The notes under the pieces: model-generated
Told to the model about the DNA's origin: nothing
Database searches by the model: none
What the model saw: only the letters and a program-made list of their open reading frames with translations
Made by a program: the position numbers and the translations under genes
Part shown: piece after piece, positions 1 through 64,000 of the stretch
Layout: the number at the start of each line of letters is the position of its first letter
How positions within the stretch are numbered: position 1 is the stretch's first letter
Source of the DNA: Candidatus Babeliales bacterium
GTDB taxonomy: Bacteria > Babelota > Babeliae > Babelales > UASB340
Direction: 5' to 3'
NCBI GenBank assembly: GCA_023133515.1
Contig: JAGLWI010000005.1
Location: forward strand, 70,548-134,547
Length of the DNA: 64,000 bases

Positions 1-88
1 TTGGAGATGATAAATATAATTTATAAAAATATTTAATATTTTTTCTAATTCACTAAAAGTAAAATACTATTTTTGCTCACAGTAACAC

Positions 89-844
89 TTACAGAAAAGA
101 ATGATTAATCATCAAAAATTTAACAAATAATGATGTCGCAAAACAAAATGATAAAATTCCAACAATAAATTTGAATGTCCAAAATTTATCTGATTTTTCG
201 AAAAAACAATATAGTGAAAATAAAAACAAAAGTATTAAAATAAACAAAATAAAATTAGGACAATTCAAAGAGTTTTTATTACTTAATTTTTTTTCTAAAA
301 AATTATTGTCATTTCTACAATCATTATCAATTTTAGTATTTAATCTCTTTATATCTACAGTTTTTAAATTATCTACTTTATGCTTCTTTTTATAAATTTT
401 ATTCACATTTTTATCAAATAATTTTATTAACAAATTTTCAGGTTTTGTTTTTCCATTTTGCTCTAAAACCAAACAAGAAATATTTAAAAAAGTATTACAT
501 AGCTCATCTTTAATTATCTTTTTATCATTACTTAAAAATTTTAACTCCAATTCAACATCAAAAGATTTTACAAAAATCTCTTTTTCTGACATGAAAGCTT
601 GAATATATTCAACTTTAGGATCACTTTTTAATTTCCAATTTTTTACCAAGACTTTAGGATGATCAACAGAAAAAGAAAGATGATTTTTGTATACAGCGCA
701 ATTTGTATCCAACTCTATCAAAATATTTAAACTAGTTGTTTTTATAATGTCATCTAATTTATCAAGAACAACAACTTTTTTAATTGAAAACAAATTGATA
801 TAAACAAAAAACTGAAATAAAAAAAATATAATAATTTTTTTCAT
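89..844 (-). CDS. hypothetical secreted/membrane protein
   Basis: 251 aa ORF. N-terminal hydrophobic signal-like segment (MKKIIIFFLFQFFVYINLFS) and C-terminal hydrophobic helices. 4-nt overlap (841-844) with the upstream acyltransferase gene suggests co-transcription. No family recognised. Confidence 0.45.
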   Translation of the reverse strand: MKKIIIFFLFQFFVYINLFSIKKVVVLDKLDDIIKTTSLNILIELDTNCAVYKNHLSFSVDHPKVLVKNWKLKSDPKVEYIQAFMSEKEIFVKSFDVELELKFLSNDKKIIKDELCNTFLNISCLVLEQNGKTKPENLLIKLFDKNVNKIYKKKHKVDNLKTVDIKRLNTKIDNDCRNDNNFLEKKLSNKNSLNCPNFILFILILLFLFSLYCFFEKSDKFWTFKFIVGILSFCFATSLFVKFLMINHSFL

Positions 845-1683
845 AAAATATTTTTAAATCTTCTATGCGCCCACATCCAATGATTTGGGTTTTTACGTAT
901 AACTTTTTCTAGAATATTGTTACTTGCAAGAGCCATTCGGTATTCTGCATCATCAAATTTTATAAAATCTTGTGGGTATAAAGGATCAAAAAACTCAACA
1001 CAATAACTAGAAAGATTTTTTTTAAAAATAAAACCAGGAACAATTGGTGCTCCAATCTTTAAACTTAATTTTATAAAAGCTGTATGTGTCCAAACTTTAT
1101 AACCAAAAAAAGGAACCTTTAATCCATCCACAGGAAAACAATGTTGATCAGTTATAAATGAAACAACTTCTCCATGCTTTAATGTTTTATAAACAGTTAA
1201 AAGAGAATTATATTTGGATATTAAAATATTACCTCCAATTTCCCTTTTTTTCTTAACAAATTTTTCAAGCCAATAAAATTTTTTTATTGGTGTATACAAA
1301 ATAAGACTTTTAAAACCTATAGTCGCCAAAAAATGCGCTGCTAATTCCCAACTACCAAAATGAGCAGTAGAAAGAATTAATCCATTACATTGTTTTAAAA
1401 CTTTTTCAAAATGATAAAAGTTTTTAATTTTTACATATTTTTCAATTCTTTTTTTTGTATAAAAATTTAAAAGTAAAAAATCAGCTAAACTATGTCCTAA
1501 GCTTATAAAACTGTCTCTTGCTATTTTTTTATTTTTTTTTCTATCACTTTTATTTTTAATTGGAAAACACAAATTTAAATTATTAATTGCAATCTTTCTT
1601 CGTTTTCTCGAAAAATAAAAACCAATCCAAAACGCAAATCTACATGATAAAATTATTAGAAATCTAAAAGTTGCAAATATCAT
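841..1683 (-). CDS. lipid A / lysophospholipid acyltransferase (LpxL/HtrB-type)
   Basis: 280 aa. N-terminal TM segment and an HFGSWE (H-x4-E) acyltransferase motif. Size typical of late lipid A acyltransferases. Confidence 0.65.
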   Translation of the reverse strand: MIFATFRFLIILSCRFAFWIGFYFSRKRRKIAINNLNLCFPIKNKSDRKKNKKIARDSFISLGHSLADFLLLNFYTKKRIEKYVKIKNFYHFEKVLKQCNGLILSTAHFGSWELAAHFLATIGFKSLILYTPIKKFYWLEKFVKKKREIGGNILISKYNSLLTVYKTLKHGEVVSFITDQHCFPVDGLKVPFFGYKVWTHTAFIKLSLKIGAPIVPGFIFKKNLSSYCVEFFDPLYPQDFIKFDDAEYRMALASNNILEKVIRKNPNHWMWAHRRFKNIL

Positions 1684-1790
1684 TCTTTTCCTTTAAGGTG
1701 GTACCTTTATCACATTTATTAATTAATCACATAAAAAAGAAAACAAATATATTCTAATAGGTTTTTTACTTAAACAAAAGAGGAAAAGCC

Positions 1791-3170
1791 ATGGCCAACA
1801 AATTTAGAAAGATAATTGATAGTGGAGATTCTATAAAAGATATTTTATATTACTGGTTTCCAGAAATGATATCTAATACAATGTTAATCTCTCTTCCCCC
1901 ATTAATAGATGCATACATTGTTGCAAGCCTAAAATCAACAATGACATATGGTGCACTTGGCATGGCAAACAATTTTTTACATGTATTAATCAAACTTGCG
2001 GAAGCTATTCCAGTTGCTGCTATTGTAACAGTAGGAAGACATAATGGAGCAAAAAGATATGAAAGCTGTGGTAAAAATTTGGGTGATACATTTTGGACAA
2101 CAACATTTATAGGCATTGTTTTAGCATCTTTAATTTTTTTTAATTCCGAAAATATTTTTAGATGGTTAGGGGTACCAGAACATATGGTGAGCCTGGGGGT
2201 TCCATTTCTCAGATTAAAATCTGTAGTAATACTTCTCATTTTTATATCATTAGGTTTTTTTGCATTTATGAGGGGAGTTAAAAACACTAGAACTCCAATG
2301 ATCATATATTCAATAAGTATGATTGTTTTTATATTTTTTGATTGGACATTAGTTCTTGGAAAATTTGGATTTAATAAAATGGGACTAATGGGATCTGGAA
2401 TTGCATCTATAATTCAATATTGCATTATAATATTAATATCAATTTGGTACATAACAACAAAAAAAGAATACAAAAAATATTTTACAAAAATATTCTTTTT
2501 AAGATTTTCTACTAAAAGAGTATACCGTATATTAAATCTTAGCTGGCCTATAATGATTGATAAAGGATCATTAGCAGTATCATATGTATGGTTAAGCAAA
2601 ATGATTGCTCCAATGGGAAAATATGCTATTGTAACATTTGATGTTATAAAAAATTTGGAAAGATGTGCAATTTTACCTGCAGTAGGTTTTGCACAAATAA
2701 TAATATTTCTGGTAAGCAATAGACTTGGTGCACAAGATCCAGATGGAGCAAAATCAAATATAAAAAAAGTTATGATCATAACAGCTCTTATGCTTACTGT
2801 TACTCTTTCATTTTTATGTTTATTTTCAAAAAACCTTGTTGGTCTTTTTGACCCAAATATGGAATTTAGTTATTTGGCAGCCCCCGCTCTTGTTATAATA
2901 AGCATGTTAGTTATATTAGATTTTGTGCAACTTATACTTGCAGGATCTTTAAGAGGTGCAGGTGACGTAAAAACAGTGATGCTGGCAAGAGTCTGCTGTT
3001 TTGGATTATTTTTTACACCAACAGTTTATATAATATCAAAATTACCAATACAAAATGAGATTACAAAATTTGTAATGCTTTATGGTTCTTTCTATGTCAC
3101 AACAGGATTAGTAGGAATTATTTTTTTATGGCGCATAAAAACCCCAAAATGGCAAAACAAAAAAATATAA
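1791..3170 (+). CDS. MATE-family multidrug/toxin efflux transporter
   Basis: 459 aa polytopic membrane protein with about 12 hydrophobic helices. MATE-like segments (LIDAYIVASL, SLRGAGDVKT). Confidence 0.7.
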   Translation: MANKFRKIIDSGDSIKDILYYWFPEMISNTMLISLPPLIDAYIVASLKSTMTYGALGMANNFLHVLIKLAEAIPVAAIVTVGRHNGAKRYESCGKNLGDTFWTTTFIGIVLASLIFFNSENIFRWLGVPEHMVSLGVPFLRLKSVVILLIFISLGFFAFMRGVKNTRTPMIIYSISMIVFIFFDWTLVLGKFGFNKMGLMGSGIASIIQYCIIILISIWYITTKKEYKKYFTKIFFLRFSTKRVYRILNLSWPIMIDKGSLAVSYVWLSKMIAPMGKYAIVTFDVIKNLERCAILPAVGFAQIIIFLVSNRLGAQDPDGAKSNIKKVMIITALMLTVTLSFLCLFSKNLVGLFDPNMEFSYLAAPALVIISMLVILDFVQLILAGSLRGAGDVKTVMLARVCCFGLFFTPTVYIISKLPIQNEITKFVMLYGSFYVTTGLVGIIFLWRIKTPKWQNKKI

Positions 3171-3185
3171 AAGGATATTTATTTT

Positions 3186-4529
3186 ATGCAAAATTTTATT
3201 CAGAAAATTGCTGAACTTATTCCGCTTTCCATTGCAATGTTCATATTGGCAGGAACAATTATTCTAACAATAAAAACACGTTTTGTTCAATTCAGAGCAA
3301 TTCCTAAAATGATATCGCTATTGTACAATAGTATTTTTAAAAAGAAAAAAAGTGAAAATAATAAACATACTATAGAAGCTTATAAAGCCCTTTTTATAGC
3401 AATGTCTACGTCTATTGGAATAGGAAATATTGTCTCTCCAGTAATAGCAATAAAATTGGGAGGTCCGGGAGCACTTTTTGGTTTCTTTCTTGCAAGCCTT
3501 TTTGGAAGCGCCTCAACTTTTACAGAAGTTTCAATGGCATTAAAATTCCGCAAAAAAAATCCTGATGGAACAATCAGTGGCGGCCCAATGCAATACATAA
3601 AAGAAGTACTTCCATCATACTTTTCTTTGATATACGCTGTAGCTGGTTTTTTTACTCTTATAGTATGGTCAAGCAATCAAGCAAATGCATTATCAGATCT
3701 TTTACAAGCTAGATATATTCCAAAATATGTAACAGGAATTGTTCTTTCTATTGTAATAACATACGTATTAATAGGTGGAATAAAAAGAATTGGAAATCTT
3801 TCAGCAAAAATTGTTCCTATAATGTTTTTACTTTATTGTAGCGCAACACTTTGGATAATTTTTAACAACATAGAAAAATTACCAGAAGTTTTTAATTTAA
3901 TTTTAAGATCTGCTTTTAGTCCAAAAGCCATAGCAGGTGCAGGTGTTGGATATGGTATACAAACAGCATTACGTTGGGGCCTTGCAAAAGGATTTTTTGC
4001 AAACGAATCTGGTCTTGGAACCTCAACTATTCCACATTCCATGTCTCAAACAAATATTCCTATAAATCAAGGAATTTTATCAATGGTAGCCGTTTACTCA
4101 AACGGTTTTTTATGCCTTCTCTCAGGACTTGTTGTATTGGTTACAGGAACCTGGACTAATCCAGAACTTGGTATTGGAATAAATATTCTTGCAAAAGCAT
4201 TTACTTTATATTTTTCAACACCAGGAATAATTATTTTAATTTTAAGTGCTTTCCTTTTTGCTTTTGGAACAACCGTAGGAAACAGTTATAATGGTAGTCA
4301 ATGTTTTTTATACGTTACTAACAATAGATTTTTAAAACAGTATTATTTTCTAATAGCACTAGTTGTATTTTTAGGAGCAATATCAGATGTTGAATTTCTT
4401 GCAACAATTACCGACTTTTTCCTGATACCTCTTGCAATTCCAAACATTCTTGGAGTATTAATTTTGGCATTTAAAAGGAGCGATCTGATCGATATTAATG
4501 CACGGGTAGAACAAAAGCAAAAATCTTAA
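3186..4529 (+). CDS. sodium:alanine/glycine symporter (AGCS family)
   Basis: 447 aa polytopic protein. SIGIGNIVSPVIAIKLGGPGALF resembles the AGCS signature (GTGNI...GGPGA.FWMW). Confidence 0.7.
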   Translation: MQNFIQKIAELIPLSIAMFILAGTIILTIKTRFVQFRAIPKMISLLYNSIFKKKKSENNKHTIEAYKALFIAMSTSIGIGNIVSPVIAIKLGGPGALFGFFLASLFGSASTFTEVSMALKFRKKNPDGTISGGPMQYIKEVLPSYFSLIYAVAGFFTLIVWSSNQANALSDLLQARYIPKYVTGIVLSIVITYVLIGGIKRIGNLSAKIVPIMFLLYCSATLWIIFNNIEKLPEVFNLILRSAFSPKAIAGAGVGYGIQTALRWGLAKGFFANESGLGTSTIPHSMSQTNIPINQGILSMVAVYSNGFLCLLSGLVVLVTGTWTNPELGIGINILAKAFTLYFSTPGIIILILSAFLFAFGTTVGNSYNGSQCFLYVTNNRFLKQYYFLIALVVFLGAISDVEFLATITDFFLIPLAIPNILGVLILAFKRSDLIDINARVEQKQKS

Positions 4530-4615
4530 TTTTTCATCAAGATTATAATAATTCAGTTTTCTGCTATAATATAACAATTGATATAAAATAATATTACCAA
4601 AATAAAGGAAACTGC

Positions 4616-4897
4616 ATGATTCAATTTGACAAAGAAGAATTATTAAAAATTGCAAATCTTGCAGCTTTAAAACTAAATGAAAAAGAGGTTGCTGAATTTC
4701 TAAAACAAATTCAGCTTGTTTTAGATTATACAAAAGAATTAGACCAAGTTAAACTTGCAAAAGAGGTTGCTCCAATAAAAAACGTTAATGTTTTTCGACA
4801 AGATAAGGCAATACTAAAAGATTCTTCAGATCTTCTATCCCTAGCACCACGAACACAAGATTCATATTTTGTAGTTCCTAAGATATTAAAAAATTAA
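4616..4897 (+). CDS. gatC: Asp/Glu-tRNA amidotransferase subunit C
   Basis: 93 aa with GatC-like N-terminus (LKIANLAALKLNEKEVAEF). AAGGA Shine-Dalgarno upstream. Lies directly upstream of gatA. Confidence 0.8.
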   Translation: MIQFDKEELLKIANLAALKLNEKEVAEFLKQIQLVLDYTKELDQVKLAKEVAPIKNVNVFRQDKAILKDSSDLLSLAPRTQDSYFVVPKILKN

Positions 4898-4956
4898 TAC
4901 TTTCAAAAAATAAATAATTATATAAAAAAACTTTGAGAATATAAGGATTAAAACTT

Positions 4957-6402
4957 ATGAAACCTTTTTTAACAATAAAAGAGTTAAAAAAAAAATTAAT
5001 CAAAAAAGAGTTAAGTATAAAAGAGGTTATAAAGTTTTATACTGATAGATTAAAAAAATTCGAAAAAAAATTACAATCTACTTTAGAAATTTTTGAAGTA
5101 GAACTCCCAAATACAGAAACATATGACCAAAACAAAGCCCTCTTCTCAATTCCAGGATTATTAAAAGACAATATTTGTCAAAAAGGGAAAATCGTATCAT
5201 GCGGATCTAAAATATTGGCAAATTACAAAGCCCCATATGATGCTACTGTTGTTCAACAACTTAAAGAACAAGGTGCTATAATTTTAGGTAGAGCTAATAT
5301 GGACGAATTTGCCATGGGAAGCTCCGGTGAATATTCTGCATATAAAATTACACTTAATCCTTGGAATACAAATCTTGTTCCAGGTGGTTCTAGTGCTGGA
5401 TCTGCTGCCGCTGTTGCGGCAGGACTTGTTCCATGGGCACTAGGTTCTGAGACTGGAGGATCTGTTCGTCAACCAGCAGCTTTTTGTGGATTAGTTGGAC
5501 TTTATCCTACTTACGGAACAAACTCAAGATATGGTTTAGTCGCATTTACTTCATCTACAGATCAGATAGCTCCGTTAACAAAAACAGTTTACGATAATGC
5601 ACTAATTTCTACTGTGCTTTCTGGTAATGATCCAAAAGATACAACTTCTCTTTTTAGAAAAAAAGTTGACTATACTAAAAACCTAAGTAAAAAGTTTCCA
5701 CAAAATTTAACTTTAGGTGTAATACAAGATTCTATTGAATCAGAAGGAGTAGATGATCAAATAAAACAAACTTTTAAAAATGCAATAGATCATTTAGAAA
5801 AACTTGGAGCAAAAATTAAATATATTAACCTTCCTGATTTAAAATATGGAATATCAATTTATTTTATTATTAGCAGAGCTGAAGCAGCATCCAACCTTTC
5901 ACGTTTTGATGGATCTTTATATGGAATGAGAGTAGATCAATCAAAAGGATTAAAAGAAATGTATATCAATACAAGACATGATGGCTTTGGTATAGAGGTA
6001 AAAAGAAGATTGTTAATGGGAAATTACGTTCTTTCAGCAAGCCATAAAGAAGCATTTTATAACAAAGCAGATCATATTAGAGCAATGCTAAGGGCAGAAT
6101 TTGAAGATGCATTTACGCAAGTAGATCTACTTGTAAGTCCAACTACACCAACATTGCCTTTTCAAATAGGTAAGATGTGTCAAGATCCACTTGCAATGTA
6201 CATGGCAGATTATTTTACAGTTCCAAACTGCATAACTGGAAACCCCGCACTTTCTATTCCATGTGGATTTTCAAAAGAGAATCTACCAATTGGATTTCAA
6301 TTCATAGGCCCAAGATTATCAGAAGAACTGATATATCAAGTTGCATACGCTTATGAACAAAGTACAGATTACCATTTAAAACACCCTGTTGGATTTGAAT
6401 AA
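4957..6402 (+). CDS. gatA: Asp/Glu-tRNA amidotransferase subunit A
   Basis: 481 aa. Amidase signature GGSSAGSAAAVAAG and GSETGGSVRQPAAFCG. Confidence 0.9.
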   Translation: MKPFLTIKELKKKLIKKELSIKEVIKFYTDRLKKFEKKLQSTLEIFEVELPNTETYDQNKALFSIPGLLKDNICQKGKIVSCGSKILANYKAPYDATVVQQLKEQGAIILGRANMDEFAMGSSGEYSAYKITLNPWNTNLVPGGSSAGSAAAVAAGLVPWALGSETGGSVRQPAAFCGLVGLYPTYGTNSRYGLVAFTSSTDQIAPLTKTVYDNALISTVLSGNDPKDTTSLFRKKVDYTKNLSKKFPQNLTLGVIQDSIESEGVDDQIKQTFKNAIDHLEKLGAKIKYINLPDLKYGISIYFIISRAEAASNLSRFDGSLYGMRVDQSKGLKEMYINTRHDGFGIEVKRRLLMGNYVLSASHKEAFYNKADHIRAMLRAEFEDAFTQVDLLVSPTTPTLPFQIGKMCQDPLAMYMADYFTVPNCITGNPALSIPCGFSKENLPIGFQFIGPRLSEELIYQVAYAYEQSTDYHLKHPVGFE

Positions 6403-6417
6403 AAATTATAAAATAAA

Positions 6418-7266
6418 ATGAATCCAAAAAATGGATTTAAAAAAAAATTAACAAAAAAATGGAAAAGAAAAATTATATTAACAATAACAATAATCCTACT
6501 TTTCTTTTTCATTTTAAATCGCATCTTTTTTTTCAAAAAAAGTTTTCTTGAAAACTTCGCAGGCAATTTAATATATCCAGTAATATTCGTATCAAGTAAT
6601 ATCAAATGTTTTGCTAACCATTTTTTTCAAAAAAGAAAAAATTATAAAGAACTTGAAAAAAAATATAAAATTTTAAAAACAGAAAAAGAAAAATTGCTTA
6701 AGCAAAATATCAAATTGAAAGCAAGTTTACACTACAATTCACTTACTAAAGATATTTTAGATTTTCAAAAAAGATACGATCTAAAAACAGCAATGTTATC
6801 AAAAATACTTGTAAAAAACTTTACATCACAAGAACATTATTTTTTAATAAACAAAGGAAGTAAAGATGGAATTCAAAAAAATATGTTGGGTATATATAAA
6901 TTTCAAATAGTTGGAAAAATAGTTGATGTTTTTAGATGGTACAGTAAAATGGTTTTAATCACGGACAAAAATTGTAAAGTAGCTGCTTTTACAAACAAAA
7001 CAAATGCCCAAGGAATTGTAATTGGACAAAATATAAAAAATCAACTTAAAATGGATTATGTAAATCATCTTTCTTCTATGGAAAAAGACGATTTTGTAAT
7101 ATCAAGCGGCCATGGATTAATATTTCCAGAAGGATTTTGTTTAGGAAAAATAAAAGATTATAAAACTGAAGGAGTTTACCACAAAATAACAGTTGAACCT
7201 TTAGTAGATTTTTCAACACTCAAATTCTGTTTGTTGATAAATCAAGAAAAAATTACCTCTTTCTAG
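6418..7266 (+). CDS. mreC: rod shape-determining protein MreC
   Basis: 282 aa. N-terminal TM anchor, coiled-coil ([21 protein letters not shown]), then a beta-rich C-terminal domain ([13 protein letters not shown]...GIVIG). Confidence 0.6.
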
Positions 7267-7308
7267 CCAATTTTCCTTTTTTTTGATACAAAATATAAAT
7301 ATGCTTTT

Positions 7309-7385
7309 GCGCCTGTAGCTCAATTGGATAGAGTAGCGGACTTCGAATCCGAAGGTTGCAGGTTCGAGTCCTGCCAGGCGCACCA
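7309..7385 (+). tRNA. tRNA-Arg (anticodon TCG)
   Basis: Hand-folded 77-nt cloverleaf: acceptor GCGCCTG/CAGGCGC, anticodon loop CTTCGAA, T-arm GCAGG-TTCGAGT-CCTGC, encoded CCA. Confidence 0.9.
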
Positions 7386-7453
7386 GCCTTCGCTCATAGT
7401 AATGAGCTTCCACCGTCGCTAAAGCTATGGTGGACACGGTCGGTTGGCATGCC
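7386..7453. repeat. GC-rich hairpin repeat (family 1) abutting tRNA-Arg
   Basis: Starts GCCTTCGC immediately after the CCA. Internal stems GCTCAT/ATGAGC and CCACC(7410-7414)/GGTGG(7429-7433). Ends GGCATGCC followed by a T-run. Confidence 0.75.
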
Positions 7454-7534
7454 ATTTTTTTAAAAAATATATAGAAAATTATATATCTATAATCTAAATT
7501 ATAGTATTGCAAGCCAACTTTTAAACAAATTTTT

Positions 7535-7611
7535 GTGCCTATAGCTCAGGTGGATAGAGCGAACGATTCCTAATCGTTAGGTCGCAGGTTCGAGTCCTGC
7601 TAGGCACACCA
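7535..7611 (+). tRNA. tRNA-Arg (anticodon CCT)
   Basis: 77-nt cloverleaf: acceptor GTGCCTA/TAGGCAC, anticodon loop TTCCTAA, the same T-arm as the other Arg tRNAs, encoded CCA. Confidence 0.9.
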
Positions 7612-7733
7612 GCTTTCGCCAAGGCTTACGCCGTCGCATAAAGCTATGGCGCACAGGTCAGCTGGCACGGCCAGCCTTCGCCAAGGCTTCCGTCTTCACA
7701 TAAAACTTCAACAAACAAAACCTGGCAAGCAAA
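7612..7733. repeat. two tandem units of the GC-rich hairpin repeat (family 1)
   Basis: GCTTTCGCCAAGGCTT-ACGCC-GTCGCATAAAGCTA-TGGCG-CACAGGTCAGCTGGCACGGCCA, then a second, AT-decayed unit GCCTTCGCCAAGGCTTCCGTCTTCACATAAAACTTC...CCTGGCAAGC. Confidence 0.75.
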
Positions 7734-7891
7734 CTAACTACCTTAAAATTCAAATAGAACAAATTATAATTTTCTAAATAAATTTCTTCTCTACAAGTAA
7801 AAAACTACCCCCATTTTTCTTTCATATAAACCAAGAGTAAAATAATAGTAAGGCTAAGGTTATTTGAAAAATATCTAAAATATGGGGGGAT
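7734..7891 (+). promoter_or_regulatory. conserved 5' leader/promoter region of secreted module, copy A
   Basis: Roughly 90% identical by eye to 15802-15960. Contains TATAAT (about 7775-7780), C5 (7808-7812) complementary to the G6 run/SD (7884-7889), and AATATGGGGGGATATG at the start site. Confidence 0.6.
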
Positions 7892-8665
7892 ATGAAAATG
7901 AAAAAAATAGTATTTTCAATTATATTGCTATCATTGGTTTCTCTGGGGTTTGTGAAATGTAAAAAGAGTAATGATCTTGCCCAGCAATCACTTGACGCAC
8001 TTGCATTAAAGGTGGCAGAATTGGAGGGTATGCTCAAAAAAATAGAAAACGAAAAGAGTAAAAGTTCAGATAAGAGAGTTTCTTCAGACCTTATCAATCA
8101 GGTTCTTAATAACGCAAAATATGTATCACAATTTCTTTTTGATCAGTTTAAATTTTTTATGGATAAAGGAGATAAGGTTATTTCTAAAAAGTTTTTCATA
8201 GGAGTAATGTTTCTTATTGGGCCTCTTTTGTTGCTTGAAAATAAAGTGCTTGGACTTGGCATGACAAGTGCCATTATAAAAAAGATCACAGGAATTTTTG
8301 TACATGGAGGAAAGGAAGTAGCAAAAGACGTTGTTGATGTGGTAGTTGATGAAGTCAAATCGGATCTCTGGTTTGTTGCAAAGTTAGGGGGAATTTGGGT
8401 TGGTATTAAAGCAGCAGGATCTTTTGCGTCTTCGTTAGCGACGAAGATCGGGGGCAATGCTGGTGAAATTTTGACCAAACATTCCACATTAAGTAAATTA
8501 TCTGCAACAACAGGAGCTGTTATTGCTGCTGTTACGGCTCCAAAAGCACTGGTTGTTACTGTTCCATTATTTTTATTGCACAGATATTATTCTCATAATC
8601 ATGTAATCCCAAATTGGCAGGAAGCGTACCAGGATTTTGGACTTAATTATATTTTTGGATCTTAA
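7892..8665 (+). CDS. orphan signal-anchored protein, module gene 1 (copy A)
   Basis: 257 aa. Hydrophobic N-terminus MKMKKIVFSIILLSLVSLGFVKC, coiled-coil segment, and Gly/Ala-rich hydrophobic C-terminal half (GGIWVGIKAAGSFASSLATKIGG). Paralog of 15961..16623. The true start may be the second ATG at 7898. Confidence 0.6.
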   Translation: MKMKKIVFSIILLSLVSLGFVKCKKSNDLAQQSLDALALKVAELEGMLKKIENEKSKSSDKRVSSDLINQVLNNAKYVSQFLFDQFKFFMDKGDKVISKKFFIGVMFLIGPLLLLENKVLGLGMTSAIIKKITGIFVHGGKEVAKDVVDVVVDEVKSDLWFVAKLGGIWVGIKAAGSFASSLATKIGGNAGEILTKHSTLSKLSATTGAVIAAVTAPKALVVTVPLFLLHRYYSHNHVIPNWQEAYQDFGLNYIFGS

Positions 8666-8772
8666 GAAAGCCTTGCTATTGTTGATGTACTTTTCTAAAT
8701 TGTACCTTACTATATAATATAGTTTGTAATAATATGTTTTTTAGTTTTTTAAAAGTACAAGGAAATTAAAGC

Positions 8773-9381
8773 ATGGAAAAACATATTTTGAAAGTGCTTA
8801 TGTTTGTCATTTTTAGTATGGTGTTTACTGTCAATCAATATCCACAAGATTTTCAATATCAGGATTTATCTTTTAAAAATATGATCTCTAAAGATTTAAA
8901 TTTTTTCTATTTTTATAAAACACACTTATACAAAGCAGATTTTCGATTTTCAGATTGTTACAAAACAGATTTTCGATGTGCTGATATGAGATATACTAAT
9001 TTCCGTTTTGCAAAATTACATGGAGCTAAATTACAGAAAGCAAATTTGCATGGGGCTGATTTTACTCAGGCGGATTTGGAGAACGCAGATTTAACAGGAG
9101 CGAAAATTGAAGGGATTATTGTAGGAGAGTATACCAATTTAGATGGAGTTAAGGGAATTCCAAAAGAAATATTAGACAAGCTAAAACAAACCATAAAAGA
9201 GAAGACTGTTCTTGCTGAAGAGGAGGAACGTAGACAGATAGAGTTTATCAAAAGCATTCCTGATAGGATCTTTTATTATCCAGAAAAAATTGTTTCTTTT
9301 TTGATTTCTGTTCCAAAACATGTTGCTTTAAAAATCATCGATCGGTTTTATTCTAAACAAGAAATTGTGGAAGAGTCTTGA
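8773..9381 (+). CDS. pentapeptide-repeat protein with signal-like N-terminus, module gene 2 (copy A)
   Basis: 202 aa. Repeats such as ADFRF SDCYK TDFRC ADMRY TNFRF AKLHG AKLQK ANLHG ADFTQ ADLEN ADLTG. Hydrophobic N-terminus. C-terminal motif VSFLISVPKHV is shared with copy B. Confidence 0.8.
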   Translation: MEKHILKVLMFVIFSMVFTVNQYPQDFQYQDLSFKNMISKDLNFFYFYKTHLYKADFRFSDCYKTDFRCADMRYTNFRFAKLHGAKLQKANLHGADFTQADLENADLTGAKIEGIIVGEYTNLDGVKGIPKEILDKLKQTIKEKTVLAEEEERRQIEFIKSIPDRIFYYPEKIVSFLISVPKHVALKIIDRFYSKQEIVEES

Positions 9382-9540
9382 ATAAAAATCAATTTAATTT
9401 TTCTGATCTTAATTTTTAGTATCTTTATCTTATTCTTAGAAACATTGAAACCATTTAAAAAAAATGTTAAAAAACGTTGGGTATCTTAAAAAAAGTTCAA
9501 TCAAGTTTAACAAACAAATAAAAAGAGGGAGATTCTATTT

Positions 9541-10977
9541 ATGAAACAAATATTTCGCCTATTATTTTTAGTTGTATCAATATTTTGTACTTTCAAAACA
9601 AGATGTTGTAATGAAAATATAAACTGTGGTAAATCAAAACTATATTCAGCTGCGAACAAGGGAGAATTTGAGCGTTTAAAATATTTAATTGAAGAAAAAA
9701 ATATAGATTCTAAAAGTTGTCCACTGTTATTACATTGTGTTTGTAATAGTAGTGAAGGAAATTTAGATATTGTTAAATATCTCATTGAAGAACAAGGTTT
9801 TGATCTAAATTTTGATCCTCCAAAAAGATGTTTTTATTGGTTATTTGGTCATTGTTGTATTGAATATTATAATGCTCCATTATTTTATGCATTTAAAAAA
9901 GGAAATGTTGATATAGTAAAATATCTTTTATCTAAGTTAAGGTTCCCTAAAGAATTTACCGAAACTGAATCGCAGATAACAAAAGAAAAAATTATACAAT
10001 TTACACCAAAAAATAAAATAGCAGAAAGAATTATATGCTTTTGCCAAAAAGAAGAAATAGAAAAATTAGATAAATTCCTTAAGAAACAAAAAATAAACTT
10101 AAAAATTTTTACAGAACAATATAATGATGAAATCATGAAATATATTCATATACGTAACATAAAGAGAAATTCTGACAATTTTAACTTGGATAATTTAGAA
10201 TATATTTACCCATTAGAAATAGCATTTAAATTACGATCTATAGATTTATTGAAATATCTTATTGAGGAATGCAAGCTTGATTTTACAAACACAAGACATG
10301 AAAATATTTTTTATAACTTTTTTGAAAATGCATATCATGACGATTTAGATTATAAAATATTAGATTGCACTAAATATCTTATTGAAGAATGCAAAATTGA
10401 TCCAAATATAAAGGGTTCTAATGGTGAAACTCTTTTGCACTATGTATGCCAATTTTGTTGCTGTAAAAAAAATTTAGAGGTAATTGATTATTTGATAAAA
10501 AAAGGAATAGATCCAAACATCCAAAATGAAAATGGGGATACGCCTTTACATATAGCGATAACATATAACAATATGGAAGTTATGAAACACTTAATTGAAA
10601 AGCATAATGTTGATCTAAATATAAAATCTAATGATGGAGAGACTCCTATTTTACAAATTCAAACTTCGGAGGTTCCTTTAGAAATTGTTGATTATCTTAT
10701 AAAAAAAGGTGCTGATCCAACAGTGCAAGATAAGTATGGAGTAAATATTTTACATTGTGCTTGTTGGTATGGTCGTTTAGATATAGTTAAATATCTTATA
10801 GAAATATGTAATATGGATCCATGTGTACCTCAAAAAGATGGTCGTACGGTATTGGATATTACAAAAGAATTGGCTTATAATACAAACTTTGATCGTTGGA
10901 TTCATAAAAATAAAGAAAAGTTTGAAAAGTTCAAAGTAGAGTGTTTAAAAATAATTGAGTATTTAGAGCGACTTTAA
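9541..10977 (+). CDS. ankyrin-repeat protein with signal-like N-terminus, module gene 3 (copy A)
   Basis: 478 aa. Multiple ANK units (GETLLHYVC, GDTPLHIAI, GETPILQ, NILHCACWYGRLDIVKYLIE). N-terminus MKQIFRLLFLVVSIFCTF. Confidence 0.85.
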   Translation: MKQIFRLLFLVVSIFCTFKTRCCNENINCGKSKLYSAANKGEFERLKYLIEEKNIDSKSCPLLLHCVCNSSEGNLDIVKYLIEEQGFDLNFDPPKRCFYWLFGHCCIEYYNAPLFYAFKKGNVDIVKYLLSKLRFPKEFTETESQITKEKIIQFTPKNKIAERIICFCQKEEIEKLDKFLKKQKINLKIFTEQYNDEIMKYIHIRNIKRNSDNFNLDNLEYIYPLEIAFKLRSIDLLKYLIEECKLDFTNTRHENIFYNFFENAYHDDLDYKILDCTKYLIEECKIDPNIKGSNGETLLHYVCQFCCCKKNLEVIDYLIKKGIDPNIQNENGDTPLHIAITYNNMEVMKHLIEKHNVDLNIKSNDGETPILQIQTSEVPLEIVDYLIKKGADPTVQDKYGVNILHCACWYGRLDIVKYLIEICNMDPCVPQKDGRTVLDITKELAYNTNFDRWIHKNKEKFEKFKVECLKIIEYLERL

Positions 10978-11176
10978 GAATTAAGGACCATTACATCGTG
11001 GACATAATATTATTATTAATTAAATCATAATTTAACGTTAAATCGAAATTAAATTATCTAATAAATGGCTTGTATTAATGTAAGACATTTATTAGAAATC
11101 AACAAGTTGCTCTCTTCCCGTAAAAACACTTTTTTTATCCCATAACTAATGATTGAATATCAAATAGTCTTAGACA

Positions 11177-11217
11177 TTCAAAAGAAAAGTTGCGGAAATA
11201 GTCCGATAAGGTACATT
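11177..11217 (+). promoter_or_regulatory. conserved promoter-like motif (copy 1)
   Basis: TTCAAAAGAAAAGTTGCGGAAATAGTCCGATAAGGTACATT is near-identical to 20264-20304. Reads as TTGCGG-N16-TACATT on the + strand. Confidence 0.35.
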
Positions 11218-11243
11218 TTTTCAACTTCTTAATATCATTAAAT

Positions 11244-12587
11244 TTAAATACTTTTTACATGTTTAAACTTATCTTTAAATTCTATAAGCTCAATAGGTGC
11301 CCCATTATGAATTATCATTGCTGATCTAACTCCGCCAGAAGGAGATCCTGGTTCAAGCAAAATCTCTTTGCCTTTGAGCGCCTCATCAAGATTATCAACC
11401 TCAAAAGCAACATGTGGCACCTTTCTCACAATGTCAGGTACCGTACAATCTTTTTCAAATCGCATCCACTCGATGCCATATGGACTTGTCTCAAAGCCAG
11501 ATACATATACCTTCAAGTGTTCATAATGCGTTTCCCCTGGTCTTGGTTCTGTGTATGGTATTCCAAGATGATGGTAATGCCAACCACGCTCAGCAATCAC
11601 AGCAGGAGGCTCATGTTTTAATCTTTTATGGGTTAATCGATCTTTAGGTGTTTCGGTTTTATTTTTAGGCATGTTTTCATTCTTAACTTCAATCAACTTT
11701 TCTGCTGTTTCATGCAACGTGGAGTGTCGTTCTGTTTTATACTCAAAAAACATCCAGTGTTCTGGATTTTGCTTAAAATAAGGCTCTTGAATTGGATTAT
11801 AATCCTGTGTAAACCCCCAAGCGACATAAGCCTTTTGTGCAATTTCATTTGTTATGCGAGTAGAAAGAAAAATACGCTTACACTTCTCCGGTACAATTTT
11901 TAAAATTGAACTCATAAGCAATTTTCCTAACCCACGATTTTGTTCAGATGGGACAATGGCAAAACTTGGAGATTTAATATCACCAAATGAATATGCTGGG
12001 GTAATAAAGAATTCTATAAATCCAAGCAATGCTTTTGTTTCTCCATCTTTGACTGTTACAAAAAAATGTAGATCTGGACTACTACCAAACTTTGAATAAT
12101 CCATGATATAGATCTGCTTAAGAACCAAAGGCATCATTGCTTCGACTTTTGGCCAATCTTTCGTTTTAAGTGCATTTTTAAAACCATACCATTCAGCTTC
12201 TTGGGAACTATCTTTAAAAATAGCTTCAAACGGTTTGCAATATTCATCGTATGTTTTTTGGTCTGAATGTGCTTTCAAAAATGCCACTTCTACTGGGATG
12301 TAGGCAGCGCATGCTATTTCACAAAAACTTTTCATGGTTTCTGAAAAGTCTGGTGATTGCAATGTTAACTTCTTCCATTCCAAAATAACTGGTCTATCAA
12401 ATTTATCTTTTGCTAGAAATGTACCTGATGGCCTTGATTCGGTTATTGTATTAACTTGCTTTAACCATGTAGATGTTTTTTGTGCATCGTTTTTATTATT
12501 CATTTTTTTCCTTACAATAAAATAGACACCTACGACAAGGACAAAAAACGTGACAAACCCGATTTGTTTAACAAACTTCATACTCAA
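11244..12587 (-). CDS. membrane-anchored GNAT acetyltransferase fused to a VOC/glyoxalase-like domain
   Basis: 447 aa. N-terminal TM (IGFVTFFVLVVGVYFIV). GNAT core with QNRGLGKLLM (Q/R-x-x-G-x-G/A) and AYVAWGF. C-terminal HHLGIP...VPHVAFEVDNLDEALKG...IELIEF resembles VOC-family beta-alpha-beta-beta-beta modules. The gene is visibly GC-richer than its neighbours. Confidence 0.6.
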   Translation of the reverse strand: MSMKFVKQIGFVTFFVLVVGVYFIVRKKMNNKNDAQKTSTWLKQVNTITESRPSGTFLAKDKFDRPVILEWKKLTLQSPDFSETMKSFCEIACAAYIPVEVAFLKAHSDQKTYDEYCKPFEAIFKDSSQEAEWYGFKNALKTKDWPKVEAMMPLVLKQIYIMDYSKFGSSPDLHFFVTVKDGETKALLGFIEFFITPAYSFGDIKSPSFAIVPSEQNRGLGKLLMSSILKIVPEKCKRIFLSTRITNEIAQKAYVAWGFTQDYNPIQEPYFKQNPEHWMFFEYKTERHSTLHETAEKLIEVKNENMPKNKTETPKDRLTHKRLKHEPPAVIAERGWHYHHLGIPYTEPRPGETHYEHLKVYVSGFETSPYGIEWMRFEKDCTVPDIVRKVPHVAFEVDNLDEALKGKEILLEPGSPSGGVRSAMIIHNGAPIELIEFKDKFKHVKSI

Positions 12588-12996
12588 TATCTCCTATCAT
12601 AATTTTAGTACCTTCAATTTCTTTAGTTAAACAAACGGTTATTAAAAAGATACCCATAAAAAAGCATAAATCAAATGTTCTGCTATAAGCATATAACATT
12701 GTAAATCCTTACATTTATACAGAACACTATCATGCCCCATAAAATATAAACCAATTTTTTCATGATAAACTTTTTTTCAATTTTTTTATCAACACAATTG
12801 ATACTTAATCCAAAAAGTTATTACACCTAGATTAACAAATTTAAATCTCTCTAAATAATTTTTATTCCATTACTATAAAAAAATTGATGTTGGCACAGTA
12901 ATTAGAAAATTAAAACAATGAACGAAAAACGGTCTGAATACTCTGAAAGCTAAAACCAAACTTTATAGAATTATTCCTGAATGCGTCAAGTAAGAA

Positions 12997-13070
12997 ACGC
13001 CATACTTCGCTAAAGCTTCGTATGGCACGGCCATCCTTCTTCCGCTCATGCTAAGCTTGTCAAAGCACAG
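12997..13070. repeat. GC-rich hairpin repeat (family 1 variant), left direct repeat
   Basis: ACGCCATACTTCGCTAAAGCTTCGTATGGCACGGCCATCCTTCTTCC matches 14334-14380 at 46 of 47 positions. It is followed by a decayed GCTCATGCTAAGCTTGTCAAAGCAC segment. Confidence 0.8.
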
Positions 13071-13147
13071 ATTGCACACAATAGAAAAGCCCCAACATGC
13101 AAAACGTTAGGGCTAAAAAACTGAAATCTTTTTGAAAAATAACCTTT

Positions 13148-13252
13148 CTATTGCATAAAGTCCTTTATTTTTTTTGTCATAGGCTTAAGAAGCAATAGAT
13201 AAATTAATATGATAAGAGAATATCCAATTAAAGAATGCATTAACTGATTCAT
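13148..13252 (-). CDS. possible small hydrophobic peptide (34 aa)
   Basis: Hand translation gives MNQLMHSLIGYSLIILIYLLLLKPMTKKIKDFMQ*. Below the ORF-track cutoff, with a weak RBS. Lies just downstream of the glycine-zipper gene on the same strand. Confidence 0.2.
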   Translation of the reverse strand: MNQLMHSLIGYSLIILIYLLLLKPMTKKIKDFMQ

Positions 13253-13377
13253 TTTTGTTTCTCATCAAAAAATAAATATTTAACAAGTTCTATAATTATA
13301 TGAGTTAAACAGCCTAATACTACTAGTTCATACCAATACCACATTATATAATCCAATCAAAATATATCCAATCAAAA

Positions 13378-14088
13378 TCAAATTGGACCTGTAGCTACTC
13401 CTCCTGCAATTCCTCCTGCTAATGCCATTGCAGTGGTAGTAGCTTCTATTGGTGCAGCCAATGTTGTTTCTAATGACATAACTACTAGTGCTCCAGCAGC
13501 CGGTGTGGCAACTATACTTACTACACCACCTATTGCCAAAATTGCACCATGACAAACCGCAGACGAAACAAACTTCCCAATCCAAGCACCACCAATAGCA
13601 CCCCATACACCACCACCAGAAAGCCTTACATTAAAACATAATGTATACTCTCCATTACTCTTTTGTTCGATTTTTATATAGGCACTTTCTGATAATTTTT
13701 CAAGAATTCTATTTGATTTATGTTTTTCAAGTTTAGAAATATCTTTAGTGTCAACATGCCTGATAATTTTCTCAACTTTTTCTGGAGAAACTTTTACCAT
13801 TATGACTTTTTGACCATCAATTTCTATCTCTTTTACATTTCCCAGCACTTTTTGTAGTTCTTCTGTAGAAATGTTTGATATCGCTTTGTCTACAAAACAA
13901 TTTTGAACGGTATGTAATATTCCATCATGTTTAACATAGAAAGTCTCGTCACCATGATATAATGCTATATCTCCCAAACCTCTAGAAGCACTCACATTAA
14001 ACTTGTTAATTTCAACCAATTTTGCAGAACATGTACCTAAAGAAAAAACTAAAGCTAAGGGAAAAAATACTTTTTTAAATATTTTCAT
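13378..14088 (-). CDS. secreted protein with C-terminal Gly/Ala-rich (glycine-zipper-like) hydrophobic domain
   Basis: 236 aa. Signal-like MKIFKKVFFPLALVFSLGTCSA. C-terminal about 85 aa GGGVWGAIGGAWIGKFVSS...AGGIAGGVATGPI. Confidence 0.6.
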   Translation of the reverse strand: MKIFKKVFFPLALVFSLGTCSAKLVEINKFNVSASRGLGDIALYHGDETFYVKHDGILHTVQNCFVDKAISNISTEELQKVLGNVKEIEIDGQKVIMVKVSPEKVEKIIRHVDTKDISKLEKHKSNRILEKLSESAYIKIEQKSNGEYTLCFNVRLSGGGVWGAIGGAWIGKFVSSAVCHGAILAIGGVVSIVATPAAGALVVMSLETTLAAPIEATTTAMALAGGIAGGVATGPI

Positions 14089-14333
14089 TACATCTTTCGT
14101 ATGCTTAATAACAATTTACTATCTAAAATCTGTTGATTATAAAAATTATAATATTACATAGTTGCTCCTCTTTTTTTTGTAAAAATAAACCGATGTACAA
14201 AAAAAACAATTTCATAACAGATTTTATAGATTTCAACCAAATACACAATAGAAATCTAAACAAAAAGCATTTGCTTAATATGATTTATTTGAATCACTTC
14301 AAAAGAAAAAGTTCTAAAATAATCCCAACAGGT

Positions 14334-14380
14334 ACGCCATACTTCGCTAAAGCTTCGCATGGCACGGCCATCCTTCTTCC
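14334..14380. repeat. GC-rich hairpin repeat (family 1 variant), right direct repeat
   Basis: ACGCCATACTTCGCTAAAGCTTCGCATGGCACGGCCATCCTTCTTCC, in the same orientation as 12997-13043. Confidence 0.8.
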
Positions 14381-14512
14381 ACACTCATCTCGAGAATACT
14401 ATCTTATGGTAATATTGATTATAAGTATTGCATTAGCAACTTGAATCTAGACCTTTAATTGTTATGATTAACAAAAAATTTGATAAAAGCAGAAATAGGA
14501 CAAATAAAAAAA

Positions 14513-14612
14513 GAAGGTAAAAAGTGGCTCTCTAAATACTTACGTATCTTTGAGCCGGTTAAACATTCAGCGATTTCTCGCTGAGCGCATCACACTACCT
14601 CTCCTTACCTTC
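14513..14612. ncRNA. candidate small structured RNA or further GC-rich element
   Basis: Closing stem GAAGGTAA(14513-14520)/TTACCTTC(14605-14612) encloses hairpins GGCTC...GAGCC (14526-14556) and CAGCGA-TTTC-TCGCTG (14568-14583). GC-richer than the flanks. No known RNA family recognised. Confidence 0.2.
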
Positions 14613-15123
14613 AAAATTAATTATATCAAATAGTAAATAATAAATGCAATGGTTTGGCAAAAAAAGTTCTAAATAAACTAGATATCCTTAAGTCCTAAAG
14701 TCCTAAAAACATCATTTCCTACAAGCTTTTTCGTTAATTTTTAGCTCAAAAAATGGCACAATTAAAACAATAAAACTATTTTGAAAAACACTGGAATAAA
14801 TTGCGACAATATGTCAAAACAAAAAACAATGTTTGCAATCTCACAGCTAAAAATAAAAAAGGATATTTTAATGAAGAACAATACACAATCTATTAAGTCT
14901 AACACCACAATAAAAAAGAAAAATAAAATACTAATCAATGTAAATATACAAAAAACAAACTATAGGCTATTTCTTTCTCGCTATCAATGCTATACTTATG
15001 GTTGTATATGTTATTGCTGTAGCTTTAATTTTTGATTATTCCGGATTAGGTTCTTCAAAAAAACAAAAAGTTTCGGTAATAATGATTGTAATTTTTAACC
15101 CTTTTTTATAGGAAAATTGATTT

Positions 15124-15381
15124 ATGGAAAAGCTCTATGTCGGCAACTTACCTTCTACAGCAACACAAGAAAGCGTTGAAGCTTTATTTTCTCAATATGG
15201 ACCAATTGAGAGTGTTGTACTTATCAAAGACCGAGAAACAGGCCTTTTTAAGGGATTTGGTTTTGTTGAATTCCAATCTAAAGAAGATGCTAACAAAGCG
15301 TTGGAATTAAATGGAAAAGATTTTGAAGGTCAACAACTCAAAGTAAACGTTGCTCGCCCTAAAAATCCAAATAGATACTAA
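15124..15381 (+). CDS. RRM-type RNA-binding protein
   Basis: 85 aa. RNP-2 LYVGNL and RNP-1 KGFGFVEF motifs. Confidence 0.85.
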   Translation: MEKLYVGNLPSTATQESVEALFSQYGPIESVVLIKDRETGLFKGFGFVEFQSKEDANKALELNGKDFEGQQLKVNVARPKNPNRY

Positions 15382-15405
15382 GAAAACAACATATCGTTTT
15401 TGATA

Positions 15406-15454
15406 TTGTTAAATTCAGTTTAAATAGTGCTACATTTTGAACTGAATTTAACAA
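15406..15454 (+). terminator. hairpin terminator after the RRM gene
   Basis: Perfect 15-bp stem TTGTTAAATTCAGTT / AACTGAATTTAACAA, followed by TTGTTGTTT. Confidence 0.6.
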
Positions 15455-15744
15455 TTGTTGTTTAAACTGGGTATAATTAGAATAACAGAAATTGTTAATG
15501 CATATCTTGTAAGCTTTTTTTGATAAATATCTAAAAAGCAAACTATTGGTTATATCTAACTTGCCTATTCTAACAAGGCTTCAAGTGTAGTTCCTGAGGG
15601 TTTTTAGATATGTCGTTGAACCACTTTCCATGATGCAAACAATGCACTTTTTATGCTAAATTTAGATTCCATTAAAAAAATCAAAAAAAACTTAAGCCTA
15701 AATTAAATTCATATCAAAAATAGAAAAAACGGTTTGTATATCTT

Positions 15745-15960
15745 GCTTTCGCCAAAGATTTCGTCTTCGCATAAAACTTCAACAAACAAAACCTGTCAAG
15801 CAAACTAACTATCCAAAAGTCCAAATAGAACAAATTATAATTTTCTAAATAAACTTCTTCTCTACAAGTAAAACCTACCCCCATTTTTCTTTCATATAAA
15901 CCAAGAGTAGAATAATAGTAAAGCTAAGGTTTATTCGAAAATATCTAAAATATGGGGGAT
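15745..15960 (+). promoter_or_regulatory. decayed family-1 repeat unit plus conserved 5' leader of secreted module, copy B
   Basis: GCTTTCGCCAAAGATTTCGTCTTCGCATAAAACTTC... aligns with 7674-7891 at roughly 90% by eye. TATAAT about 15834-15839, C5 15878-15882, G5 15954-15958. Confidence 0.6.
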
Positions 15961-16623
15961 ATGAAAATGAAAAAAATAGCATTTTCAATCATTTTGTTAT
16001 CATTTGTTTCTTTTGGTTTGATTCAATGTAAAAAAAATCCAATTGTAGCCAAAGACATTTCTCAACAATCTCTTGATGAACTTAAAAATAAAATGTCTGA
16101 ATTGAAAAATATGTTTAAAAAAGCAGAAGCTGAGAAAACAAAAAATCCAACAAAGAAAATTTCTGAAAAAATTCAATATCAAATTCTTGATAAAATAAAA
16201 AATATATCACATTTTCTTTTTGATCAGCTTAAGTTTGTAGCAGATAAAAGTGATAAAATTATTTCTAAAAAGTTTTTTATAGCTGCAATGTTGATAACAG
16301 CACCGGCAGTTTCTCTTTACTGCAAATTTTTTAATCCAAATTTTATTAAAAAGATAATAGAAAAAATTTCTGCTATAATTACGCATAAAGCTGGAGACGC
16401 CGGGGCATCTGCAACTAAGGGCTTCTTTAAGGGAATTGCGGAAATGGTATGGAATAATAAATTAATAACAGCATTGGTTGTTGGAGGATATGTAACGATA
16501 ACGGTTACTACAGGGATTGTAAGTGTTTTAGGTGGAAAAATGTTTGAAGTACTTGGTAGTGAATTAGGGAGTTATGTAGCCAAAAAACTACTGCCCGCAG
16601 TAGTGGAAGCGGCAGCGAAATAG
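15961..16623 (+). CDS. orphan signal-anchored protein, module gene 1 (copy B)
   Basis: The ORF track starts at 15952 (MGDMKMKK). By alignment with copy A the likely start is ATG 15961 (MKMKKIAFSIILLSFVSFGLIQC). Shares FLFDQLKF..DK.DKIISKKFFI with copy A, and the C-terminus diverges. Confidence 0.6.
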   Translation: MKMKKIAFSIILLSFVSFGLIQCKKNPIVAKDISQQSLDELKNKMSELKNMFKKAEAEKTKNPTKKISEKIQYQILDKIKNISHFLFDQLKFVADKSDKIISKKFFIAAMLITAPAVSLYCKFFNPNFIKKIIEKISAIITHKAGDAGASATKGFFKGIAEMVWNNKLITALVVGGYVTITVTTGIVSVLGGKMFEVLGSELGSYVAKKLLPAVVEAAAK

Positions 16624-16639
16624 AAAGGCAAGTGAAAAA

Positions 16640-17215
16640 ATGAAAAAAATATTTTTCATATTTGTTTTGATTATCTATTTATGTGGAGGTTCTGCTTACA
16701 CTTATGATATAAACGCCTTAGAGGAGGCGACGTCTGGATCTAAATATTTACGCTATAGCCATTTATCAGGGGCACCTCTACGCCGGATGTTTTTGTGGCA
16801 TGTTGACTTGTCCCATTCAGATTTATCATATGCTAGGTTGTCTGGGGCAGAATTACCTTATACAGATCTATATCGTGTAAACTTATCTCATGCAGATTTA
16901 TCACATGCGTTGTTGGTAAGAATAAAATTACATGAAACAAAAGTTGAAGGGGCAAACTTCTATGGAGCGATTGGCCTTACAAACGTTAAAAAGAAATATC
17001 TACGAGAACATGGTGCTATAAATGTTCCTGAGGATCGTCCAGAAGAAGAAAAAGAAATGGAAATTGTATTTAAAGCGGGGCCTTGGATTACAGGCCCACT
17101 GAATATTTCAAAAAAAGTATTATCATTTATTTTTCTAACTATTCCCAAACACATCAAAAAACAATTAATTGATAGTTGTTTTTTCGTTAAAAAAATAAAA
17201 GAAAAATCTAAATAA
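16640..17215 (+). CDS. pentapeptide-repeat protein with signal-like N-terminus, module gene 2 (copy B)
   Basis: 191 aa. Repeats VDLSH SDLSY ARLSG AELPY TDLYR VNLSH ADLSH ALLVR. C-terminal LSFIFLTIPKHI. Confidence 0.8.
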   Translation: MKKIFFIFVLIIYLCGGSAYTYDINALEEATSGSKYLRYSHLSGAPLRRMFLWHVDLSHSDLSYARLSGAELPYTDLYRVNLSHADLSHALLVRIKLHETKVEGANFYGAIGLTNVKKKYLREHGAINVPEDRPEEEKEMEIVFKAGPWITGPLNISKKVLSFIFLTIPKHIKKQLIDSCFFVKKIKEKSK

Positions 17216-17343
17216 AAATCAATTATTTTTTAGTATCTTTTTTATATTTACATAGTTTCTATTTTTTTGTACGTTTTAGTAGTTTTAAAAAATTAATTTT
17301 TAAAATATTAAAATTTTTCAATTTCTTAAGAGAAAGGTTAATA

Positions 17344-19029
17344 GTGAAAGTGATAAATCATGTTTTTATCTTTATTTCATTAATTTTATTTTCAACAAAC
17401 ATCTCCTTTACACAAAATTCAACTACCAATTCTACAAAAACATTTGAAGTTTCGAAAGACGATCCCGCTATTATTAAAGCAATAAAACAAAATGACATTG
17501 AAAAACTTAAAGAACTTTTGAATAAAGGAGAAAACGTTAATTGTGTAGATGATGAAGATGGAACTTCTTTGCATTGGGCAATTTATCTGAACAATGAAAA
17601 TGCATTCATTGAAGTTTTAAAACACAATCCTAATATTAACAAAAAAGATAAATACGGTATGACACCATTGCATTGGGCAATAGAAAAAAACAATTTGAAA
17701 ATAACAACAGATCTTTTAATATTTGGAGTAGAAATTGATGAAAAAGATAACAATGGCCACACCCCATTGCATTTAGCCGCAAAACTTAACAGAATAGAAA
17801 TAATAACTAAACTTGTACAATTCGGAGCAAATAAAGAATCTAAAGATAATCATGGCGATTCTCCATTACATTTAGCTATAAAACATAACAAAATAGAAAG
17901 TATTAAAAAACTTGCAGAATTAGGGGCAAACGTTAACTGTGTAGAAGAAAATAACTATACCCCATTGCACCTTGCAGTTAATCTAAATAATGAAAACGCT
18001 ACAGTTGAAATATTAAAATATAAACCAGATATTAATAAACAAGATATTTATGGTCAAACACCGTTACATTTAGCATCAATCGTTAACAATATAAAAGCAA
18101 TAGAAAAACTTGTAACATTAGGAGCAGATATAAATACACAAAATATCTATAGCTGTACACCATTACATGGAGCGGTACAATTCAATAAAATTGAATCAAT
18201 AAAAACACTTATTAAATTTAATGCAAATATAGAAGAAAAAAATAACGAAGGTTGTACAGCATTGCATGTTGCAGTAAAACATAATCATATAGAAGTAATA
18301 TCACTTCTTACAAAATTAGGTGCAAACATTAATTCAAAAGATAACGACGGCTGGACTTCATTGCATTGGACAGTAAATCAAAATAATATCAAACTAACAG
18401 AAAAACTCATTGAATTGGGTACAGATAAAAATTCTAAAAATCTTACTGGTCTCACTGCATTGCATATTGCTATATATAATAACAATTTAGAAATGATAAA
18501 AATTCTTTTAAACCTAAATGTAGAAAAAGAGTCAAAAGATAATGATGGTTGTACACCATTACATTTATCAGCAAAACTTAACAGAAAAGAAGCAATTAAA
18601 CTGCTTATTAAATATGGAACAAATAAAAATGCAAAAGATAATTATGGGGATTCTCCATTACACTTGGCAGCAGAATTTAATAGAGTAGATGCAATAGCAA
18701 CTCTGGTTGAACTTGGTACAAATATAGAGATAAAAAATAATTCTGGTGAAACTCCACTACATATAGCGGTAATAGAAAACAACATAGAAGTAATATCAAC
18801 TCTAGTTGAACTTGGCGCGAATATAGAAGCAAAAGATAAATACGGCTATACATCATTACACTTGGCAGCAAATAAAAATTACTTAGAAATAATAAAAAAT
18901 CTTTTAACATTCGGAGCAAACAAAACAATTAAAAATAATAATGGAGAAACTGCTTTAGATCTATATATCAAAATATCATCCACTTTAGATGAAAAACCAA
19001 ATATCAAAATTGTTAAAATGCTTTCTTAA
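17344..19029 (+). CDS. ankyrin-repeat protein with signal-like N-terminus, module gene 3 (copy B)
   Basis: 561 aa, GTG start. About 15 consecutive ANK units (G.TPLH.A...N....V..L...GA..N). N-terminus MKVINHVFIFISLILFSTNISF. Confidence 0.9.
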   Translation: MKVINHVFIFISLILFSTNISFTQNSTTNSTKTFEVSKDDPAIIKAIKQNDIEKLKELLNKGENVNCVDDEDGTSLHWAIYLNNENAFIEVLKHNPNINKKDKYGMTPLHWAIEKNNLKITTDLLIFGVEIDEKDNNGHTPLHLAAKLNRIEIITKLVQFGANKESKDNHGDSPLHLAIKHNKIESIKKLAELGANVNCVEENNYTPLHLAVNLNNENATVEILKYKPDINKQDIYGQTPLHLASIVNNIKAIEKLVTLGADINTQNIYSCTPLHGAVQFNKIESIKTLIKFNANIEEKNNEGCTALHVAVKHNHIEVISLLTKLGANINSKDNDGWTSLHWTVNQNNIKLTEKLIELGTDKNSKNLTGLTALHIAIYNNNLEMIKILLNLNVEKESKDNDGCTPLHLSAKLNRKEAIKLLIKYGTNKNAKDNYGDSPLHLAAEFNRVDAIATLVELGTNIEIKNNSGETPLHIAVIENNIEVISTLVELGANIEAKDKYGYTSLHLAANKNYLEIIKNLLTFGANKTIKNNNGETALDLYIKISSTLDEKPNIKIVKMLS

Positions 19030-19036
19030 GATATCA

Positions 19037-19088
19037 TTTAGTCTCAACAAATATAAAAATCCCAACTTTTATATTTGTTGAGACTAAA
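19037..19088. terminator. bidirectional hairpin terminator
   Basis: Perfect 22-bp inverted repeat TTTAGTCTCAACAAATATAAAA / TTTTATATTTGTTGAGACTAAA between convergent genes. Confidence 0.7.
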
Positions 19089-19100
19089 AAAATTAATTTA

Positions 19101-20120
19101 TTAGAAAAAAAAATCATCCTTTATAATAAAATCTAAAAAGCAAGTACTTAAAGGACCAAATAAAGGATTACAATTAAAAATTGAATTTGCTATTTCATAC
19201 TCACTGCAAATAACTGGCTTATTTGACATGAGATTTAAATCTATAGATGATTCCAAATCAATTCCTTCAAGAAGCAAGGAAGCATACCAAGCATTCTTCT
19301 TTACCTCGGAAGATATCTTTTCATATCCAGAAACATAGCACCTATATGTTACAGAAGGAGACCTTTCAAAATATTTTTTGCGCAAAAATCTAATAGAAAC
19401 ATTCATAGTATGTCGTGGTTCAATGTAAACATCCACATTTGGGCCCATATTTTTAATTTTCGATCCCTTAAACATAGCACTTCTCTTTTCTATCGTACGC
19501 AAAAAACATGTATAATTAACATCAATGATCATTCCAAAAATATAAGACTCATCTTTTTTGTTTTTCAACCCAATTATCTTATTCATTCGCCCCTCTAAAG
19601 CATTAATTTTATCATTTTTAATGAGAGGCTCCCATGTATAGTCACTATGTTTATAATCATCAGGATAAAAAATCTTTGATGCACGTAATATAATAGATTC
19701 ATCAGGAGAAAGAAAGGAACACGACAGTATCACAGAAACAAACTGTTCAAGCTTTTCTTTTAGTTTTTTATACATAACAGTTTTAAAAAAATCATCTAAA
19801 AGAATTTTTCCCTCTCCACTACAGTCTTCTTGAATCCGAGCACGCAATATTTCATCTGTTGCTTCATACAAATATTTTCCAAACATCTCAACATCACTAT
19901 CTGATTCAATCGATTCGTAAGGAAACATTAAAAACAAATCCGATAACATTTTACATTCAGAATAATTCTCTTCTAGTGATGCTTTTGCAAATGCAGAAAT
20001 TTTTTCATCAGTTTGCCCAATACCATTCGAAATTTGATAAATATCTTTTATTTGTTGATCTTCTTTCGCATGTATTAATACAATACTAAAAAACATTATT
20101 GCTATTAATGGATACTTCAT
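19101..20120 (-). CDS. hypothetical secreted protein
   Basis: 339 aa with a signal-like N-terminus MKYPLIAIMFFSIVLIHA. No family recognised. Confidence 0.5.
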   Translation of the reverse strand: MKYPLIAIMFFSIVLIHAKEDQQIKDIYQISNGIGQTDEKISAFAKASLEENYSECKMLSDLFLMFPYESIESDSDVEMFGKYLYEATDEILRARIQEDCSGEGKILLDDFFKTVMYKKLKEKLEQFVSVILSCSFLSPDESIILRASKIFYPDDYKHSDYTWEPLIKNDKINALEGRMNKIIGLKNKKDESYIFGMIIDVNYTCFLRTIEKRSAMFKGSKIKNMGPNVDVYIEPRHTMNVSIRFLRKKYFERSPSVTYRCYVSGYEKISSEVKKNAWYASLLLEGIDLESSIDLNLMSNKPVICSEYEIANSIFNCNPLFGPLSTCFLDFIIKDDFFF

Positions 20121-20263
20121 TTATTCCCTTTCTCAATATTGCTATCCGTTAACAATTAAAATCAAACTTCCAACTCTATTAACGTCAATCATAATACCAA
20201 ATTTATATTTTTCATCTACCTATATCCTACAACTAGAAATTTCATTTTAAAAATATCTAGATC

Positions 20264-20304
20264 TTCAAAAAAAAAGTTGCGAAAATAGTCCAATAAAATA
20301 CACT
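20264..20304 (+). promoter_or_regulatory. conserved promoter-like motif (copy 2)
   Basis: TTCAAAAAAAAAGTTGCGAAAATAGTCCAATAAAATACACT reads as TTGCGA-N16-TACACT. It lies about 115 nt upstream of the + strand ORF at 20419. Confidence 0.4.
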
Positions 20305-20418
20305 AGTCAAAAAGATTAAGAAAATATTACAAAAACTTTAATAGTACCATTGATAGTGAAAGTTATTCACCATAGCCTTGGCAACAGCAAACCGTAGACC
20401 AACAATTAATAAAAAATT

Positions 20419-20841
20419 ATGTTTTATAAAATTTTTGAAACAATTAAAAATTATATTAATAAACAAAATAAACTTTTTTCTATTTTGTTAGCACTTAAAA
20501 ATGAATATAAATATAACTCTAAGCATAGAGGAAATGAACAAAGCCGATTCAAAATTACTTCTTTAACAAAAGCAATTGAAAATCCACTTTTCTATACACT
20601 ATACAAAAGTATCGCTGAAGAATGTTTAAAAATTAATGAACTAGCTAACGATGCAAATCAGGGTCAATTATTTCGTAGAAAAATGGTCCCTGCAGATGTA
20701 CAAGAAATGATGACTGAAGTTGCTGATAAAATAAATGAAATATTGCCAGAGCTAGAAAAAAGCACGACTCTTTTAGGCTATATTCATTTTTTAATTAAAA
20801 AACTATTTTCTTCCAAATATAAAAATAAATATAACAATTAA
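20419..20841 (+). CDS. hypothetical protein
   Basis: 140 aa ORF with no signal peptide and no recognisable motifs. Confidence 0.4.
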   Translation: MFYKIFETIKNYINKQNKLFSILLALKNEYKYNSKHRGNEQSRFKITSLTKAIENPLFYTLYKSIAEECLKINELANDANQGQLFRRKMVPADVQEMMTEVADKINEILPELEKSTTLLGYIHFLIKKLFSSKYKNKYNN

Positions 20842-20906
20842 AAATGCTTTGTTTTCTTTAATACAATCCAGAATAAGTAAAGAATATGAATATAACAATT
20901 TTTTAT

Positions 20907-21251
20907 TTAATTCGCATGAATTACTCGATTTTTAATCAACGAAAAAAGATATCTCATCGATGAACCAGCTCCTTCTTTTGCAAGTCTAAACCATTTATTT
21001 AGTGGATAAAAAATAAATCTTTTTTTAATACGTTTATCAAGTCGAGCTTTAAAGTCTTCAAACTCTTCTTCCTCATCACAATCTTCTGGAACATTTATAG
21101 CACCATGTTCTCTAAGATACTTTTTTTGGATGTTGGTTAAACCCCAAACCCCTTTAAAATTAGCACCAATTACTATCGTTTTGTTTTTTCCTTCTATTCC
21201 AATTTTACAGAAGAACATAACTGCATCAAGATATTTTTGAATTAGAAACAA
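20907..21251 (-). pseudogene. 5'-truncated pentapeptide-repeat module gene 2 (third copy)
   Basis: GANFKGVWGLTNIQKKYLREHGAINVPEDCDEEEEFEDFKA aligns with GANFYGAIGLTNVKKKYLREHGAINVPEDRPEEEKEMEIVFKA of 16640..17215. The signal peptide and repeat region are missing. The IS256-like element begins about 40 bp beyond its 5' end. Confidence 0.6.
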
Positions 21252-21292
21252 TATCTATAAAAAAAATTAATGATTGTTTTCTTTATTAATCC

Positions 21293-22640
21293 TGTAAATA
21301 AAACTGTGTAAACAAAAATAACTATGTTAAACTAATTATACTATTTTATGATTACCCCAATATAGTTATTTACACAGAAAGAACAAATATGAAAAAACAA
21401 CAAAGTTTTAATATATATAATGAATTAAAAAAATGCAAAACAATGGACGATCTCATAGGCAAAAACGGCTTGCTACAAAAGCTTATTGGGAAAATGGTTG
21501 AGAGACTACTTGAGCAAGAAATGGATGAACATCTTGGATATGACAAACATAATAAAAAAGGTTATTTGTCTGGGAACAGTAGAAACGGAAAAACAATCAA
21601 AAAGATTAATTGTTCTTATGGATCTTTGAATGTTTCAGTTCCAAGAGATAGAAATGGAACATTTGATCCCCAACTTATAAAAAAAAGACAAAGAAATATT
21701 AGTTCGTTTGATGAAAAAATTATTTCTTTGTCTGCAAAAGGAATGACAACTCGTAATATTCAAAAGCATGTTTTGGAATTATACGGAGCAAGAATTTCTC
21801 CGACCATGGTTTCTAATATTATACAGAAAGCTGTATTTGCGGCTCAAGAATGGCAATCTAGACCTTTAGACGAAGTTTATCCTATGATTTTTCTTGATGC
21901 AATTCACTACAAAGTTAAGGAAAATGGAAAGATCTTGTCTAAAGCTGCTTACACTTGTCTAGGAATAAATATGGATGGCAAAAAAGAGATTCTAGGTCTA
22001 TGGGTTGGTGGAAACGAAGTGGCAACTTTTTGGTTAAATATTTGTTCAGAATTAAAAAAACGTGGGGTAAAAGACATTTTTATTGCTTGTGTAGATGGAT
22101 TAAAAGGACTTTCACATACTATTAATAAAGTTTTTCCAACAACTCAAATTCAACTTTATATTATTCATTTAATTAAAAATTCTATTAAATATATTCCATA
22201 TAAACAATCTAAGGAATTTATTACTGATCTTAAAAAAATTTATAAAGCTTCTTCTTTGAGTGCTGCGGAAAATAATCTTTTAAATTTTCAGAAAAATTGG
22301 GAATCTTGTTATCCATTGGCTGTGAAATCTTGGATAAAGAGTTGGGAAAATATTAAAATTTTTTTTCAATTTCCAGAAGAAATTAGAAAATTAATTTATA
22401 CAACAAATGTTATAAAATCTTTTCACAAACAATCAGGAAAAGTTACTAAAAATAAAAGTATCTTTCCTTCTGATCAAATATTATTTAAAATGCTTTTTCT
22501 CGCAGTTAGGAATGTTTCCAAAACATGGACTTTGCCTGTTGCAGGATGGAAATATGCTCTATCTCGCTTTGCCATTTTATATGGAAAAAAACTTTAAGTT
22601 GATTGAGAATGCTAATAGTGTTTACACAGTTTACTTTACA
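21293..22640 (+). mobile_element. IS256-family insertion sequence
   Basis: About 1.35 kb. Imperfect terminal inverted repeats TGTAAATAAAACTGTGTAAAC (left) and GTTTACACAGTTTACTTTACA (right), with a 13-bp perfect core. Carries a single transposase ORF. No target-site duplication could be identified. Confidence 0.75.
21389..22597 (+). CDS. IS256/Mutator-family transposase
   Basis: 402 aa. MDEHLGYDKH...GNSRNGKT...VPRDRNGTFDPQLIKKRQR and FLDAIHYKV / ACVDGLKG blocks are typical of the family. The usual QRC.VH..RN block reads IQLYIIHLIKNS, so it may be degenerate. Confidence 0.85.
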   Translation: MKKQQSFNIYNELKKCKTMDDLIGKNGLLQKLIGKMVERLLEQEMDEHLGYDKHNKKGYLSGNSRNGKTIKKINCSYGSLNVSVPRDRNGTFDPQLIKKRQRNISSFDEKIISLSAKGMTTRNIQKHVLELYGARISPTMVSNIIQKAVFAAQEWQSRPLDEVYPMIFLDAIHYKVKENGKILSKAAYTCLGINMDGKKEILGLWVGGNEVATFWLNICSELKKRGVKDIFIACVDGLKGLSHTINKVFPTTQIQLYIIHLIKNSIKYIPYKQSKEFITDLKKIYKASSLSAAENNLLNFQKNWESCYPLAVKSWIKSWENIKIFFQFPEEIRKLIYTTNVIKSFHKQSGKVTKNKSIFPSDQILFKMLFLAVRNVSKTWTLPVAGWKYALSRFAILYGKKL

Positions 22641-22736
22641 ATGTTCATGTTTTATGTTAAAACCACAGTAAGCAAGTTTTTATCTAAATAAACAAATAAA
22701 AATTCGGGTATTTCTAATCATGGAGCAAATCATAAA

Positions 22737-23939
22737 ATGATAAAATTTAATAATAATAGAATTCTTTTAGTTATTGCATCAATATGCATAATTCTTTCTG
22801 GAATGTATTTTGTCTTCAAAAAGAATAAAATAGTTGAGCAGAAACTATTTAAAACTGAAAACCCAAAAAGAAAAGATTTGATTCAGTATGTAAAAGCGTC
22901 TGGCACACTACAAGCAAAAGATCAAATATCAATTGGTAGTTTAGTTGCAGGAAAAGTAGACAAAATTCTGGTAGATAACAATGATTTTGTAAAAAAAGGT
23001 CAAGTTCTTGCGATTCTTGATAATGGAATTGGAGATAATGCTGTAAAAAGAACAAAAGCCGAATTAAGACAAGCTGAAGAAAATTTAGATTACTACCAAA
23101 AATTTTATAAAAGACAAACCGAATTATTTAAAGCAAATCAAATATCTAAGGATCTTTTTGAGCAACAAACAAAAAATCTGGAAGTTTTAAAAGAACAAGT
23201 TAAACAAATAAAAGCAACTCTCAAAATAAATGTAGAAGGATATAATAATCTGTTTATAAAATCACCAGAAAATGGTGTTGTAATTGCAAAAGAAATAAAC
23301 TTAGGACAAATGATAACATCTCGTCTTGATGCAACAGTTCTTTTCATAATAGCAAAAGATCTAAAATGCATGGAAGCTCATGTTGATGTTGATGAAGCGG
23401 ACGTTGGACTTGTAAAAGAGAAGCAAGACGTTACATTTACCGTTGATTCTTTTCCCTTTTTGCACTTTGATGCAACGGTTAAACAAATAAGATATTTGGC
23501 TAAAATTGTAGATAATATTGTTACATATGCAACAATATTAGATGTTGCAAACCCAGATTTAAAATTAAGACCGGGAATGACAACAAATGTTGAAATAAAA
23601 GTTGCACAAGCAAAAAATTCAATTGTTGTATTAAATAAAACTTTACGCATAAACAGTAAAATACTCAAAAAAATTGCAAAAGAACTTAATTATGGTTTTG
23701 AAAGAATAAAAAACGAAACAATATCAAAAACAAAAATACATAATCTTTGGATTTTAGAAGGCCAAAAATTTAAACAATTAGAAGTTAAACTCGGGGCAAA
23801 AGAAGGAAAATACACACAAATACTTAATAAAAATATTAATGAAAATACAAAAATTGTAAGTGAAATTGCACAAATTGATAAAGAAAATCTATTTTTAAAG
23901 CAATTCTTTTCAAAACCCGGAACTATTGGAGAAAAATAA
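22737..23939 (+). CDS. HlyD/MacA-type periplasmic adaptor (membrane fusion protein)
   Basis: 400 aa. N-terminal TM, lipoyl-like and coiled-coil segments. First gene of a four-gene pump operon. Confidence 0.75.
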   Translation: MIKFNNNRILLVIASICIILSGMYFVFKKNKIVEQKLFKTENPKRKDLIQYVKASGTLQAKDQISIGSLVAGKVDKILVDNNDFVKKGQVLAILDNGIGDNAVKRTKAELRQAEENLDYYQKFYKRQTELFKANQISKDLFEQQTKNLEVLKEQVKQIKATLKINVEGYNNLFIKSPENGVVIAKEINLGQMITSRLDATVLFIIAKDLKCMEAHVDVDEADVGLVKEKQDVTFTVDSFPFLHFDATVKQIRYLAKIVDNIVTYATILDVANPDLKLRPGMTTNVEIKVAQAKNSIVVLNKTLRINSKILKKIAKELNYGFERIKNETISKTKIHNLWILEGQKFKQLEVKLGAKEGKYTQILNKNINENTKIVSEIAQIDKENLFLKQFFSKPGTIGEK

Positions 23940-23945
23940 AAAAGA

Positions 23946-24632
23946 ATGAAACTTATAAAAATCGATAATCTATCAAAAATATATAAAATGGGAGAAACTG
24001 AAGTTATTGCACTTAATAAAATAAGCTTAGAAATTGGAAAAGGTGAATTTATAGCAATAACTGGAACATCAGGATCTGGAAAATCAACGTTGATGCATCT
24101 TTTAGGTCTTTTAGATGTTCCAACATCAGGTGATATTTTATTAGAAGAAAAAAGCATCGTAAAGTTTACACAAAACGAACTAGCCAAAGTTAGAAATCAA
24201 AAAATAGGCTTTGTATTTCAAAAATTTCATCTTCTTCCAAGTCTTACAGCAACAGATAATGTTGCCTTACCAAAACTTTATGCTGGAGAACCTGAAGCGT
24301 TAGCTCGTAAACAAGCAAAAAAAAACTTAGAAGCAATTGGACTTGGGGACCGATTAGAACATTATCCCTACCAACTTTCTGGTGGGCAACAACAACGAGT
24401 TGCAATTGCAAGATCATTAATAAATAACCCACAAATAATTCTTGCGGATGAGCCAACAGGAAACTTGGATTCTAAAACAGGAGAAACTATTTTGAAACTT
24501 TTTAAGAAACTTAATAAAGAGAAAAATGTAACGATAATAATCGTTACACATGAGCCAGAAGTTGCAAATAAAACAAACCGAATAATTGAACTAGTAGATG
24601 GAAAAATTATTTCGGATAAAGCTATAAGTTAA
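23946..24632 (+). CDS. ABC transporter ATP-binding protein (MacB/LolD type)
   Basis: 228 aa. Walker A GTSGSGKST, signature LSGGQQQRVAIAR, Walker B ILADEPTGNLD. Confidence 0.9.
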   Translation: MKLIKIDNLSKIYKMGETEVIALNKISLEIGKGEFIAITGTSGSGKSTLMHLLGLLDVPTSGDILLEEKSIVKFTQNELAKVRNQKIGFVFQKFHLLPSLTATDNVALPKLYAGEPEALARKQAKKNLEAIGLGDRLEHYPYQLSGGQQQRVAIARSLINNPQIILADEPTGNLDSKTGETILKLFKKLNKEKNVTIIIVTHEPEVANKTNRIIELVDGKIISDKAIS

Positions 24633-24636
24633 TATT

Positions 24637-25863
24637 ATGAATACATATCAATTATTTTTAACGGCAATAAGATCTTTAAACAAATATAAAATGAGATCTT
24701 TTCTTACAACACTGGGAATTATTGTCGGAATTGTTGCTATAGTTTCTGTAATGTCCATAGGAGAAGGCGCAAAGTTTACAGTAAAAAAAGAAATATCAAA
24801 ATTAGGAACAAATTTTATAATTATTCTCGGAGGAAGCCCAAAAAGACTTGCCACAGTAAAAGGTGGCTTTGGAAACTTAACATTAAAAGGCAAAGACCTT
24901 GAAGCTATTATGGCGGAATGTGATGATATTAAGCTTGCATGTCCTGCAGCAATAAAATGTCTACAATGTGTATATGAAGGAAATAACTGGCTATGTATGG
25001 CTTCAGGAACAAATGAATCTTACCTTAAAATAAGAGATTGGAAACTTATAAGCGGACGTTTTTTCACAAAACAAGAAGTTAGAACATATAAAAAAGTCGT
25101 TGTAATAGGCAAAACAGTAAAAGAAGAATTATTTGGCACAACTGATCCGATAGGAAAAACAATAAGAATTAATAAAAATCCTTTTCAAGTTATTGGCTTT
25201 CTAGAAGAACATGGAAAACTTCCAGATGGAAGAGATGAAGATGATGTAATCATAATGCCTCTTACAACATTTCAAAAAAAAGTAGCAGGAATCAGAACAA
25301 ACCTTTTTAGTATTATAATTTTATCGGCAAAAAGAAAAGACCGTATGCCTTATATTGAAACCGAAATTAAAGCAATTTTAAGACAACAGCATAAATTAAA
25401 TCCAACAGATGATAATGATTTTACAATTTTCACTCAAGATGATATTTCTCAAGCATCTGATGCTGCATCTTCAATTTTAAATATACTTCTTATTATAATT
25501 GCTTCCATATCATTAATAGTTGGGGGAATAGGAATTATGAACATAATGATGGTAATAGTTTCAGAAAGGACAAAAGAAATTGGAATTCGAATGGCAATTG
25601 GAGCAACAAAAAAAACCATCTTAAAACAATTCATAATTGAATCAATTATTATATGCTTATTTGGAGGATTTATTGGAATAACTATTGGAATAATAATGTC
25701 AAAGATTGTTGGTTCCTTTCTTGCTTGGCCAATTTTTATATCAAATAGTTCAATTTTGATTTCACTTTCCTCATCTATTTTAATTGGACTATTTTTTGGA
25801 TTTTATCCCGCATATAAAGCATCCAATCTAAATCCTGTAGACGCATTAATTGACGAAAAATAA
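24637..25863 (+). CDS. ABC transporter permease (MacB periplasmic domain + FtsX type)
   Basis: 408 aa. One N-terminal TM, a large periplasmic loop, and three C-terminal TMs with ERTKEIGIRMAIGA, typical of FtsX/MacB permeases. Confidence 0.85.
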   Translation: MNTYQLFLTAIRSLNKYKMRSFLTTLGIIVGIVAIVSVMSIGEGAKFTVKKEISKLGTNFIIILGGSPKRLATVKGGFGNLTLKGKDLEAIMAECDDIKLACPAAIKCLQCVYEGNNWLCMASGTNESYLKIRDWKLISGRFFTKQEVRTYKKVVVIGKTVKEELFGTTDPIGKTIRINKNPFQVIGFLEEHGKLPDGRDEDDVIIMPLTTFQKKVAGIRTNLFSIIILSAKRKDRMPYIETEIKAILRQQHKLNPTDDNDFTIFTQDDISQASDAASSILNILLIIIASISLIVGGIGIMNIMMVIVSERTKEIGIRMAIGATKKTILKQFIIESIIICLFGGFIGITIGIIMSKIVGSFLAWPIFISNSSILISLSSSILIGLFFGFYPAYKASNLNPVDALIDEK

Positions 25864-25885
25864 AAATATCAACTAAGGAAAAAAT

Positions 25886-27166
25886 ATGATCAAAGTTTTA
25901 TTTATAAAAACTACCTTTATTGTTTATTGTATTTTAATTTCACAAAATCTAAATGCTATAAACAATATCAATCTAACGATGGAACAAGCTGTTAATATGG
26001 CATACAAACATAAACCCAGCCTTAAAGCGAAAAAATTTACTATTCAAGCAAGTAAACACAGTGAAAAATCAGCTTTATCTGGATATTTCCCTCAAATTAC
26101 AATAAATCAATCAAACAAATACGCAACCGGAATAAAAGGACTACAAAGTAGTTTCGGCATTCAAACAAATCAGCTAATCTACAGTTTTGCGGGACCATTA
26201 GAAAAATATAAAATTGCAAAAAAAGGAACTGCCATAACAAAACATGATGAAGAAACACACAAAGATTTAGTCAAATTTGAAGTTGAAACATCATTTTTGC
26301 AAAGTTGGCTTTTACAAAAAAAAAATGAATTCATAAAAACATTAAACATTGCCTCTAAGGAAAAATTTAATAAATCAAAACATCAAAATGATTTAAATCT
26401 TTTAGGAAAAAATGATTGGTTAAATGAAATTGCAATACATGCACAAAATCTATCAACCGTTCACATTTATACAGATGAACTTGATAATGCACAAAATAAA
26501 CTTGAATTTCTTATAGGAAAATCATTTGATAAAGATATAAAAAAAATAACTTTAGTTTGGGATAAAAAAAAAGAAATAACATTAAAAAATTTAAACTATT
26601 ATTATAATCTCTCTCTAAAAAACAGAAAAGAATTAAAGGGAAAACAAAAAGAAATAGAACAACAAGAAGAATACAAAAAATTTCATATAAAAAACTATTT
26701 ACCATCAGTCAGTATTAGTGGACAATCTTCTAGAAGAGGTGAATTTTTAAGTAATACAAAAGGCAATGCTTGCAACTCTATATCATTACAGTTTAATTGG
26801 AACATTCTTGACGGTGGGGCAAGCTATCACGAATCAAATAAAGCAAATGCAAATCGGTTAAAAGCTTTAATGGAAAAAAATCATTATTCTCAACAAATAA
26901 AATATGAAGTAGAAAAAGCTTATAACGACTTATCTTCATGTTTAAAGCAACTTGCTGCAAAAGATATAAAACTAACTCAAGCTAAAAATGAGTTTGATCT
27001 GGCTAAACTCAAATTTAAAATAGGGGATATTTCGAAAACAGATTTTGATCAAACAAAAAACAACTGGGAAACTGAAGACTTTGATTGGACAACTTTAAAA
27101 GTTGCTGCTTCAATAAAAGAACGCCAATTGATTTATGCTTGTGGATATCCAAAAATTTTAATTTGA
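25886..27166 (+). CDS. TolC-like outer membrane efflux protein
   Basis: 426 aa with a signal peptide and two-fold repeated alpha/beta architecture. Last gene of the pump operon. Confidence 0.7.
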   Translation: MIKVLFIKTTFIVYCILISQNLNAINNINLTMEQAVNMAYKHKPSLKAKKFTIQASKHSEKSALSGYFPQITINQSNKYATGIKGLQSSFGIQTNQLIYSFAGPLEKYKIAKKGTAITKHDEETHKDLVKFEVETSFLQSWLLQKKNEFIKTLNIASKEKFNKSKHQNDLNLLGKNDWLNEIAIHAQNLSTVHIYTDELDNAQNKLEFLIGKSFDKDIKKITLVWDKKKEITLKNLNYYYNLSLKNRKELKGKQKEIEQQEEYKKFHIKNYLPSVSISGQSSRRGEFLSNTKGNACNSISLQFNWNILDGGASYHESNKANANRLKALMEKNHYSQQIKYEVEKAYNDLSSCLKQLAAKDIKLTQAKNEFDLAKLKFKIGDISKTDFDQTKNNWETEDFDWTTLKVAASIKERQLIYACGYPKILI

Positions 27167-27221
27167 CAGAGTAAAAACTAACGGCAGATAACAAAATAAA
27201 TAAAATTTCTAGAAATTTTAT

Positions 27222-35412: not shown

Positions 35413-35931
35413 CTAAATAGAACTTTGAAATTCAAATTTATCATAATTACTACAATTAAAAAATTCATTGATATAAAAGCTTTTACACCCAACACTAAGA
35501 CCAACTTGAATATCAGTTAATTTATCCCCAAACATTAAAGATTTTGACAAATCTATATTAAAATCATGCGCAGCTTTTAATAACATTCCAGGATTTGGTT
35601 TTCTGCAAAAACAATTTTTTAAATATTCAATCTTTACAGATTTAGTTGGATGGTGTGGACAATAATAAAACCGCTCAAAAAAAATGCCTTTATTTAAAAA
35701 AAGTTTTTTTAAATAATTATGAGCCTCTTTTATAAAATTTTCATCAAAAAAACCTCTTGCCACACCAGATTGGTTAGTTACAACAAATAATTTAAATCCC
35801 AAATTTTGCAAAAAAGAACAAAGTTCAATAGCACCAGGCAAAATCTCAATTTGAGACAAATCACTTAAATAAGGAACATCTTTTATCAATGTTCCATCTC
35901 GATCAAAAAAAGCTGCCTTAATCCAATTCAT
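35413..35931 (-). CDS. gmhB: D-glycero-D-manno-heptose 1,7-bisphosphate phosphatase
   Basis: 172 aa. HAD motifs FFDRDGTL, TNQSGVARG and CFCRKPNPGM, plus GDKLTD. Confidence 0.8.
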   Translation of the reverse strand: MNWIKAAFFDRDGTLIKDVPYLSDLSQIEILPGAIELCSFLQNLGFKLFVVTNQSGVARGFFDENFIKEAHNYLKKLFLNKGIFFERFYYCPHHPTKSVKIEYLKNCFCRKPNPGMLLKAAHDFNIDLSKSLMFGDKLTDIQVGLSVGCKSFYINEFFNCSNYDKFEFQSSI

Positions 35932-37645
35932 CTTTATCTTTCATTTTTTTATATTCCTGTAAAAATCTATATGCAATCTTTCTTGCCGGAGCCGAAGTTC
36001 CAACATTTTCCACCATAACTACCAAAGTCAAAGGATTTCTCCCTTTATAGTTAAAATAAGACGCAAGCCATGCATGCTCCAACTGTTTTTTAGATATTTT
36101 TTCTTTTGCCAAACTACTCGTTTGCGCAGTACCAGTTTTAGCAAAAATATCAAATCCTTTAAGTTTATTAAGAATTTTTGCAGACCCATACTCTACTACA
36201 CCCTTCATAGCTCTTCTTAAAAATTCCAACGTATCTTGAGAAATCTCTAACTCCTTTTTTTCTATCTCTTCAACATCTAAAATTCTAGGTTTTACTAAAA
36301 AACCAGTACAAATACTACTTATCATTCTTGCAACCTGTAAAGGTGTAACTAAAGTATAACTTTGACCTATTGAAACTGAAAGAGTTTCTCCTTTCCACCA
36401 CGGTTCATTTTTTACATCAGCCTTCCATTCATAAGTCGGAACCAAACCAGAAAGCTCTGGTAACAAAAAACCAGTTTTACATCCCAAACCAAATTTAAAT
36501 GCATAATCAGCAAATTGATTAATTCTAATTTTTTGTGCAATTTGAAAACATGGAATATTACAAGAATAAGCAAGAGCCTTTTTTGAATCTAACTTCCCAT
36601 GGCCCCACCTTCTTATACAGTGATATTTTCTAGAACAAAATTGAGTATATCCTTTGCATTTAAACTTGGTATCACTATTTATAACTTTCTCCTGCAAACC
36701 AGCAGCAAAAGTTACTAATTTAAAAATAGATGCTGGAGGATAAACTGCATTAGTAGCTCTATTTAAAAATGTACTATTTCTATTCAATTTATTTTTCCAA
36801 ACATCTTGAGAAATAGGTTCTAAAAATATGTTTGGATCAAAATTTGGAAACGAAAACATTGTAAGAATTGATCCATCTTGTGGATTCATTAAAATAAAAG
36901 TCCCAGCTTGATCTGGTTCAAAAACATCTTCAGCTATTTTTTGTAATCTACTATCCAAAGTTAATCTTATATCATTACCAGCTCTTGCACATTTCAAATC
37001 CATCTGATCTAATTTTGTACCTCTTGAATTAATTATATTTAAAACATAACCAGCTTCACCTTTTAACTCATCCTGAAAAATCTTTTCTAACCCAGCAAGA
37101 CCCGTTGTTGTATATTCCTCTTCTTTTCTACTCAAATATCCTAAAATATGGCTCGCCAACTTTAAATGAGGATAAAATCTTTTAAATCTATTTCTAATAA
37201 TAATATTGAAAGAATATGCACACTGTTCGCTAATACAACAAAGCTCTTCAAAACTAATATCCGACTTTAACAATATTCGTTTTGAATATCTTTCTATAGA
37301 TCTAATTGATCTTACTTTTTTACTTTTTTCAAAATCCAAATCACAAATTTGCTCAACTTTACTTAAAAAAGTCTTCTGCTCATCAGAAAAATTATAATTT
37401 CCACTTCCCTGCCAATAAACATCAAAAACTGGTCTATTTGCCGCTAACAAAACTCCATTTCTATCAATTAAATTCCCTCTTAAAGGAGAAATAAATTCTG
37501 TTCTCAAAAAATTTTTTTTGCCCAAAACTGAAAAATTTTCACCCTGATTAATTTGCAAATATGCAAGACGCAAAATTAAGATAAAAATAAATAAGAAAAA
37601 TCCATATAAAAGTTGAAGTATTTTTCTTCTTCTAGATTGATACAT
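35918..37645 (-). CDS. mrdA: penicillin-binding protein 2 (elongation transpeptidase)
   Basis: 575 aa. N-terminal TM, SIFK (SxxK), SCN (SxN) and KTGTA motifs. Overlaps the gmhB start. Confidence 0.85.
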   Translation of the reverse strand: MYQSRRRKILQLLYGFFLFIFILILRLAYLQINQGENFSVLGKKNFLRTEFISPLRGNLIDRNGVLLAANRPVFDVYWQGSGNYNFSDEQKTFLSKVEQICDLDFEKSKKVRSIRSIERYSKRILLKSDISFEELCCISEQCAYSFNIIIRNRFKRFYPHLKLASHILGYLSRKEEEYTTTGLAGLEKIFQDELKGEAGYVLNIINSRGTKLDQMDLKCARAGNDIRLTLDSRLQKIAEDVFEPDQAGTFILMNPQDGSILTMFSFPNFDPNIFLEPISQDVWKNKLNRNSTFLNRATNAVYPPASIFKLVTFAAGLQEKVINSDTKFKCKGYTQFCSRKYHCIRRWGHGKLDSKKALAYSCNIPCFQIAQKIRINQFADYAFKFGLGCKTGFLLPELSGLVPTYEWKADVKNEPWWKGETLSVSIGQSYTLVTPLQVARMISSICTGFLVKPRILDVEEIEKKELEISQDTLEFLRRAMKGVVEYGSAKILNKLKGFDIFAKTGTAQTSSLAKEKISKKQLEHAWLASYFNYKGRNPLTLVVMVENVGTSAPARKIAYRFLQEYKKMKDKDELD

Positions 37646-37833
37646 TATTTTTTCGATCGCTCATTCTTTTTAATTTTACAAATCTTTATTAATCAAACAA
37701 AAAGATAAAATAAAATTATAAAAATTAAAATTATATTATTAACTTTTATAAAAAGTTTTACAAAATCAAACTTTTTTATATGATTAGCTATTGGTTTTTA
37801 AAAACAATAAGTTTACTTTTTATAGGAAATATT

Positions 37834-38553
37834 ATGAAAAATGTTTTATTTCTTTCATGTGTTATTTTTACAACTAATATATGTGCAACGATAGATAATC
37901 TTCAAAGTCAAAAAGATATACCAAATATTAATAATAATCTTATTCAACAAGATAAATCTAATATTATTTTAAAAAAAATTGATGACGGCAAAAAACAACA
38001 AGACAAAGTAAATACATTTTTTAATCAAGAAGAACTAAGTGAATTAATAGCTCAAAAACTACAAGTTGCAGAAAAGGAAAAAAAAGAAAAAACGCAAGCT
38101 ATTATAAAATCTTTACGTAAATTTAAAATAACCGGCATAGCAACTACGGTTGACCCAAATTTAGCATTAATCTTTGATATTCAAAATCCTATTCTCCAAG
38201 TAATCTACAAAAATTCTATTGGAGAAATTAAAACAAGGAAATACCAGGCATTGGTAAAATCAATTGGCTTAAAACTAGAATTTGATTTTAAAATTGATCT
38301 TATATTTATAGTTGGTACAGATTTTAATTTTTATGATTCAGACAAAACAATAGAATTGGGACCTGGAATAGATTTAAAAACCAACATTATCGATTTTACT
38401 TATGCATCTTTTAACAACCATGATGGAGGAATGATAATATTAGGAATTCCCATATTAGGAGAATTATCAAATTTTCTAACCTATGGAATTAGTTTATGCC
38501 TTGTAGGAATAAGCTACGTTAGTGGTGGATACCTAATACCTATAGAAAGTTAA
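37834..38553 (+). CDS. hypothetical secreted protein
   Basis: The ORF track starts at 37780. ATG 37834 gives the signal-like MKNVLFLSCVIFTTNICA. No family recognised. Confidence 0.45.
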   Translation: MKNVLFLSCVIFTTNICATIDNLQSQKDIPNINNNLIQQDKSNIILKKIDDGKKQQDKVNTFFNQEELSELIAQKLQVAEKEKKEKTQAIIKSLRKFKITGIATTVDPNLALIFDIQNPILQVIYKNSIGEIKTRKYQALVKSIGLKLEFDFKIDLIFIVGTDFNFYDSDKTIELGPGIDLKTNIIDFTYASFNNHDGGMIILGIPILGELSNFLTYGISLCLVGISYVSGGYLIPIES

Positions 38554-38602
38554 ATTCAAAATCTCTTAAAAATATTAAAATTCAACATTTGTATGTAATT
38601 TA

Positions 38603-39541
38603 TTATTTTTTGTACAAAACCAAACGATCAAGATCATTTAATGGATGTTTTTCATCACACATCTGAGCAAGTTCAGATGAAGAAACATGAGTATAAATCT
38701 CTGTGGTAGAAATTGTTTTATGCCCAAGCAATTCTTGAATAATTCTTAAATCTACACCCTGATTTAAAAGATGGGTAGCAAAAGAATGACGAATTTTATG
38801 TGGTGTTAATTTACGATCGATTTTTAAAAATTTTCTAAACATCTCAATAATTCGTTGTACAGAACGAGACGTTAATCTTCCACCCAAATAATTTAAAAAA
38901 ATAAACTCTATTTCTTTCTGTTTTGTAATCAAAGGTCGTTCAACTCTTAAATATTTGAGCAAAACATCCTTTGCCTTTTGACCAAAAAGAACCATCCGTT
39001 CTTTACGTCCTTTTCCAAAAATTCTTATCGCTTTGTTAGAAAAATCAATATCAGAAATTTTAACATTGACCAATTCTGAACATCGAACACCTGTTGCATA
39101 AATCATCTCAAAAATAGTTCTATCTCGATATGGAAATTTGGTAGGAAGATCGTCATTTTTTATTGAATCAAGTAGATAAAAAATCTCATCAACACTAAGA
39201 GTAGCTGGCAATTTTTTATCAAGACGAGGCGCTTTAAAATTTACATTCAATTTAATACCAACAGATCTCAAAAAAAACGTAAAAGATCGTACACAAGAAA
39301 GTTTGCGTGATAATGTTGTCTTTGCAATTTTTTTATAAAACAATGAAACAATATATCGACGCAAAATAGCATCAAAAGAATGTTTTAAACCATTTTCTTT
39401 TGAAAGAATTCTGTCCCAAAATTTTATAATTTGATTCAAATCTGCTTGATAAGCTCGCAACGTATGTTCAGAAACATTTTTTTCTACCTCCAAAAAAATT
39501 AAAAAATCTCTAATTTTATTCTTAAAATTTTTTAAATCCAC
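38603..39541 (-). CDS. tyrosine site-specific recombinase XerC/XerD
   Basis: 312 aa. ATGVRCSEL, HKIRHSFATHLL and LGHKTISTTEIYTHV (R-H-R-Y catalytic set). Confidence 0.85.
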   Translation of the reverse strand: MDLKNFKNKIRDFLIFLEVEKNVSEHTLRAYQADLNQIIKFWDRILSKENGLKHSFDAILRRYIVSLFYKKIAKTTLSRKLSCVRSFTFFLRSVGIKLNVNFKAPRLDKKLPATLSVDEIFYLLDSIKNDDLPTKFPYRDRTIFEMIYATGVRCSELVNVKISDIDFSNKAIRIFGKGRKERMVLFGQKAKDVLLKYLRVERPLITKQKEIEFIFLNYLGGRLTSRSVQRIIEMFRKFLKIDRKLTPHKIRHSFATHLLNQGVDLRIIQELLGHKTISTTEIYTHVSSSELAQMCDEKHPLNDLDRLVLYKK

Positions 39542-39672
39542 CGCAACTTAATCTCCTCTAAAAAGCAATCATTGCAATTTTAATAAAAATAATATCATCG
39601 ATGTTACAAACTTAAAAGCCTGAAATTTTTGCCATAATTGCAAAAAAATAATAATGATTTAAATATAGTCAT

Positions 39673-40326
39673 ATGAAAAAAATAATAACAATAAAAAAAA
39701 TTTTAAGTCTCTTATCAAAAGAAACAAAAAAATTTTCTCCAACTTTAATCGAAACAATTATTCAAAAATATGGAAAAAATCCATTTATAATTCTAATATG
39801 CTGCCTTTTAAGTCTACGATCCAAAGATGTCGTCACCATTCCTATCTCACAAAATCTATTAAAAAAAGCCAAAACACCACAACAAATTTTAAAATTATCA
39901 CTTAGTCAAATTGAAAAAATAATCTTTAAAATAGGATTTTACAGAAATAAAGCTAAAGTACTTCATAAGGTTTCAAAAGAAATTTTAGATAGATTCAATA
40001 ACAAAGTGCCTGCAAACATAGAACAACTACTAAAATTGCACGGAGTTGGAAGAAAGACTGCTAATCTTGTCATGGGTCTAGCATACAACATACCAAGTAT
40101 CTGTGTTGATATTCATGTCCATAGAATATCAAATAGACTTGGGATCATCAAAACCAAAACTCCAGAACAAACAGAAATCGAATTAAAAAAAATTATTCCA
40201 AAAAAATACTGGATTATTTGGAACGGGCTTCTTGTAAAATGGGGACAAAACATTTGTATATCAATTAAACCTAAATGTAATCAATGTGCAATAGAAAAAT
40301 TGTGTAATAAAGTTATTAAAAAATAA
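39673..40326 (+). CDS. nth: endonuclease III
   Basis: 217 aa. HhH-GPD LHGVGRKTANLV. C-terminal Cys cluster C-x6-C-x2-C-x5-C. Confidence 0.85.
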   Translation: MKKIITIKKILSLLSKETKKFSPTLIETIIQKYGKNPFIILICCLLSLRSKDVVTIPISQNLLKKAKTPQQILKLSLSQIEKIIFKIGFYRNKAKVLHKVSKEILDRFNNKVPANIEQLLKLHGVGRKTANLVMGLAYNIPSICVDIHVHRISNRLGIIKTKTPEQTEIELKKIIPKKYWIIWNGLLVKWGQNICISIKPKCNQCAIEKLCNKVIKK

Positions 40327-40390
40327 GCCGTTCAAATCCTTCGATATGATTTTTCAGTTAGGAAAAATCGTATCGAAGGATTTGAACGGC
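40327..40390. repeat. 64-nt near-perfect palindrome (family-2 GC-rich element) acting as bidirectional terminator
   Basis: GCCGTTCAAATCCTTCGATA ... TATCGAAGGATTTGAACGGC (20-bp perfect arms). Begins at the base after the nth stop and ends 10 nt before the thrS stop. Confidence 0.8.
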
Positions 40391-40400
40391 TAAAAATCCC

Positions 40401-42146
40401 TCAATATTTACAAAGCTCTTGTGCTCTCCCAATCAAATCATCAACAAAAATTCCAAATTCTTGTTTTCCATCTAAATCTCTCAAAGTAATTGTTCCTTTT
40501 TCCTGTTCTTTTTTACCAATAACAATCATCCAAGGAACATAATTAAGTTGCGCGTTTCTAATTTGTGCAGAAATTTGATCTCCACTTTTATCAATCTCAA
40601 CCCTAACATCTTTATCCAAAAGTTTTTCATAAACCTGTTGTGCATAATCTTTTTGTTGATCTGTAATTGTTAAAATTCTTGCTTGAATAGGAGAAAGCCA
40701 AAATGGAAGCTTCCCTTTATAATGCTCAAGTAAAATTCCCAAAAATCTTTCAATAGAACCATAAATTGCCCTATGAATCATAATAGGAACACCCTTACTT
40801 TGATCTGATTTGATATATTCCAATTTAAAATTTTGAGGCATAAAAAAATCAAATTGAACTGTACCACATTGCCACTCCCTTCCAATAGCATCCTCAATAA
40901 CCATATCAATTTTAGGACCATAAAAAGCCCCTTCACCTTCATCAATTTGATAATCAAAACCTTTTTTTTCAAGAGCATTTTTAAGTGCGTTCGTTGCTTT
41001 ATCCCATAAAGCTTTTTCACCTATGTGTTTTTTTGGCATTGTTGCAACAAACATTTTTACTTTTTCAAATCCAAACTTTTTATACACATTTTGGGCAAGA
41101 TCTAAAATTTTTACAACCTCATTCTCTGCTTGATCAGATGTACAATAAATATGAGCATCATCTATTGTAAAACTTCTTACACGAAAAAGACCATGCAAAA
41201 CACCAGAAAGTTCATATCTATATACATGTCCATATTCTGCAACTCTTAAAGGAAGTTGTCTATAAGAATGAGATCTCTGTTTAAAAATTAAAATACCACC
41301 TGGACAATTCATCGGTCTTACACAATAAGTTGTTTCGTTAATCTTGGTAAAATATATATGCTCTTTGTAGTTATCATAATGTCCTGAAGTTTTCCATAAA
41401 GACTCATTCATAATCATAGGAGTTTTGATTTCCATATAATCTTTTTTTAGCATATGTCGCATATAACCAATCAATTGATTGTAAATAATAAGACCTTTGT
41501 GATGGAAAAAAGGAGTTCCAGGTGCCTCCACATTAAAACTGAAAAGATTCAGTTGTTTTCCAATTTTACGATGATCATACTTTTTTGATTCTTCTACTTT
41601 TTTTAAATAATCCTCAAGTTCTTCTTGAGAAAAAAAGGCAATCCCATAAATTCTTTGTAAAGCTGATTTATTTTTATCTGCACGCCAATATGCACCAGCC
41701 ACGGATGTCAATTTAAAATATTTTATCTGACCTGTACTCTTTACATGCCCACCTTTACAAAGATCACAAAAATCACCTTGACAATAAATTGTCACATTTG
41801 CATCTTCAATCTCATCAAGCAATTCTTGTTTAAATTCATTATCTTTAAAAAGTTCTCGAGCCTTTTTCTTAGAAATATTTTTTCCAACAATTTTATAATC
41901 TTTTTTGGCTAATTCATTCATCTTAGCTTCAATTTTTAACAAATCAGCCTCTGTAAAATTTTTAGGTGGCAAAAAATCATAAAAAAATCCTATTTTAGTT
42001 GTAGGACCAATAGTAAGTTTTGTTCCTGGATAAAGCTCTAATACAGCATGAGCCAAAAGATGCGCTGCAGAATGCCTCAGATTATCAATATTTTCTTTAT
42101 CGTTCATAACAGCTCCTAATAAAGCGCCAAAAGGATAGTTGTTCAA
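40401..42146 (-). CDS. thrS: threonyl-tRNA synthetase (no N-terminal TGS domain)
   Basis: 581 aa. Starts just before the editing-domain HSAAHLLAH motif. Class II core motifs and a C-terminal anticodon-binding domain. Confidence 0.9.
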   Translation of the reverse strand: MNNYPFGALLGAVMNDKENIDNLRHSAAHLLAHAVLELYPGTKLTIGPTTKIGFFYDFLPPKNFTEADLLKIEAKMNELAKKDYKIVGKNISKKKARELFKDNEFKQELLDEIEDANVTIYCQGDFCDLCKGGHVKSTGQIKYFKLTSVAGAYWRADKNKSALQRIYGIAFFSQEELEDYLKKVEESKKYDHRKIGKQLNLFSFNVEAPGTPFFHHKGLIIYNQLIGYMRHMLKKDYMEIKTPMIMNESLWKTSGHYDNYKEHIYFTKINETTYCVRPMNCPGGILIFKQRSHSYRQLPLRVAEYGHVYRYELSGVLHGLFRVRSFTIDDAHIYCTSDQAENEVVKILDLAQNVYKKFGFEKVKMFVATMPKKHIGEKALWDKATNALKNALEKKGFDYQIDEGEGAFYGPKIDMVIEDAIGREWQCGTVQFDFFMPQNFKLEYIKSDQSKGVPIMIHRAIYGSIERFLGILLEHYKGKLPFWLSPIQARILTITDQQKDYAQQVYEKLLDKDVRVEIDKSGDQISAQIRNAQLNYVPWMIVIGKKEQEKGTITLRDLDGKQEFGIFVDDLIGRAQELCKY

Positions 42147-42323
42147 ATAACTCCCAATTAAAATTATACAAAATAATAACCATGTTGCCTAAAAGAATTT
42201 CTACATGATATTATAAATCTACGCCAACCTAAGTTATAAAAAACTTTAACGCATAAAGAAGCTTCTGGCCACAAGTAAAAAATAATCATAAATTCAAATT
42301 TTTAAAATAAAGGAAAGAATATC

Positions 42324-43823
42324 ATGCAAGATAGGCGCAATTTTAACAATATTAAAAAAAATGAAAAAGTTATAAATCCTAATAATAATGAAAAGAGATT
42401 TAAAACCACTCCTAATCTGCGCCCAACAAGAATCTTTATATTGGATACAAATGTTTTATTGCATGATAGCGATGCCATATTTGAATTTAAAGATGTTGTA
42501 CTTGGAATTCCTTTTGTCGTTTTACAAGAACTAGATACATTCAAAAAAAACCAAGGAGAACTAGGTCGCAACTCAAGAGAAGTTATCAGAATATTAGATG
42601 AATTAAGAAACAAGGGCTGCTTGAACAAAGGAGTTGAAATAAGCTCAGAAACTGGCAGCATTCTAAAAGTTCTTCCTACACCAGCATTCCAACCAACTCA
42701 GGAAATGTATGGCGATGTTGTAGATGATCTAATCCTAAAAACAGTACAAAATTTAGTCAAAGAAGGTTTTGATGCCACACTAATTACAAAAGACATCAAT
42801 TCAAGGGTCAAAGCTGATGCTATGGGTCTTGAGGCCGAAGATTACATAAAAGAAAAAGTCTCATCTGTCGAATTTTATAAAGGATGGATCAAAATCAATT
42901 TATCAGCAAATGAATTGCGAAAAATAACCATCAATAAATTACCTGAAATACTAAAACAAAAAAAAATCAAATTAGAAAAACTTGCTCCCAATGAATTTAT
43001 TGTTGTAGAAAGCGAAAATAATCCAGAAAATTATCATCTCTTCAGATTTTTAGGTGGAACCAATTTTATCTTAGTAAAGAATCCAAAAATCATCGCCCAC
43101 TTTGGAGCAAGAAACGTACAACAACTAATGGCTCTAGATCTTTTGAGAGATGACAATGTCAAAATAATCTCACTCGTAGGTCCTGCTGGTACAGGAAAAA
43201 CTTTTTTGACTCTTCTTATTGGTCTACAAAAGGTAGCAAAAGAACATTTATACAAAAAATTTTTAATATCACGCCCAGTTGTTGCCCTTGGAGCAGACAT
43301 TGGTTATCTACCAGGTGAATTACATGAAAAATTACGTTATTGGATGCAACCGGTTTACGATAATTTGGAATTAATTTTTAGCCAGCTTGGCGAAAAAGAA
43401 ATTGAATATCTTGCAAACAAAAAAGAACGACAGGCTCTAAAAAAACATTTAAGAGATCGTTACATAAAAGATCGTCATCAAGAAATATCAAATGTGGATA
43501 TATTGCAAGAAAAAGGAATTTTGAGCATGGAAGCTATAACTTATATGCGAGGTCGCTCCATTCCATATCAATTTATTCTTATCGATGAAGTTCAAAACTT
43601 AAATCCACATGAAGTAAAAACAGTAGTAAGTCGCGCAGGAGAAGGCACAAAAATCATACTTGCCGGAGACCCCTTTCAAATAGATTCTCCGTATCTTGAT
43701 TTTAGTAGCAATGGACTTACAATTACAACAGAAAAGCTTAAAGGACAATCAATATTCGGATCTGTATTTTTAGAAAAAAGTGAAAGAAGCAAAGTTGCAA
43801 AACTTGCAGCAAAACTTTTATAA
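42324..43823 (+). CDS. PIN-domain + PhoH-like ATPase (YlaK/PhoL type)
   Basis: 499 aa. PIN ILDTNVLLHD. P-loop GPAGTGKT. IDEVQN Walker B. Confidence 0.8.
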   Translation: MQDRRNFNNIKKNEKVINPNNNEKRFKTTPNLRPTRIFILDTNVLLHDSDAIFEFKDVVLGIPFVVLQELDTFKKNQGELGRNSREVIRILDELRNKGCLNKGVEISSETGSILKVLPTPAFQPTQEMYGDVVDDLILKTVQNLVKEGFDATLITKDINSRVKADAMGLEAEDYIKEKVSSVEFYKGWIKINLSANELRKITINKLPEILKQKKIKLEKLAPNEFIVVESENNPENYHLFRFLGGTNFILVKNPKIIAHFGARNVQQLMALDLLRDDNVKIISLVGPAGTGKTFLTLLIGLQKVAKEHLYKKFLISRPVVALGADIGYLPGELHEKLRYWMQPVYDNLELIFSQLGEKEIEYLANKKERQALKKHLRDRYIKDRHQEISNVDILQEKGILSMEAITYMRGRSIPYQFILIDEVQNLNPHEVKTVVSRAGEGTKIILAGDPFQIDSPYLDFSSNGLTITTEKLKGQSIFGSVFLEKSERSKVAKLAAKLL

Positions 43824-43938
43824 ATCATATTAATTTCAATCTAAACAAAAAACATGTATTTAAGATATTTTTCTATACTACTAGAAATAAAATAGAATAT
43901 TATCATTACTAAATCAGACTAAACCAGCACATCCCATT

Positions 43939-43966
43939 TTTAAACACAAAATTAAAATGATATACT
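43939..43966 (+). promoter_or_regulatory. extended -10 promoter of tandem-family gene 1
   Basis: TTTAAA-N16 (ending TGA)-TATACT. Shares the AAATTAAAATGATAT block with the promoters at 46846 and 47850. Confidence 0.45.
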
Positions 43967-44045
43967 CTTATTTAATGACAATAAAAAAATAAAATTTGTC
44001 ATAAAAATGTGAGGTTATTTTTCATTAAAAAACGGAGGTTATATC

Positions 44046-45404
44046 ATGAAAAAACCAATTATTCTTTCTTTATTAATATTTTCTTTTACTTTTCAAAATA
44101 ATATAAAACCTATTGAACTTTCTAATATACCAGCTTCACCATTTTCTTATGCTATAGAGAATGGAAACAATATAATTAAAAATGGAATATGGTTAACAAA
44201 AAATTTATTAGAAAAAACAAAGAATAAACACCTTTTAGCAACAGCAATATTAGCTCCATGGCCATCTATAGGAAAATCATTAAGTCATCTATACTATGCA
44301 GGAAAATATTTAATAAAAGATAACAATATCAGTCAAAGTGCAAAAGAATTTAAAAGATCACTATGGCCAACATTAACTTCTTTTTTGGGAACAAATTCTC
44401 TTTTAAAATACGGAATGTATACTCCTTCAAATTTTTCACTTGATAGTATCATCTGGACTCCATTATGTTACAGCAGTTACTTTAACAACATGTCTAACAA
44501 TATAAATATGCTTGAAAAAATAGCTTCCAAAGTAAAAAACATAATTCCTTCTACTTTTCAAAAATCTTTAAAAACATCTGAAAAAAAAGAAACTGAAAAA
44601 GAAATTCAAAAAAATACAATTGAAACTAATCATATTGCTGAAATAGCTCATATTGATGAAGCAACAAAAAAAGCCACTTTAAATACAAAAAAAGAGACTA
44701 TTGAAACTTTATCACTATTTTCTTTGCCTTCTAAAACACTAAATACTGCTTCTTCTATTGTAAAATTTCCATTTCAAAGAACAATAAAAACATTTACAAA
44801 TATCAAACACATGGGACAAGCTTTATGGAATAAAGAATGGAAAGTTGCAGCCAAAAAATTAGGATTCGCCTCTTTAAATGCTTTTTTAGCATTTGTTAGT
44901 GCTTATGCAATGATCTATGGTGCTGATAAAGCTCTTCTTTTATTAGCAAACAAAGGATTAATGCCATCTACATTTCTAGGATACAAAGCAGGTTCCATCA
45001 ATCTAATCCCTACAAAAATTAATACATGTGCATCAAATTTTTATGGCAATTTGACAAAATTTTGTAAGAATTTATATCCAGCACAATTACTAAAAAATAA
45101 AGTAACTTTAACAAAACCAGATCCTACTTACTTATGCAAATATTTAAAAGAAAACGGCACAGAAAAATTCATGGGCGAATTATCTTCAGATTTTTATAGG
45201 CTTAAAATAAAGTCTTTAGAAATTTTAAAAGGAATAAAAGATAAAGGAATATTTCAAATACAAAATTCTGAAACAATAATCAAAAACGTTGCAAAAGAAG
45301 CAACTGAAGCTACTAAATTGGCTAAATATATGCTAAATGGAGACTGCTCAGAAAATGTAAAAGTGGTTACTGGTATTGCACAAGACTTAGGCTTATTACC
45401 ATAA
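44046..45404 (+). CDS. orphan secreted/membrane protein, tandem family member 1
   Basis: 452 aa with a signal peptide. Family motif AFVSAYAMIYGADKALLLLANKGLMPSTFLGYKAGS. Confidence 0.55.
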   Translation: MKKPIILSLLIFSFTFQNNIKPIELSNIPASPFSYAIENGNNIIKNGIWLTKNLLEKTKNKHLLATAILAPWPSIGKSLSHLYYAGKYLIKDNNISQSAKEFKRSLWPTLTSFLGTNSLLKYGMYTPSNFSLDSIIWTPLCYSSYFNNMSNNINMLEKIASKVKNIIPSTFQKSLKTSEKKETEKEIQKNTIETNHIAEIAHIDEATKKATLNTKKETIETLSLFSLPSKTLNTASSIVKFPFQRTIKTFTNIKHMGQALWNKEWKVAAKKLGFASLNAFLAFVSAYAMIYGADKALLLLANKGLMPSTFLGYKAGSINLIPTKINTCASNFYGNLTKFCKNLYPAQLLKNKVTLTKPDPTYLCKYLKENGTEKFMGELSSDFYRLKIKSLEILKGIKDKGIFQIQNSETIIKNVAKEATEATKLAKYMLNGDCSENVKVVTGIAQDLGLLP

Positions 45405-45416
45405 CATCTACCCCTT

Positions 45417-45444
45417 TTGAAATATAAAATTAGCCTGATATAAT
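45417..45444 (+). promoter_or_regulatory. extended -10 promoter of tandem-family gene 2
   Basis: TTGAAA-N16 (ending TGA)-TATAAT. Confidence 0.55.
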
Positions 45445-45499
45445 TGTTATTAATAAGAGGTTGGATCATTTTTATAACAAATGTAAATGGAGAAAAACC

Positions 45500-45919
45500 A
45501 TGAAAAAAACAATCTGTACAGGATTAGCAATTCTCCTTTTGGCTGTAGCATCAGTCAAACCAGAATCTAAAGATGATAAAAATTCAAAATCTGGAATCAC
45601 TTCAGCCATAGTCACAACATTAGCTTATCCTTTTAAAAAAGGAGCTTCTACTTTAAAATTTGCTACAAACACAATACAAGATCTTATATCATTCAATACA
45701 GCTAACAATCTCTTTTTGACAGCAAAAGAAGCAACTAAGTTATCTTTGTATTTATTGGCAGTTGTTGCAACCGTTTATGGTTTAGATGCTGCTATTTTAT
45801 GGACAACAAAAATTGGTATTCCAAAAACAATATTTAACACATATGAATTTGGAACAATTTATAACAAACTCACACCAACAATTAAGCAAAGAATCAAATT
45901 CTTGCCTAAATGTTTTTAA
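45500..45919 (+). CDS. orphan secreted/membrane protein, tandem family member 2
   Basis: The ORF track starts at 45461. ATG 45500 follows GGAG and gives the signal-like MKKTICTGLAILLLAVASV. Motif VVATVYGLDAAILWTTKIGIPKTIFNTYEFGTIYNK. Confidence 0.6.
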   Translation: MKKTICTGLAILLLAVASVKPESKDDKNSKSGITSAIVTTLAYPFKKGASTLKFATNTIQDLISFNTANNLFLTAKEATKLSLYLLAVVATVYGLDAAILWTTKIGIPKTIFNTYEFGTIYNKLTPTIKQRIKFLPKCF

Positions 45920-45997
45920 TAATAATTTTACTGTTAAATTTTTTAATAATGCGTCTTATTTAATTTAATTAACACTTTTTAATATGGGGGGATAATC

Positions 45998-46735
45998 ATG
46001 AAAAAGATGATTACCACAGGATTAATGGTTTGTATGTTAGGAGTAGGGGTAGGATCAGGAGCAAACTCAACATCATATAATAACGTCCCTACAAACACAA
46101 TTGAATTTGCTGATTGGGAATATTATGGAAGTAAATACTTTAATGATTCTGACACAAAAGAAAACAACAAATGTTCTAGTTTTCTAAAAATATCAGCATT
46201 AATAGTAGGATCTGTTGCAGCAGTTTATGGTATGGATTATGCACTTACATGGGCAACTAAAATTGGTCTTCCAGGATCTATTAAGAGTTACAAATTTGGA
46301 ACACTTTGTAATAAAACAAAAGAAGTAATTCAAAAAGCAATTGCAAACTCTCCAAAATTACTCGAATATATTAAACGTCTTCCAGGAAAAATAAAATCCG
46401 TTCCACAACTCATCAAAGAAATTCCTAACTTTGTAAAAAATGTTATTTTTAAAATAACAAAAAATAGTAAAAAACTTCATAATTATTTAATCAAAATTAT
46501 TATAGATGGTTTAAAAGATATAGTAATTATTAAAAATATTGTTATGCAACACATGAAAAATGCAGGAGAAAAAATAATTGCTATACCTGGACAATTAAAA
46601 GCTTTACCAGCTTTAATCATTTCATTCCCAAGATCAACTTATAAAACTTATAATATTGGAAAAGAAGCACAAAATAGTATTTGCTGGAATTTCTGTTCTT
46701 TTTTACCAACACTTAAATGGTTTAATAAAAAATAA
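45998..46735 (+). CDS. orphan secreted/membrane protein, tandem family member 3
   Basis: 245 aa. Start context AATATGGGGGGATAATCATG. Motif VAAVYGMDYALTWATKIGLPGSIKSYKFGTLCNK. Confidence 0.6.
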   Translation: MKKMITTGLMVCMLGVGVGSGANSTSYNNVPTNTIEFADWEYYGSKYFNDSDTKENNKCSSFLKISALIVGSVAAVYGMDYALTWATKIGLPGSIKSYKFGTLCNKTKEVIQKAIANSPKLLEYIKRLPGKIKSVPQLIKEIPNFVKNVIFKITKNSKKLHNYLIKIIIDGLKDIVIIKNIVMQHMKNAGEKIIAIPGQLKALPALIISFPRSTYKTYNIGKEAQNSICWNFCSFLPTLKWFNKK

Positions 46736-46769
46736 TTAGAATTTAATACAATACTATTAACTAAAAAAA

Positions 46770-46793
46770 GGGCTGATTTTATCAGTCCTTTTT
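46770..46793 (+). terminator. rho-independent terminator
   Basis: GGGCTGAT-TTT-ATCAGTCC stem followed by TTTTT. Confidence 0.6.
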
Positions 46794-46845
46794 AGTATCA
46801 ACTCATTACAAATTTTTATATTCTAAAACACATCCAAAGATTCTC

Positions 46846-46873
46846 TTGAAATTTAAATTTAAAATGATATTTT
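46846..46873 (+). promoter_or_regulatory. extended -10 promoter of tandem-family gene 4
   Basis: TTGAAA-N16 (ending TGA)-TATTTT. Nearly identical to 47850-47877. Confidence 0.55.
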
Positions 46874-46926
46874 TAATTAACGTGTTTTAAATAATATTAA
46901 TTTTTATCTTTTACAGGAGGAATAGA

Positions 46927-47745
46927 ATGAAGAAATTTTTTTCTATCACATTGGCCATATTTCTGGCATTTTCAAGTTCAACAAATATTCTTAAGTCTTT
47001 ACCAAATGATGAAATAAATCCTCAAGAAGAAAAAGTTTCAGTTTTTATAGAAGAATTATCACAAGTTTGTAATGAATATAAAAAAGTTATAAATAAAGAC
47101 AAAGATGTTTTGCAAAAACGCAAAGAAGTTTTAAAGGAAGCAAGACAAACTCTTGCAGAACTTAAAAAAGAATTAAATAAATGCAAAAGATCAGGAAAAC
47201 CTGAATTAAAAAATCGCATCATAGATGCAGCAATAGGTGTTGCAATAGTTGTTGGTGTACTTTACAGTGTAGATTGCGCAATTGGAGCTTTAGAGCATGC
47301 TGGTCTTATTAAAGAAGTAACAATGTCTTACAAAGTTGGAACATTATATAAATATTCATTGGGTTTTATAATAACAGGAATAGCCTACTTTGGAAGAAGT
47401 ATAGCTTTACCTATTTTGAAATGTTTTTTTATAGATATTCCTGTTAAATTATTTAAAATTTTGTTCAGTGTTCCATCAAAAGCAAAGAATTTGTTATTCA
47501 GAAAAACTATACCACAAGAAGGATTAACTTTCGAAGATAAAGAAATATGTGATTTAAAAGATGGTCCTGTAATAAACCCATTGGAAGAAAAATTATACCC
47601 AGTAATAAAAGAACCAGCAACTCCAAAAATATGCAACAGTGATGATCTAAACGCTTTCATTAAAGACTACTTAAACATTAATGGTTGCACCTTAAATAAA
47701 AGTACACTAAGGAAGCTTATAAAAAACTTAAAAACAACATTTTAA
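46927..47745 (+). CDS. orphan secreted/membrane protein, tandem family member 4
   Basis: 272 aa with an AGGAGG SD, signal peptide and coiled-coil. Motif VVGVLYSVDCAIGALEHAGLIKEVTMSYKVGTLYK. Confidence 0.6.
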   Translation: MKKFFSITLAIFLAFSSSTNILKSLPNDEINPQEEKVSVFIEELSQVCNEYKKVINKDKDVLQKRKEVLKEARQTLAELKKELNKCKRSGKPELKNRIIDAAIGVAIVVGVLYSVDCAIGALEHAGLIKEVTMSYKVGTLYKYSLGFIITGIAYFGRSIALPILKCFFIDIPVKLFKILFSVPSKAKNLLFRKTIPQEGLTFEDKEICDLKDGPVINPLEEKLYPVIKEPATPKICNSDDLNAFIKDYLNINGCTLNKSTLRKLIKNLKTTF

Positions 47746-47770
47746 TATAAAATACGTTATTAAAATAAAA

Positions 47771-47805
47771 AAGAGGCCTATTTTTTTAATAGGTCTCTTT
47801 TTTAT
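47771..47805 (+). terminator. rho-independent terminator
   Basis: AAGAGGCCTAT / ATAGGTCTCTT stem followed by a T-run. Confidence 0.65.
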
Positions 47806-47849
47806 TTTATAATCTTCTTAATAAACACAAAAAACTTAAAAAATTAATC

Positions 47850-47877
47850 TTGAAATTTAAAATTAAAATGATATTTT
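47850..47877 (+). promoter_or_regulatory. extended -10 promoter of tandem-family gene 5
   Basis: TTGAAA-N16 (ending TGA)-TATTTT. Confidence 0.55.
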
Positions 47878-47923
47878 CATATCAAAAATAAAAACTTTTT
47901 TATCTTTAATGAAAGAAAAAATA

Positions 47924-48523
47924 ATGAAAAAACTTTTCTTCTATTTTCTACTTTGCTATTTAATCACATCAAACTCAATACAAATTCTATCGTCAATGGG
48001 AAAAAATAATCTAAAAAGTGGGAAAAAAGCCTTATTAAAAAATATGCAGGAGACTTTAAAAGAAAGAAAAAAGCTTTTAGAAACAGATAAAAATGATTTC
48101 ACAGAAGATAAAAAAGTTTTAATCGAAGCAAAAAAAATAATTCTAAAACTAAATAATCAACTAGAAAATCCTAAAAATACAACTAATTTAAAATTAAAAA
48201 AAAGAATCGCATCTGCAATTCTCTATGTTTTGTTAGCTATTTCAATAAGTTATGGAACCAATTTTGCTATTAATCTTTTAGAACAAACAAAAATTATACT
48301 TATAGATAACGTTTTCAAATCAATGATATTAAATTATTCAATCTCAGCTTTATTAAGCTATCCATTAACTTTTATAATATCTAAAGTTCCTTTAATAACA
48401 AAATTCGTAGAATCTTTGCCAAAATCACTTTTAAAAAAAATAACTAATAAAAAACATACATTTTTTGATGAAATAATTAGATCTTGGGAAATATCCAGAA
48501 CTATATCTCATATGGCAAAATAA
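47924..48523 (+). CDS. orphan secreted/membrane protein, tandem family member 5 (divergent)
   Basis: The ORF track starts at 47909. ATG 47924 gives MKKLFFYFLLCYLITS. Coiled-coil similar to member 4. Weaker motif LLAISISYGTNFAINLLEQTK. Confidence 0.5.
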   Translation: MKKLFFYFLLCYLITSNSIQILSSMGKNNLKSGKKALLKNMQETLKERKKLLETDKNDFTEDKKVLIEAKKIILKLNNQLENPKNTTNLKLKKRIASAILYVLLAISISYGTNFAINLLEQTKIILIDNVFKSMILNYSISALLSYPLTFIISKVPLITKFVESLPKSLLKKITNKKHTFFDEIIRSWEISRTISHMAK

Positions 48524-48565
48524 TGGATTATACGAAAATACGAAAACTCAAATAATCTTACAAAG

Positions 48566-48596
48566 ACGCTCATCCTGAGCTTGTCGAAGTGAGCGT
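48566..48596. repeat. GC-rich hairpin element between convergent genes
   Basis: ACGCTCA-TCCTGAGCTTGTCGAAG-TGAGCGT (7-bp stem). A related decayed copy lies at about 13044-13068. Confidence 0.6.
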
Positions 48597-48635
48597 AATT
48601 TATATTAAAATTAAATACACCACGCTTTTTGTGCC

Positions 48636-49295
48636 CTATTTTATATAGCTTAAAAATTTATCAACTGTTTGTTTTTGTGTCATATTAGAATTATCAATTA
48701 TTATCGAATCTTTTGAAATAATTAAAGGAGCAACATCACGCTCCATATCTCTTTTATCTCTTTTCTCAAGTTCTATTTTAACTTCTTGTAAATTTAAGTT
48801 TAAATTAACCCGTTTTTTGTCTTCAAATATTCTTTTTGCCCTTATATCAAGATTTGCAGTAAGAAAAAATTTATAATCTGCATTTTGAAAAATAACTGAC
48901 CCACAATCTCTACCATCTGCAACAATATCATGTTTTTTTGCAATGCTTCTTTGTAACTCAATTAATCCCTCTCGAACTTCTTTTTTTGCACTCATAATTG
49001 AAGCTTGTTGCCCTAAAACCATAGTATATAAATTTTTAGTTAAATTTTTCCCATTAAAAAAAATCAGTGAGGCTTGGCCATCATACTCATAAGAAATTTT
49101 TTCAATAAATTTTAAATCTTTTAAAATAGTTTTATCTACATCAGAAAGTTTTTTCCCTAAAATGTTTAAAAAAATATAAGCAACTGCACGATAAAGTAAT
49201 CCTGTATTTAGATAATAAATATTCAATCTTTTACAAATCTCTTTGCCCACACTACTTTTGCCACTTCCTACTGGTCCATCAATTGTAATAATCAT
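48636..49295 (-). CDS. cmk: cytidylate kinase
   Basis: 219 aa. ITIDGPVGSGKSS P-loop and a DGRD motif. Confidence 0.85.
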   Translation of the reverse strand: MIITIDGPVGSGKSSVGKEICKRLNIYYLNTGLLYRAVAYIFLNILGKKLSDVDKTILKDLKFIEKISYEYDGQASLIFFNGKNLTKNLYTMVLGQQASIMSAKKEVREGLIELQRSIAKKHDIVADGRDCGSVIFQNADYKFFLTANLDIRAKRIFEDKKRVNLNLNLQEVKIELEKRDKRDMERDVAPLIISKDSIIIDNSNMTQKQTVDKFLSYIK

Positions 49296-49310
49296 AAAAA
49301 TCCTTACATC

Positions 49311-51086
49311 TCATGGTATTGAAATATCTAATCCTTGAAGTTCAATATTCACCCTTCCTCCCCACTCATTTTTTACAACATGCGCTACAACATGAAAATT
49401 TTTATCACCAAGATTGTTAAAAATCTTGTAAAAATCGGGATTATTAAAAAATATTATAGGCTTTATAACCCCCTCTGAAAAAATGCTACATTTTACATGC
49501 CTATCTTTTAAAAGAACTGGTTTATTTAAAATCGAAACATTCTTAATCACAAAAACTGGTTGCTTATTTTGATTTCCAAAAGGTTCTAACTTTTGGAAAT
49601 CAGATAAAAAATTCATCTTCAATTCAGGTAATTGTAAATATGAATCAACATTAATTTTTGGAATAAGATCTTGTGGACTTAATTCCTTTGTAATTTTATT
49701 CTCTAATCTAGATTTTAATTCAGGCAAATTATCTTGTTTTAATCTTAGGCCTGCAGCAAAAGAATGCCCTCCAAAACTTTGCAAAATATCTTTACATCCA
49801 TTCAAAGCTTCAAAAATATTAAATTCAGGAATCGAACGGCAAGACCCTTTCAAAATTCCACTTTTATCCAAATGAAAAAGAAAAGTAGGTTTTCCATAAT
49901 TTTGAACTAAACGTCCTGCAACAAGACCAATAATCCCAGTTGGCCAATCAGAACTTACGGCCATAATAATATTTTCATTATCAAGATCTATTCTTTTCTC
50001 TAAAATGGCACTTTCAATGTCCAAATAAATCTTACGATCTAATTTTTTGCGCTCTTCATTAATTCCTTTTAAAATTCTTCCAATACGCTCAACTTCAAAT
50101 AAATTTGAGCTCACCAAAAATTCTACCGCTTGACGAGGATCATCTAATCTTCCTAAAGCATTTATTTGTGGTGCAATCATAAAAGCAATATCCAAAGAAT
50201 CAAAACAATCTTTTTCTAACCTGCTATTTTTTGCCAAACTTTTTATTGCAATGCTTTTTTGTTTATTAACTTTTGAAAGACCAAATCTAACCCAAAATCT
50301 ATTCTCTTTTGTCAATGGTGCTACATCAGCAATCGTTCCCAACATTAAAAGTTCATAAACCTTATCTGGAACTTCTAAACCTTTTTTTTCATAAAGCATT
50401 TTGACAAGTTTAAAAATTACCCCAACACCAGCCAAATCTTTGTAAGGATATTTACATCCTGGTTGATTGGCATCAATTATAGCAATAGCTTTAGGTAATT
50501 TTTCGTGTGGACGATGATGGTCTGTGATAATTAAATCCAAACCACTTTGATATGCAAGTTGTGCTGCATCAAAAGCTGTAATTCCATTATCAACTGTGAT
50601 CAAAAGATCATAACCATTTTTAACCGCTTTTTCTACAGCTTTTTTAGAAAGCCCATATCCCTCTTTTGCCCGATTTGGAAGATAAAAATTAATATTCGCA
50701 CCAAGAGGAAGCAAGCAAATCATTAACAAAGCAGTAGATGTGATTCCATCCACATCATAATCACCAAAAACCAAAATTCTCTCTTTTCCTTCAACTGCTC
50801 TTTCAAGTCTTTCCAACGCTAATTTAGAATCTTTTAAAAGTGAAGAATCAAAAACATTATCTTCAAATGAACTAAAAAGAAAAGAATTAATTTCTTTTTT
50901 TGTATAATATCCCTTGTTTAACAAAATTCTTGCAACAGGTTGACTTAAATTATGATCACTACAAATTGATAAAATCTTTTTTTCATCAGTTTTTTTGATT
51001 TTCCAAAGATATTTTTCACCTTTTATTAATTCAAAATCTTTTTCTGATTTTTTATAAAAAGTTTGTTTTGCTTTTTGTAAACTCAC
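49311..51086 (-). CDS. recJ: single-stranded-DNA-specific exonuclease RecJ
   Basis: 591 aa. DHH motifs FGDYDVDGITS, TVDNG and ITDHH. DHHA1 GGHSFAAG. Confidence 0.9.
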   Translation of the reverse strand: MSLQKAKQTFYKKSEKDFELIKGEKYLWKIKKTDEKKILSICSDHNLSQPVARILLNKGYYTKKEINSFLFSSFEDNVFDSSLLKDSKLALERLERAVEGKERILVFGDYDVDGITSTALLMICLLPLGANINFYLPNRAKEGYGLSKKAVEKAVKNGYDLLITVDNGITAFDAAQLAYQSGLDLIITDHHRPHEKLPKAIAIIDANQPGCKYPYKDLAGVGVIFKLVKMLYEKKGLEVPDKVYELLMLGTIADVAPLTKENRFWVRFGLSKVNKQKSIAIKSLAKNSRLEKDCFDSLDIAFMIAPQINALGRLDDPRQAVEFLVSSNLFEVERIGRILKGINEERKKLDRKIYLDIESAILEKRIDLDNENIIMAVSSDWPTGIIGLVAGRLVQNYGKPTFLFHLDKSGILKGSCRSIPEFNIFEALNGCKDILQSFGGHSFAAGLRLKQDNLPELKSRLENKITKELSPQDLIPKINVDSYLQLPELKMNFLSDFQKLEPFGNQNKQPVFVIKNVSILNKPVLLKDRHVKCSIFSEGVIKPIIFFNNPDFYKIFNNLGDKNFHVVAHVVKNEWGGRVNIELQGLDISIP

Positions 51087-51108
51087 AAGAAAATCCTAAT
51101 GGCCACTA

Positions 51109-52617
51109 CTACTCCAATGATTTCAATGTCGGAAACAAAATAACATCTTTGATAGAATTTGTATCAGTAAGAAGCATCGTAATCCTATCTATTCCAAGAC
51201 CAACACCAACCGTTGGAGGTAACCCGTATTCTAATGTTTTTATGTAATCTTCATCATAATGGTGAGCTTCTTCATCTCCTCTAATTTTTGCCTCAACCTG
51301 TTTTTTAAATCTTACTGCCTGATCAAAAGGATCGTTAAGCTCTGTAAAACCATTTGCAAGCTCAATTCCCATACAAAAAAGTTCAAACCTCGCAGCCTCA
51401 TCTTTATTTTTTTCATCACGTTTTGCTAAAGGAGAAACCTCTATTGAATGCCCTGTAATAAATGTTGGTTGAACGATTTTATCCTCTACAAGATGTTCAA
51501 AAAGTAAAAATAACTTTTTTCCGTATCCAAAACTTTTTTCAATCTCAATATTATTTTCTTTAAATGTTTTATCAATATTTTGCTCAATTATTTGATCAGC
51601 ATTAAGTTTTCCTATCTCAATTAGCGAATCTTTAATTGTCATTCTTTTAAAAGGCAAACTAAAATCTAAAAGATGTTCTCCAAATTTAATAGATGAAGAA
51701 TCAAAAATAGATGAAGCAACATAATGAATCAATTTTTCAGTCAAATCTATACCATCATTATAATCCCCATGAGCCATGTAAAACTCAAGCATCGTAAATT
51801 CTGGATTATGCTTTGTGGATATTCCCTCATTTCTAAAGTTACGATTAATCTCAAAAACCCTTTCAAAACCACCAACAACCAATCTTTTTAAATAAAGCTC
51901 TGGAGCAATACGAAGATAAAGATCCATGTCATATGCATTATGATGAGTAACAAATGGTTTTGCAGTTGCGCCACCAGGAATTGGGTGAAGCATAGGAGTT
52001 TCAACTTCCAAAAAATCACGATCTAATAAAAATTGACGAATTGTCTGAATAATACGTGAACGTTTTTTAAATTTTTCTTTAGCATCAGGATTACTTATAA
52101 GATCCAAATAACGCTGACGATATCTTTGTTCAACATCAACAAGACCATGATATTTTTCAGGCAAAGGATGAAGGCATTTACTCAAAAGAGAAAATTGCTT
52201 AACCCTTAAAGTTATTTCACCCATTTTTGTTTTAAAAACAGATCCTTTTGCCCAAACAATGTCTCCTACATCAACATAATGAACAAGAAAATCAAAAAGT
52301 TTCTCCCCAAGAATGTCTTGTTTTAAATATAACTGCAAAATTCCAGTTCTATCTTGTAATGTAACAAATATCGTTTTACCATGATTCCTAGATGTCATTA
52401 TTCTGCCTGCTATTGAATATTCCTTATCTTCAGAAAGATTTTTATCAAAATCATCAATAACTTTGCTACAAGTGGAATCAATTTTTTTAAACGCAGGCCA
52501 AGGATTTATACCTTCATGAATCATTTTTTTAATTTTTTCAAGACGAACTTCATGTTCTGATGATAAAGCTTCTTTCTCATGATTTTTATTGTTATTAAAA
52601 TTTTCTTTTTTGGTCAT
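51109..52617 (-). CDS. lysS: lysyl-tRNA synthetase, class II
   Basis: 502 aa. OB-fold N-domain. Class II motifs (FLEVETPML, FRNEG, GLGIDR). Confidence 0.9.
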   Translation of the reverse strand: MTKKENFNNNKNHEKEALSSEHEVRLEKIKKMIHEGINPWPAFKKIDSTCSKVIDDFDKNLSEDKEYSIAGRIMTSRNHGKTIFVTLQDRTGILQLYLKQDILGEKLFDFLVHYVDVGDIVWAKGSVFKTKMGEITLRVKQFSLLSKCLHPLPEKYHGLVDVEQRYRQRYLDLISNPDAKEKFKKRSRIIQTIRQFLLDRDFLEVETPMLHPIPGGATAKPFVTHHNAYDMDLYLRIAPELYLKRLVVGGFERVFEINRNFRNEGISTKHNPEFTMLEFYMAHGDYNDGIDLTEKLIHYVASSIFDSSSIKFGEHLLDFSLPFKRMTIKDSLIEIGKLNADQIIEQNIDKTFKENNIEIEKSFGYGKKLFLLFEHLVEDKIVQPTFITGHSIEVSPLAKRDEKNKDEAARFELFCMGIELANGFTELNDPFDQAVRFKKQVEAKIRGDEEAHHYDEDYIKTLEYGLPPTVGVGLGIDRITMLLTDTNSIKDVILFPTLKSLE

Positions 52618-52772
52618 TATATTTTTTCCTTAAGTAAGCTCATATCCTTGGACCTTTCAATACAACACTTTGTATCTATTCAAGACAAATAATTCAGTAT
52701 TTAAACAACCTTAAACTCAACTTATTATAAAACAAATACAAAAAAGAACAAAGCCTCAACCTTCAAAAACCC

Positions 52773-53057
52773 CTATTCGTCAACCAAAAGATAAACTTTT
52801 TCATCAACAAATCCCATCTGCAAATCTTCTCTAGCCATCCTTTGCAATTCAAAATCATCACCTAAAAATTCTTCTATATCTCCCTTTAAAATTTTTATCT
52901 TCTGCTCTAATTTTACAATTTTGTTTTTTTCTAATTCGATTTTCTTTTTATTATCAAAATAATTTACTATTCCAAGATTTCCCCAAATTATAAATTTTAC
53001 AAAAAAAAGACAGGCTACAAATAAAATTAAAGTTCTTATAATTATTTTAAACTTCAC
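52773..53057 (-). CDS. ftsB: septum formation initiator (FtsB/DivIC-like)
   Basis: 94 aa. N-terminal TM followed by a coiled-coil (KKKIELEKNKIVKLEQKIKILKGDIE). Confidence 0.55.
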   Translation of the reverse strand: MKFKIIIRTLILFVACLFFVKFIIWGNLGIVNYFDNKKKIELEKNKIVKLEQKIKILKGDIEEFLGDDFELQRMAREDLQMGFVDEKVYLLVDE

Positions 53058-53079
53058 TACTTATTCTCCTATTTAAAAA

Positions 53080-53997
53080 TTACTCCTTCCCCAAATCTCT
53101 ATGTCTTATCAAAAACTTTACACTGAGCCATTTCTCTTGTCCAAGTTTTTCGACAAATGCTACAGATCTATGCTTACCGCCAGTACAACCGATAGCTACA
53201 TTTACAAAAAATCGTCCTTCTTTATAAAAATTTTCAATCGAATATTTCAAAAAATCTTTTAATCTAAGCCAATAAGAACTTACAACCTCTTTTTTAAATA
53301 AAAATCTTTTTATAAAATCATGTCTTCCATCCAACATTTTTAAATCTGGCTCAAAATGCGGATTTGGTAAAAACCTTAAATCATAAACTAAATTACTTTC
53401 TTGCGGAATACCAAACTTAAAACCAAAAGATATTAAACTTACCAACATTTCTCGCCCAGATTTTTTAACAAAAAAATTTCCAACCCATCTTCTTAAGTCG
53501 TGAACATTGAATACATCAGTATCAAGAATTATATCAGACATTCTTTTTACTGGCTCTAAAAGCTCTATTTCTTTTTCTATAGCTTCAACAAGATCAATTT
53601 TATTTGCTAATAAAGGATGATTACGACGAGTTTCCTGAAATCTCCTTAAAAGAATGTTTTTACTAGCTCCCAAAAAAATTATTCTTACTTTAACATCAGG
53701 CAGTTGGCTAGTCTTAATCTTATCCATTTGCCAAATAAAATCTGTTAAAAAATTTTGACATCTCGAGTCTATTCCTAATGCCACCTTAAAAAGTTTTGTC
53801 TGAGATTGAAATGCCAAATTTAAAAAATCCGAAAGTAAAGGAAGAGGAAGATTATCTACACAATAAAATCCAAAATCACCTAAAGCACTCATTAAACTTG
53901 TCTTACCAGCACCAGATAATCCTGTAACAATTAATACTTCTTTTATTTGTGTGGTTGTTCTTTCTTTTTCCTTTAAATTAATATTTGATGTAAACAT
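53080..53997 (-). CDS. rapZ: RNase adapter protein RapZ (YhbJ)
   Basis: 305 aa. GLSGAGKTS P-loop. C-terminal IGCTGGKHRSV motif. Confidence 0.85.
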   Translation of the reverse strand: MFTSNINLKEKERTTTQIKEVLIVTGLSGAGKTSLMSALGDFGFYCVDNLPLPLLSDFLNLAFQSQTKLFKVALGIDSRCQNFLTDFIWQMDKIKTSQLPDVKVRIIFLGASKNILLRRFQETRRNHPLLANKIDLVEAIEKEIELLEPVKRMSDIILDTDVFNVHDLRRWVGNFFVKKSGREMLVSLISFGFKFGIPQESNLVYDLRFLPNPHFEPDLKMLDGRHDFIKRFLFKKEVVSSYWLRLKDFLKYSIENFYKEGRFFVNVAIGCTGGKHRSVAFVEKLGQEKWLSVKFLIRHRDLGKE

Positions 53998-54123
53998 AAT
54001 AAAATCAATCTTACAAAATCTTTATAAACAAAAAAAGTTCCTGTAAACTTTTTATCATTACCATAAATTTTGTATCAAATAATTTAAAGGTCAATATAAT
54101 TTTATTTCAAAAGAAGGAGAATA

Positions 54124-55671
54124 GTGATGCATAATAGTAAAATAAACCTTCGCCAAGGCTTCCACCTACGCAAAAGCTTCGGTGGACATGTCGGCTTACA
54201 AATAAAAATTCTAGCTTCATTTTTACTTTCTCTTTTACTAATCTTTAACCAAATAACTCCGAAAAACAAACAAAATATAGAAAAAAATATTTATCCAGGA
54301 CTTGAACTTTTTTCTCAAACTATAGCCAAAATCGAAGCAAAAGGTTTTAGAAAAAAAGTAGATTTTCTAAAATTCACTCAAGAAGCTCTAAAAGCTGCAA
54401 TCCCATCAATAGTAGATGCCCATTCATCATTTTTTCCACCAAAAAGTTATAAAGCAACATTAGAATCTACATCTGGAGAATTTTCGGGCATTGGAGTTAG
54501 TATTACCGGCAAAACACCACAGGACGACGTATTGGTAATAGTAGATGTTATTGAAAGTGGCCCTGCACAAAAAACTGGACTTAAAAGTGGTGATAAAATT
54601 ATAGAGGTTGATGGTAAAAAACTAAGAAGTCTTTCAACAGATGAAGTCATAAATAACCTTTTAAAAGGAAAAGTTGGAACAAAGGTTAAATTAAAAATTA
54701 TAAGAGACAAAAAACCAATGGAGTTTGAAATCACAAGAGAAATAATAAAAGATCAAACATCACTTTGTTACAATTTTAAAAATCAAAATGTTCATTATCT
54801 ATCTTTAAGAATGTTTACACAAAAATCTGCAAAACAAATATCAGAATTATTAAAAAAAGCTCAAAAACAAAAATGTAATGGAATTGTTCTAGATTTAAGA
54901 AGAAATCCAGGTGGAATCTTGGACTCCGCAATAGACATGTCTGGTCTATTCTTGGAAAAAAATTCATTAGTCGTAACTACAAAAGATAGGGAAGGAAAAA
55001 CAATATCAGAATATAGAACTAATACAAAACCAATTTTTAATAGTAATATCCCAATCTTTGTACTGATAGATAATTTTACAGCTTCCGCATCAGAAATATT
55101 AGCAGAAACATTGCGATATTATTCTTCAAATAAAAATATCAAAAATAACAATTTAATGGTCTTTTTAGTAGGAACACCAACTTTTGGAAAAGGATCTGTG
55201 CAAGAAGTAATACCATTAATAAATGGATGTGCATTAAAACTAACAACTATGCTTTATTACATGCCAAATGGTAAATCTCCCCAAGCTAAAGGTGTTAAAC
55301 CAGATTTTATTATTGAAAATAAAATTATGCCACCAAATGAAATTAAATTGATCAATGATTTATATGGTCGTGAAAAAGTTCTAAAAAATCACATAACTGA
55401 AAAAGAAGTAAGTAATATAAAAGATACAAATACAAAAAGCATAAAAAAAATAAAAACCAACGAAAAAGAAGAAGAAAAAAGTTGGGAAGAAAAGAAAAAA
55501 GATTCAATTCTTAAGGATAACGTTATTCAGTCCAGTGTAAATATGATAGAAATGTTAGAAATGGCAAAAAAAATTGATACAAAACTTGTAGAAACAAGAA
55601 AAAAAGCATTAATTTTTTTAAAAAAACACTTTTTAACTGACGATTCAACTGGCCTTGAAAAAATGATATAA
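54124..55671 (+). CDS. carboxy-terminal processing (S41, tail-specific) protease with PDZ domain
   Basis: 515 aa. AAGGAG SD 6-9 nt upstream of GTG 54124 / ATG 54127. PDZ (GLKSGDKIIEVDG). S41 motifs DNFTASASEI and TFGKGSVQ. The N-terminal 24 codons include a family-1 repeat. Confidence 0.85.
   Translation: MMHNSKINLRQGFHLRKSFGGHVGLQIKILASFLLSLLLIFNQITPKNKQNIEKNIYPGLELFSQTIAKIEAKGFRKKVDFLKFTQEALKAAIPSIVDAHSSFFPPKSYKATLESTSGEFSGIGVSITGKTPQDDVLVIVDVIESGPAQKTGLKSGDKIIEVDGKKLRSLSTDEVINNLLKGKVGTKVKLKIIRDKKPMEFEITREIIKDQTSLCYNFKNQNVHYLSLRMFTQKSAKQISELLKKAQKQKCNGIVLDLRRNPGGILDSAIDMSGLFLEKNSLVVTTKDREGKTISEYRTNTKPIFNSNIPIFVLIDNFTASASEILAETLRYYSSNKNIKNNNLMVFLVGTPTFGKGSVQEVIPLINGCALKLTTMLYYMPNGKSPQAKGVKPDFIIENKIMPPNEIKLINDLYGREKVLKNHITEKEVSNIKDTNTKSIKKIKTNEKEEEKSWEEKKKDSILKDNVIQSSVNMIEMLEMAKKIDTKLVETRKKALIFLKKHFLTDDSTGLEKMI
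54146..54195. repeat. GC-rich hairpin repeat (family 1) inside the 5' end of the ctp CDS
   Basis: ACCTTCGCCAAGGCTTCCACCTACGCAAAAGCTTCGGTGGACATGTCGGC with a CCACC/GGTGG stem. Translated in frame as LRQGFHLRKSFGGHVG. Confidence 0.75.
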
Positions 55672-55726
55672 AACTTGGATTTTTATAAGAAAAAACTTAT
55701 AATATAAGTATAGTAAGAAATTAAAT

Positions 55727-55803
55727 GGTGGGCGTAGCTCAGTTGGCAGAGCATCAGATTGTGGTTCTGAGGGTCACGGGTTCGAATCCCGTCGTTCACC
55801 CCA
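55727..55803 (+). tRNA. tRNA-His (anticodon GTG)
   Basis: Cloverleaf with an encoded G-1 (55727) opposite discriminator C. Anticodon loop TTGTGGT. Encoded CCA. Confidence 0.9.
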
Positions 55804-55805
55804 GT

Positions 55806-55881
55806 CGGGGCGTGGCGCAGTTGGTAGCGCACTCGCTTTGGGAGCGAGGGGTCGTCAGTTCGAGTCTGACCGCCCCGACCA
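55806..55881 (+). tRNA. tRNA-Pro (anticodon TGG)
   Basis: Acceptor CGGGGCG/CGCCCCG, anticodon loop TTTGGGA, encoded CCA. Only 2 nt after tRNA-His. Confidence 0.9.
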
Positions 55882-55892
55882 TTTTTAAATTA

Positions 55893-55969
55893 GTGCCCGT
55901 AGCTCAGTTGGATAGAGCAACGGATTTCTAATCCGTAGGTCGCAGGTTCGAGTCCTGCCGGGCACACCA
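55893..55969 (+). tRNA. tRNA-Arg (anticodon TCT)
   Basis: Acceptor GTGCCCG/CGGGCAC, anticodon loop TTTCTAA, encoded CCA. Confidence 0.9.
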
Positions 55970-56016
55970 GCCTTCGCGTAAGGCTTCCATGTTCGCATAA
56001 AGCTTCGAAGGACAGT
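55970..56016. repeat. GC-rich hairpin repeat (family 1) bridging tRNA-Arg and arfB
   Basis: GCCTTCGCGTAAGGCTTCCATGTTCGCATAAAGCTTCGAAGGACAGT. Its 3' end (AAGGA, 56008-56012) is the only SD-like sequence before ATG 56017. Confidence 0.75.
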
Positions 56017-56454
56017 ATGAAAGAAGATTTTCCAATAAAAAACGAAATAGTAATTCCGGGAAATGAATTAGAAATAACTACTTCTAGATCTAGCGGAGCT
56101 GGAGGTCAACATGTTAATAAGACGGAAACAAAAATAACTATTCGTTGGAACATTAAAAATACTTCTGTATTAAATGATATTCAAAAAAAATATGTCTTAC
56201 AAAACTTAAAAAATAGACTTACAAAAGACGGAGATCTAGTCATTTCCAACAGTGAATCTCGTAGTCAACAACAAAACAAAGAAAATGCACTAAAAAACCT
56301 AGCTCAAATTATACGCCAAGCCTTACATGTTCCTAAAAAACGAATTAAAACCAAAGTTCCCAAAAAAGAAAAAGAAAAAAGATTACAAGAAAAAAAATTC
56401 CAAAGCCAAATCAAAAAAATGCGTAGTAAAAAGATAAAAAATTCAAATAATTAA
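56017..56454 (+). CDS. arfB: peptidyl-tRNA hydrolase ArfB (alternative ribosome-rescue factor B)
   Basis: 145 aa. GGQ motif ([19 protein letters not shown]) and a Lys/Arg-rich C-terminal tail. Confidence 0.85.
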
Positions 56455-56482
56455 AAATAGCGATTCTTACTTCTCACATATT

Positions 56483-57265
56483 TTAATTATTTACTCCAAC
56501 AGAAGATTTTGGAATATAAAAATTTTTTAATAACCTCTCTCGCCTTTCCTCAAGATCACTAAAATCATCTTTTTTATTATCTGAAGAAAAAAAATTAAGA
56601 ATCTTATCTATACCTAAATTAAATTCTGTTGCGTTTTCCATAAGCCCAAAAATATCAGAAAATTTAACTCCTGAAGGCAAAAGGTTGTCAAAAAATCCTT
56701 TATTTTTATAAGTTGCATCATTTATTTTACAAAGAACATCACTCATGTCATTTACAAAACAATCCATGGTTTTTTTCATATCATTTTTAAGTTTTTCAAC
56801 TTTTTGCTCAAAATCATGAATATTTTTTTCAGAATCCTGCATAAACTCATCTTTTATCTGCTGAACTGATTGCTTATGACAATCTGCAATCTTCTCAATC
56901 TTACAATTCAATTCATCAATTTTTTCATTATTTTCTTTTTTAAAATCAGATAAATTATCTTTACAACCTTCTATATCTTTAGAACTATTTTTAAACCAAT
57001 CAAACATTTTAAAGGAAAATCCAAAACTTATTCCCAAAAACCCCAAAATTCCTAACACTGAAAGAAGATATCGCTTTTTAAACCAACGCTTATCCTTTTT
57101 AACACTTTTATTTTGATTAGAATCTTTGTTGCATTCATCATTATTATTAAAAATTTCGAGACTTGAAATAAGATCTTGAATTTGATTTGAAGAAAAATTA
57201 TTTAAAAAACACGAACTAAAATAAAAACACGAAATAAAGATAAAAAAGAAGACTTTGTTTCCCAT
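56483..57265 (-). CDS. hypothetical membrane-anchored coiled-coil protein
   Basis: The ORF track starts at 57292. ATG 57265 follows a G6 SD (GGGGGGTATGTAATG) and gives MGNKVFFFIFISCFYFSSC. Internal TM and Cys-containing coiled-coil. Confidence 0.5.
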   Translation of the reverse strand: MGNKVFFFIFISCFYFSSCFLNNFSSNQIQDLISSLEIFNNNDECNKDSNQNKSVKKDKRWFKKRYLLSVLGILGFLGISFGFSFKMFDWFKNSSKDIEGCKDNLSDFKKENNEKIDELNCKIEKIADCHKQSVQQIKDEFMQDSEKNIHDFEQKVEKLKNDMKKTMDCFVNDMSDVLCKINDATYKNKGFFDNLLPSGVKFSDIFGLMENATEFNLGIDKILNFFSSDNKKDDFSDLEERRERLLKNFYIPKSSVGVNN

Positions 57266-57426
57266 TACATACCCCCCGTAATTTGAAATCAAACTATTTA
57301 ATATATATCAAGTTTTCAATTAACAGATCAATAAAATGAAATATTTGCTTTACAAAACTATAAATAACAATAAGATAATTTTTTATTAACTTTTTCATAA
57401 AATTTAATAAAAAATTAAAAAAACTG

Positions 57427-57999
57427 ATGAATAAAACAAAAAAAAACATTTATTTTGTAACAGGAAATCAAGGAAAATTTGAAGAAGTAAAAAGTTTTAT
57501 AGATAAAAATGAACCAAATATCATTTTGAAACAATTCAAAACAGAAATTCCCGAGATTCAAACATTAGATCAAAAAGCAATTGCTATACAAAAGGCTATA
57601 AAAGCATGGGAAATCGTTCAAAAACCTTTGATTATTGATGATTCGGCAATCTATTTTGAAAATTACTATAAATTCCCAGGAATAATGACAAAATACGTTT
57701 TTAAAGGCCTTGGATTTGAAGGAATGGTAAAACTAGTAGAAGAAGGAAATAAAGCAATATTTCTTTTATATCTAGTCTATATAAACGGCCCAAAATCTTT
57801 TAAGATCTTTGAAGGAAAATGTTCTGGAAATTTAACAAAACCTATAAAATTCTATGGTAATACAAATCTTCCTTATGACTGTTTTTTTATACCATTTAGT
57901 ACTAATAAAACTTATGCACAAATGAGAAAGACAAAAGAAGGAGAAAAATATTTTCATAGAATTAAGGCTTTAAAAAAATTTATAAAATGGTGGAACTAA
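57427..57999 (+). CDS. non-canonical purine NTP pyrophosphatase (RdgB/HAM1 family)
   Basis: 190 aa. FVTGNQGKFEEV N-terminal motif and an IIDDSA acidic motif. Confidence 0.7.
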   Translation: MNKTKKNIYFVTGNQGKFEEVKSFIDKNEPNIILKQFKTEIPEIQTLDQKAIAIQKAIKAWEIVQKPLIIDDSAIYFENYYKFPGIMTKYVFKGLGFEGMVKLVEEGNKAIFLLYLVYINGPKSFKIFEGKCSGNLTKPIKFYGNTNLPYDCFFIPFSTNKTYAQMRKTKEGEKYFHRIKALKKFIKWWN

Positions 58000-58011
58000 T
58001 TAGTAATAAAA

Positions 58012-58041
58012 AAAGGGAAGACTTAAAAAAATCTTCCCTTT
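58012..58041. terminator. bidirectional terminator
   Basis: AAAGGGAAGA / TCTTCCCTTT 10-bp stem flanked by A-run and T-run, between convergent genes. Confidence 0.65.
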
Positions 58042-58064
58042 TTTATTATTATTTTATTATACGA

Positions 58065-59288
58065 TTATTTGTACAGTCTATAGTTAAGTTCTTTGAGTTG
58101 ATTTAGCCCTCTTTTTAACTGACAAGTATATCCACAATCATCTTTTAAGTTTGGCAAACCTTTTTGACTTAAGTTTTTATCAAATGGCAAACCTTCTTGT
58201 CCCGGAAAAGATTGATTTGAAAAAAAATCTTCTTTTGGACATATTGGTGATTGATTAGCAGGAACTGTTTGATTAGCAAAAGGTAAATTTCTAGTAATAG
58301 CAGTAACAATAGGAGAAAAAATAAAACAGATTTTACTTAAAGCTGATTTTCCAGCACCAAATACTTTCCAAAAATTATTTATTGTCATATAATTCCAATA
58401 ATAATATGTACCAATTCCAAACGCTGCAACATCACATACTAAAACTCCCACTGTGACGACTTTTCCTTTATGATTACGAATAAATTTTAAACCACTTACA
58501 ATAACTGTTCCAGTTGTTCCAATTTTTCTTTGTTCAACATTTTCATTAGATTGTTGATTATTTCCTACATTAGACTCTATTTCTTCAAGAACTAAAGCTT
58601 CTTCTTGTCGTTCAACATTTTCATTAGATTGTTGATTATTTCCTGCATTAGACTCTATTTCTTCATAACCCATAAGAACGAAAGCTTCTTCTCGTAGTCG
58701 TTCATCAGTTTCAGATTGTTGATTATTTCTTTCATCAATTCTAGATTGAATCGTAGAATCTACATCACCTGTAACTGGAACTTGTTCACTAGTTTTTTTT
58801 GGTGAAAAAAAATAATTTCCAACTCTTTCAAACAAACCTTTACTTTGATTATAAGCTTTTTCAATGTCTTTTTTAGCTTGAACTAGACCTTTTATATGAC
58901 TAGTATTTAACTCTTCATTTGTACATTTATTAAAAGCTTCGACAAAAAATTTCAAATCTTCATTATTATACTTTTTTGTGTAAAAAATATTTTTTAGATT
59001 ATTTAAAAAAGCTCCACAATACATTCTAAAAGATTCTTCTCTTTGTTCTTCAAAAAGATTTACAATTTTCTCAAAAGCATCTTTCTTAATTCTATATTGA
59101 TGATTCCCCATCTCATCCATCTCATTATAATAAGGCCAAAGTTGTTCAACTAAAATTGAATTCATCTTATTATCTATTACGGTTGGGGTAACAGGTTTTA
59201 CAAAACCTGAAGAAAAAACTGCAAGAAATGCAGTCATCAATAAAGACTTAACGGCAAAACTTTTGCCTTTTCGTTGTAACGTTTTCAT
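58065..59288 (-). CDS. hypothetical secreted protein with acidic Asn/Gln-rich tandem repeats
   Basis: 407 aa with a signal-like N-terminus. Repeats EEIESN(A/V)GNNQQSNENVE. Hydrophobic segment near the C-terminus. Confidence 0.5.
   Translation of the reverse strand: MKTLQRKGKSFAVKSLLMTAFLAVFSSGFVKPVTPTVIDNKMNSILVEQLWPYYNEMDEMGNHQYRIKKDAFEKIVNLFEEQREESFRMYCGAFLNNLKNIFYTKKYNNEDLKFFVEAFNKCTNEELNTSHIKGLVQAKKDIEKAYNQSKGLFERVGNYFFSPKKTSEQVPVTGDVDSTIQSRIDERNNQQSETDERLREEAFVLMGYEEIESNAGNNQQSNENVERQEEALVLEEIESNVGNNQQSNENVEQRKIGTTGTVIVSGLKFIRNHKGKVVTVGVLVCDVAAFGIGTYYYWNYMTINNFWKVFGAGKSALSKICFIFSPIVTAITRNLPFANQTVPANQSPICPKEDFFSNQSFPGQEGLPFDKNLSQKGLPNLKDDCGYTCQLKRGLNQLKELNYRLYK
58532..58735. repeat. 78-bp tandem repeat (2 copies + partial) inside CDS
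   Basis: GTTCAACATTTTCATTAGATTGTTGATTATTTCCT starts at 58532 and 58610. A decayed third copy starts near 58700. Confidence 0.8.
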
Positions 59289-59679
59289 AAGATAACCTCC
59301 TTATAAAAATTAAAAAATAACGACAACCTCATAAATTGAACACTCCATCATATCAATTAATAATTTACTTCTATTTTAAAAATATTTCAAACGCCTAAAA
59401 AAGCTTAAATTTTTTAATACTTATTTTAAACCTAAAAGCAGTGATTTATTGCTTAATATGAAAAATATTTCAACTTACATATCTAAGAATACTCCTATTT
59501 TTAATTATTTCAAGTGCTATAATAAAAAAAAATTACAAAGATAATAAAAAATGCAAAAAAATGACGATTTTTGACTGATTTTATGTAAAAATTTAAAACA
59601 AAAAGCTCATTTTTCCCAAAATGGCATATTTTTCAAGTGCCGAATTACTAGAAACAAATTCATAAAATGCTCGAAAAAT

Positions 59680-59699
59680 GGGGCGCGAATTTGCGCCCC
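59680..59699 (-). terminator. rho-independent terminator of the OMP gene pair
   Basis: GGGGCGC-GAATTT-GCGCCCC stem, followed on the minus strand by ATTTTT. Confidence 0.7.
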
Positions 59700-59745
59700 T
59701 AAAATTATTGAAATTTAATTAAATTATGAAAAAACTAAAATTTTT

Positions 59746-61206
59746 CTAGAAAGACATTCCAAATTTACCCCAGAATGCATAACCTTCAAGCTCGTGATCG
59801 TCTGGTGCAAATTCGTATGAAGCTCCAATGCTAAATGATGAAGGATATCTTCCATTGTGAAATTTGTATCCAATGCTTCCAAATGCCTTGTGGGTTAGCA
59901 TCGATGGAGTTGCAGCATCGTTAAGATTGAGGTCTGTCGAATTAATCATTTTAATTGCATTACCAACTGCAAATACATTAGCTGTAGTAAATCCTAAATC
60001 AGCTACCCCATATATTCCATCTGTCCAACCCTTCTTAAGCTTTAAGGCTTCACCTTCTTTTAAGAAAAGATTATAACCTAAATCAATCAAAAATTTTCTA
60101 CTCTTAAATGATAATGCAACCATAGAATCAATTTGATTTCCTGGACGAACAGATACATCTTGTGTTAAAACATTTGGTGCAGGAATAAGAGAAGATCCAG
60201 CAACAGCTCCAACTTTACCTAACAAATAATAACGTCCAAACGGTAATTGTTGACTATCAATCGGAATTAATCTTGTTTGAGATCCTGCAAAAAGATATCT
60301 GTGATTAAGAGCAAAAAGTAATCTACCGCTATGTTTTTCTTTCTTCCACAATTCAACAGATGCATCAATACCAAAACCTAATGCAAAGTGATGACCATTT
60401 CCATAAATTGGTTCAAAAAAAGATCCTCCTCTTGCTCTATTTCCTGAAGGAAGTGTAATTCCCAAATTTACATAAAAATGTTTATGTGGATCTTCAACAA
60501 CTCTATATCCAAAAGCAAGATCAACATCTGCAAAACCTGCCTTACTTTTTCTTTCACCAATTTTTGCATGAGTTAAAGCATCTTGTTTATTAGGATTGGC
60601 AGTACTTCCAATTAATGTCTTTCCTGCAAAATAATTTGCTAGATTGTTTCCAAAAGCATCTGCATGATAGTTAATGATTTTAAAATGTGGATCATTTTCT
60701 ACTCGTACAAAAGGCACGCTAGCTTTAAAAAATGTCTTTTTAAATGGATGCTCCAAAAATTGAAAAAAATCTAAACGAACTCCAAAAGCTTCTTGCTTTG
60801 GATCAAGATAAAAATCTCCATATGGATTAACAGCATAGTTCCAATTTCTAGCTTGATTGTGTATAAAAGCCTGATTTATTACTTCAACATCTTCAACACC
60901 AGGTCGTTCTCCTATCTTAAAATTGTTTTTTCCATTCCCAATTCCAAAATATTTACCAACATCATTACTTTTGACTGATGCTTGATAAAAAGGTGTTATT
61001 TGAAAATGACTTTTCCACATTCCGCCATCTTCTTTGCTCAATGTTGTTGGTGTATAAAAAATGTGATCATGCCACGTTGTCAATTCCATTGGAAGATTAA
61101 ATCCAACTGCTCGTGGTTGTAAAAATGTTTTTTTGCTATGAGTTGCTGAATACAGGCTAGAAAATGCCAAAGAAACTATCACTAAACTCTTCAAAATTCT
61201 TTTCAT
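59746..61206 (-). CDS. putative outer-membrane beta-barrel protein/porin (paralog 1)
   Basis: 486 aa with a signal peptide and alternating beta-strand pattern. C-terminal ...WGKFGMSF (terminal aromatic). Shares FEP(I/V)YGNGHH and the N-terminal KTFL.PR motif with the neighbour. Confidence 0.6.
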   Translation of the reverse strand: MKRILKSLVIVSLAFSSLYSATHSKKTFLQPRAVGFNLPMELTTWHDHIFYTPTTLSKEDGGMWKSHFQITPFYQASVKSNDVGKYFGIGNGKNNFKIGERPGVEDVEVINQAFIHNQARNWNYAVNPYGDFYLDPKQEAFGVRLDFFQFLEHPFKKTFFKASVPFVRVENDPHFKIINYHADAFGNNLANYFAGKTLIGSTANPNKQDALTHAKIGERKSKAGFADVDLAFGYRVVEDPHKHFYVNLGITLPSGNRARGGSFFEPIYGNGHHFALGFGIDASVELWKKEKHSGRLLFALNHRYLFAGSQTRLIPIDSQQLPFGRYYLLGKVGAVAGSSLIPAPNVLTQDVSVRPGNQIDSMVALSFKSRKFLIDLGYNLFLKEGEALKLKKGWTDGIYGVADLGFTTANVFAVGNAIKMINSTDLNLNDAATPSMLTHKAFGSIGYKFHNGRYPSSFSIGASYEFAPDDHELEGYAFWGKFGMSF

Positions 61207-61263
61207 CTCATTCTCTCCTTATCATTTTTCTAATTTTTTTACCTTTCTCCTCTTTAAACTAAA

Positions 61264-62796
61264 TTACCAAGAAATTCCAAGTTTACCCCACAATGTCCAA
61301 TTTTCTAAAGCCGAATTATTTTTTGAAACTTCATATGATCCACCAAGACCAAACATAACTGGATATTGCCATCTATCACATTCATATCCAATTGCTGCAT
61401 AAACTTTGCTCGTGATTTGATCAGGAGTTATAACAGGTTCAAAATCAAGATTTTCTTCGTTTATTGTTAATAATGAATGATCACCATTGGTTAAATTAAA
61501 ACCATTGGCATCGGTAGTATTATAAGCTACATTTGCCACTCCATATGTATCATCATTCCACAAATATTTCAAAGCAACATGCTCTTTTTCTTTTGCATAA
61601 AAATCATATCCAATATCCAAGGTAAATTTTTTACAAACTAAAGACAGATTAATCGTACTTTCATATTGACTTCCAGGTGAAACCCTTAAATCTTGAGTTA
61701 AAACATTTGCTAGAGGAAAAACTTTTTGTTGTCCACTTTCACCACCAAGAACATATCTATAAGCTGCACCTGAAGAAGAAAAATTTGTTAATGGAATGTC
61801 TTCTGACTTAATACCTAATGTTCTTTTTTCTACACTCTCAAAAAGATATTTGTATTTTGCAACAAAAGAAAGTTCAACATATTTATTTTCTCTTTTCCAT
61901 AAAATACAAGACTCATCCAAGTTTACTGTTATTCCCCAGTGATGACCATTTCCATAAACAGGTTCAAAAATATAATGTCCGTTTGGAGTACTCCCTGTAG
62001 GAATAATTAAACTTCCCATTAATGTTGCTCGTAATCTTCCCTTATGCCAAAAAGTATAACCCAGTGTTGCTTCAACATCAGCAATACCTGAAGCACTATG
62101 AGAACCTCCTGTAATTTTTGCATACCTTAAAGGTTCTTGTCGATTACCTTCATCATCCAAATTCTCTATGTCTCCAGAAAGGTAATCAAGAAAGCCATAT
62201 TCTTTTCCTGCAATAGCAATTGCATTGCCTTCAGAAAGTCTTGATTTTACTTCAGTACAAAGTGACGTTATGTTCATATCATTTTTAACATCAACAATTG
62301 GAGCATTAAATCTTAAAAAAAGACCATTCAATATTCTATCCAAATCTTGATGATAAAAAAGTCTGGCCCCATAAATTTTTTGATCCGGCTCAAATTTATA
62401 ATTAGCTCTCAATGGAACAACTGCAGTATGAGAATGAATTATCTGATTTCCTCTAAATAATCTTTTTTCTGCTGTTCCCGCAGGAGAAACACCGATTTCA
62501 TTTACAATTCCAGCTGTAATATCATTAGCAGTATCTTCTGCCCAATAAAAACCAAAATATTTGCCTATATTTTTTTTGTCTTCTGATTCTTGATAAAATG
62601 GAACCACTTGAATTGTGCCGTTGTATCTTGAATCGGCTTTTCTATGTAAATTCTTGTGCCAAATTGTATGTTCAAGTGGAATATTTGAAAGTTGTGATCG
62701 AGGCATTAAGAATGTTTTATCTGAATACGTTTTACCGCTTACTGCTCCAACCAAAAGAGCTGCCGCCGTTAAGCTCAACGCAACTTTTCTTACCAT
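61264..62796 (-). CDS. putative outer-membrane beta-barrel protein/porin (paralog 2)
   Basis: 510 aa with a signal peptide. C-terminal ...WGKLGISW. Paralog of 59746..61206. Confidence 0.6.
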   Translation of the reverse strand: MVRKVALSLTAAALLVGAVSGKTYSDKTFLMPRSQLSNIPLEHTIWHKNLHRKADSRYNGTIQVVPFYQESEDKKNIGKYFGFYWAEDTANDITAGIVNEIGVSPAGTAEKRLFRGNQIIHSHTAVVPLRANYKFEPDQKIYGARLFYHQDLDRILNGLFLRFNAPIVDVKNDMNITSLCTEVKSRLSEGNAIAIAGKEYGFLDYLSGDIENLDDEGNRQEPLRYAKITGGSHSASGIADVEATLGYTFWHKGRLRATLMGSLIIPTGSTPNGHYIFEPVYGNGHHWGITVNLDESCILWKRENKYVELSFVAKYKYLFESVEKRTLGIKSEDIPLTNFSSSGAAYRYVLGGESGQQKVFPLANVLTQDLRVSPGSQYESTINLSLVCKKFTLDIGYDFYAKEKEHVALKYLWNDDTYGVANVAYNTTDANGFNLTNGDHSLLTINEENLDFEPVITPDQITSKVYAAIGYECDRWQYPVMFGLGGSYEVSKNNSALENWTLWGKLGISW

Positions 62797-63140
62797 GCTC
62801 CTTCTCCTTTCTTTTTTTGTTATTATTATTTTTAATGCTAAATGTTAATGATAACCATACTACTCAAAAATAAACTTTCATTTACACATATTAATACTAA
62901 TATCAATAGATGTACACAAGAGTTTAAAACAAAATTACATAAAATAGCAAATTTGTTTTAATTATTTCAATTTCAAATTGTGTTTATAAAATTATTTAAA
63001 CTTTATTTTAAAGAAATAAAAACTTTAGAATCTTTGAAATTTATAAAAAAGTAATTCTTTAAAAACATCAGAAAATATCAGACCAAAAATTATCTACCAA
63101 AAAAATATGCTATGAAAACCAAAACTGAGAAAAAATATAT

Positions 63141-63545
63141 GGCCGTTCAAATGGTTCGATACGCCTCGCAAAGCTCGGCACTCACCACGAACGGCAGAGA
63201 ATAAACTTTTGTTAGAAGCTATGGTTTATAAATAAAACATCTTTTTAATATGCCGTTCGTCCCGAGTGGTTTTTCCATTAAGAAAAATTGTATAGAAGGA
63301 TTTGAACGGCATATTAAAAAATATTTTCTTCTTTTCATTCGTCCCGAGTGATTTTTGCGTTAGTAAAAATTATATCGAGGGATTTGAACGGCTCAGGATT
63401 GTTTATTTGGTTATCTCAACGACATAACATAACTAATACTTTTACACATTACTTTAGTAAAATGCTCCTCCACCATTCGTCCCGAGTGACCTGTCCTGAG
63501 TAAGCACGTAGTGGCGTATCGAAGGATCGAGGGATTTGAATGGAT
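63141..63545. repeat. cluster of four family-2 GC-rich elements (GCCGTTC...GAACGGC termini)
   Basis: Copies at about 63141-63195 (inverted orientation), 63251-63311, 63336-63392 and 63472-63545. They share (C/A)(C/T)(G/A)TTCGTCCCGAGTG ... ATCGA(A/G)GGATTTGAA(C/T)GG, with variable loops and irregular spacing. Confidence 0.75.
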
Positions 63546-63690
63546 GAAACACATTTATTAACTTTCGCTTCCTCCTTACACTAACATGTCCACCTACCTA
63601 TACTATGAAGCTCAAAGAGCATAGGGAAAAACCTTGGCGCGGGTGGAGGCTTCGGTAGACAAGAAAGCTTACGGCTCATAAAATAAAAAA

Positions 63691-63725
63691 GCTGCACACA
63701 GTTTTATTTAAAAACTGTGTGCAGC
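63691..63725 (-). terminator. rho-independent terminator
   Basis: Perfect 13-bp stem GCTGCACACAGTT / AACTGTGTGCAGC, followed on the minus strand by a T-run. Lies downstream of CDS 63764..63988. Confidence 0.7.
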
Positions 63726-63763
63726 CAAAAATTATTTAAACTTAGTCTAACTATTTTTTCTTT

Positions 63764-63988
63764 TTACTTTTTGCTACTTTTTTTATTGTTACCTGCTTTT
63801 TTTTCAAACAACGATGCAATATAATTATATTTGCCCTTTAAAAAAGACTTATCTTTTCTTAACAAAATATCCCAACTTATTCCAGATGCTACAAGTGATG
63901 CTAAAACCATTGATGTTGCAAGAACTGGATGTTTTTCAAATGTATTTTTGTACAATTTTTTAGCTAAATCTCTAGCAGCTTTTAACAT
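63764..63988 (-). CDS. small hypothetical membrane protein
   Basis: 74 aa with one hydrophobic helix (PVLATSMVLASLVASGISWDILL) and a Lys-rich C-terminus. Confidence 0.4.
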   Translation of the reverse strand: MLKAARDLAKKLYKNTFEKHPVLATSMVLASLVASGISWDILLRKDKSFLKGKYNYIASLFEKKAGNNKKSSKK

Positions 63989-64000
63989 TTTCTTATCATT

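Follow-up and report, generated by a model that had tools for sequence, protein, structure and literature searches.

A nested-hairpin repeat family adjoining the CCA ends of tRNA and tmRNA genes in a Babeliales contig and in other bacteria

The window, a 64-kb stretch of a Babeliales contig, contains three tRNA-Arg genes that run at their 3′ ends directly into a GC-rich hairpin repeat, and a tRNA-His and a tRNA-Pro gene that do not (Table 1). The question raised by this locus is why such a repeat should adjoin the CCA of some tRNA genes and not of others. The original prediction offered three readings, namely a trailer signal specific to tRNA-Arg, a mobile element targeting the tRNA-Arg 3′ end and a tRNA-derived, SINE-like element. 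The repeat belongs to a family that is apparently undescribed and very widespread in bacteria.

CCA junctions and repeat copies in the window

That the hairpin family begins at the base after the CCA of all three tRNA-Arg genes, as had been predicted, is confirmed by the gene ends assigned by ARAGORN together with the junction sequences, which read CACCA followed by GCCTTCGCTCA, GCTTTCGCCAAGG and GCCTTCGCGTAAGG, respectively. The sequence GCCTTCGCCAAGGCTTC, with up to three mismatches, is matched three times in the window against an expectation of 0.05, and the five tRNAs are the sole Rfam matches in the window at the gathering threshold. The repeat search aligns the three tRNA-Arg genes at 75-76% identity over 105 nt that span the junction, and their T-arms are identical. 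The absence of the element after tRNA-His and tRNA-Pro also holds; only 2 nt separate His from Pro and 11 nt separate Pro from Arg, with no element in between, and this tight clustering is probably the reason why the two genes lack it.

A covariance model (R1), of the kind that the original prediction had proposed, was trained on 48 copies from other organisms and copy E of the window, and it recovers nine copies in the window. These include all of the further copies that had been predicted, at 12997, 14334, 15745 and 54146 and, in degenerate form, near 63620-63680. A strict structural scan of the window, for a 6-bp stem, TTC, a hairpin and TTC, found the inner hairpins of copies G and E and one likely chance match only.

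Table 1. tRNA genes and copies of the element in the window.
Feature	Position	R1 match	Strand	Evidence and remarks
tRNA-Arg (anticodon TCG)	7309..7385		+	ARAGORN; Rfam tRNA 71.4 bits; fold
Copy A	7383..7461	7381-7457	+	R1 E=2e-10, outside training set
tRNA-Arg (anticodon CCT)	7535..7611		+	ARAGORN, Rfam
Copy B	7609..7673	7607-7675	+	R1 E=3e-15, outside training set
Copy C	7671..7733	7677-7721	+	R1 E=8e-3; repeat search
Copy G	12997..13043	13001-13031	+	R1 E=8e-4; repeat search, fold, structural scan
Copy H	14334..14380	14338-14368	+	R1 E=4e-3; repeat search
Copy D	15740..15810		+	R1 E=4e-4; decayed
Copy E	54141..54208		+	R1 E=2.5e-20 (training member); two-unit form
tRNA-His	55728-55803		+	ARAGORN; without element
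tRNA-Pro	55806-55881		+	ARAGORN; without element
tRNA-Arg (anticodon TCT)	55893..55969		+	ARAGORN, Rfam; last gene in His-Pro-Arg cluster
Copy F	55967..56016	55965-56034	+	R1 E=6e-5, several broken pairs; fold z=-1.4
Degenerate copy	63579..63649		-	R1 E=2e-3; TCC-ACC...GGT-GGA-CATG type

Copy A is a nested two-unit form, the outer stem of which pairs CCAGCC (7383-7388) with GGTTGG (7442-7447). In the RNA fold (-28.3 kcal/mol, z=-3.3), which matches the three-helix structure exactly, the terminal CCA of tRNA-Arg(TCG) at 7383-7385 supplies the first three pairs of this stem. The first apical hairpin is the variant UUC-GCUCAU-AGUA-AUGAGC-UUC, the inner hairpin CCACCGU...AUGGUGG encloses GC(UAAA)GC, and the tail CAUGCCA (7448-7454) contains a second CCA and is followed by T7 (7455-7461). 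Copy B is the canonical two-unit form, CCAGCT-TTCGCCAAGGCTTA-CGCC-GTCGCATAAAGCTAT-GGCG-CACAGGTC-AGCTGG-CACGG-CCA, in which the CCA of tRNA-Arg(CCT) at 7609-7611 pairs with TGG and the second CCA (7671-7673) stands at the end. The complementary stems described originally are real (CCACC/GGTGG, CGCCGT/ATGGCG with one G.T pair, and GCCATAC/GTATGGC), with the correction that the outermost stems of copies A and B in the fold take in the tRNA's own CCA (CCAGCC/GGTTGG and CCAGCT/AGCTGG).

The pseudo-CCA that ends copy B is followed at once by copy C, in the register that the element has behind a tRNA; the 3′ half of copy C has decayed into AT-rich sequence. Copies C (from 7674) and D (from 15745) lie within a segmental duplication of ~290 bp, 85-92% identical piece by piece, which also includes the upstream region and the 5′ ends of paralogous genes (15952-16623 and 7892-8665); the two copies are thus not independent. 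Copy G is a single unit with its own CCA, ACG-CCA-TAC-TTCGCTAAAGCTTC-GTA-TGG-CACGG-CCA, followed by TCCTTCTTCC. Copy H is 98% identical to it over 47 nt with unrelated flanks, and the two form direct repeats flanking a minus-strand ORF at 13378-14088. Copy F is truncated, CCA-GCC-TTCGCGTAAGGCTTC-CATG-TTCGCATAAAGCTTC-GAAGG-ACAGT, having lost the outer 3′ arm, and abuts the ATG (56017) of an RF-1-domain (ArfB-like) gene (Pfam RF-1). The degenerate copy is the sole one on the minus strand, and the resulting bias of eight to one comprises too few copies, including two duplicates, for a strand test.

Copy E lies in frame in the 5′ end of an S41 protease gene (ORF 54127-55671; Pfam Peptidase_S41/PDZ), where it encodes NLRQGFHLRKSFGGHVG before the membrane anchor. 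None of the first 60 S41 homologues listed (at most 62% identity) has this stretch at its N-terminus, and element-type peptide words occur at the N-terminus of none of the 120 listed. Because the nearest relatives are only ~60% identical in protein sequence, with 62% for the closest homologues of the protease, they provide no pair of empty and filled sites, and the mobility of the element is something that we infer.

Unit architecture and distribution among bacteria

The unit can be written as X-NNN-UUCGCCAAGGCUUC-N′N′N′-X′-CA(N)G-(X), where the central motif reads UUC GC-CAAG-GC UUC as RNA. The arms of its 6-bp stem are free in sequence but complementary, and in the apical module a pyrimidine internal loop of 3x3 nt, UUC/UUC or UAC/UAC, closes a short G-C stem with its loop of 4 nt. 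The 14-nt apical motif is nearly invariant across phyla, and apical stems of differing sequence, including that of window copy A, keep the same internal loop. The CA(N)G tail is conserved and is often followed by a second X, which is also able to pair with X′. Where the unit adjoins a tRNA gene, the CCA of that gene serves as X, and TGG as X′. Units occur singly (~35 nt), nested in the loop side of another unit (60-70 nt; the two-unit copies A, B and E of the window), as three-unit forms, in tandem and as inverted doublets.

The differences between stems had been interpreted as compensatory and hence as a sign of a selected hairpin. The covariation test supports the first part of this interpretation: among 49 two-unit copies drawn from many phyla, pairing is seen in 88% of cells, and double-change cells number 50 against 16 in shuffles, and in 89 tRNA-linked single units, 96.5% of cells are paired with 76 double-change cells against 19.6; in each set, none of 500 shuffles reaches the observed number. 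The second part is not secure as regards RNA, since mismatches on the tRNA-sense strand are more often A.C than G.T (28 against 11 and 10 against 5), the reverse of what selection on a sense RNA predicts, and there is thus no sign of such selection. NNN and N′N′N′ are perfectly complementary in 77 of the 95 junctions listed, with at least 11 different triplets, and TGG is present in 76 of the same 95. CCA:TGG pairing is retained in 90-98% of copies, and X:X′ covaries away from tRNAs too (TCC/GGA, CCC/GGG, TTC/GAA and CAA/TTG). A second CCA, in the form TGGC-N1-6-GCCA, occurs in 57 of the 95 junctions listed, and 52 of 94 listed have, 40-80 nt downstream, an inverted partial copy (CA-NNN-TTCGCC), giving a doublet architecture. 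NNN varies among the tRNAs within one contig (L168, L183, L218 and this window), which indicates that the copies are not a recent burst. Many copies have neither a distal inverted copy nor a CCA...CCA direct repeat.

A scan of a genome collection gave at least 119 loci with 30 to 69% G+C among those listed, and R1 gives 104 matches in the first 100 of them. About a dozen phyla are represented, and the groups listed comprise Patescibacteria, Dependentiae/Babeliales, Verrucomicrobiota, Kiritimatiellia, Planctomycetota, Acidobacteriota, Desulfobacterota, Omnitrophota, Ignavibacteria, Bdellovibrionales and uncultured Proteobacteria. A metagenome scan for a tRNA 3′ end joined to the element gave at least 122 junctions in at least 120 loci. 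The conserved 14-nt motif starts 3 nt past the CCA in 106 of the 122 junctions listed and 6 nt past it in 11, so that 117 are placed with single-base precision; in the offset-6 class, a complete stem starts at the base after the CCA, and the CCA itself is not a pairing partner. The hosts among these junctions are tRNA genes of at least 17 isotypes (besides Arg, those for Ser, Leu, Met, Val, Ala, Glu, Lys, Gly, Phe, Gln, Pro, Tyr, Ile, Asp, Cys and Asn) and 15 tmRNA genes, a strong over-representation for a single-copy gene. Arg accounts for just 12 of the 122, contrary to the association that had been predicted, and the element is indeed present in other Babeliales/Dependentiae-type genomes, as had been thought worth checking, but there it follows tRNA-His (L064), tRNA-Ser (L061) and tRNA-Leu (L062). 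The restriction to tRNA-Arg in the window is a coincidence: each of three transcription units has the element behind its final tRNA, and these three tRNAs happen to be Arg.

Among other CCA-encoding tRNA genes, ~10 of 27 in AT-rich loci have the element as a trailer, and in GC-rich loci the majority of tRNAs are without it. A T-run follows the downstream UGG/CCA in 15 of 35 cases in AT-rich contigs and in none of the GC-rich carriers. Many copies lie far from any tRNA, in either gene orientation, or within ORFs; the idea that copies occur exclusively at tRNA and tmRNA genes is thus contradicted by the window and by the genome loci listed. The CCA-type unit is absent from viral contigs, in which a first, looser pattern gave 25 matches, about the chance expectation, with one family-like case only (L016); the pattern was tightened after this trial and before the genome scan. 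The consensus had no BLAST match among plasmids and phages, Rfam searches to an E of 10 around copies A-C and around one canonical GC-rich copy returned nothing relevant, and no description of the element was found in the literature.

ORF clustering around the 119 genome and 120 metagenome loci listed revealed no recurrent neighbour gene; the recurring clusters were spurious ORFs made by the repeat, SmpB beside tmRNA, and dnaX, which carries in-frame copies in L041, L069 and L071 (reading ..SSFAKASSYAKATEDTSEDK.. in L069). ORF-based context is unreliable in GC-rich loci, where spurious long ORFs occur on both strands, and intergenic classes alone were used for orientation: 11 copies have both neighbours in the same orientation, nine have both opposite, six are between convergent genes and one between divergent genes. 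Orientation relative to local GC skew (47 against 24) was set aside as evidence, since gene orientation confounds it and the window contradicts it. No credible ORF lies between the two inverted copies of L089, no HUH/Y1 transposase is encoded by the 30 window ORFs scanned, the sole recombinase among which is Xer-like of the tyrosine type (38603-39541), and no reverse transcriptase was found near copies in the 239 loci listed.

Possible origins of the element

A signal or target confined to tRNA-Arg genes, as the presence of the element after three of three Arg genes and neither of the two other tRNA genes of the window might suggest, is refuted by the many other isotypes and tmRNA that carry the same junction, including the His, Ser and Leu hosts in other Babeliales-type MAGs. 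If a single tRNA-Arg gene had been duplicated along with its 3′ flank and the anticodon had then changed, this would fit the similarity of the three genes across the junction, and copies C and D demonstrate that elements are carried by segmental duplication here. This explanation is nevertheless very unlikely, because the trailer architectures differ (variant apical hairpin in A, canonical form in B, truncation in F), as do the stem triplets (GCC, GCT and GCC), and hundreds of other contigs have the same exact junction at tmRNA and at tRNAs unrelated to these. A tRNA-derived, SINE-like retroelement is highly improbable as well. Units do start directly after a CCA and end in CCA, and a template switch of a reverse transcriptase from the trailer RNA to a mature CCA-3′OH would give such junctions at tRNAs and tmRNA; against this, the tRNA matches of both ARAGORN and Rfam go no further than the CCA, the element consensus is unrelated to tRNA and contains no tRNA-like sequence or cloverleaf, and reverse transcriptases are missing from the neighbourhood of the loci listed. 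The carriers are almost all MAGs, and a second assembly of the locus breaks ~100 nt past the end of mreC, a short way upstream of where the first tRNA-Arg and its repeats lie; an artefact of assembly, binning or contamination is nonetheless extremely unlikely, since copies are embedded in contigs of 30-69% G+C, have lineage-specific variants, lie in frame in conserved genes, covary with their local flanks and are present in long-read chromosomes of 1.2-6 Mb.

A functional cis-acting RNA, that is, a conserved 3′-trailer module of tRNA and tmRNA precursors of which the dispersed copies are by-products, is possible but rather doubtful. The encoded CCA would be paired with UGG, the UUC/UUC-GC(CAAG)GC module would be read by some protein or an RNase, and the element would define or protect the CCA end; alternatively, termination would be governed by a switch between two hairpins, CCA:UGG and, with a U-run behind it, UGG:CCA. 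Consistent with such a module are the exact abutment to CCA, the persistence of CCA:UGG pairing with perfect covariation of the adjacent three pairs, the constancy of the internal loop over differing apical stems, the share of other tRNA genes in AT-rich loci with this trailer, the ability of UGG to pair with either the upstream or the downstream CCA, with a T-run then in part of the AT-rich contigs, and the excess of tmRNA. However, many copies lie away from tRNAs in either orientation or within ORFs, copy F is without the CCA-pairing arm, copies C and D have decayed, A.C mismatches predominate on the transcribed strand, a consensus terminator scan of 7200-7950 found no site, and tRNA-His and tRNA-Pro here, like most tRNAs in GC-rich loci, manage without the element. 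A general trailer role in tRNA 3′-end formation may exist.

Among further candidates, a self-cleaving ribozyme was rejected because there is no known core and the unit is too small, an RNase P minihelix mimic because the stem is too short and no RCCA comes right after it, a sigma-54 promoter in the TGGCAC tails because there is no -12 element, and an integrase att site because integrases are not enriched.

With somewhat better than even confidence, we regard the copies as small, non-coding, GC-rich nested-hairpin repeats of a widespread family, which behave like selfish DNA of the REP/BIME, REPIN or RPE type and have a precise affinity for CCA ends. The in-frame copies in the S41 protease gene and dnaX, the nested and tandem forms, the decay, the mixed orientation and the lack of a conserved neighbour suggest a selfish nature. 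The original reading as a mobile element is thus retained for the kind of element, with its target corrected from tRNA-Arg to the CCA end of any tRNA or tmRNA. The unit would be copied in trans by some enzyme and then placed beside CCA, which the TGG of the element may recognise by base pairing, as in the guide-target pairing of single-strand HUH transposition (IS200/IS605, REP/RAYT). The second CCA at the end of the unit would regenerate the target site, which would explain the succession of copies B and C here and the tandem array of units in L221. After insertion, copies would either decay, as in C, D and F, or be tolerated as a tRNA trailer, which in AT-rich lineages often then has a weak TGG-loop-CCA hairpin and a T-run.

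Certain features do not sit easily with selfish DNA. A CCA target of 3 nt is far too short for the enrichment at tRNA and tmRNA ends, and something further must play a part, be it structure, transcription, RNA ends or selection. That the 14-nt motif is nearly invariant and CCA:TGG retained is more in keeping with purifying selection for some function than with neutral selfish DNA, and the offset-6 class is not explained by guide-target pairing. More tentatively, the family may represent a new cross-phylum "CCA-to-CCA" hairpin module on tRNA and tmRNA 3′ ends, either a target-guided mobile element (with a 3-nt UGG guide and an HUH enzyme acting on single-stranded DNA, or reverse transcriptase template switching onto a CCA-3′OH) or a conserved processing or termination device.

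As a rule, small palindromic repeats are confined to particular lineages, and the persistence of the 14-nt module nearly unchanged over such a range of phyla and base compositions points to a conserved partner, either a copying enzyme or a reading factor. CCA, which is common to every tRNA and tmRNA, and the complementary UGG provide a testable target rule for a hairpin element or, alternatively, a hypothesis for stable-RNA 3′-end formation in uncultured bacteria; if the element is such a device, it would show how CCA-encoding tRNA genes obtain their 3′ ends in little-studied phyla such as Dependentiae, Patescibacteria (Candidate Phyla Radiation) and Planctomycetes-Verrucomicrobia-Chlamydiae. 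In practical terms, the element breaks assemblies, gives rise to spurious "hypothetical proteins" (peptides like ..SFAKAS..ATADKSADK..) and inserts short peptides into real proteins (S41 protease, DnaX), and annotation pipelines would gain from a model of it.

Comparison with known systems

The element resembles intrinsic terminators and the SPRITE repeats of Streptococcus pneumoniae in being a GC-rich hairpin after stable-RNA genes, often with a T-run in AT-rich carriers. The strong hairpin, however, lies 7-10 nt from the T-run, which only a 3-bp UGG/CCA hairpin adjoins, and the T-run is lacking in GC-rich carriers; in copy A, 7 nt separate the strong stem from the U7, which comes after the 3-bp UGG/CCA hairpin, whereas an intrinsic terminator has a G+C-rich stem of 5 bp or more with a U-tract immediately behind it. 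In the "peel and paste" transposition of IS200/IS605, the enzyme binds a hairpin, a guide beside the hairpin base-pairs with a short flanking target and insertion occurs at one side, with no need for terminal inverted repeats. This combination of hairpin and guide pairing, shared by non-autonomous derivatives (PATEs), is a possible mode of working for the present element, which differs in that no TnpA or RAYT gene was found among the window ORFs scanned or around the loci listed, and one hairpin would have to serve both ends.

Rickettsia palindromic elements (RPEs), which are 100-150 bp long and occur in Rickettsia only, are likewise palindromic selfish repeats in an AT-rich intracellular bacterium with in-frame insertion (here in the S41 protease, elsewhere in dnaX); the present units, at ~35-70 nt and in many phyla, are set apart from them by length and host range. 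RPEs are inserted in frame in functional genes as well as intergenically (PMC10969869). IS-derived MITEs have terminal inverted repeats and a target-site duplication; here an inverted partial copy lies downstream in part of the junctions, and the CCA repeat, likewise present in part of them, is complementary to an internal TGG, unlike a target-site duplication.

The element is also similar in form to REP, BIME and REPIN sequences, which are mobilised by RAYT (the TnpA_REP HUH transposase), with REPs typically on both sides of the RAYT gene: all are short imperfect palindromes (20-40 nt in the REP system) in many copies (nine in 64 kb here) with a short conserved tag by the stem foot, stem sub-families with alternative complementary sequences, inverted doublets and occasional in-frame insertion into genes. 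Surveyed REPs include GTAG- and CGTC-tagged superfamilies (Di Nocera et al., 2013; PMC3733652) and are occasionally inserted in frame, including in replication and repair genes (Opitutus terrae, Rickettsia conorii; PMC3733652). The element is not mentioned in that survey or in a 2024 review of MITEs (PMC10969869), and its motif is absent from the supplements of the former (PMC3733652). In place of GTAG or CGTC, the present units have CA(N)G, which follows the stem on its 3′ side and reads CNTG on the opposite strand; no GTAG stands at the stem foot, and GCTAC/GTAGC occurs in the loop only, in part of the copies. Moreover, the 14-nt module is conserved over phyla, whereas REP families are largely species- or genus-specific, the units here nest, and exact abutment to the CCA of tRNA and tmRNA is not a described property of REPs.

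With regard to recognition of the CCA end, the T-box antiterminator (UGGN:NCCA) and RNase P L15 (GGU:CCA) both pair with the tRNA 3′ CCA. The UGG triplet of the present element could likewise read CCA by Watson-Crick pairing; the T-box and RNase P contacts are made in trans on mature or precursor tRNA, whereas the UGG here would make its contact in cis, from within the trailer.

CCA ends of tRNA and tmRNA genes

The window has a G+C content of 29% and contains gatA, mreC, bipA, recJ, an S41 protease gene, an RF-1-domain gene and ankyrin-repeat genes, together with five tRNA genes, all on the plus strand. At all three tRNA-Arg genes, the GC-rich hairpin element begins at the base after the CCA, exactly at the originally quoted junctions, and the window contains three matches to GCCTTCGCCAAGGCTTC at up to three mismatches, versus 0.05 expected. 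No element follows tRNA-His or tRNA-Pro, as had also been noted, and the next tRNA begins within 2 nt and 11 nt, respectively. The last tRNA of each tRNA unit in the window is the one with the element; elsewhere, the element can lie between clustered tRNAs (loci L160 and L235). The T-arm GCAGGTTCGAGTCCTGC is identical in the three tRNA-Arg genes and their acceptor 3′ strands are nearly identical, which suggests duplication or concerted evolution within the genome. An independent assembly of this locus (L027, Logan SRR13892600_41333) stops about 100 nt past mreC, shortly before the first tRNA-Arg and the repeats, suggesting that these repeats fragment short-read assemblies.

Features of the window (tRNA genes by ARAGORN) and element copies within dnaX at loci elsewhere
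Feature	Position	Strand
tRNA-Arg(TCG)	7309-7385	+
tRNA-Arg(CCT)	7535-7611	+
tRNA-His	55728-55803	+
tRNA-Pro	55806-55881	+
tRNA-Arg(TCT)	55893-55969	+
Element copy A	7383-7461	+
Element copy B	7609-7673	+
Element copy C	7671-7733	+
Element copy D	15740-15810	+
Element copy E	54141-54208	+
Element copy F	55967-56016	+
Element copy G	12997-13043	+
Element copy H	14334-14380	+
Element copy found with model R1	63579-63649	-
Segmental duplication	7674-7965; 15745-16034	
Paralogous genes	7892-8665; 15952-16623	
Pentapeptide-repeat genes	8773-9381; 16640-17215	
Orphan ORF between G and H	13378-14088	-
Xer-like tyrosine recombinase	38603-39541	
Second palindromic family	40313-40390; 63233-63310; 63315-63392	
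HhH-GPD glycosylase	39673-40326	+
ORF convergent with glycosylase	40401-42146	-
80-nt repeat	11136-11215; 14257-14336; 20223-20302	
Ankyrin-repeat genes	9541-10977; 17344-19029	
dnaX-internal copy, L041	2274-2341	
dnaX-internal copy, L069 (e.g. FTGTQKSSSFAKASSYAKATEDTSEDKDVG)	6041-6108	
dnaX-internal copy, L071	3894-3961	

A metagenome scan for T-arm, 12 nt, CCA, 0-10 nt and TTCGC(N1-2)AAGGCTT gave at least 120 loci, with 122 listed junctions. The upstream gene, as typed with ARAGORN, is tRNA-Ser in 17 of these, tmRNA in 15, Leu and Arg in 12 each, Val, Ala and Met in 6 each, Glu and Lys in 5 each, Gly and Phe in 4 each, Gln and Pro in 3 each, Tyr, Ile and Asp in 2 each, and Cys and Asn in 1 each; 16 have no ARAGORN type, at least five of them with less than 300 nt upstream (contig ends). 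The conserved block begins 3 nt past the CCA in 106 junctions (offset-3), 6 nt past it in 11 (offset-6) and at other distances in 5. At all kinds of tRNA gene and at tmRNA genes, the element thus abuts the CCA with single-base precision, and the specificity for tRNA-Arg in the original prediction does not hold; its hairpin family stands, and its SINE-like reading does not. Among the listed genome loci, tRNA adjacency is rare and restricted to AT-rich carriers. The element adjoins tRNA-Ser in L061 and tRNA-Leu in L062, and in L064, a Babeliales MAG, it lies as a single unit behind tRNA-His, where CCCA is followed by ACC TACGCCAAGGCTAC GGT TGG. This general association of a conserved hairpin module with the CCA end of stable-RNA genes is open to testing.

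Structure and covariation of the unit

Two 14-nt blocks are nearly invariant in the listed genome loci, and the 4-6-nt arms between them vary. In the alignment of 49 two-unit copies with nested structure (A1), 88% of cells are paired, and double-change cells number 50 versus 16 in shuffles (0 of 500 reach 50), with sharp loss on sliding. A tRNA-linked copy typically consists of one unit, CCA NNN TTCGCCAAGGCTTC N′N′N′ TGG CA(N)G CCA; among 95 distinct offset-3 junctions, the triplets are perfectly complementary in 77, with at least 11 different triplets, and TGG comes directly after the arm in 76. In the alignment of 89 such units (A2), 96.5% of cells pair, CCA:TGG is retained in 90-98%, and the three variable pairs hold 76 double changes versus 19.6 ± 3.3 in shuffles (0 of 500). 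The stems covary, and both alignments bear out the original observation that arm changes preserve complementarity.

CCAGCC pairs with GGTTGG in copy A and CCAGCT with AGCTGG in copy B; the outer stem thus takes in the CCA of the tRNA itself. In the folded 14-nt block, GC-(CAAG)-GC is closed by an internal loop that is 3x3 and symmetric, either UUC/UUC or UAC/UAC, and the second block is UUC-GC(UAAA)GC-UAC. In some trailers of AT-rich relatives, the apical GC(CAAG)GC is exchanged for GCUGC-UAC-GCAGC or GCUC-AUAC-GAGC while the internal loop is kept; copy A likewise has a substitute apical stem, GCUCAU-AGUA-AUGAGC. In copies that are not next to tRNAs, covariation extends to the outer triplets as well (TCC/GGA, the commonest, CCC/GGG, TTC/GAA and CAA/TTG), and CA(N)G lies directly 3′ of the stem.

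C-N1-6-GCCA follows TGG in 57 of the 95 tRNA-linked copies, so that TGG is able to pair with either the tRNA's CCA or the downstream one; in contigs below 46% G+C, a T-run comes after 15 of 35 such copies. The next unit begins at this second CCA in copies B and C (7673/7674) and in the tandem array L221, and copies G and H bring their own CCA (ACG-CCA-TAC...GTA-TGG-CACGG-CCA). An inverted (CA)NNN-TTCGC occurs about 40 or 80 nt downstream in 52 of 94 junctions, usually beside a reverse-oriented unit. A second GC-rich module, (C)CCTTCGTAGCTC...GAGCGAAGTAGGG(C), often comes after the tRNA-linked unit in AT-rich relatives, and often has a T-run behind it (L061 7050-7120, minus strand; L062 3580-3620; L167, L185, L208, L252, L263, L266). 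The module is apparently a reverse-oriented member of the wider family, and its internal loop, GAA/G(U/A)A, is rich in purines.

Distribution and genomic contexts

A first degenerate pattern of the two conserved blocks matched viral contigs about as often as expected by chance, and L016 (60% G+C) resembled the element. A tightened pattern, scanned over one genome per species (GTDB), gave at least 119 loci, most of the listed ones with the consensus (t)CCgCC TTCGCCAAGGCTTC CgCC TTCGCTAAAGCTaC GGcGG ACAAGtC GGcGG ACAgG. Carriers among these, at a G+C of 0.30-0.69, include Saccharibacteria, Levybacteria, Peribacteria, other Patescibacteria, Babeliales/Dependentiae, Opitutaceae, Akkermansia, Udaeobacter, Kiritimatiellia, Victivallales, Planctomycetes, Acidobacteriia, Desulfatiglans, Geobacteraceae, Omnitrophota, Ignavibacteria, Bdellovibrionales and uncultured Proteobacteria. 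The covariance model R1, built from A1, has 104 matches in the first 100 genome loci and nine in the window, including copies A (E=2e-10) and B (E=3e-15), both outside its training set. The family is real and crosses phyla. A Bacteroidota MAG variant, ..CTCCGCTAAGTCC TTCGCCAAAGGCTTC GGCC GTCGGCGAAAGCTAC GGCGG.. (L033, L049, L068, L075, L077, L084, L097, L110, L123, L128, L132), is matched weakly by R1 (E 0.002-0.007 in the three with matches, L097, L110 and L123) and may be a sister family.

The family behaves like a selfish element, with copies that are nested, arrayed in tandem or inserted in frame. Copy E lies in frame in the S41 protease gene, at codons 7-23, downstream of a strong AAGGAG ribosome-binding site; this stretch is absent from the first 60 listed homologues (identity up to 62%), and no element-type peptide words occur at the N-terminus of 120 homologues, in which a few residues lead directly into the hydrophobic anchor. 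A copy lies within dnaX (DNA polymerase III tau/gamma) in three unrelated lineages, Peribacteria, an uncultured 36% G+C bacterium and Sungiibacteriota; two of these copies follow the coding strand and one is reversed, and that in L071 is near codons 83-103, where Pfam matches the clamp-loader domain in two stretches. Copies C and D have decayed. They were carried in a segmental duplication whose pieces are 85-92% identical and which comprises the decayed copy, upstream sequence common to both segments and the 5′ end of each of two paralogues; these two genes are signal-peptide or lipoprotein-like, have no Pfam match and are each followed by a pentapeptide-repeat gene. Copy F has no outer 3′ arm. 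Copies G and H (47 nt, 98% identical, direct orientation, unrelated outer flanks) bracket a single orphan ORF without Pfam match; recombination may have produced this arrangement, or it may be a cassette that was mobilised. Copies of the family have no uniform orientation with respect to the genes beside them, and they avoid divergent promoter regions. No recurrent gene was found among the ORFs around the listed genome and metagenome loci, and the only recombinase among 30 window ORFs scanned is Xer-like.

The window also holds a second, unrelated palindromic family, GCCGTTCAAATCCTTCGATA...TATCGAAGGATTTGAACGGC, with a perfect stem of about 20 bp and an arm containing the T-loop-like GTTCAAATCC; its copy at 40313, between convergent genes, could be a bidirectional terminator. 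One copy of an 80-nt repeat (60-74% identity, ending ..AAAAGTTGCGnAAATAGTCCnATAAnnTACA) directly adjoins copy H. The ankyrin-repeat genes have a very regular 99-nt periodicity, with 12 repeats at 17696-18972 (61-74% identity to the reference repeat); such genes are typical of amoeba-associated Dependentiae.

Possible origins and relation to known repeats

The units are probably mobile, now or in the past. Guide-target pairing is known in IS200/IS605 and REP/RAYT systems and, by analogy, the element-borne TGG would find CCA, and the unit's terminal CCA would regenerate the insertion site. Three points are left unaccounted for: the choice of tRNA and tmRNA genes by a 3-nt match, the conservation of the apical module, and the offset-6 class, which adjoins CCA without pairing to it. 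A functional trailer at tRNA and tmRNA 3′ ends therefore stays a tentative alternative, rather unlikely on balance. On the tRNA-sense strand, A.C cells outnumber G.T cells (28 versus 11 and 10 versus 5), the opposite of what selection on a sense transcript would leave. The same three points keep a speculative RNA-mediated route in play, in which a reverse transcriptase may switch templates onto CCA-3′OH ends; this route would naturally cover tmRNA and every isotype. Arm complementarity itself could also arise without selection by template-switch "correction" of quasi-palindromes, as with TAA/TTA in the AT-rich sequence flanking copy E.

No Rfam family matches the element, nor do plasmid records, phage records or viral contigs, and it is described neither in a REP survey (PMC3733652) nor in a MITE review (PMC10969869). 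The motif was not found in open-access text, so that a description elsewhere is possible. Closest in kind are REP/BIME and RPE elements, and the inverted downstream copy recalls REP doublets. The tag of the hairpin family is CA(N)G, whereas that of REPs is GTAG or CGTC, and the family is further set apart from REP/BIME and RPE by its cross-phylum conservation, its nesting and its abutment to CCA.

Follow-up and report, generated by a model that had tools for sequence, protein, structure and literature searches.

Pentapeptide-repeat proteins (PRPs) are protective factors in systems such as McbG, Qnr and MfpA, and those PRPs known to confer immunity are cytoplasmic proteins that shield DNA gyrase. 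PRPs that bear secretion signals are also established, namely the YjbI-type sPRPs (PMC12864828) and the lumenal proteins Rfr32 and At2g44920 (PMC8145042). YjbI of Caulobacter crescentus is an outer-membrane sPRP whose C-terminal tail has been modelled as embedded (PMC12864828). The Dependentiae live as obligate intracellular parasites, outer-membrane vesicles have been seen in them (PMC4776705; PMC6561590), and a type II secretion system belongs to the core of TM6 genomes (PMC4776705). In Chromulinavorax, a cultivated member of the Babeliales, signal peptides are present on 44% of the coding sequences and on 78% of the ankyrin-repeat (ANK) proteins, of which there are 98 (PMC6561590). Signal-like N-termini are the norm in Babeliales and, given these figures and the established secreted PRPs, the premise of the preliminary description that signals on ANK and pentapeptide proteins are unusual is wrong for this lineage.

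The DNA analysed here (the window, meaning the whole 64-kb stretch) comes from a metagenome-assembled genome of Candidatus Babeliales (Dependentiae/TM6), a parasite lineage. It holds two full copies and one truncated copy of what is probably a lineage-specific two-gene cassette of Dependentiae, in which gene 1 (G1) is followed by the gene of a signal-peptide PRP. The cassette is found across the phylum and is previously undescribed; no description of the G1-PRP arrangement was found in the searchable literature.

The two genes of the cassette and their upstream region

All six open reading frames from which the preliminary description had built two copies of a three-gene module (G1, PRP and ANK) were confirmed with their coordinates. 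As had been claimed, all six proteins begin with a signal-like segment, made up of a basic N-terminus and a hydrophobic stretch of 12-19 residues; these calls come from our own hydropathy heuristic, not from SignalP, and the same heuristic assigns signal-like N-termini to 25 of the 53 ORFs of the window.

Each full cassette is preceded by a conserved upstream region, a putative promoter/leader, at 7674..7891 (+) for cassette A and 15745..15960 (+) for cassette B. The approximately 215 nt before the start codons of G1_A and G1_B are ~93% identical, which exceeds the conservation of the coding sequences, and the DNA alignment of 7674-8211 with 15745-16292 shows 78% identity over 550 nt. Because this match begins at 7674, the left edge given in the preliminary description is the exact start of the duplication. 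The last ~95 nt of the region are also conserved before G1 in two external loci (L016 and L017). A 21-nt GC-rich motif, which is matched three times in the window (0 expected), opens the upstream region of cassette A and has a second site at 7612-7632, adjoining the 3' end of a tRNA-Arg. The predicted RNA fold of the cassette A region was not significant (z = -0.9), and promoter and terminator scans were uninformative, with 76 promoter-like sites against 76.8 expected.

G1_A (7892..8665, +; KAT08_02825 at NCBI, 255 aa) and G1_B (15961..16623, +; KAT08_02855, 218 aa) share 39% amino acid identity over 198 aa (BLASTP, E 7e-43) and, judged from this alignment, are true paralogues. Translation of G1_A probably begins at the second ATG (7898), and the annotated start of G1_B is probably 15967. 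The two copies had been described as aligning over about 115 aa before diverging, and the similarity does peak within roughly the first 125 aa, then dwindles in the hydrophobic, Gly/Ala-rich C-termini. G1_A starts with a predicted signal peptide and a helical ectodomain; the motif FxFxxDKxDKxISKKF comes next, and after it a conserved transmembrane (TM) helix and a Gly/Ala-rich hydrophobic tail. Profile searches recovered 37 family representatives at E<=1e-3, 16 of them at E<=1e-10, that share a single core motif, and returned no match in Pfam, NCBIfam or the PDB sequences, so that G1 falls in no well-characterised family there; by these searches it is a real, unannotated family. Its members are roughly 130-310 aa long and follow one layout: a Sec-type, predicted cleavable signal peptide (mostly MKK plus a hydrophobic run, many with xFA/xKA-type residues at -3/-1), a helical hairpin of about 60-80 residues, the conserved Lys-rich motif FxFVxDKxDKIxSKKF, one conserved TM helix (...GP...YCKFFxP) and a variable, Gly/Ala-rich, amphipathic or hydrophobic tail. 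The TM helix follows the Lys-rich motif in 27 of the 31 members that matched the motif pattern (35 examined), and its mean Kyte-Doolittle hydropathy is 1.7-2.0 over 19 residues. This layout would put the Lys-rich motif at the periplasmic end of the helix, a poor fit to the positive-inside rule that makes the topology of G1 uncertain. AlphaFold modelled G1 poorly (pLDDT 38.7 and 50.7), and Foldseek returned no matches.

The second gene codes in both copies for a PRP, as had been reported, since both products match PF00805: PRP_A (8773..9381, +) with E 1e-19 and PRP_B (16640..17215, +), which starts 16 nt past G1_B, with E 1.5e-13. The identity between them is only 23% (E 7e-8), and the C-terminal motif that had been quoted as common to them is present in both. 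PRP_A carries a signal peptide, pentapeptide repeats and a hydrophobic/amphipathic C-terminal tail; its E value of 5e-63 against the cassette-PRP HMM is circular, as PRP_A was used in building that HMM. In PRP_B the signal peptide and the repeats are followed by GLTNVKKKYLREHGAINVPED as the post-repeat motif, then by an acidic linker and lastly by a hydrophobic tail. The repeats are predicted to adopt a beta-helix fold, and after them comes, in most members, the cap motif GLTxEQKxYLRExGAINVP, then the acidic linker and a short hydrophobic/amphipathic tail; PRP_A and the PRP of L016 belong to a subtype that lacks the YLRExGAINVP motif. The PRPs of L011 and L014 end in FCC(C/F)xKxKKK, which resembles the tails of host-lipidated effectors such as CLCCFL of SifA, and the window PRPs have no such Cys-rich tail. 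All NCBIfam PRP matches fall far under the family cutoffs. Membership in the PipB/PipB2 families is ruled out, the matches (E 1e-6 to 3e-3) reaching 17-28 bits against cutoffs of 274-354. A truncated third cassette PRP, absent from the preliminary description, lies at 20907..21251 (-); only its C-terminal half is present, with 71% identity to PRP_B residues 98-138 and E 4e-17 against the PRP HMM. It adjoins an IS256-family transposase gene (21389..22597, +), which matches NF033543 at 386 bits (cutoff 150; E 1.5e-115), and tblastn found no G1 remnant.

Pairing and mosaicism of the cassette in Dependentiae

A search with the G1 profile, which had been proposed as a check of co-occurrence, found G1 followed by a same-strand PRP gene in 13 independent Dependentiae loci (L001-L005, L009 and L011-L017), with intergenic gaps of 3-147 nt and G1 members whose identity to the two copies in the window is only some 20-80%. 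The conserved linkage claimed in the preliminary description is therefore real and, since it extends well outside the duplication of the window, more than a local accident, in the form of a two-gene cassette. The similarity matrices of G1 and PRP are correlated (Mantel r = 0.60, a value reached in 1 of 5000 permutations). The pairing is not universal, because in a distant G1 subfamily (L006-L008 and L010) the next gene encodes, instead of a PRP, a protein of a third, unrelated signal-plus-TM family (Y) that occurs beside G1 and PRP genes; in L011 a Y-PRP pair comes after G1-PRP, and there is no ANK gene.

The cassette is present in multiple copies and has a mosaic look, both between paralogues and between assemblies. 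Contig L015, from the same strain, differs from window positions 14877-16196 by a single mismatch in 1320 nt and carries the copy-B cassette. From about 16200 on, G1_B is mosaic with respect to it: identity falls to about 50% across 16497-16856, is about 92% across 16857-17155, and beyond that the sequences are unrelated. Downstream of its own PRP gene L015 has a remnant of the 3' end of a copy-A-type PRP, and unrelated genes follow. In L016, G1 is nearest to G1_B and the PRP is nearest to PRP_A. Cassettes thus appear to multiply and to swap segments by recombination between paralogues, and part of the L015 mosaic could stem from a chimeric metagenome assembly that fused paralogous cassettes.

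Proposed role and alternative readings

Our best guess from these sequences is that the cassette encodes a Sec-exported envelope or host-interface pair. The conserved promoter/leader ahead of G1 would drive co-transcription of the two genes, and both products would be exported by Sec. G1 would stay anchored in the cell envelope, and the PRP would cooperate physically with it, either at the cell surface or within the periplasm, or would pass through the type II pathway. The two proteins may form a variable envelope or host-interface module.

A second reading, rather unlikely, is that both proteins leave the bacterium, either by Sec together with type II secretion or inside outer-membrane vesicles, and have their action in the host, where G1 would insert in a host or vacuolar membrane in the manner of Inc proteins and the C-terminal tail of the PRP would target host membranes in the manner of PipB/PipB2. 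The intracellular life, core type II system and vesicles of the Dependentiae (PMC4776705; PMC6561590) are in keeping with such a role, as is the strain-variable, mosaic-looking cassette, which recalls host-interaction genes; the weak PipB/PipB2 matches of the PRPs and, as a lead and not a test, the Cys-rich ends of the L011 and L014 PRPs point the same way. However, during Sec export the conserved helix of G1 would be expected to stop transfer and anchor the protein in the inner membrane of the bacterium, the PipB/PipB2 matches reflect generic PRP similarity, and the Cys-rich ends have no counterpart in the window.

The three-gene module of the preliminary description, in which a membrane component, a PRP and an ANK protein were duplicated as a unit and form a Sec-exported, host-directed effector system, is improbable, and the unit is better described as two genes. 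ANK_A (9541..10977, +) and ANK_B (17344..19029, +; GTG start, at least 11-13 repeats, 13 Pfam Ank stretches), both with signal-like N-termini, lie on the same strand 128-159 nt past the two cassettes and are the only ANK ORFs detected by HMM among the ~53 of the window. This placement is unlikely by chance, so that an older three-gene duplication may have occurred in this lineage. Moreover, the order G1-PRP-ANK, with a protein identical to ANK_B, recurs in independent assemblies of the same organism. In contrast, none of the 13 loci outside the window has an ANK gene behind its cassette; 0.7-5 kb of downstream sequence is available in six of them (L002, L009, L011, L013, L014 and L015), and L015, from which ANK_B is absent, matches the window as far as the middle of G1_B. 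The two gene 3 products are both ankyrin arrays, as had been stated, but they show no sign of being duplicates of each other: in phmmer, ANK_A scores 147 bits against ANK_B, 211 against human ankyrin-1/2 and 168 against a designed DARPin, which suggests generic ANK similarity with no specific relationship. The spacer after gene 2, reported as conserved, is similar only weakly, with a local alignment score of 32 that was reached in 41 of 1000 shuffles. ANK genes are plentiful in Babeliales, as the Chromulinavorax count illustrates (PMC6561590), and the window region is rich in exported proteins. ANK_A and ANK_B are best regarded as separate Sec-signal-bearing effector-type genes that neighbour the cassette in this genome only.

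That the pair is toxin/immunity-like or holin-like, with G1 as a small membrane-active pore-forming or release factor and the PRP as inhibitor or cargo, is hardly credible: the amphipathic/hydrophobic Gly/Ala-rich helices of G1 past the TM helix, the tight linkage with gaps down to 3 nt, the multi-copy variable cassette and the protective PRPs elsewhere (McbG, Qnr and MfpA, PDB matches of the cassette PRPs) speak for it, but the cassette PRP is signal-bearing, unlike the gyrase-protecting PRPs, a long helical ectodomain and a predicted cleavable signal peptide set G1 apart from holins, Pfam and NCBIfam gave no PADLOC-type, toxin or holin family match, and no lytic enzyme gene lies nearby.

Comparison with known systems

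Chlamydial Inc proteins, which lack a Sec signal peptide, are substrates of type III secretion and are marked by a bilobed hydrophobic domain. By analogy, G1 proteins resemble them as small, fast-evolving, lineage-restricted membrane proteins with hydrophobic helices, found in an intracellular bacterium and having no detectable homologues elsewhere; in contrast to them, G1 carries a single conserved TM helix besides a predicted cleavable signal peptide, and there is no sequence relationship. The Salmonella SPI-2 effectors PipB and PipB2 resemble the cassette PRPs in their PRP domain, their origin in an intracellular bacterium and their C-terminal tail; they are host-directed, with the tail determining their targeting, but they are type III secretion substrates that lack Sec signal peptides. 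ANK_A and ANK_B are ordinary members of the signal-peptide ANK proteins of Babeliales, with Sec-type N-termini as in Chromulinavorax destructans and Babela massiliensis (PMC6561590; PMC4776705); nothing notable sets them apart, and their link to the cassette is confined to the genome of the window. In a profile search against the PDB the cassette PRPs matched 2f3l, 2g0y and 3n90. Rfr32 of Cyanothece and At2g44920 of Arabidopsis are, like them, small signal-peptide PRPs, with capping helices after the repeats (PMC8145042), but belong to another lineage and to the thylakoid lumen, show only generic PRP similarity and have no G1-like partner. The two Cys pairs that flank the helix of YjbI are not conserved in the cassette PRPs. 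Compared by description, the YjbI-type sPRPs and the cassette PRPs nevertheless have in common an N-terminal secretion signal, a quadrilateral beta-helix PRP domain (PF00805), a C-terminal tail and a site of action outside the cytoplasm, away from gyrase, which for the cassette PRP is predicted.

The G1 family and its pentapeptide-repeat partner

The stretch carries a duplicated, apparently recombining two-gene cassette, consisting of a signal-bearing helical membrane protein (G1) and a secreted pentapeptide-repeat protein (PRP), which is conserved across Dependentiae. This phylum (TM6, Babelota) consists of widespread parasites that live obligately inside protists, and to our knowledge the machinery by which they interact with their hosts is almost entirely uncharacterised. 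Signal peptides occur on about half of their proteins, most of which are ORFans. The preliminary description had proposed a duplicated three-gene module in which gene 1 (G1) and gene 2 (PRP) are followed by an ankyrin-repeat (ANK) gene, and the six ORFs on which it was built are all present on the forward strand, at 7892-8665, 8773-9381 and 9541-10977 in copy A and at 15961-16623, 16640-17215 and 17344-19029 in copy B. Gene 1A is NCBI protein KAT08_02825 (100% identity) of a 'Candidatus Babeliales bacterium' MAG, which places the organism in the Dependentiae, and gene 1B corresponds to KAT08_02855; the annotated starts of these genes are the second ATG, at 7898 and 15967. The two proteins are clear paralogues, as had been described (39% identity, E 7e-43), with the similarity concentrated in the first ~125 residues and decaying in the Gly/Ala-rich hydrophobic tails.

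A word-indexed homologue search with gene 1A returned only the query, and the family came to light only through exhaustive profile searching; a scan of genome contigs with the two-sequence alignment of gene 1 returned nothing. HMMER profile searching of 1.84 billion representatives identified 37 G1 proteins at E<=1e-3, 16 of them at E<=1e-10, and a scan with a 12-sequence subset located two genome loci and three metagenome loci. G1 contigs of known origin are Dependentiae MAGs. The family alignment revealed proteins of ~130-310 aa with a Sec-type N-terminus, ending in xFA or xKA at -3/-1 in many members, followed by a variable helical region and the conserved motif F-x-F-V-x-D-K-x-D-K-I-x-S-K-K-F. 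A hydrophobic helix with G-P...Y-C-K-F-F-x-P lies directly after this motif in 27 of the 31 members where the motif pattern matched, and the C-terminus is a Gly/Ala-rich amphipathic tail, sometimes with a further hydrophobic segment. Both window copies display the signal-like N-terminus, the DKxDK motif and the following transmembrane (TM) helix; their scores with the family HMM (E 6e-55 and 6e-65) are circular, both copies being in the seed alignment. Pfam returned no hit for 1A, and its hits for 1B and 35 family members stayed below threshold, at noise level; NCBIfam had no match for the window copies or the family profile, and the best hit of a PDB profile search reached E 0.09. Gene 1 thus lies outside characterised families, and G1 is a new, unannotated protein family. 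AlphaFold prediction with 2 and 18 sequences yielded pLDDT 38.7 and 50.7, the second model showing a helical hairpin at residues 35-97 (pLDDT about 70), and the best Foldseek match in the PDB, from a low-confidence model, had E 1.8; the model supports no fold inference beyond 'all-helical'. The topology of G1 is uncertain because its Lys-rich motif would face the periplasm. A lipoprotein reading was rejected because position -1 is K or Q (FVKC in 1A and LIQC in 1B, the lipobox [LVI][ASTVI][GAS]C being absent) and because most G1 members have no Cys at that site.

Both gene 2 copies belong to PF00805 (70.2 bits for 2A and 50.5 bits for 2B, vs a cutoff of 20.2) and have in common the C-terminal tail motif reported for them, with only 23% identity between them (E 7e-8). 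The profile of 13 cassette PRPs matches solved PRP structures with E values down to 2e-43. Most cassette PRPs contain the post-repeat motif GLTxEQKxYLRExGAINVPxD, after which an acidic linker leads into a short tail, Trp-containing, hydrophobic or basic. In three of them (L011 1418-1999, L011 2972-3574 and L014 1993-2622, at external loci) the protein ends in FCC(C/F)xKxKKK, a Cys-Cys plus polybasic tail presumably reminiscent of host-lipidated effector tails. A basic N-terminus with a hydrophobic stretch of 13-19 residues was recognised, by heuristic and alignment reading, in 2A, 2B and 11 external partners; these signal-like N-termini are at odds with the cytoplasmic location of the gyrase-protecting PRPs Qnr, MfpA and McbG. 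In NCBIfam, the cassette PRPs fall far below every PRP family cutoff, HetL included, with best Qnr-family matches of 16-23 bits vs cutoffs of 240-500 in the Qnr/MfpA/McbG test, and 17-28 bits vs cutoffs of 274 and 354 for PipB/PipB2. No mention of pentapeptide repeats was found among the Dependentiae papers that the literature searches listed.

Genomic context was recovered for 17 external loci with G1 homologues (L001-L017), and all their ORFs were scored with HMMs for G1, the cassette PRP, ANK repeats and Y, a second family found beside G1 genes. At 13 independent loci (L001-L005, L009, L011-L017) the gene directly after G1, in the same orientation, encodes a signal-bearing PRP, with intergenic gaps of 3-147 nt. 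The pairwise similarity matrices of G1 and PRP are correlated (Mantel r = 0.60, a value reached by 1 of 5000 permutations), so that the two genes are largely inherited together. In the loci of a distant G1 subfamily (L006-L008, L010), the next gene is Y and not a PRP. Y proteins (L006 8844-9560 and 13123-13767 (-), L010 5882-6598, L011 2137-2847) are unannotated and combine a signal and a TM region with a helical domain in which PEELHKTF...Y occurs; they were rejected as remote G1 homologues (hhalign probability 0.8%, E 0.07). Because Y follows the distant G1 and also precedes a PRP in L011, where the order is G1-PRP and then Y-PRP, there may be several ways in which small membrane proteins and PRPs are paired. 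Two of the external loci encode further proteins of note: in L006, a 66-kb Dependentiae-like contig, the region upstream of the G1-Y pair (3438-7147 (-)) encodes two PT-HINT domain proteins along with several ORFans, and in L002 the product of a gene convergent to the cassette (5260-6156 (-)) joins a Fic-like motif (HPFDNGNCR) to ankyrin-like repeats at its C-terminus.

Duplication and mosaic structure of the cassette

The cassettes lie in an AT-rich window (~29% GC), within a stretch flanked on one side by two tRNA-Arg genes (7309-7385 and 7535-7611) and on the other by an IS256-family transposase (21389-22597 (+)), and containing many ORFans with signal-like N-termini. At the DNA level, 7674-8211 and 15745-16292 are 78% identical over 550 nt, and the left boundary proposed in the preliminary description, 7674, is the exact edge of this duplication. 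The ~215 nt upstream of the G1_A and G1_B start codons are ~93% identical and are far more conserved than the G1 coding sequence, which points either to gene conversion in the recent past or to a promoter or leader under strong constraint. The ~95 nt directly upstream of the start codon are conserved in five cassette copies (among them 7800-7891 and 15870-15960 in the window, ~2380-2466 in L016 and ~2440-2527 in L017) and contain a CCCCC tract and a GGGGGG Shine-Dalgarno-like tract. A structured leader RNA, in which pairing of these tracts would occlude the Shine-Dalgarno sequence, was unsupported (fold z = -0.9, not significant); the Rfam search of the window found tRNAs only, and the promoter and terminator scans showed no enrichment over shuffled sequence and gave no information on operon structure.

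Several other features accompany the duplication. The 21-nt GC-rich motif GCYTTCGCCAARGMTTYCGYC occurs at 7612-7632, 7674-7694 and 15745-15765 (three matches vs none expected), once at the tRNA-Arg(cct) 3′ terminus and once at the precise left boundary of each cassette copy, and a GC-rich 36-nt piece beside it (7627-7662) recurs inverted upstream of G1 in L016 and L017; these pieces may represent a small dispersed repeat or a recombination site. A truncated third cassette PRP, of which only the C-terminal half is left, adjoins the transposase (20907-21251 (-)), and no G1 remnant was found near it. Between the two copies, a 447-aa protein (11244-12587 (-)) combines an N-terminal hydrophobic anchor with a GNAT acetyltransferase domain (PF00583, E 2.5e-10) and ~150 C-terminal residues without domain assignment, and a 236-aa protein (13378-14088 (-)) begins with a signal-like segment and ends in a long hydrophobic tail, rich in Gly and Ala, with the look of a glycine zipper. 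The latter has no Pfam or NCBIfam match and was discarded as a third G1 (BLASTP E 0.012, in the signal region only; hhalign probability 0.2); a protein of L002 (666-1664 (-)) has a similar Gly-rich tail.

Evidence for exchange between cassettes came from the comparison of L015 (1-2500) with the window (14877-17400). There is a single mismatch in the 1320 nt of 14877-16196, a region that includes an RRM gene and intergenic DNA, and this near-identity indicates that L015 has the same strain background as the window. Identity then drops inside G1_B to ~50% over 16497-16856, which corresponds to the G1 C-terminus and the N-terminal half of the PRP, climbs back to ~92% over 16857-17155 and disappears beyond 17156. 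The PRP gene of L015 is trailed by what is left of a copy-A-type PRP 3′ end; the genes that come next are unrelated, and none of them is an ANK gene. This mosaic could have arisen by strain-level recombination of the cassette or, at least partly, from an assembly chimera.

Export, ankyrin neighbours and alternative readings

A signal-like segment, defined by a crude hydropathy rule as a basic N-terminus plus a hydrophobic run of 12-19 residues, is present on all six proteins, as had been noted, and the same rule flags 25 of the 53 window ORFs. In Chromulinavorax destructans, a cultivated member of the Babeliales, 44% of CDS and 78% of the 98 ANK proteins have a signal peptide (PMC6561590), and TM6 genomes have in common a core type II secretion system in which gspD is present twice (PMC4776705). 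Sec signals on ANK 'effectors' are thus the published norm here rather than the anomaly they had been taken for (PMC6561590; PMC4776705). Nor are signals unusual on PRPs, since signal-bearing PRPs are an established class (PMC8145042; PMC12864828) to which the lumenal Rfr32 and At2g44920 belong (PMC8145042).

The G1 family, its pairing with a PRP, the lack of ANK at the other loci and the mosaic pattern are observed, whereas co-transcription, export, localisation and interaction of G1 and the PRP are inferred, most likely along the following lines. The conserved leader upstream of G1 would drive transcription of the cassette, Sec would export both products, and the conserved hydrophobic helix would retain G1 in the envelope. 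The PRP may act jointly with G1, either in the periplasm or on the cell surface, or else be handed on to the type II pathway. Cassette copies would multiply and exchange segments, giving rise to strain-level variation. A reading in which both cassette proteins are delivered to the host is conceivable, if somewhat unlikely. It is unlikely, too, that the G1-PRP pair constitutes a dedicated diversification locus, that is, a multi-copy surface or host-interface pair whose variable parts are reshuffled between paralogues by gene conversion. Reshuffling would affect the C-terminal half of G1 and, in the PRP, the N-terminal half and the tail, whereas the conserved promoter/leader and the exon-like 5′ end that encodes the signal peptide would stay fixed. 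G1 would be an obligate partner of the secreted PRP, either as anchor or as export factor.

The original three-gene module, G1 plus PRP plus ANK, is very unlikely. Both gene 3 copies are ankyrin arrays (PF00023/PF12796), as described, with 188 bits for Ank_2 in 3A and 311 bits for Ank in 3B, where Pfam delimits 13 Ank stretches. Nothing shows that they are duplicates, given that 3A scores human ankyrin-1/2 (211 bits) above 3B (147 bits); its score against a designed DARPin is 168 bits. The similarity of the spacer after gene 2, which had been called conserved, is marginal, the observed score being reached by 41 of 1000 shuffles. Independent assemblies (GCA_030631185.1 and a Logan contig) have the same gene order as the window, G1-PRP-ANK-339aa-140aa, which is therefore not an assembly artefact. 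Both ANK ORFs of the 64-kb window stand directly behind the two cassettes, an arrangement that is hard to attribute to chance and makes an old three-gene duplication possible in this lineage. However, no ANK gene follows any external cassette, 0.7-5 kb of downstream sequence being available at L002, L009, L011, L013, L014 and L015. The linkage put forward in the preliminary description therefore holds outside the duplication for the pair, a PRP adjoining G1 at the 13 external loci, and not for the triad; the ANK genes are ordinary neighbours of the cassette in this genome. As for a toxin/immunity-like or holin-like pair, it is highly improbable.

As to the original claim, its ankyrin component is unremarkable, and there is no new kind of secretion or effector system here. 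The phylum-wide conserved G1-PRP pair offers a concrete handle on the dark secretome of Dependentiae, the pairing predicts a partner for the secreted PRP, a type of protein whose biology has only begun to be worked out, and the cassette marks a locus that apparently varies between otherwise identical strains. If it were a diversification locus, it would provide strain-level variation in host range or evasion, like antigenic-variation cassettes. Among known secreted PRPs, Caulobacter YjbI is located in the outer membrane with its C-terminal tail embedded (PMC12864828). YjbI-type sPRPs have conserved Cys pairs flanking the beta-helix (PMC12864828), whereas the alignment of the 13 cassette PRPs contains no conserved Cys pairs; in architecture, the cassette PRPs resemble these YjbI-type sPRPs.

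Follow-up and report, generated by a model that had tools for sequence, protein, structure and literature searches.

A Tandem Array of Putative Membrane-Anchored Proteins at a Conserved Locus of Babeliales Bacteria

Five plus-strand genes at positions 44046-48523 of the stretch of DNA analyzed here (64,000 nucleotides from a Candidatus Babeliales metagenome-assembled genome, called the window below) are real paralogs. We propose, giving the proposal an even chance of being right, that these tandem paralogs of a new family form a birth-and-death locus for Sec-targeted, membrane-anchored and rapidly diversifying proteins of the envelope or host interface. The source organism is a Babeliales (Dependentiae) bacterium, from a widespread phylum of protist parasites that is almost entirely uncultured; to our knowledge, every cultured member lives as an intracellular parasite of protists and the host-interaction machinery of the phylum is largely uncharacterized. 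The locus offers a trackable family, with a motif, a fixed address upstream of cmk, copy-number turnover, an accelerated rate and a candidate shared promoter, which could be used as a marker in comparative or population work on how Babeliales adapt to hosts and is a concrete target for localization. Were it truly an accessory family of the envelope only, the gain would be one of routine annotation.

The Genes and Their Shared Core

A sequence-only reading of the window had placed five plus-strand genes here, g1 to g5, and their open reading frames, together with like NCBI gene calls in GCA_030631185.1, bear this out. The first, g1 (44046..45404, 452 aa), encodes a signal-like N-terminus, a unique domain of ~250 aa, a transmembrane (TM) helix with the core described below (aa 277-323, nt 44874-45014, plus strand) and a 130-aa tail. 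The much shorter g2 (45500..45919, 139 aa) has a signal-like N-terminus, a short variable domain, TM and core (aa 79-123, nt 45734-45868, plus strand) and a short tail; g3 (45998..46735, 245 aa) repeats this architecture, with its core at aa 63-106 (nt 46184-46315, plus strand), and adds 7-residue hPxxhKx repeats in two runs (aa 128-148 and aa 196-216). In g4 (46927..47745, 272 aa) the signal-like N-terminus is followed by a helical part (hairpin or coiled-coil, aa 31-89), a basic cluster, TM and core (aa 99-142, nt 47221-47352, plus strand) and a tail, a layout shared by g5 (47924..48523, 199 aa), in which the core is degenerate (SYGTNFAINLL, nt about 48209-48361, plus strand). For g5 there are two candidate starts, 47909 (the NCBI call, 204 aa) and 47924 (199 aa), of which we favor the latter because the MKK N-terminus runs family-wide. 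Ribosome-binding sites of the GGAG type are found at g1-g4, and the GC content is 0.26-0.27 in the array vs 0.23-0.32 over the window.

Two pairs are unambiguous, g2 with g3 (E 1e-12) and g4 with g5 (E 1e-15), and all five proteins are linked by the TM helix and a juxtamembrane core, (I/V)YGxDxAL...(I/L)GLP...YxFGT. The links across pairs and to g1 run through this block only and are weak when taken pairwise (hhalign P 0.003-0.007). Profiles join them better: with leave-one-out HMMs, the top ranks out of 281 six-frame ORFs go to the omitted members (E 6e-6 to 4e-2), jackhmmer unites all five via members from relatives (L005, L006 and L016), and the family HMM scores g1-g5 at 1e-18 to 6e-43. 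Paralogy through the shared block, as the first reading claimed, is thereby upheld, and the profile that it called for not only joins the five but also finds 26 database members. Membership of g5, whose own block is weak, comes mainly through g4; the core of g1 is nearest to those of the homologs L006a and P0019.

How far does the family extend? A profile search of 1.84 billion representative proteins returned only 26 members at E<=1e-3, all of one layout, and the sole match to g1 among 5.8 billion proteins was g1 itself. No match at curated cut-offs was found for the five proteins and 28 family members in Pfam-A, NCBIfam, PHROGs or PADLOC; against the PDB, the best hits of the profile search (E 0.31) and of Foldseek (E 5.4) were not significant. 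That no known family is involved therefore holds, while the term orphan is apt for the lack of a curated family or PDB match and not for the distribution, as some 26 members occur in related genomes and in metagenomes. Judged from these searches, the family is undescribed and restricted to one clade of Babeliales (Dependentiae).

Its layout opens with a Sec-type signal and a hydrophilic domain that varies in sequence and length (about 10-260 aa); a Lys/Arg cluster often precedes the next part, a TM helix ending in (I/V)YGxDxAL. Then come the (I/L)GLP loop, a polar helix opened by YxFGT, often hPxxhKx repeats of 7 residues, and a variable tail, with 37-184 aa following the TM helix. Conservation extends to the Asp/Gly within the membrane and to the GLP/YxFGT motif. 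An AF2 model of g3 has a core pLDDT of 76-91, with a helix at residues 57-88, a loop at 89-101 and helices at 102-131, so that the core is confidently modeled as a TM helix, a loop and then helices.

Promoters and Transcription Units

Four promoter-like blocks on the plus strand accompany the genes. P1 (43939..43966; TTTAAA-N16-TATACT, TGA before the -10) lies 80 nt upstream of g1, and P2 (45417..45444; TTGAAA-N16-TATAAT with TGA, an 11/12 match to the consensus) begins 13 nt past the g1 stop; P3 (46846..46873; TTGAAA-N16-TATTTT with TGA) and P4 (47850..47877) are identical at 27/28 positions, as near to identity as had been claimed. The pattern TTKAAA-N13-TGATAT, drawn up after the sites were seen, occurs at 4 sites in 64 kb vs 0.37 expected, all upstream of g1, g2, g4 and g5, and the extended -10 promoters ascribed to these four genes are thus recovered as 4/4 of the sites in the window. 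An unbiased repeat finder also ranks the blocks as the top direct repeats (D4 = P1/P4, D1 = P3/P4). The spacer is conserved among the array sites, and the block is absent upstream of the family genes of relatives; tandem duplication in the window genome would have taken the promoter along with the gene.

Two genes have terminators of their own, in agreement with the first reading: a terminator-like hairpin with a T-run after g3 (46760..46796, plus strand; dG -16.2 kcal/mol, z -5.7), and one with an A-tract, stem and T-tract after g4 (47762..47808, plus strand, inverted repeat I3; dG -24.3 kcal/mol, z -8.9). No promoter block precedes g3, which is probably co-transcribed with g2. These sequence-level signals delineate three or four units (P1-g1; P2-g2-g3-terminator; P3-g4-terminator; P4-g5), and the idea of independent transcription units stands in this form, g3 excepted. 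Because they have a common extended -10 promoter with a conserved spacer, the units are probably co-regulated.

The Genomic Slot

The array fills a slot bounded on the left by a PIN/PhoH-like ATPase gene (42324..43823, plus strand; Pfam PIN_4 and PhoH) and on the right by cmk, for cytidylate kinase (48636..49295, minus strand; Pfam Cytidylate_kin). PhoH-like orthologs of 47-72% identity occur at 16 related loci with conserved synteny, the order in the 16 relatives being XerC-Nth-ThrRS-PhoH-[slot]-Cmk-RecJ-LysRS. In many related genomes the family sits directly upstream of cmk, usually after phoH; directly upstream of cmk it is found in L005, L006, L022/23, L025, L037 and L038. Copy number over the relatives ranges from 0 to 5: five in the window, two in L022/23 and L025/26, one in L005, L006 and L038, at least two in L037 and at least one in L039, with distant arrays at the slot in L008 (4) and L009 (2). 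The slot is empty in L012-L014, and in L007, L011, L016, L017 and L040 it holds UCH or Metallophos genes, eukaryote-like genes resembling UCH deubiquitinases and PPP-type phosphatases whose N-termini are, by eye, hydrophobic and signal-like. Since the slot is empty in three genomes and carries unrelated genes in five others, the family is dispensable; from this comparison of gene order, the locus is an old, positionally fixed one of the birth-and-death kind and not a novelty of one genome.

Evolutionary Rate

Estimates of dN/dS are 0.03-0.15 for the flanking genes, 0.22 and 0.62 for family orthologs, and 0.51 and 0.87 for the L008/L009 arrays. The family values are 3-10x those of the flanking genes, which substantiates the earlier description of the family as fast-evolving; dN/dS is <1 in every comparison, a result compatible with relaxed constraint too. 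Domains were compared by pairwise Nei-Gojobori (NG86) estimates on pairs from relatives, the window genes being without a close ortholog. Between L022_1 and P0018, the signal-to-TM domain is 24% identical vs 85% for TM, core and tail, with omega of 0.86 for the ectodomain and 0.36 for the remainder, whereas the L016a/P0005 pair has an ectodomain omega of 0.11 and no hypervariability in that domain.

Topology and Possible Functions

The signal-like N-termini and hydrophobic helix noticed at first are seen in all five proteins, by hydropathy alone. By hydropathy and inspection, the family N-termini are Sec-like (MKK, a hydrophobic region of 12-19 aa, then small residues), and strong hydrophobicity marks the TM helices (Kyte-Doolittle 1.7-2.3 over 19 aa). 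The label single-pass suits g1-g3, where, as in most of the family, a single strong hydrophobic segment lies beyond the N-terminal one, but g4 and g5 carry a further segment of moderate hydrophobicity (aa 145-176 and aa 134-158) that follows a loop of about 25 aa. In a diderm, a Sec signal with a strongly hydrophobic helix behind it predicts that the protein stays in the inner membrane, and the variable N-domain would then lie in the periplasm, away from the host, because a signal peptide is combined with a stop-transfer helix. In 21/28 members, Lys and Arg cluster on the N-terminal flank of the TM helix (4.2 vs 1.9 K+R within 25 aa), a bias opposite in direction to that of classical type I membrane proteins, and therefore this simple topology may be wrong; signal-peptide cleavage, topology and localization are all given here as predicted from sequence.

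In functional terms, the array is probably part of the envelope of the parasite or of its interface with the host. The proteins would be inserted through Sec, and the conserved module of TM helix and juxtamembrane core would hold them in the envelope; it may act both as an anchor and as a docking or oligomerization site for a conserved partner, while the fast-changing domains around it would offer interaction surfaces that vary, within an accessory host-interface repertoire. We infer any host role from sequence features. For such a role, as first proposed by analogy with arrays of host-interface proteins, speak the intracellular parasitism of the phylum, the lack of a known family, the rapid evolution and the UCH/PPP genes in the slot of relatives; the likeness to chlamydial Inc proteins did not stand. 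Numerous tandem duplications, secreted C19 UCH peptidases and islands coding for secreted and membrane proteins are described for Babela massiliensis (PMC4378268), and Chromulinavorax has signal peptides in 44% of its CDS, a set enriched in ORFans (PMC6561590).

Could the proteins lack a host role altogether? They might be housekeeping or accessory envelope proteins, bitopic in the inner membrane, whose module binds some conserved membrane machine of the bacterium and whose speed reflects relaxed constraint on linker-like domains. This possibility, which we consider unlikely although worth keeping in view, would accommodate the stable position among housekeeping genes in many genomes, the predicted inner-membrane retention, the conserved intramembrane Asp/Gly and GLP/YxFGT, the dN/dS <1 everywhere, and the type II secretion system (T2SS) as the sole secretion system known in the phylum (PMC4378268). 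Against it stand the dispensability of the family, its changing copy number, an omega several-fold that of its neighbors and its confinement to one clade.

Improbable in our estimate is a third reading, in which the proteins are Sec-dependent, Inc-like effectors that exit by the T2SS or in outer-membrane vesicles and enter a host or host-derived membrane through the basic cluster and TM module; the promoter would then define an infection-stage regulon, and GLP/YxFGT and the proline heptads would serve to bind a conserved partner of host or bacterial origin. Insertion into a host-derived membrane would explain the inverted charge bias, and the second segment of g4/g5, the alternation of the slot with effector-type UCH/PPP genes, the conserved array-specific promoter block and the vesicle budding reported for Chromulinavorax (PMC6561590) fit as well. 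However, neither a T3SS nor a T4SS has been reported for Dependentiae (PMC4378268, PMC4776705), such strongly hydrophobic helices should arrest in the inner membrane, and g1-g3 have no bilobed hydrophobic domain.

Two further readings retain hardly any credence. Cargo of a mobile element, prophage or defense island (e.g., holin-like, immunity or toxin-associated small membrane proteins) would suit the varying slot content and what we take, by eye, to be toxin-antitoxin-like pairs beside related arrays (a RelE-like gene adjoining the L008 array, NTase/HEPN in the Cmk-RecJ gap of L013), but the slot borders have no integrase, transposase, tRNA or flanking direct repeats, the array GC is close to its surroundings, PHROG and PADLOC searches gave no match, and the family has kept its position over a divergence deep enough to leave the flanking proteins only 47-72% identical. 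That the shared block is a chance likeness of hydrophobic helices in AT-rich, low-complexity ORFs, leaving two unrelated pairs and a singleton, is already disfavored: cross-pair blastp (E 0.003-0.2, 5-sequence database), an hhalign probability of 5-10% across pairs and the degenerate g5 block would allow it, but the same columns align in every independent comparison, the leave-one-out and jackhmmer results contradict it, motif and layout are common to the 26 database proteins, and the members are positional homologs at the same slot.

Comparison with Known Systems

Several known classes of proteins were considered and set aside. LPXTG, PEP-CTERM and GlyGly-CTERM sorting signals do not fit a tail of 37-184 aa with the basic cluster before the helix, and no NCBIfam sorting domain matched. 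Inspection of the five N-termini found no lipobox ([LVI][ASTVI][GAS]C), the lone Cys of g3 (LMVC) being preceded by a non-canonical residue. Type IV pilins and T2SS pseudopilins are excluded by a basic cluster and helix 60-275 aa from the N-terminus, with no GFxxxE and no Pfam N_methyl match.

What characterizes chlamydial Incs is a bilobed hydrophobic domain, in which a short loop joins two TM helices, together with type III secretion (T3S) signals in place of a Sec signal peptide, and they need a T3SS; we know of no conserved sequence motif among them, whereas the present family has one. Both are large sets of small membrane proteins in intracellular bacteria, restricted to a clade, evolving fast and defined by a hydrophobic module and not by a domain, and g4/g5 resemble Incs in their two hydrophobic segments about 25 aa apart. 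The second segment is weaker, however, g1-g3 have one TM helix, and the N-termini are Sec-like and not of T3S type, only a T2SS being reported for the cultured relative B. massiliensis (PMC4378268).

Phytoplasma genes for immunodominant membrane proteins occupy a fixed position between conserved housekeeping genes, as the family slot does. Their products Amp and IdpA/VmpA have the same order of a Sec signal (cleavable), a variable hydrophilic domain and a hydrophobic anchor (PMC10003417). High divergence and elevated dN/dS are likewise common to both, as are obligate intracellular life and a reduced, AT-rich genome. There is no sequence relationship, and the Babeliales family differs in having the TM and juxtamembrane module as its conserved part, with the motif in and after the helix, and in being tandemly amplified up to 5 copies. 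Identity with the Amp type is rejected, the anchor of which lies at the extreme C-terminus, whereas 37-184 aa follow the helix here. The variable domain would face the periplasm in diderm Dependentiae, unlike the phytoplasma domain, which faces the host. Positive selection concentrated in the exposed hydrophilic domain marks the Amp type; omega values of the present family are 0.1-0.9.

Within the phylum, the island families of B. massiliensis (Pagnier et al. 2015, PMC4378268) are also tandemly duplicated signal-peptide or TM proteins without known domains, located, as in the slot, together with genes of the ubiquitin system (C19 UCH) and other eukaryote-like genes. This family and its motif are not described in that work, and 0/26 profile matches were named B. 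massiliensis. The islands are strain-specific, whereas the locus presented here is positionally conserved over many genomes. Judged by such likenesses, the family would be new and its kind familiar.

Paralogy and Layout of the Family

The array lies in DNA of about 28% GC, the figure for the window, between a gene for a PIN/PhoH-like ATPase on the left (42324–43823, + strand) and cmk on the right (48636–49295, - strand), with ThrRS, Nth, and XerC further upstream and RecJ and LysRS further downstream. Its five genes, here called g1 to g5 (44046–45404, 45500–45919, 45998–46735, 46927–47745, and 47924–48523, all on the + strand), were found just as a sequence-only reading of the window had described them; GGAG-type ribosome-binding sites precede g1–g4, and proteins of identical sequence occur on contig DAOVLQ010000003.1 of the MAG GCA_030631185.1, which is annotated "Candidatus Babeliales bacterium."

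The same reading took the five as paralogs having a hydrophobic helix and an adjoining block in common, and this paralogy is confirmed. Pairwise alignment yields two clear pairs, g2 with g3 (E 1e-12, 32% identity across the entire g2) and g4 with g5 (E 1e-15, 27% over 183 residues); links between the pairs, and those to g1, are confined to the helix and adjoining block and are each weak (hhalign P 0.003–0.007), and identical columns are aligned in every one of them. Among all 281 ORFs that a six-frame translation of the window yields, leave-one-out HMMs of the block rank the omitted array members highest: The g2 + g3 model recovers g4 (E 0.0015) and g1 (E 0.0036), that of g1 + g4 + g5 recovers g2 (E 6.5e-6), and that of g1–g4 recovers g5 (E 0.04). 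Iterated jackhmmer searches from g2, g4, or g5 join the subgroups once relatives are added, and an HMM of 29 family members scores g1–g5 at 1e-18 to 6e-43. Two other window ORFs (7892–8665 and 37780–38553) were rejected as additional paralogs, since their match to the HMM is confined to its signal-peptide part. Genes g4 and g5 are each other's nearest relatives, whereas g1, g2, and g3 are each nearer to genes of other genomes; hence at least three subfamilies are older than the genome itself, and one duplication or more is lineage-specific.

All members are laid out alike: MKK and a signal-like segment come first, followed by a variable region and by a hydrophobic helix with (I/V)YGxDxAL at its end; (I/L)GLP, YxFGT, and a tail complete the protein. 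Many tails carry consecutive seven-residue hPxxhKx units downstream of this core, as in g3 (residues 128–148 and 196–216, nt 46379–46441 and 46583–46645) and in the relatives P0013 (195–222), P0010 (124–151), and P0015 (304–324). The units come three or four in succession, for example LPGKIKS VPQLIKE IPNFVKN, forming a proline-punctuated heptad repeat, which AlphaFold2 models as low-confidence helix. A C-terminal h-h-x-S/T-h-P-K motif that would connect family tails with the window's two pentapeptide-repeat proteins was judged too weak (three matches vs. 0.5 expected, one of the three in a spurious ORF). Run with a 28-sequence alignment, AlphaFold2 gave g3 and g4 low overall confidence (mean pLDDT 61–62) with a confident core, which in g3 comprises helix 57–88, loop 89–101, and helices 102–131 (pLDDT 76–91); in g4 the core consists of a helical hairpin (31–89), a helix (92–124), a loop, and a further helix (139–155). 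Foldseek found no match to these models in the PDB.

Sequence profiles of Pfam, NCBIfam, PHROGs, PADLOC, and the PDB likewise gave no match above noise, in agreement with the earlier reading, in which no known family was recognized. In a word-indexed search of 5.8 billion proteins g3 and g1 match only themselves, and a search with an eight-sequence profile returned five proteins. Only when 1.84 billion representative proteins were searched exhaustively with a profile did the family grow, to 26 proteins at E ≤ 1e-3 with g1–g5 among them; all ten entries inspected are singletons of metagenome or MAG origin. For back-translation, alignments of the whole family offered no sufficiently conserved segment; back-translated subfamily patterns had 600 metagenome matches, none of which was confirmed as a relative.

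Promoter Blocks and Probable Transcription Units

Four of the five genes had been said to follow an extended -10 promoter, with near-identical copies before the last two. The pattern TTKAAA-N13-TGATAT matches four times in the 64 kb against 0.37 expected, and all four matches are on the + strand, 47–80 nt upstream of g1, g2, g4, and g5; an unbiased repeat finder returns these same 28-nt promoter blocks as the best direct repeats. The blocks of g4 and g5 agree at 27 of 28 positions and the flanking intergenic DNA does not align. Because the g4 and g5 proteins are only 27% identical while this noncoding block and its spacer are nearly so throughout, the conservation points to constraint or gene conversion acting on a functional element. 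No copy of the block precedes the family genes of other genomes, and a scan of metagenome contigs gave ten exact matches, unrelated and none near a family gene.

The genes had been proposed to be independent transcription units. Strong hairpins with T-runs do follow two genes, g3 (dG -16.2, z -5.7) and g4 (dG -24.3, z -8.9), as that proposal held. Gene g3 has no promoter block and starts 78 nt after g2 without an intervening hairpin, so that g2 and g3 probably form a single unit; no hairpin terminator follows g1, and read-through into g2 is therefore possible. In the convergent g5/cmk intergenic region, a GC-rich hairpin (ACGCTCA...TGAGCGT, 48561–48598), the folding of which is not significant (z -1.2), may serve as terminator for both genes.

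An element CCC-(N)-TTTTG(A/C)AA precedes or overlaps the -35 hexamer of g1 and g2 (43933–43945 and 45411–45423). In three related loci (L005, L006, and L022) it likewise stands before the family gene that comes first after phoH and there forms the tail of the phoH terminator, a distribution that points to duplication of the ancestral phoH-proximal upstream region as the origin of the g2 promoter region.

The PhoH-Cmk Interval in Related Genomes

Searching with PhoH (47–72% identity) recovered 16 related Dependentiae loci, and the order XerC-Nth-ThrRS-PhoH-[gap]-Cmk-RecJ-LysRS is kept in these 16. What occupies the gap varies. It measures 39–60 bp in L012–L014; it holds one family gene each in L005, L006, and L038, at least one in L039, two each in L022/L023 and L025/L026, and, in L037, three genes, at least two of them from the family. 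L008 and L009 have more distantly related arrays there, of four and two genes respectively, encoding signal-plus-TM proteins that match the family HMM at 1e-7 to 2e-3; the first two L008 array genes have near-identical upstream regions, so promoter co-duplication recurs there. In five further loci the gap carries - strand genes for UCH (PF00443, C19 deubiquitinase-like) or Metallophos (PF00149, PPP-like phosphatase) proteins, with N-termini hydrophobic and signal-like by eye: L007 (11490–15678), L011 (11525–13111), L016 (11490–12980), L017 (11596–12891), and L040 (11549–13045). In Babela massiliensis, the UCH class has been regarded as secreted candidates for host manipulation (PMC4378268). 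A few family members are also found outside the slot, either between Nth and ThrRS (L016 and L040) or in further tandem sets (L021, L024, and the contig of P0019).

A mobile-element origin is dismissed, since neither a tRNA nor an integrase lies at the edges of the slot and no repeats flank it; the GC content of the array is near that of its surroundings. The locus has long been resident here and turns over by gene birth and death; it is not a recent insertion. Two toxin-antitoxin-like pairs were annotated by eye, one in or adjoining the variable region of L008 (14909–15441, - strand; RelE-like plus a small antitoxin-like gene) and the other in the Cmk-RecJ gap of L013 (12278–13026, + strand; nucleotidyltransferase plus a HEPN-like gene).

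Evolutionary Rates

The earlier description of the family as fast evolving was borne out in relatives, by Nei-Gojobori estimates of dN/dS (omega) for genome pairs having the locus in common. Between L016 and L040, omega is 0.03 for ThrRS, 0.04 for PhoH, 0.09 for XerC, and 0.15 for Nth, against 0.22 for the family member and 0.29 for the slot phosphatase. Between L022 and L039 it is 0.11 for PhoH versus 0.62 for the family member at equal dS, and between L008 and L009 the flanks have 0.05–0.09 versus 0.51 and 0.87 for array genes. The family thus evolves several-fold faster than its neighbors, with pairwise omega below 1 throughout. For the nearest relative of the window, flanks are 60–72% identical and family proteins 30–44% over partial lengths. 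L022 and L039 share an identical signal peptide and 85% identity over helix, core, and tail, but 24%, with indels, over the stretch from signal to helix; this contrast is absent from the L016/L040 pair. In the L022 gene L022_1 and its counterpart P0018 (L022 2531–2602, L039 3656–3727), the 24 signal-peptide codons are near-identical in DNA, with a dS of 0.06 versus 0.34 for the whole gene and a rewritten neighboring ectodomain; the low 5'-end dS may reflect recombination or conversion, or small-sample noise.

Membrane Topology

Hydropathy supports the signal-like starts previously claimed for all five genes, and in every member finds one strong hydrophobic helix ending at YGxD. The term "single-pass" has to be qualified for g4 and g5, which carry a second, weaker segment. 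Where a stop-transfer anchor comes after a cleaved signal, the positive flank is normally the C-terminal one, on the cytoplasmic side. The family has the reverse bias: Lys + Arg counts over the 25 residues to either side of the conserved helix average 4.2 N-terminally versus 1.9 C-terminally, and the N-terminal side is the more positive one in 21 of 28 members. Lys/Arg clusters lie on that side in g4 (residues 85–98, nt 47179–47220) and g5 (residues 88–97), and in the relative L024_2 only about seven residues, KKR included, separate signal and helix. Readings of the family as lipoproteins, pilins, or sortase substrates were ruled out by inspection.

Other Genes of the Window

A second duplicated module, of two genes, occupies 7892–9381 and 15952–17215. 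Its first gene is an orphan (257 and 223 aa) with a lipoprotein-like N-terminus (MKMKKI.FSIILLS..S.G...CKK), a coiled-coil, and a Gly/Ala-rich hydrophobic C-terminus; directly after it comes a pentapeptide-repeat protein (PF00805, E 1e-19 and 1.5e-13) that has a signal peptide. The gene at 34747–35376 (+ strand) encodes a candidate exported phosphatase of 209 residues: Its N-terminus is signal-like, and it contains a dual-specificity/tyrosine phosphatase domain (PF22741 E 2.5e-18, DSPc 1e-10, HCKSGVDRTG). At 27222–27689 (- strand) lies a 155-residue signal-peptide repeat protein with two copies of RDGSGPFRDGRGPNPDCPLKSVNQDTDEK and further RDG.GP units, for which Pfam gave no match.

Interpretation and Comparison with Known Systems

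How are these proteins to be understood? The best-supported account is that of a clade-specific family of Sec-targeted, membrane-anchored proteins, in keeping with published findings on the phylum, namely many ORFan proteins with signal peptides, duplications in tandem, and islands rich in secreted and membrane proteins (PMC4378268, PMC6561590). The conserved helix and its juxtamembrane module would carry the constant function, as an anchor plus a docking or oligomerization site, while the flanking domains diversify; the genes are housed in a conserved accessory locus, which sister genomes use for eukaryote-like, effector-type genes.

A purely bacterial role in the envelope is a serious rival. 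The earlier reading as host-interface proteins is partly supported, with a tandem, fast-evolving family and a slot shared with effector-type genes in its favor; since the Dependentiae are diderm and only a T2SS has been reported in them (PMC4378268, PMC4776705), host contact itself is something we infer. Delivery of the proteins to host membranes is less likely. The genes make up a new family of tandem, fast-evolving, putatively exported or membrane proteins in an obligate intracellular bacterium, set apart by its well-defined motif, by its fixed address in the genome, and by a promoter block specific to the array. Despite a lack of homology and a different envelope context, the variable membrane proteins Amp and IdpA of phytoplasmas are its closest analogue in layout and evolutionary behavior (PMC10003417).
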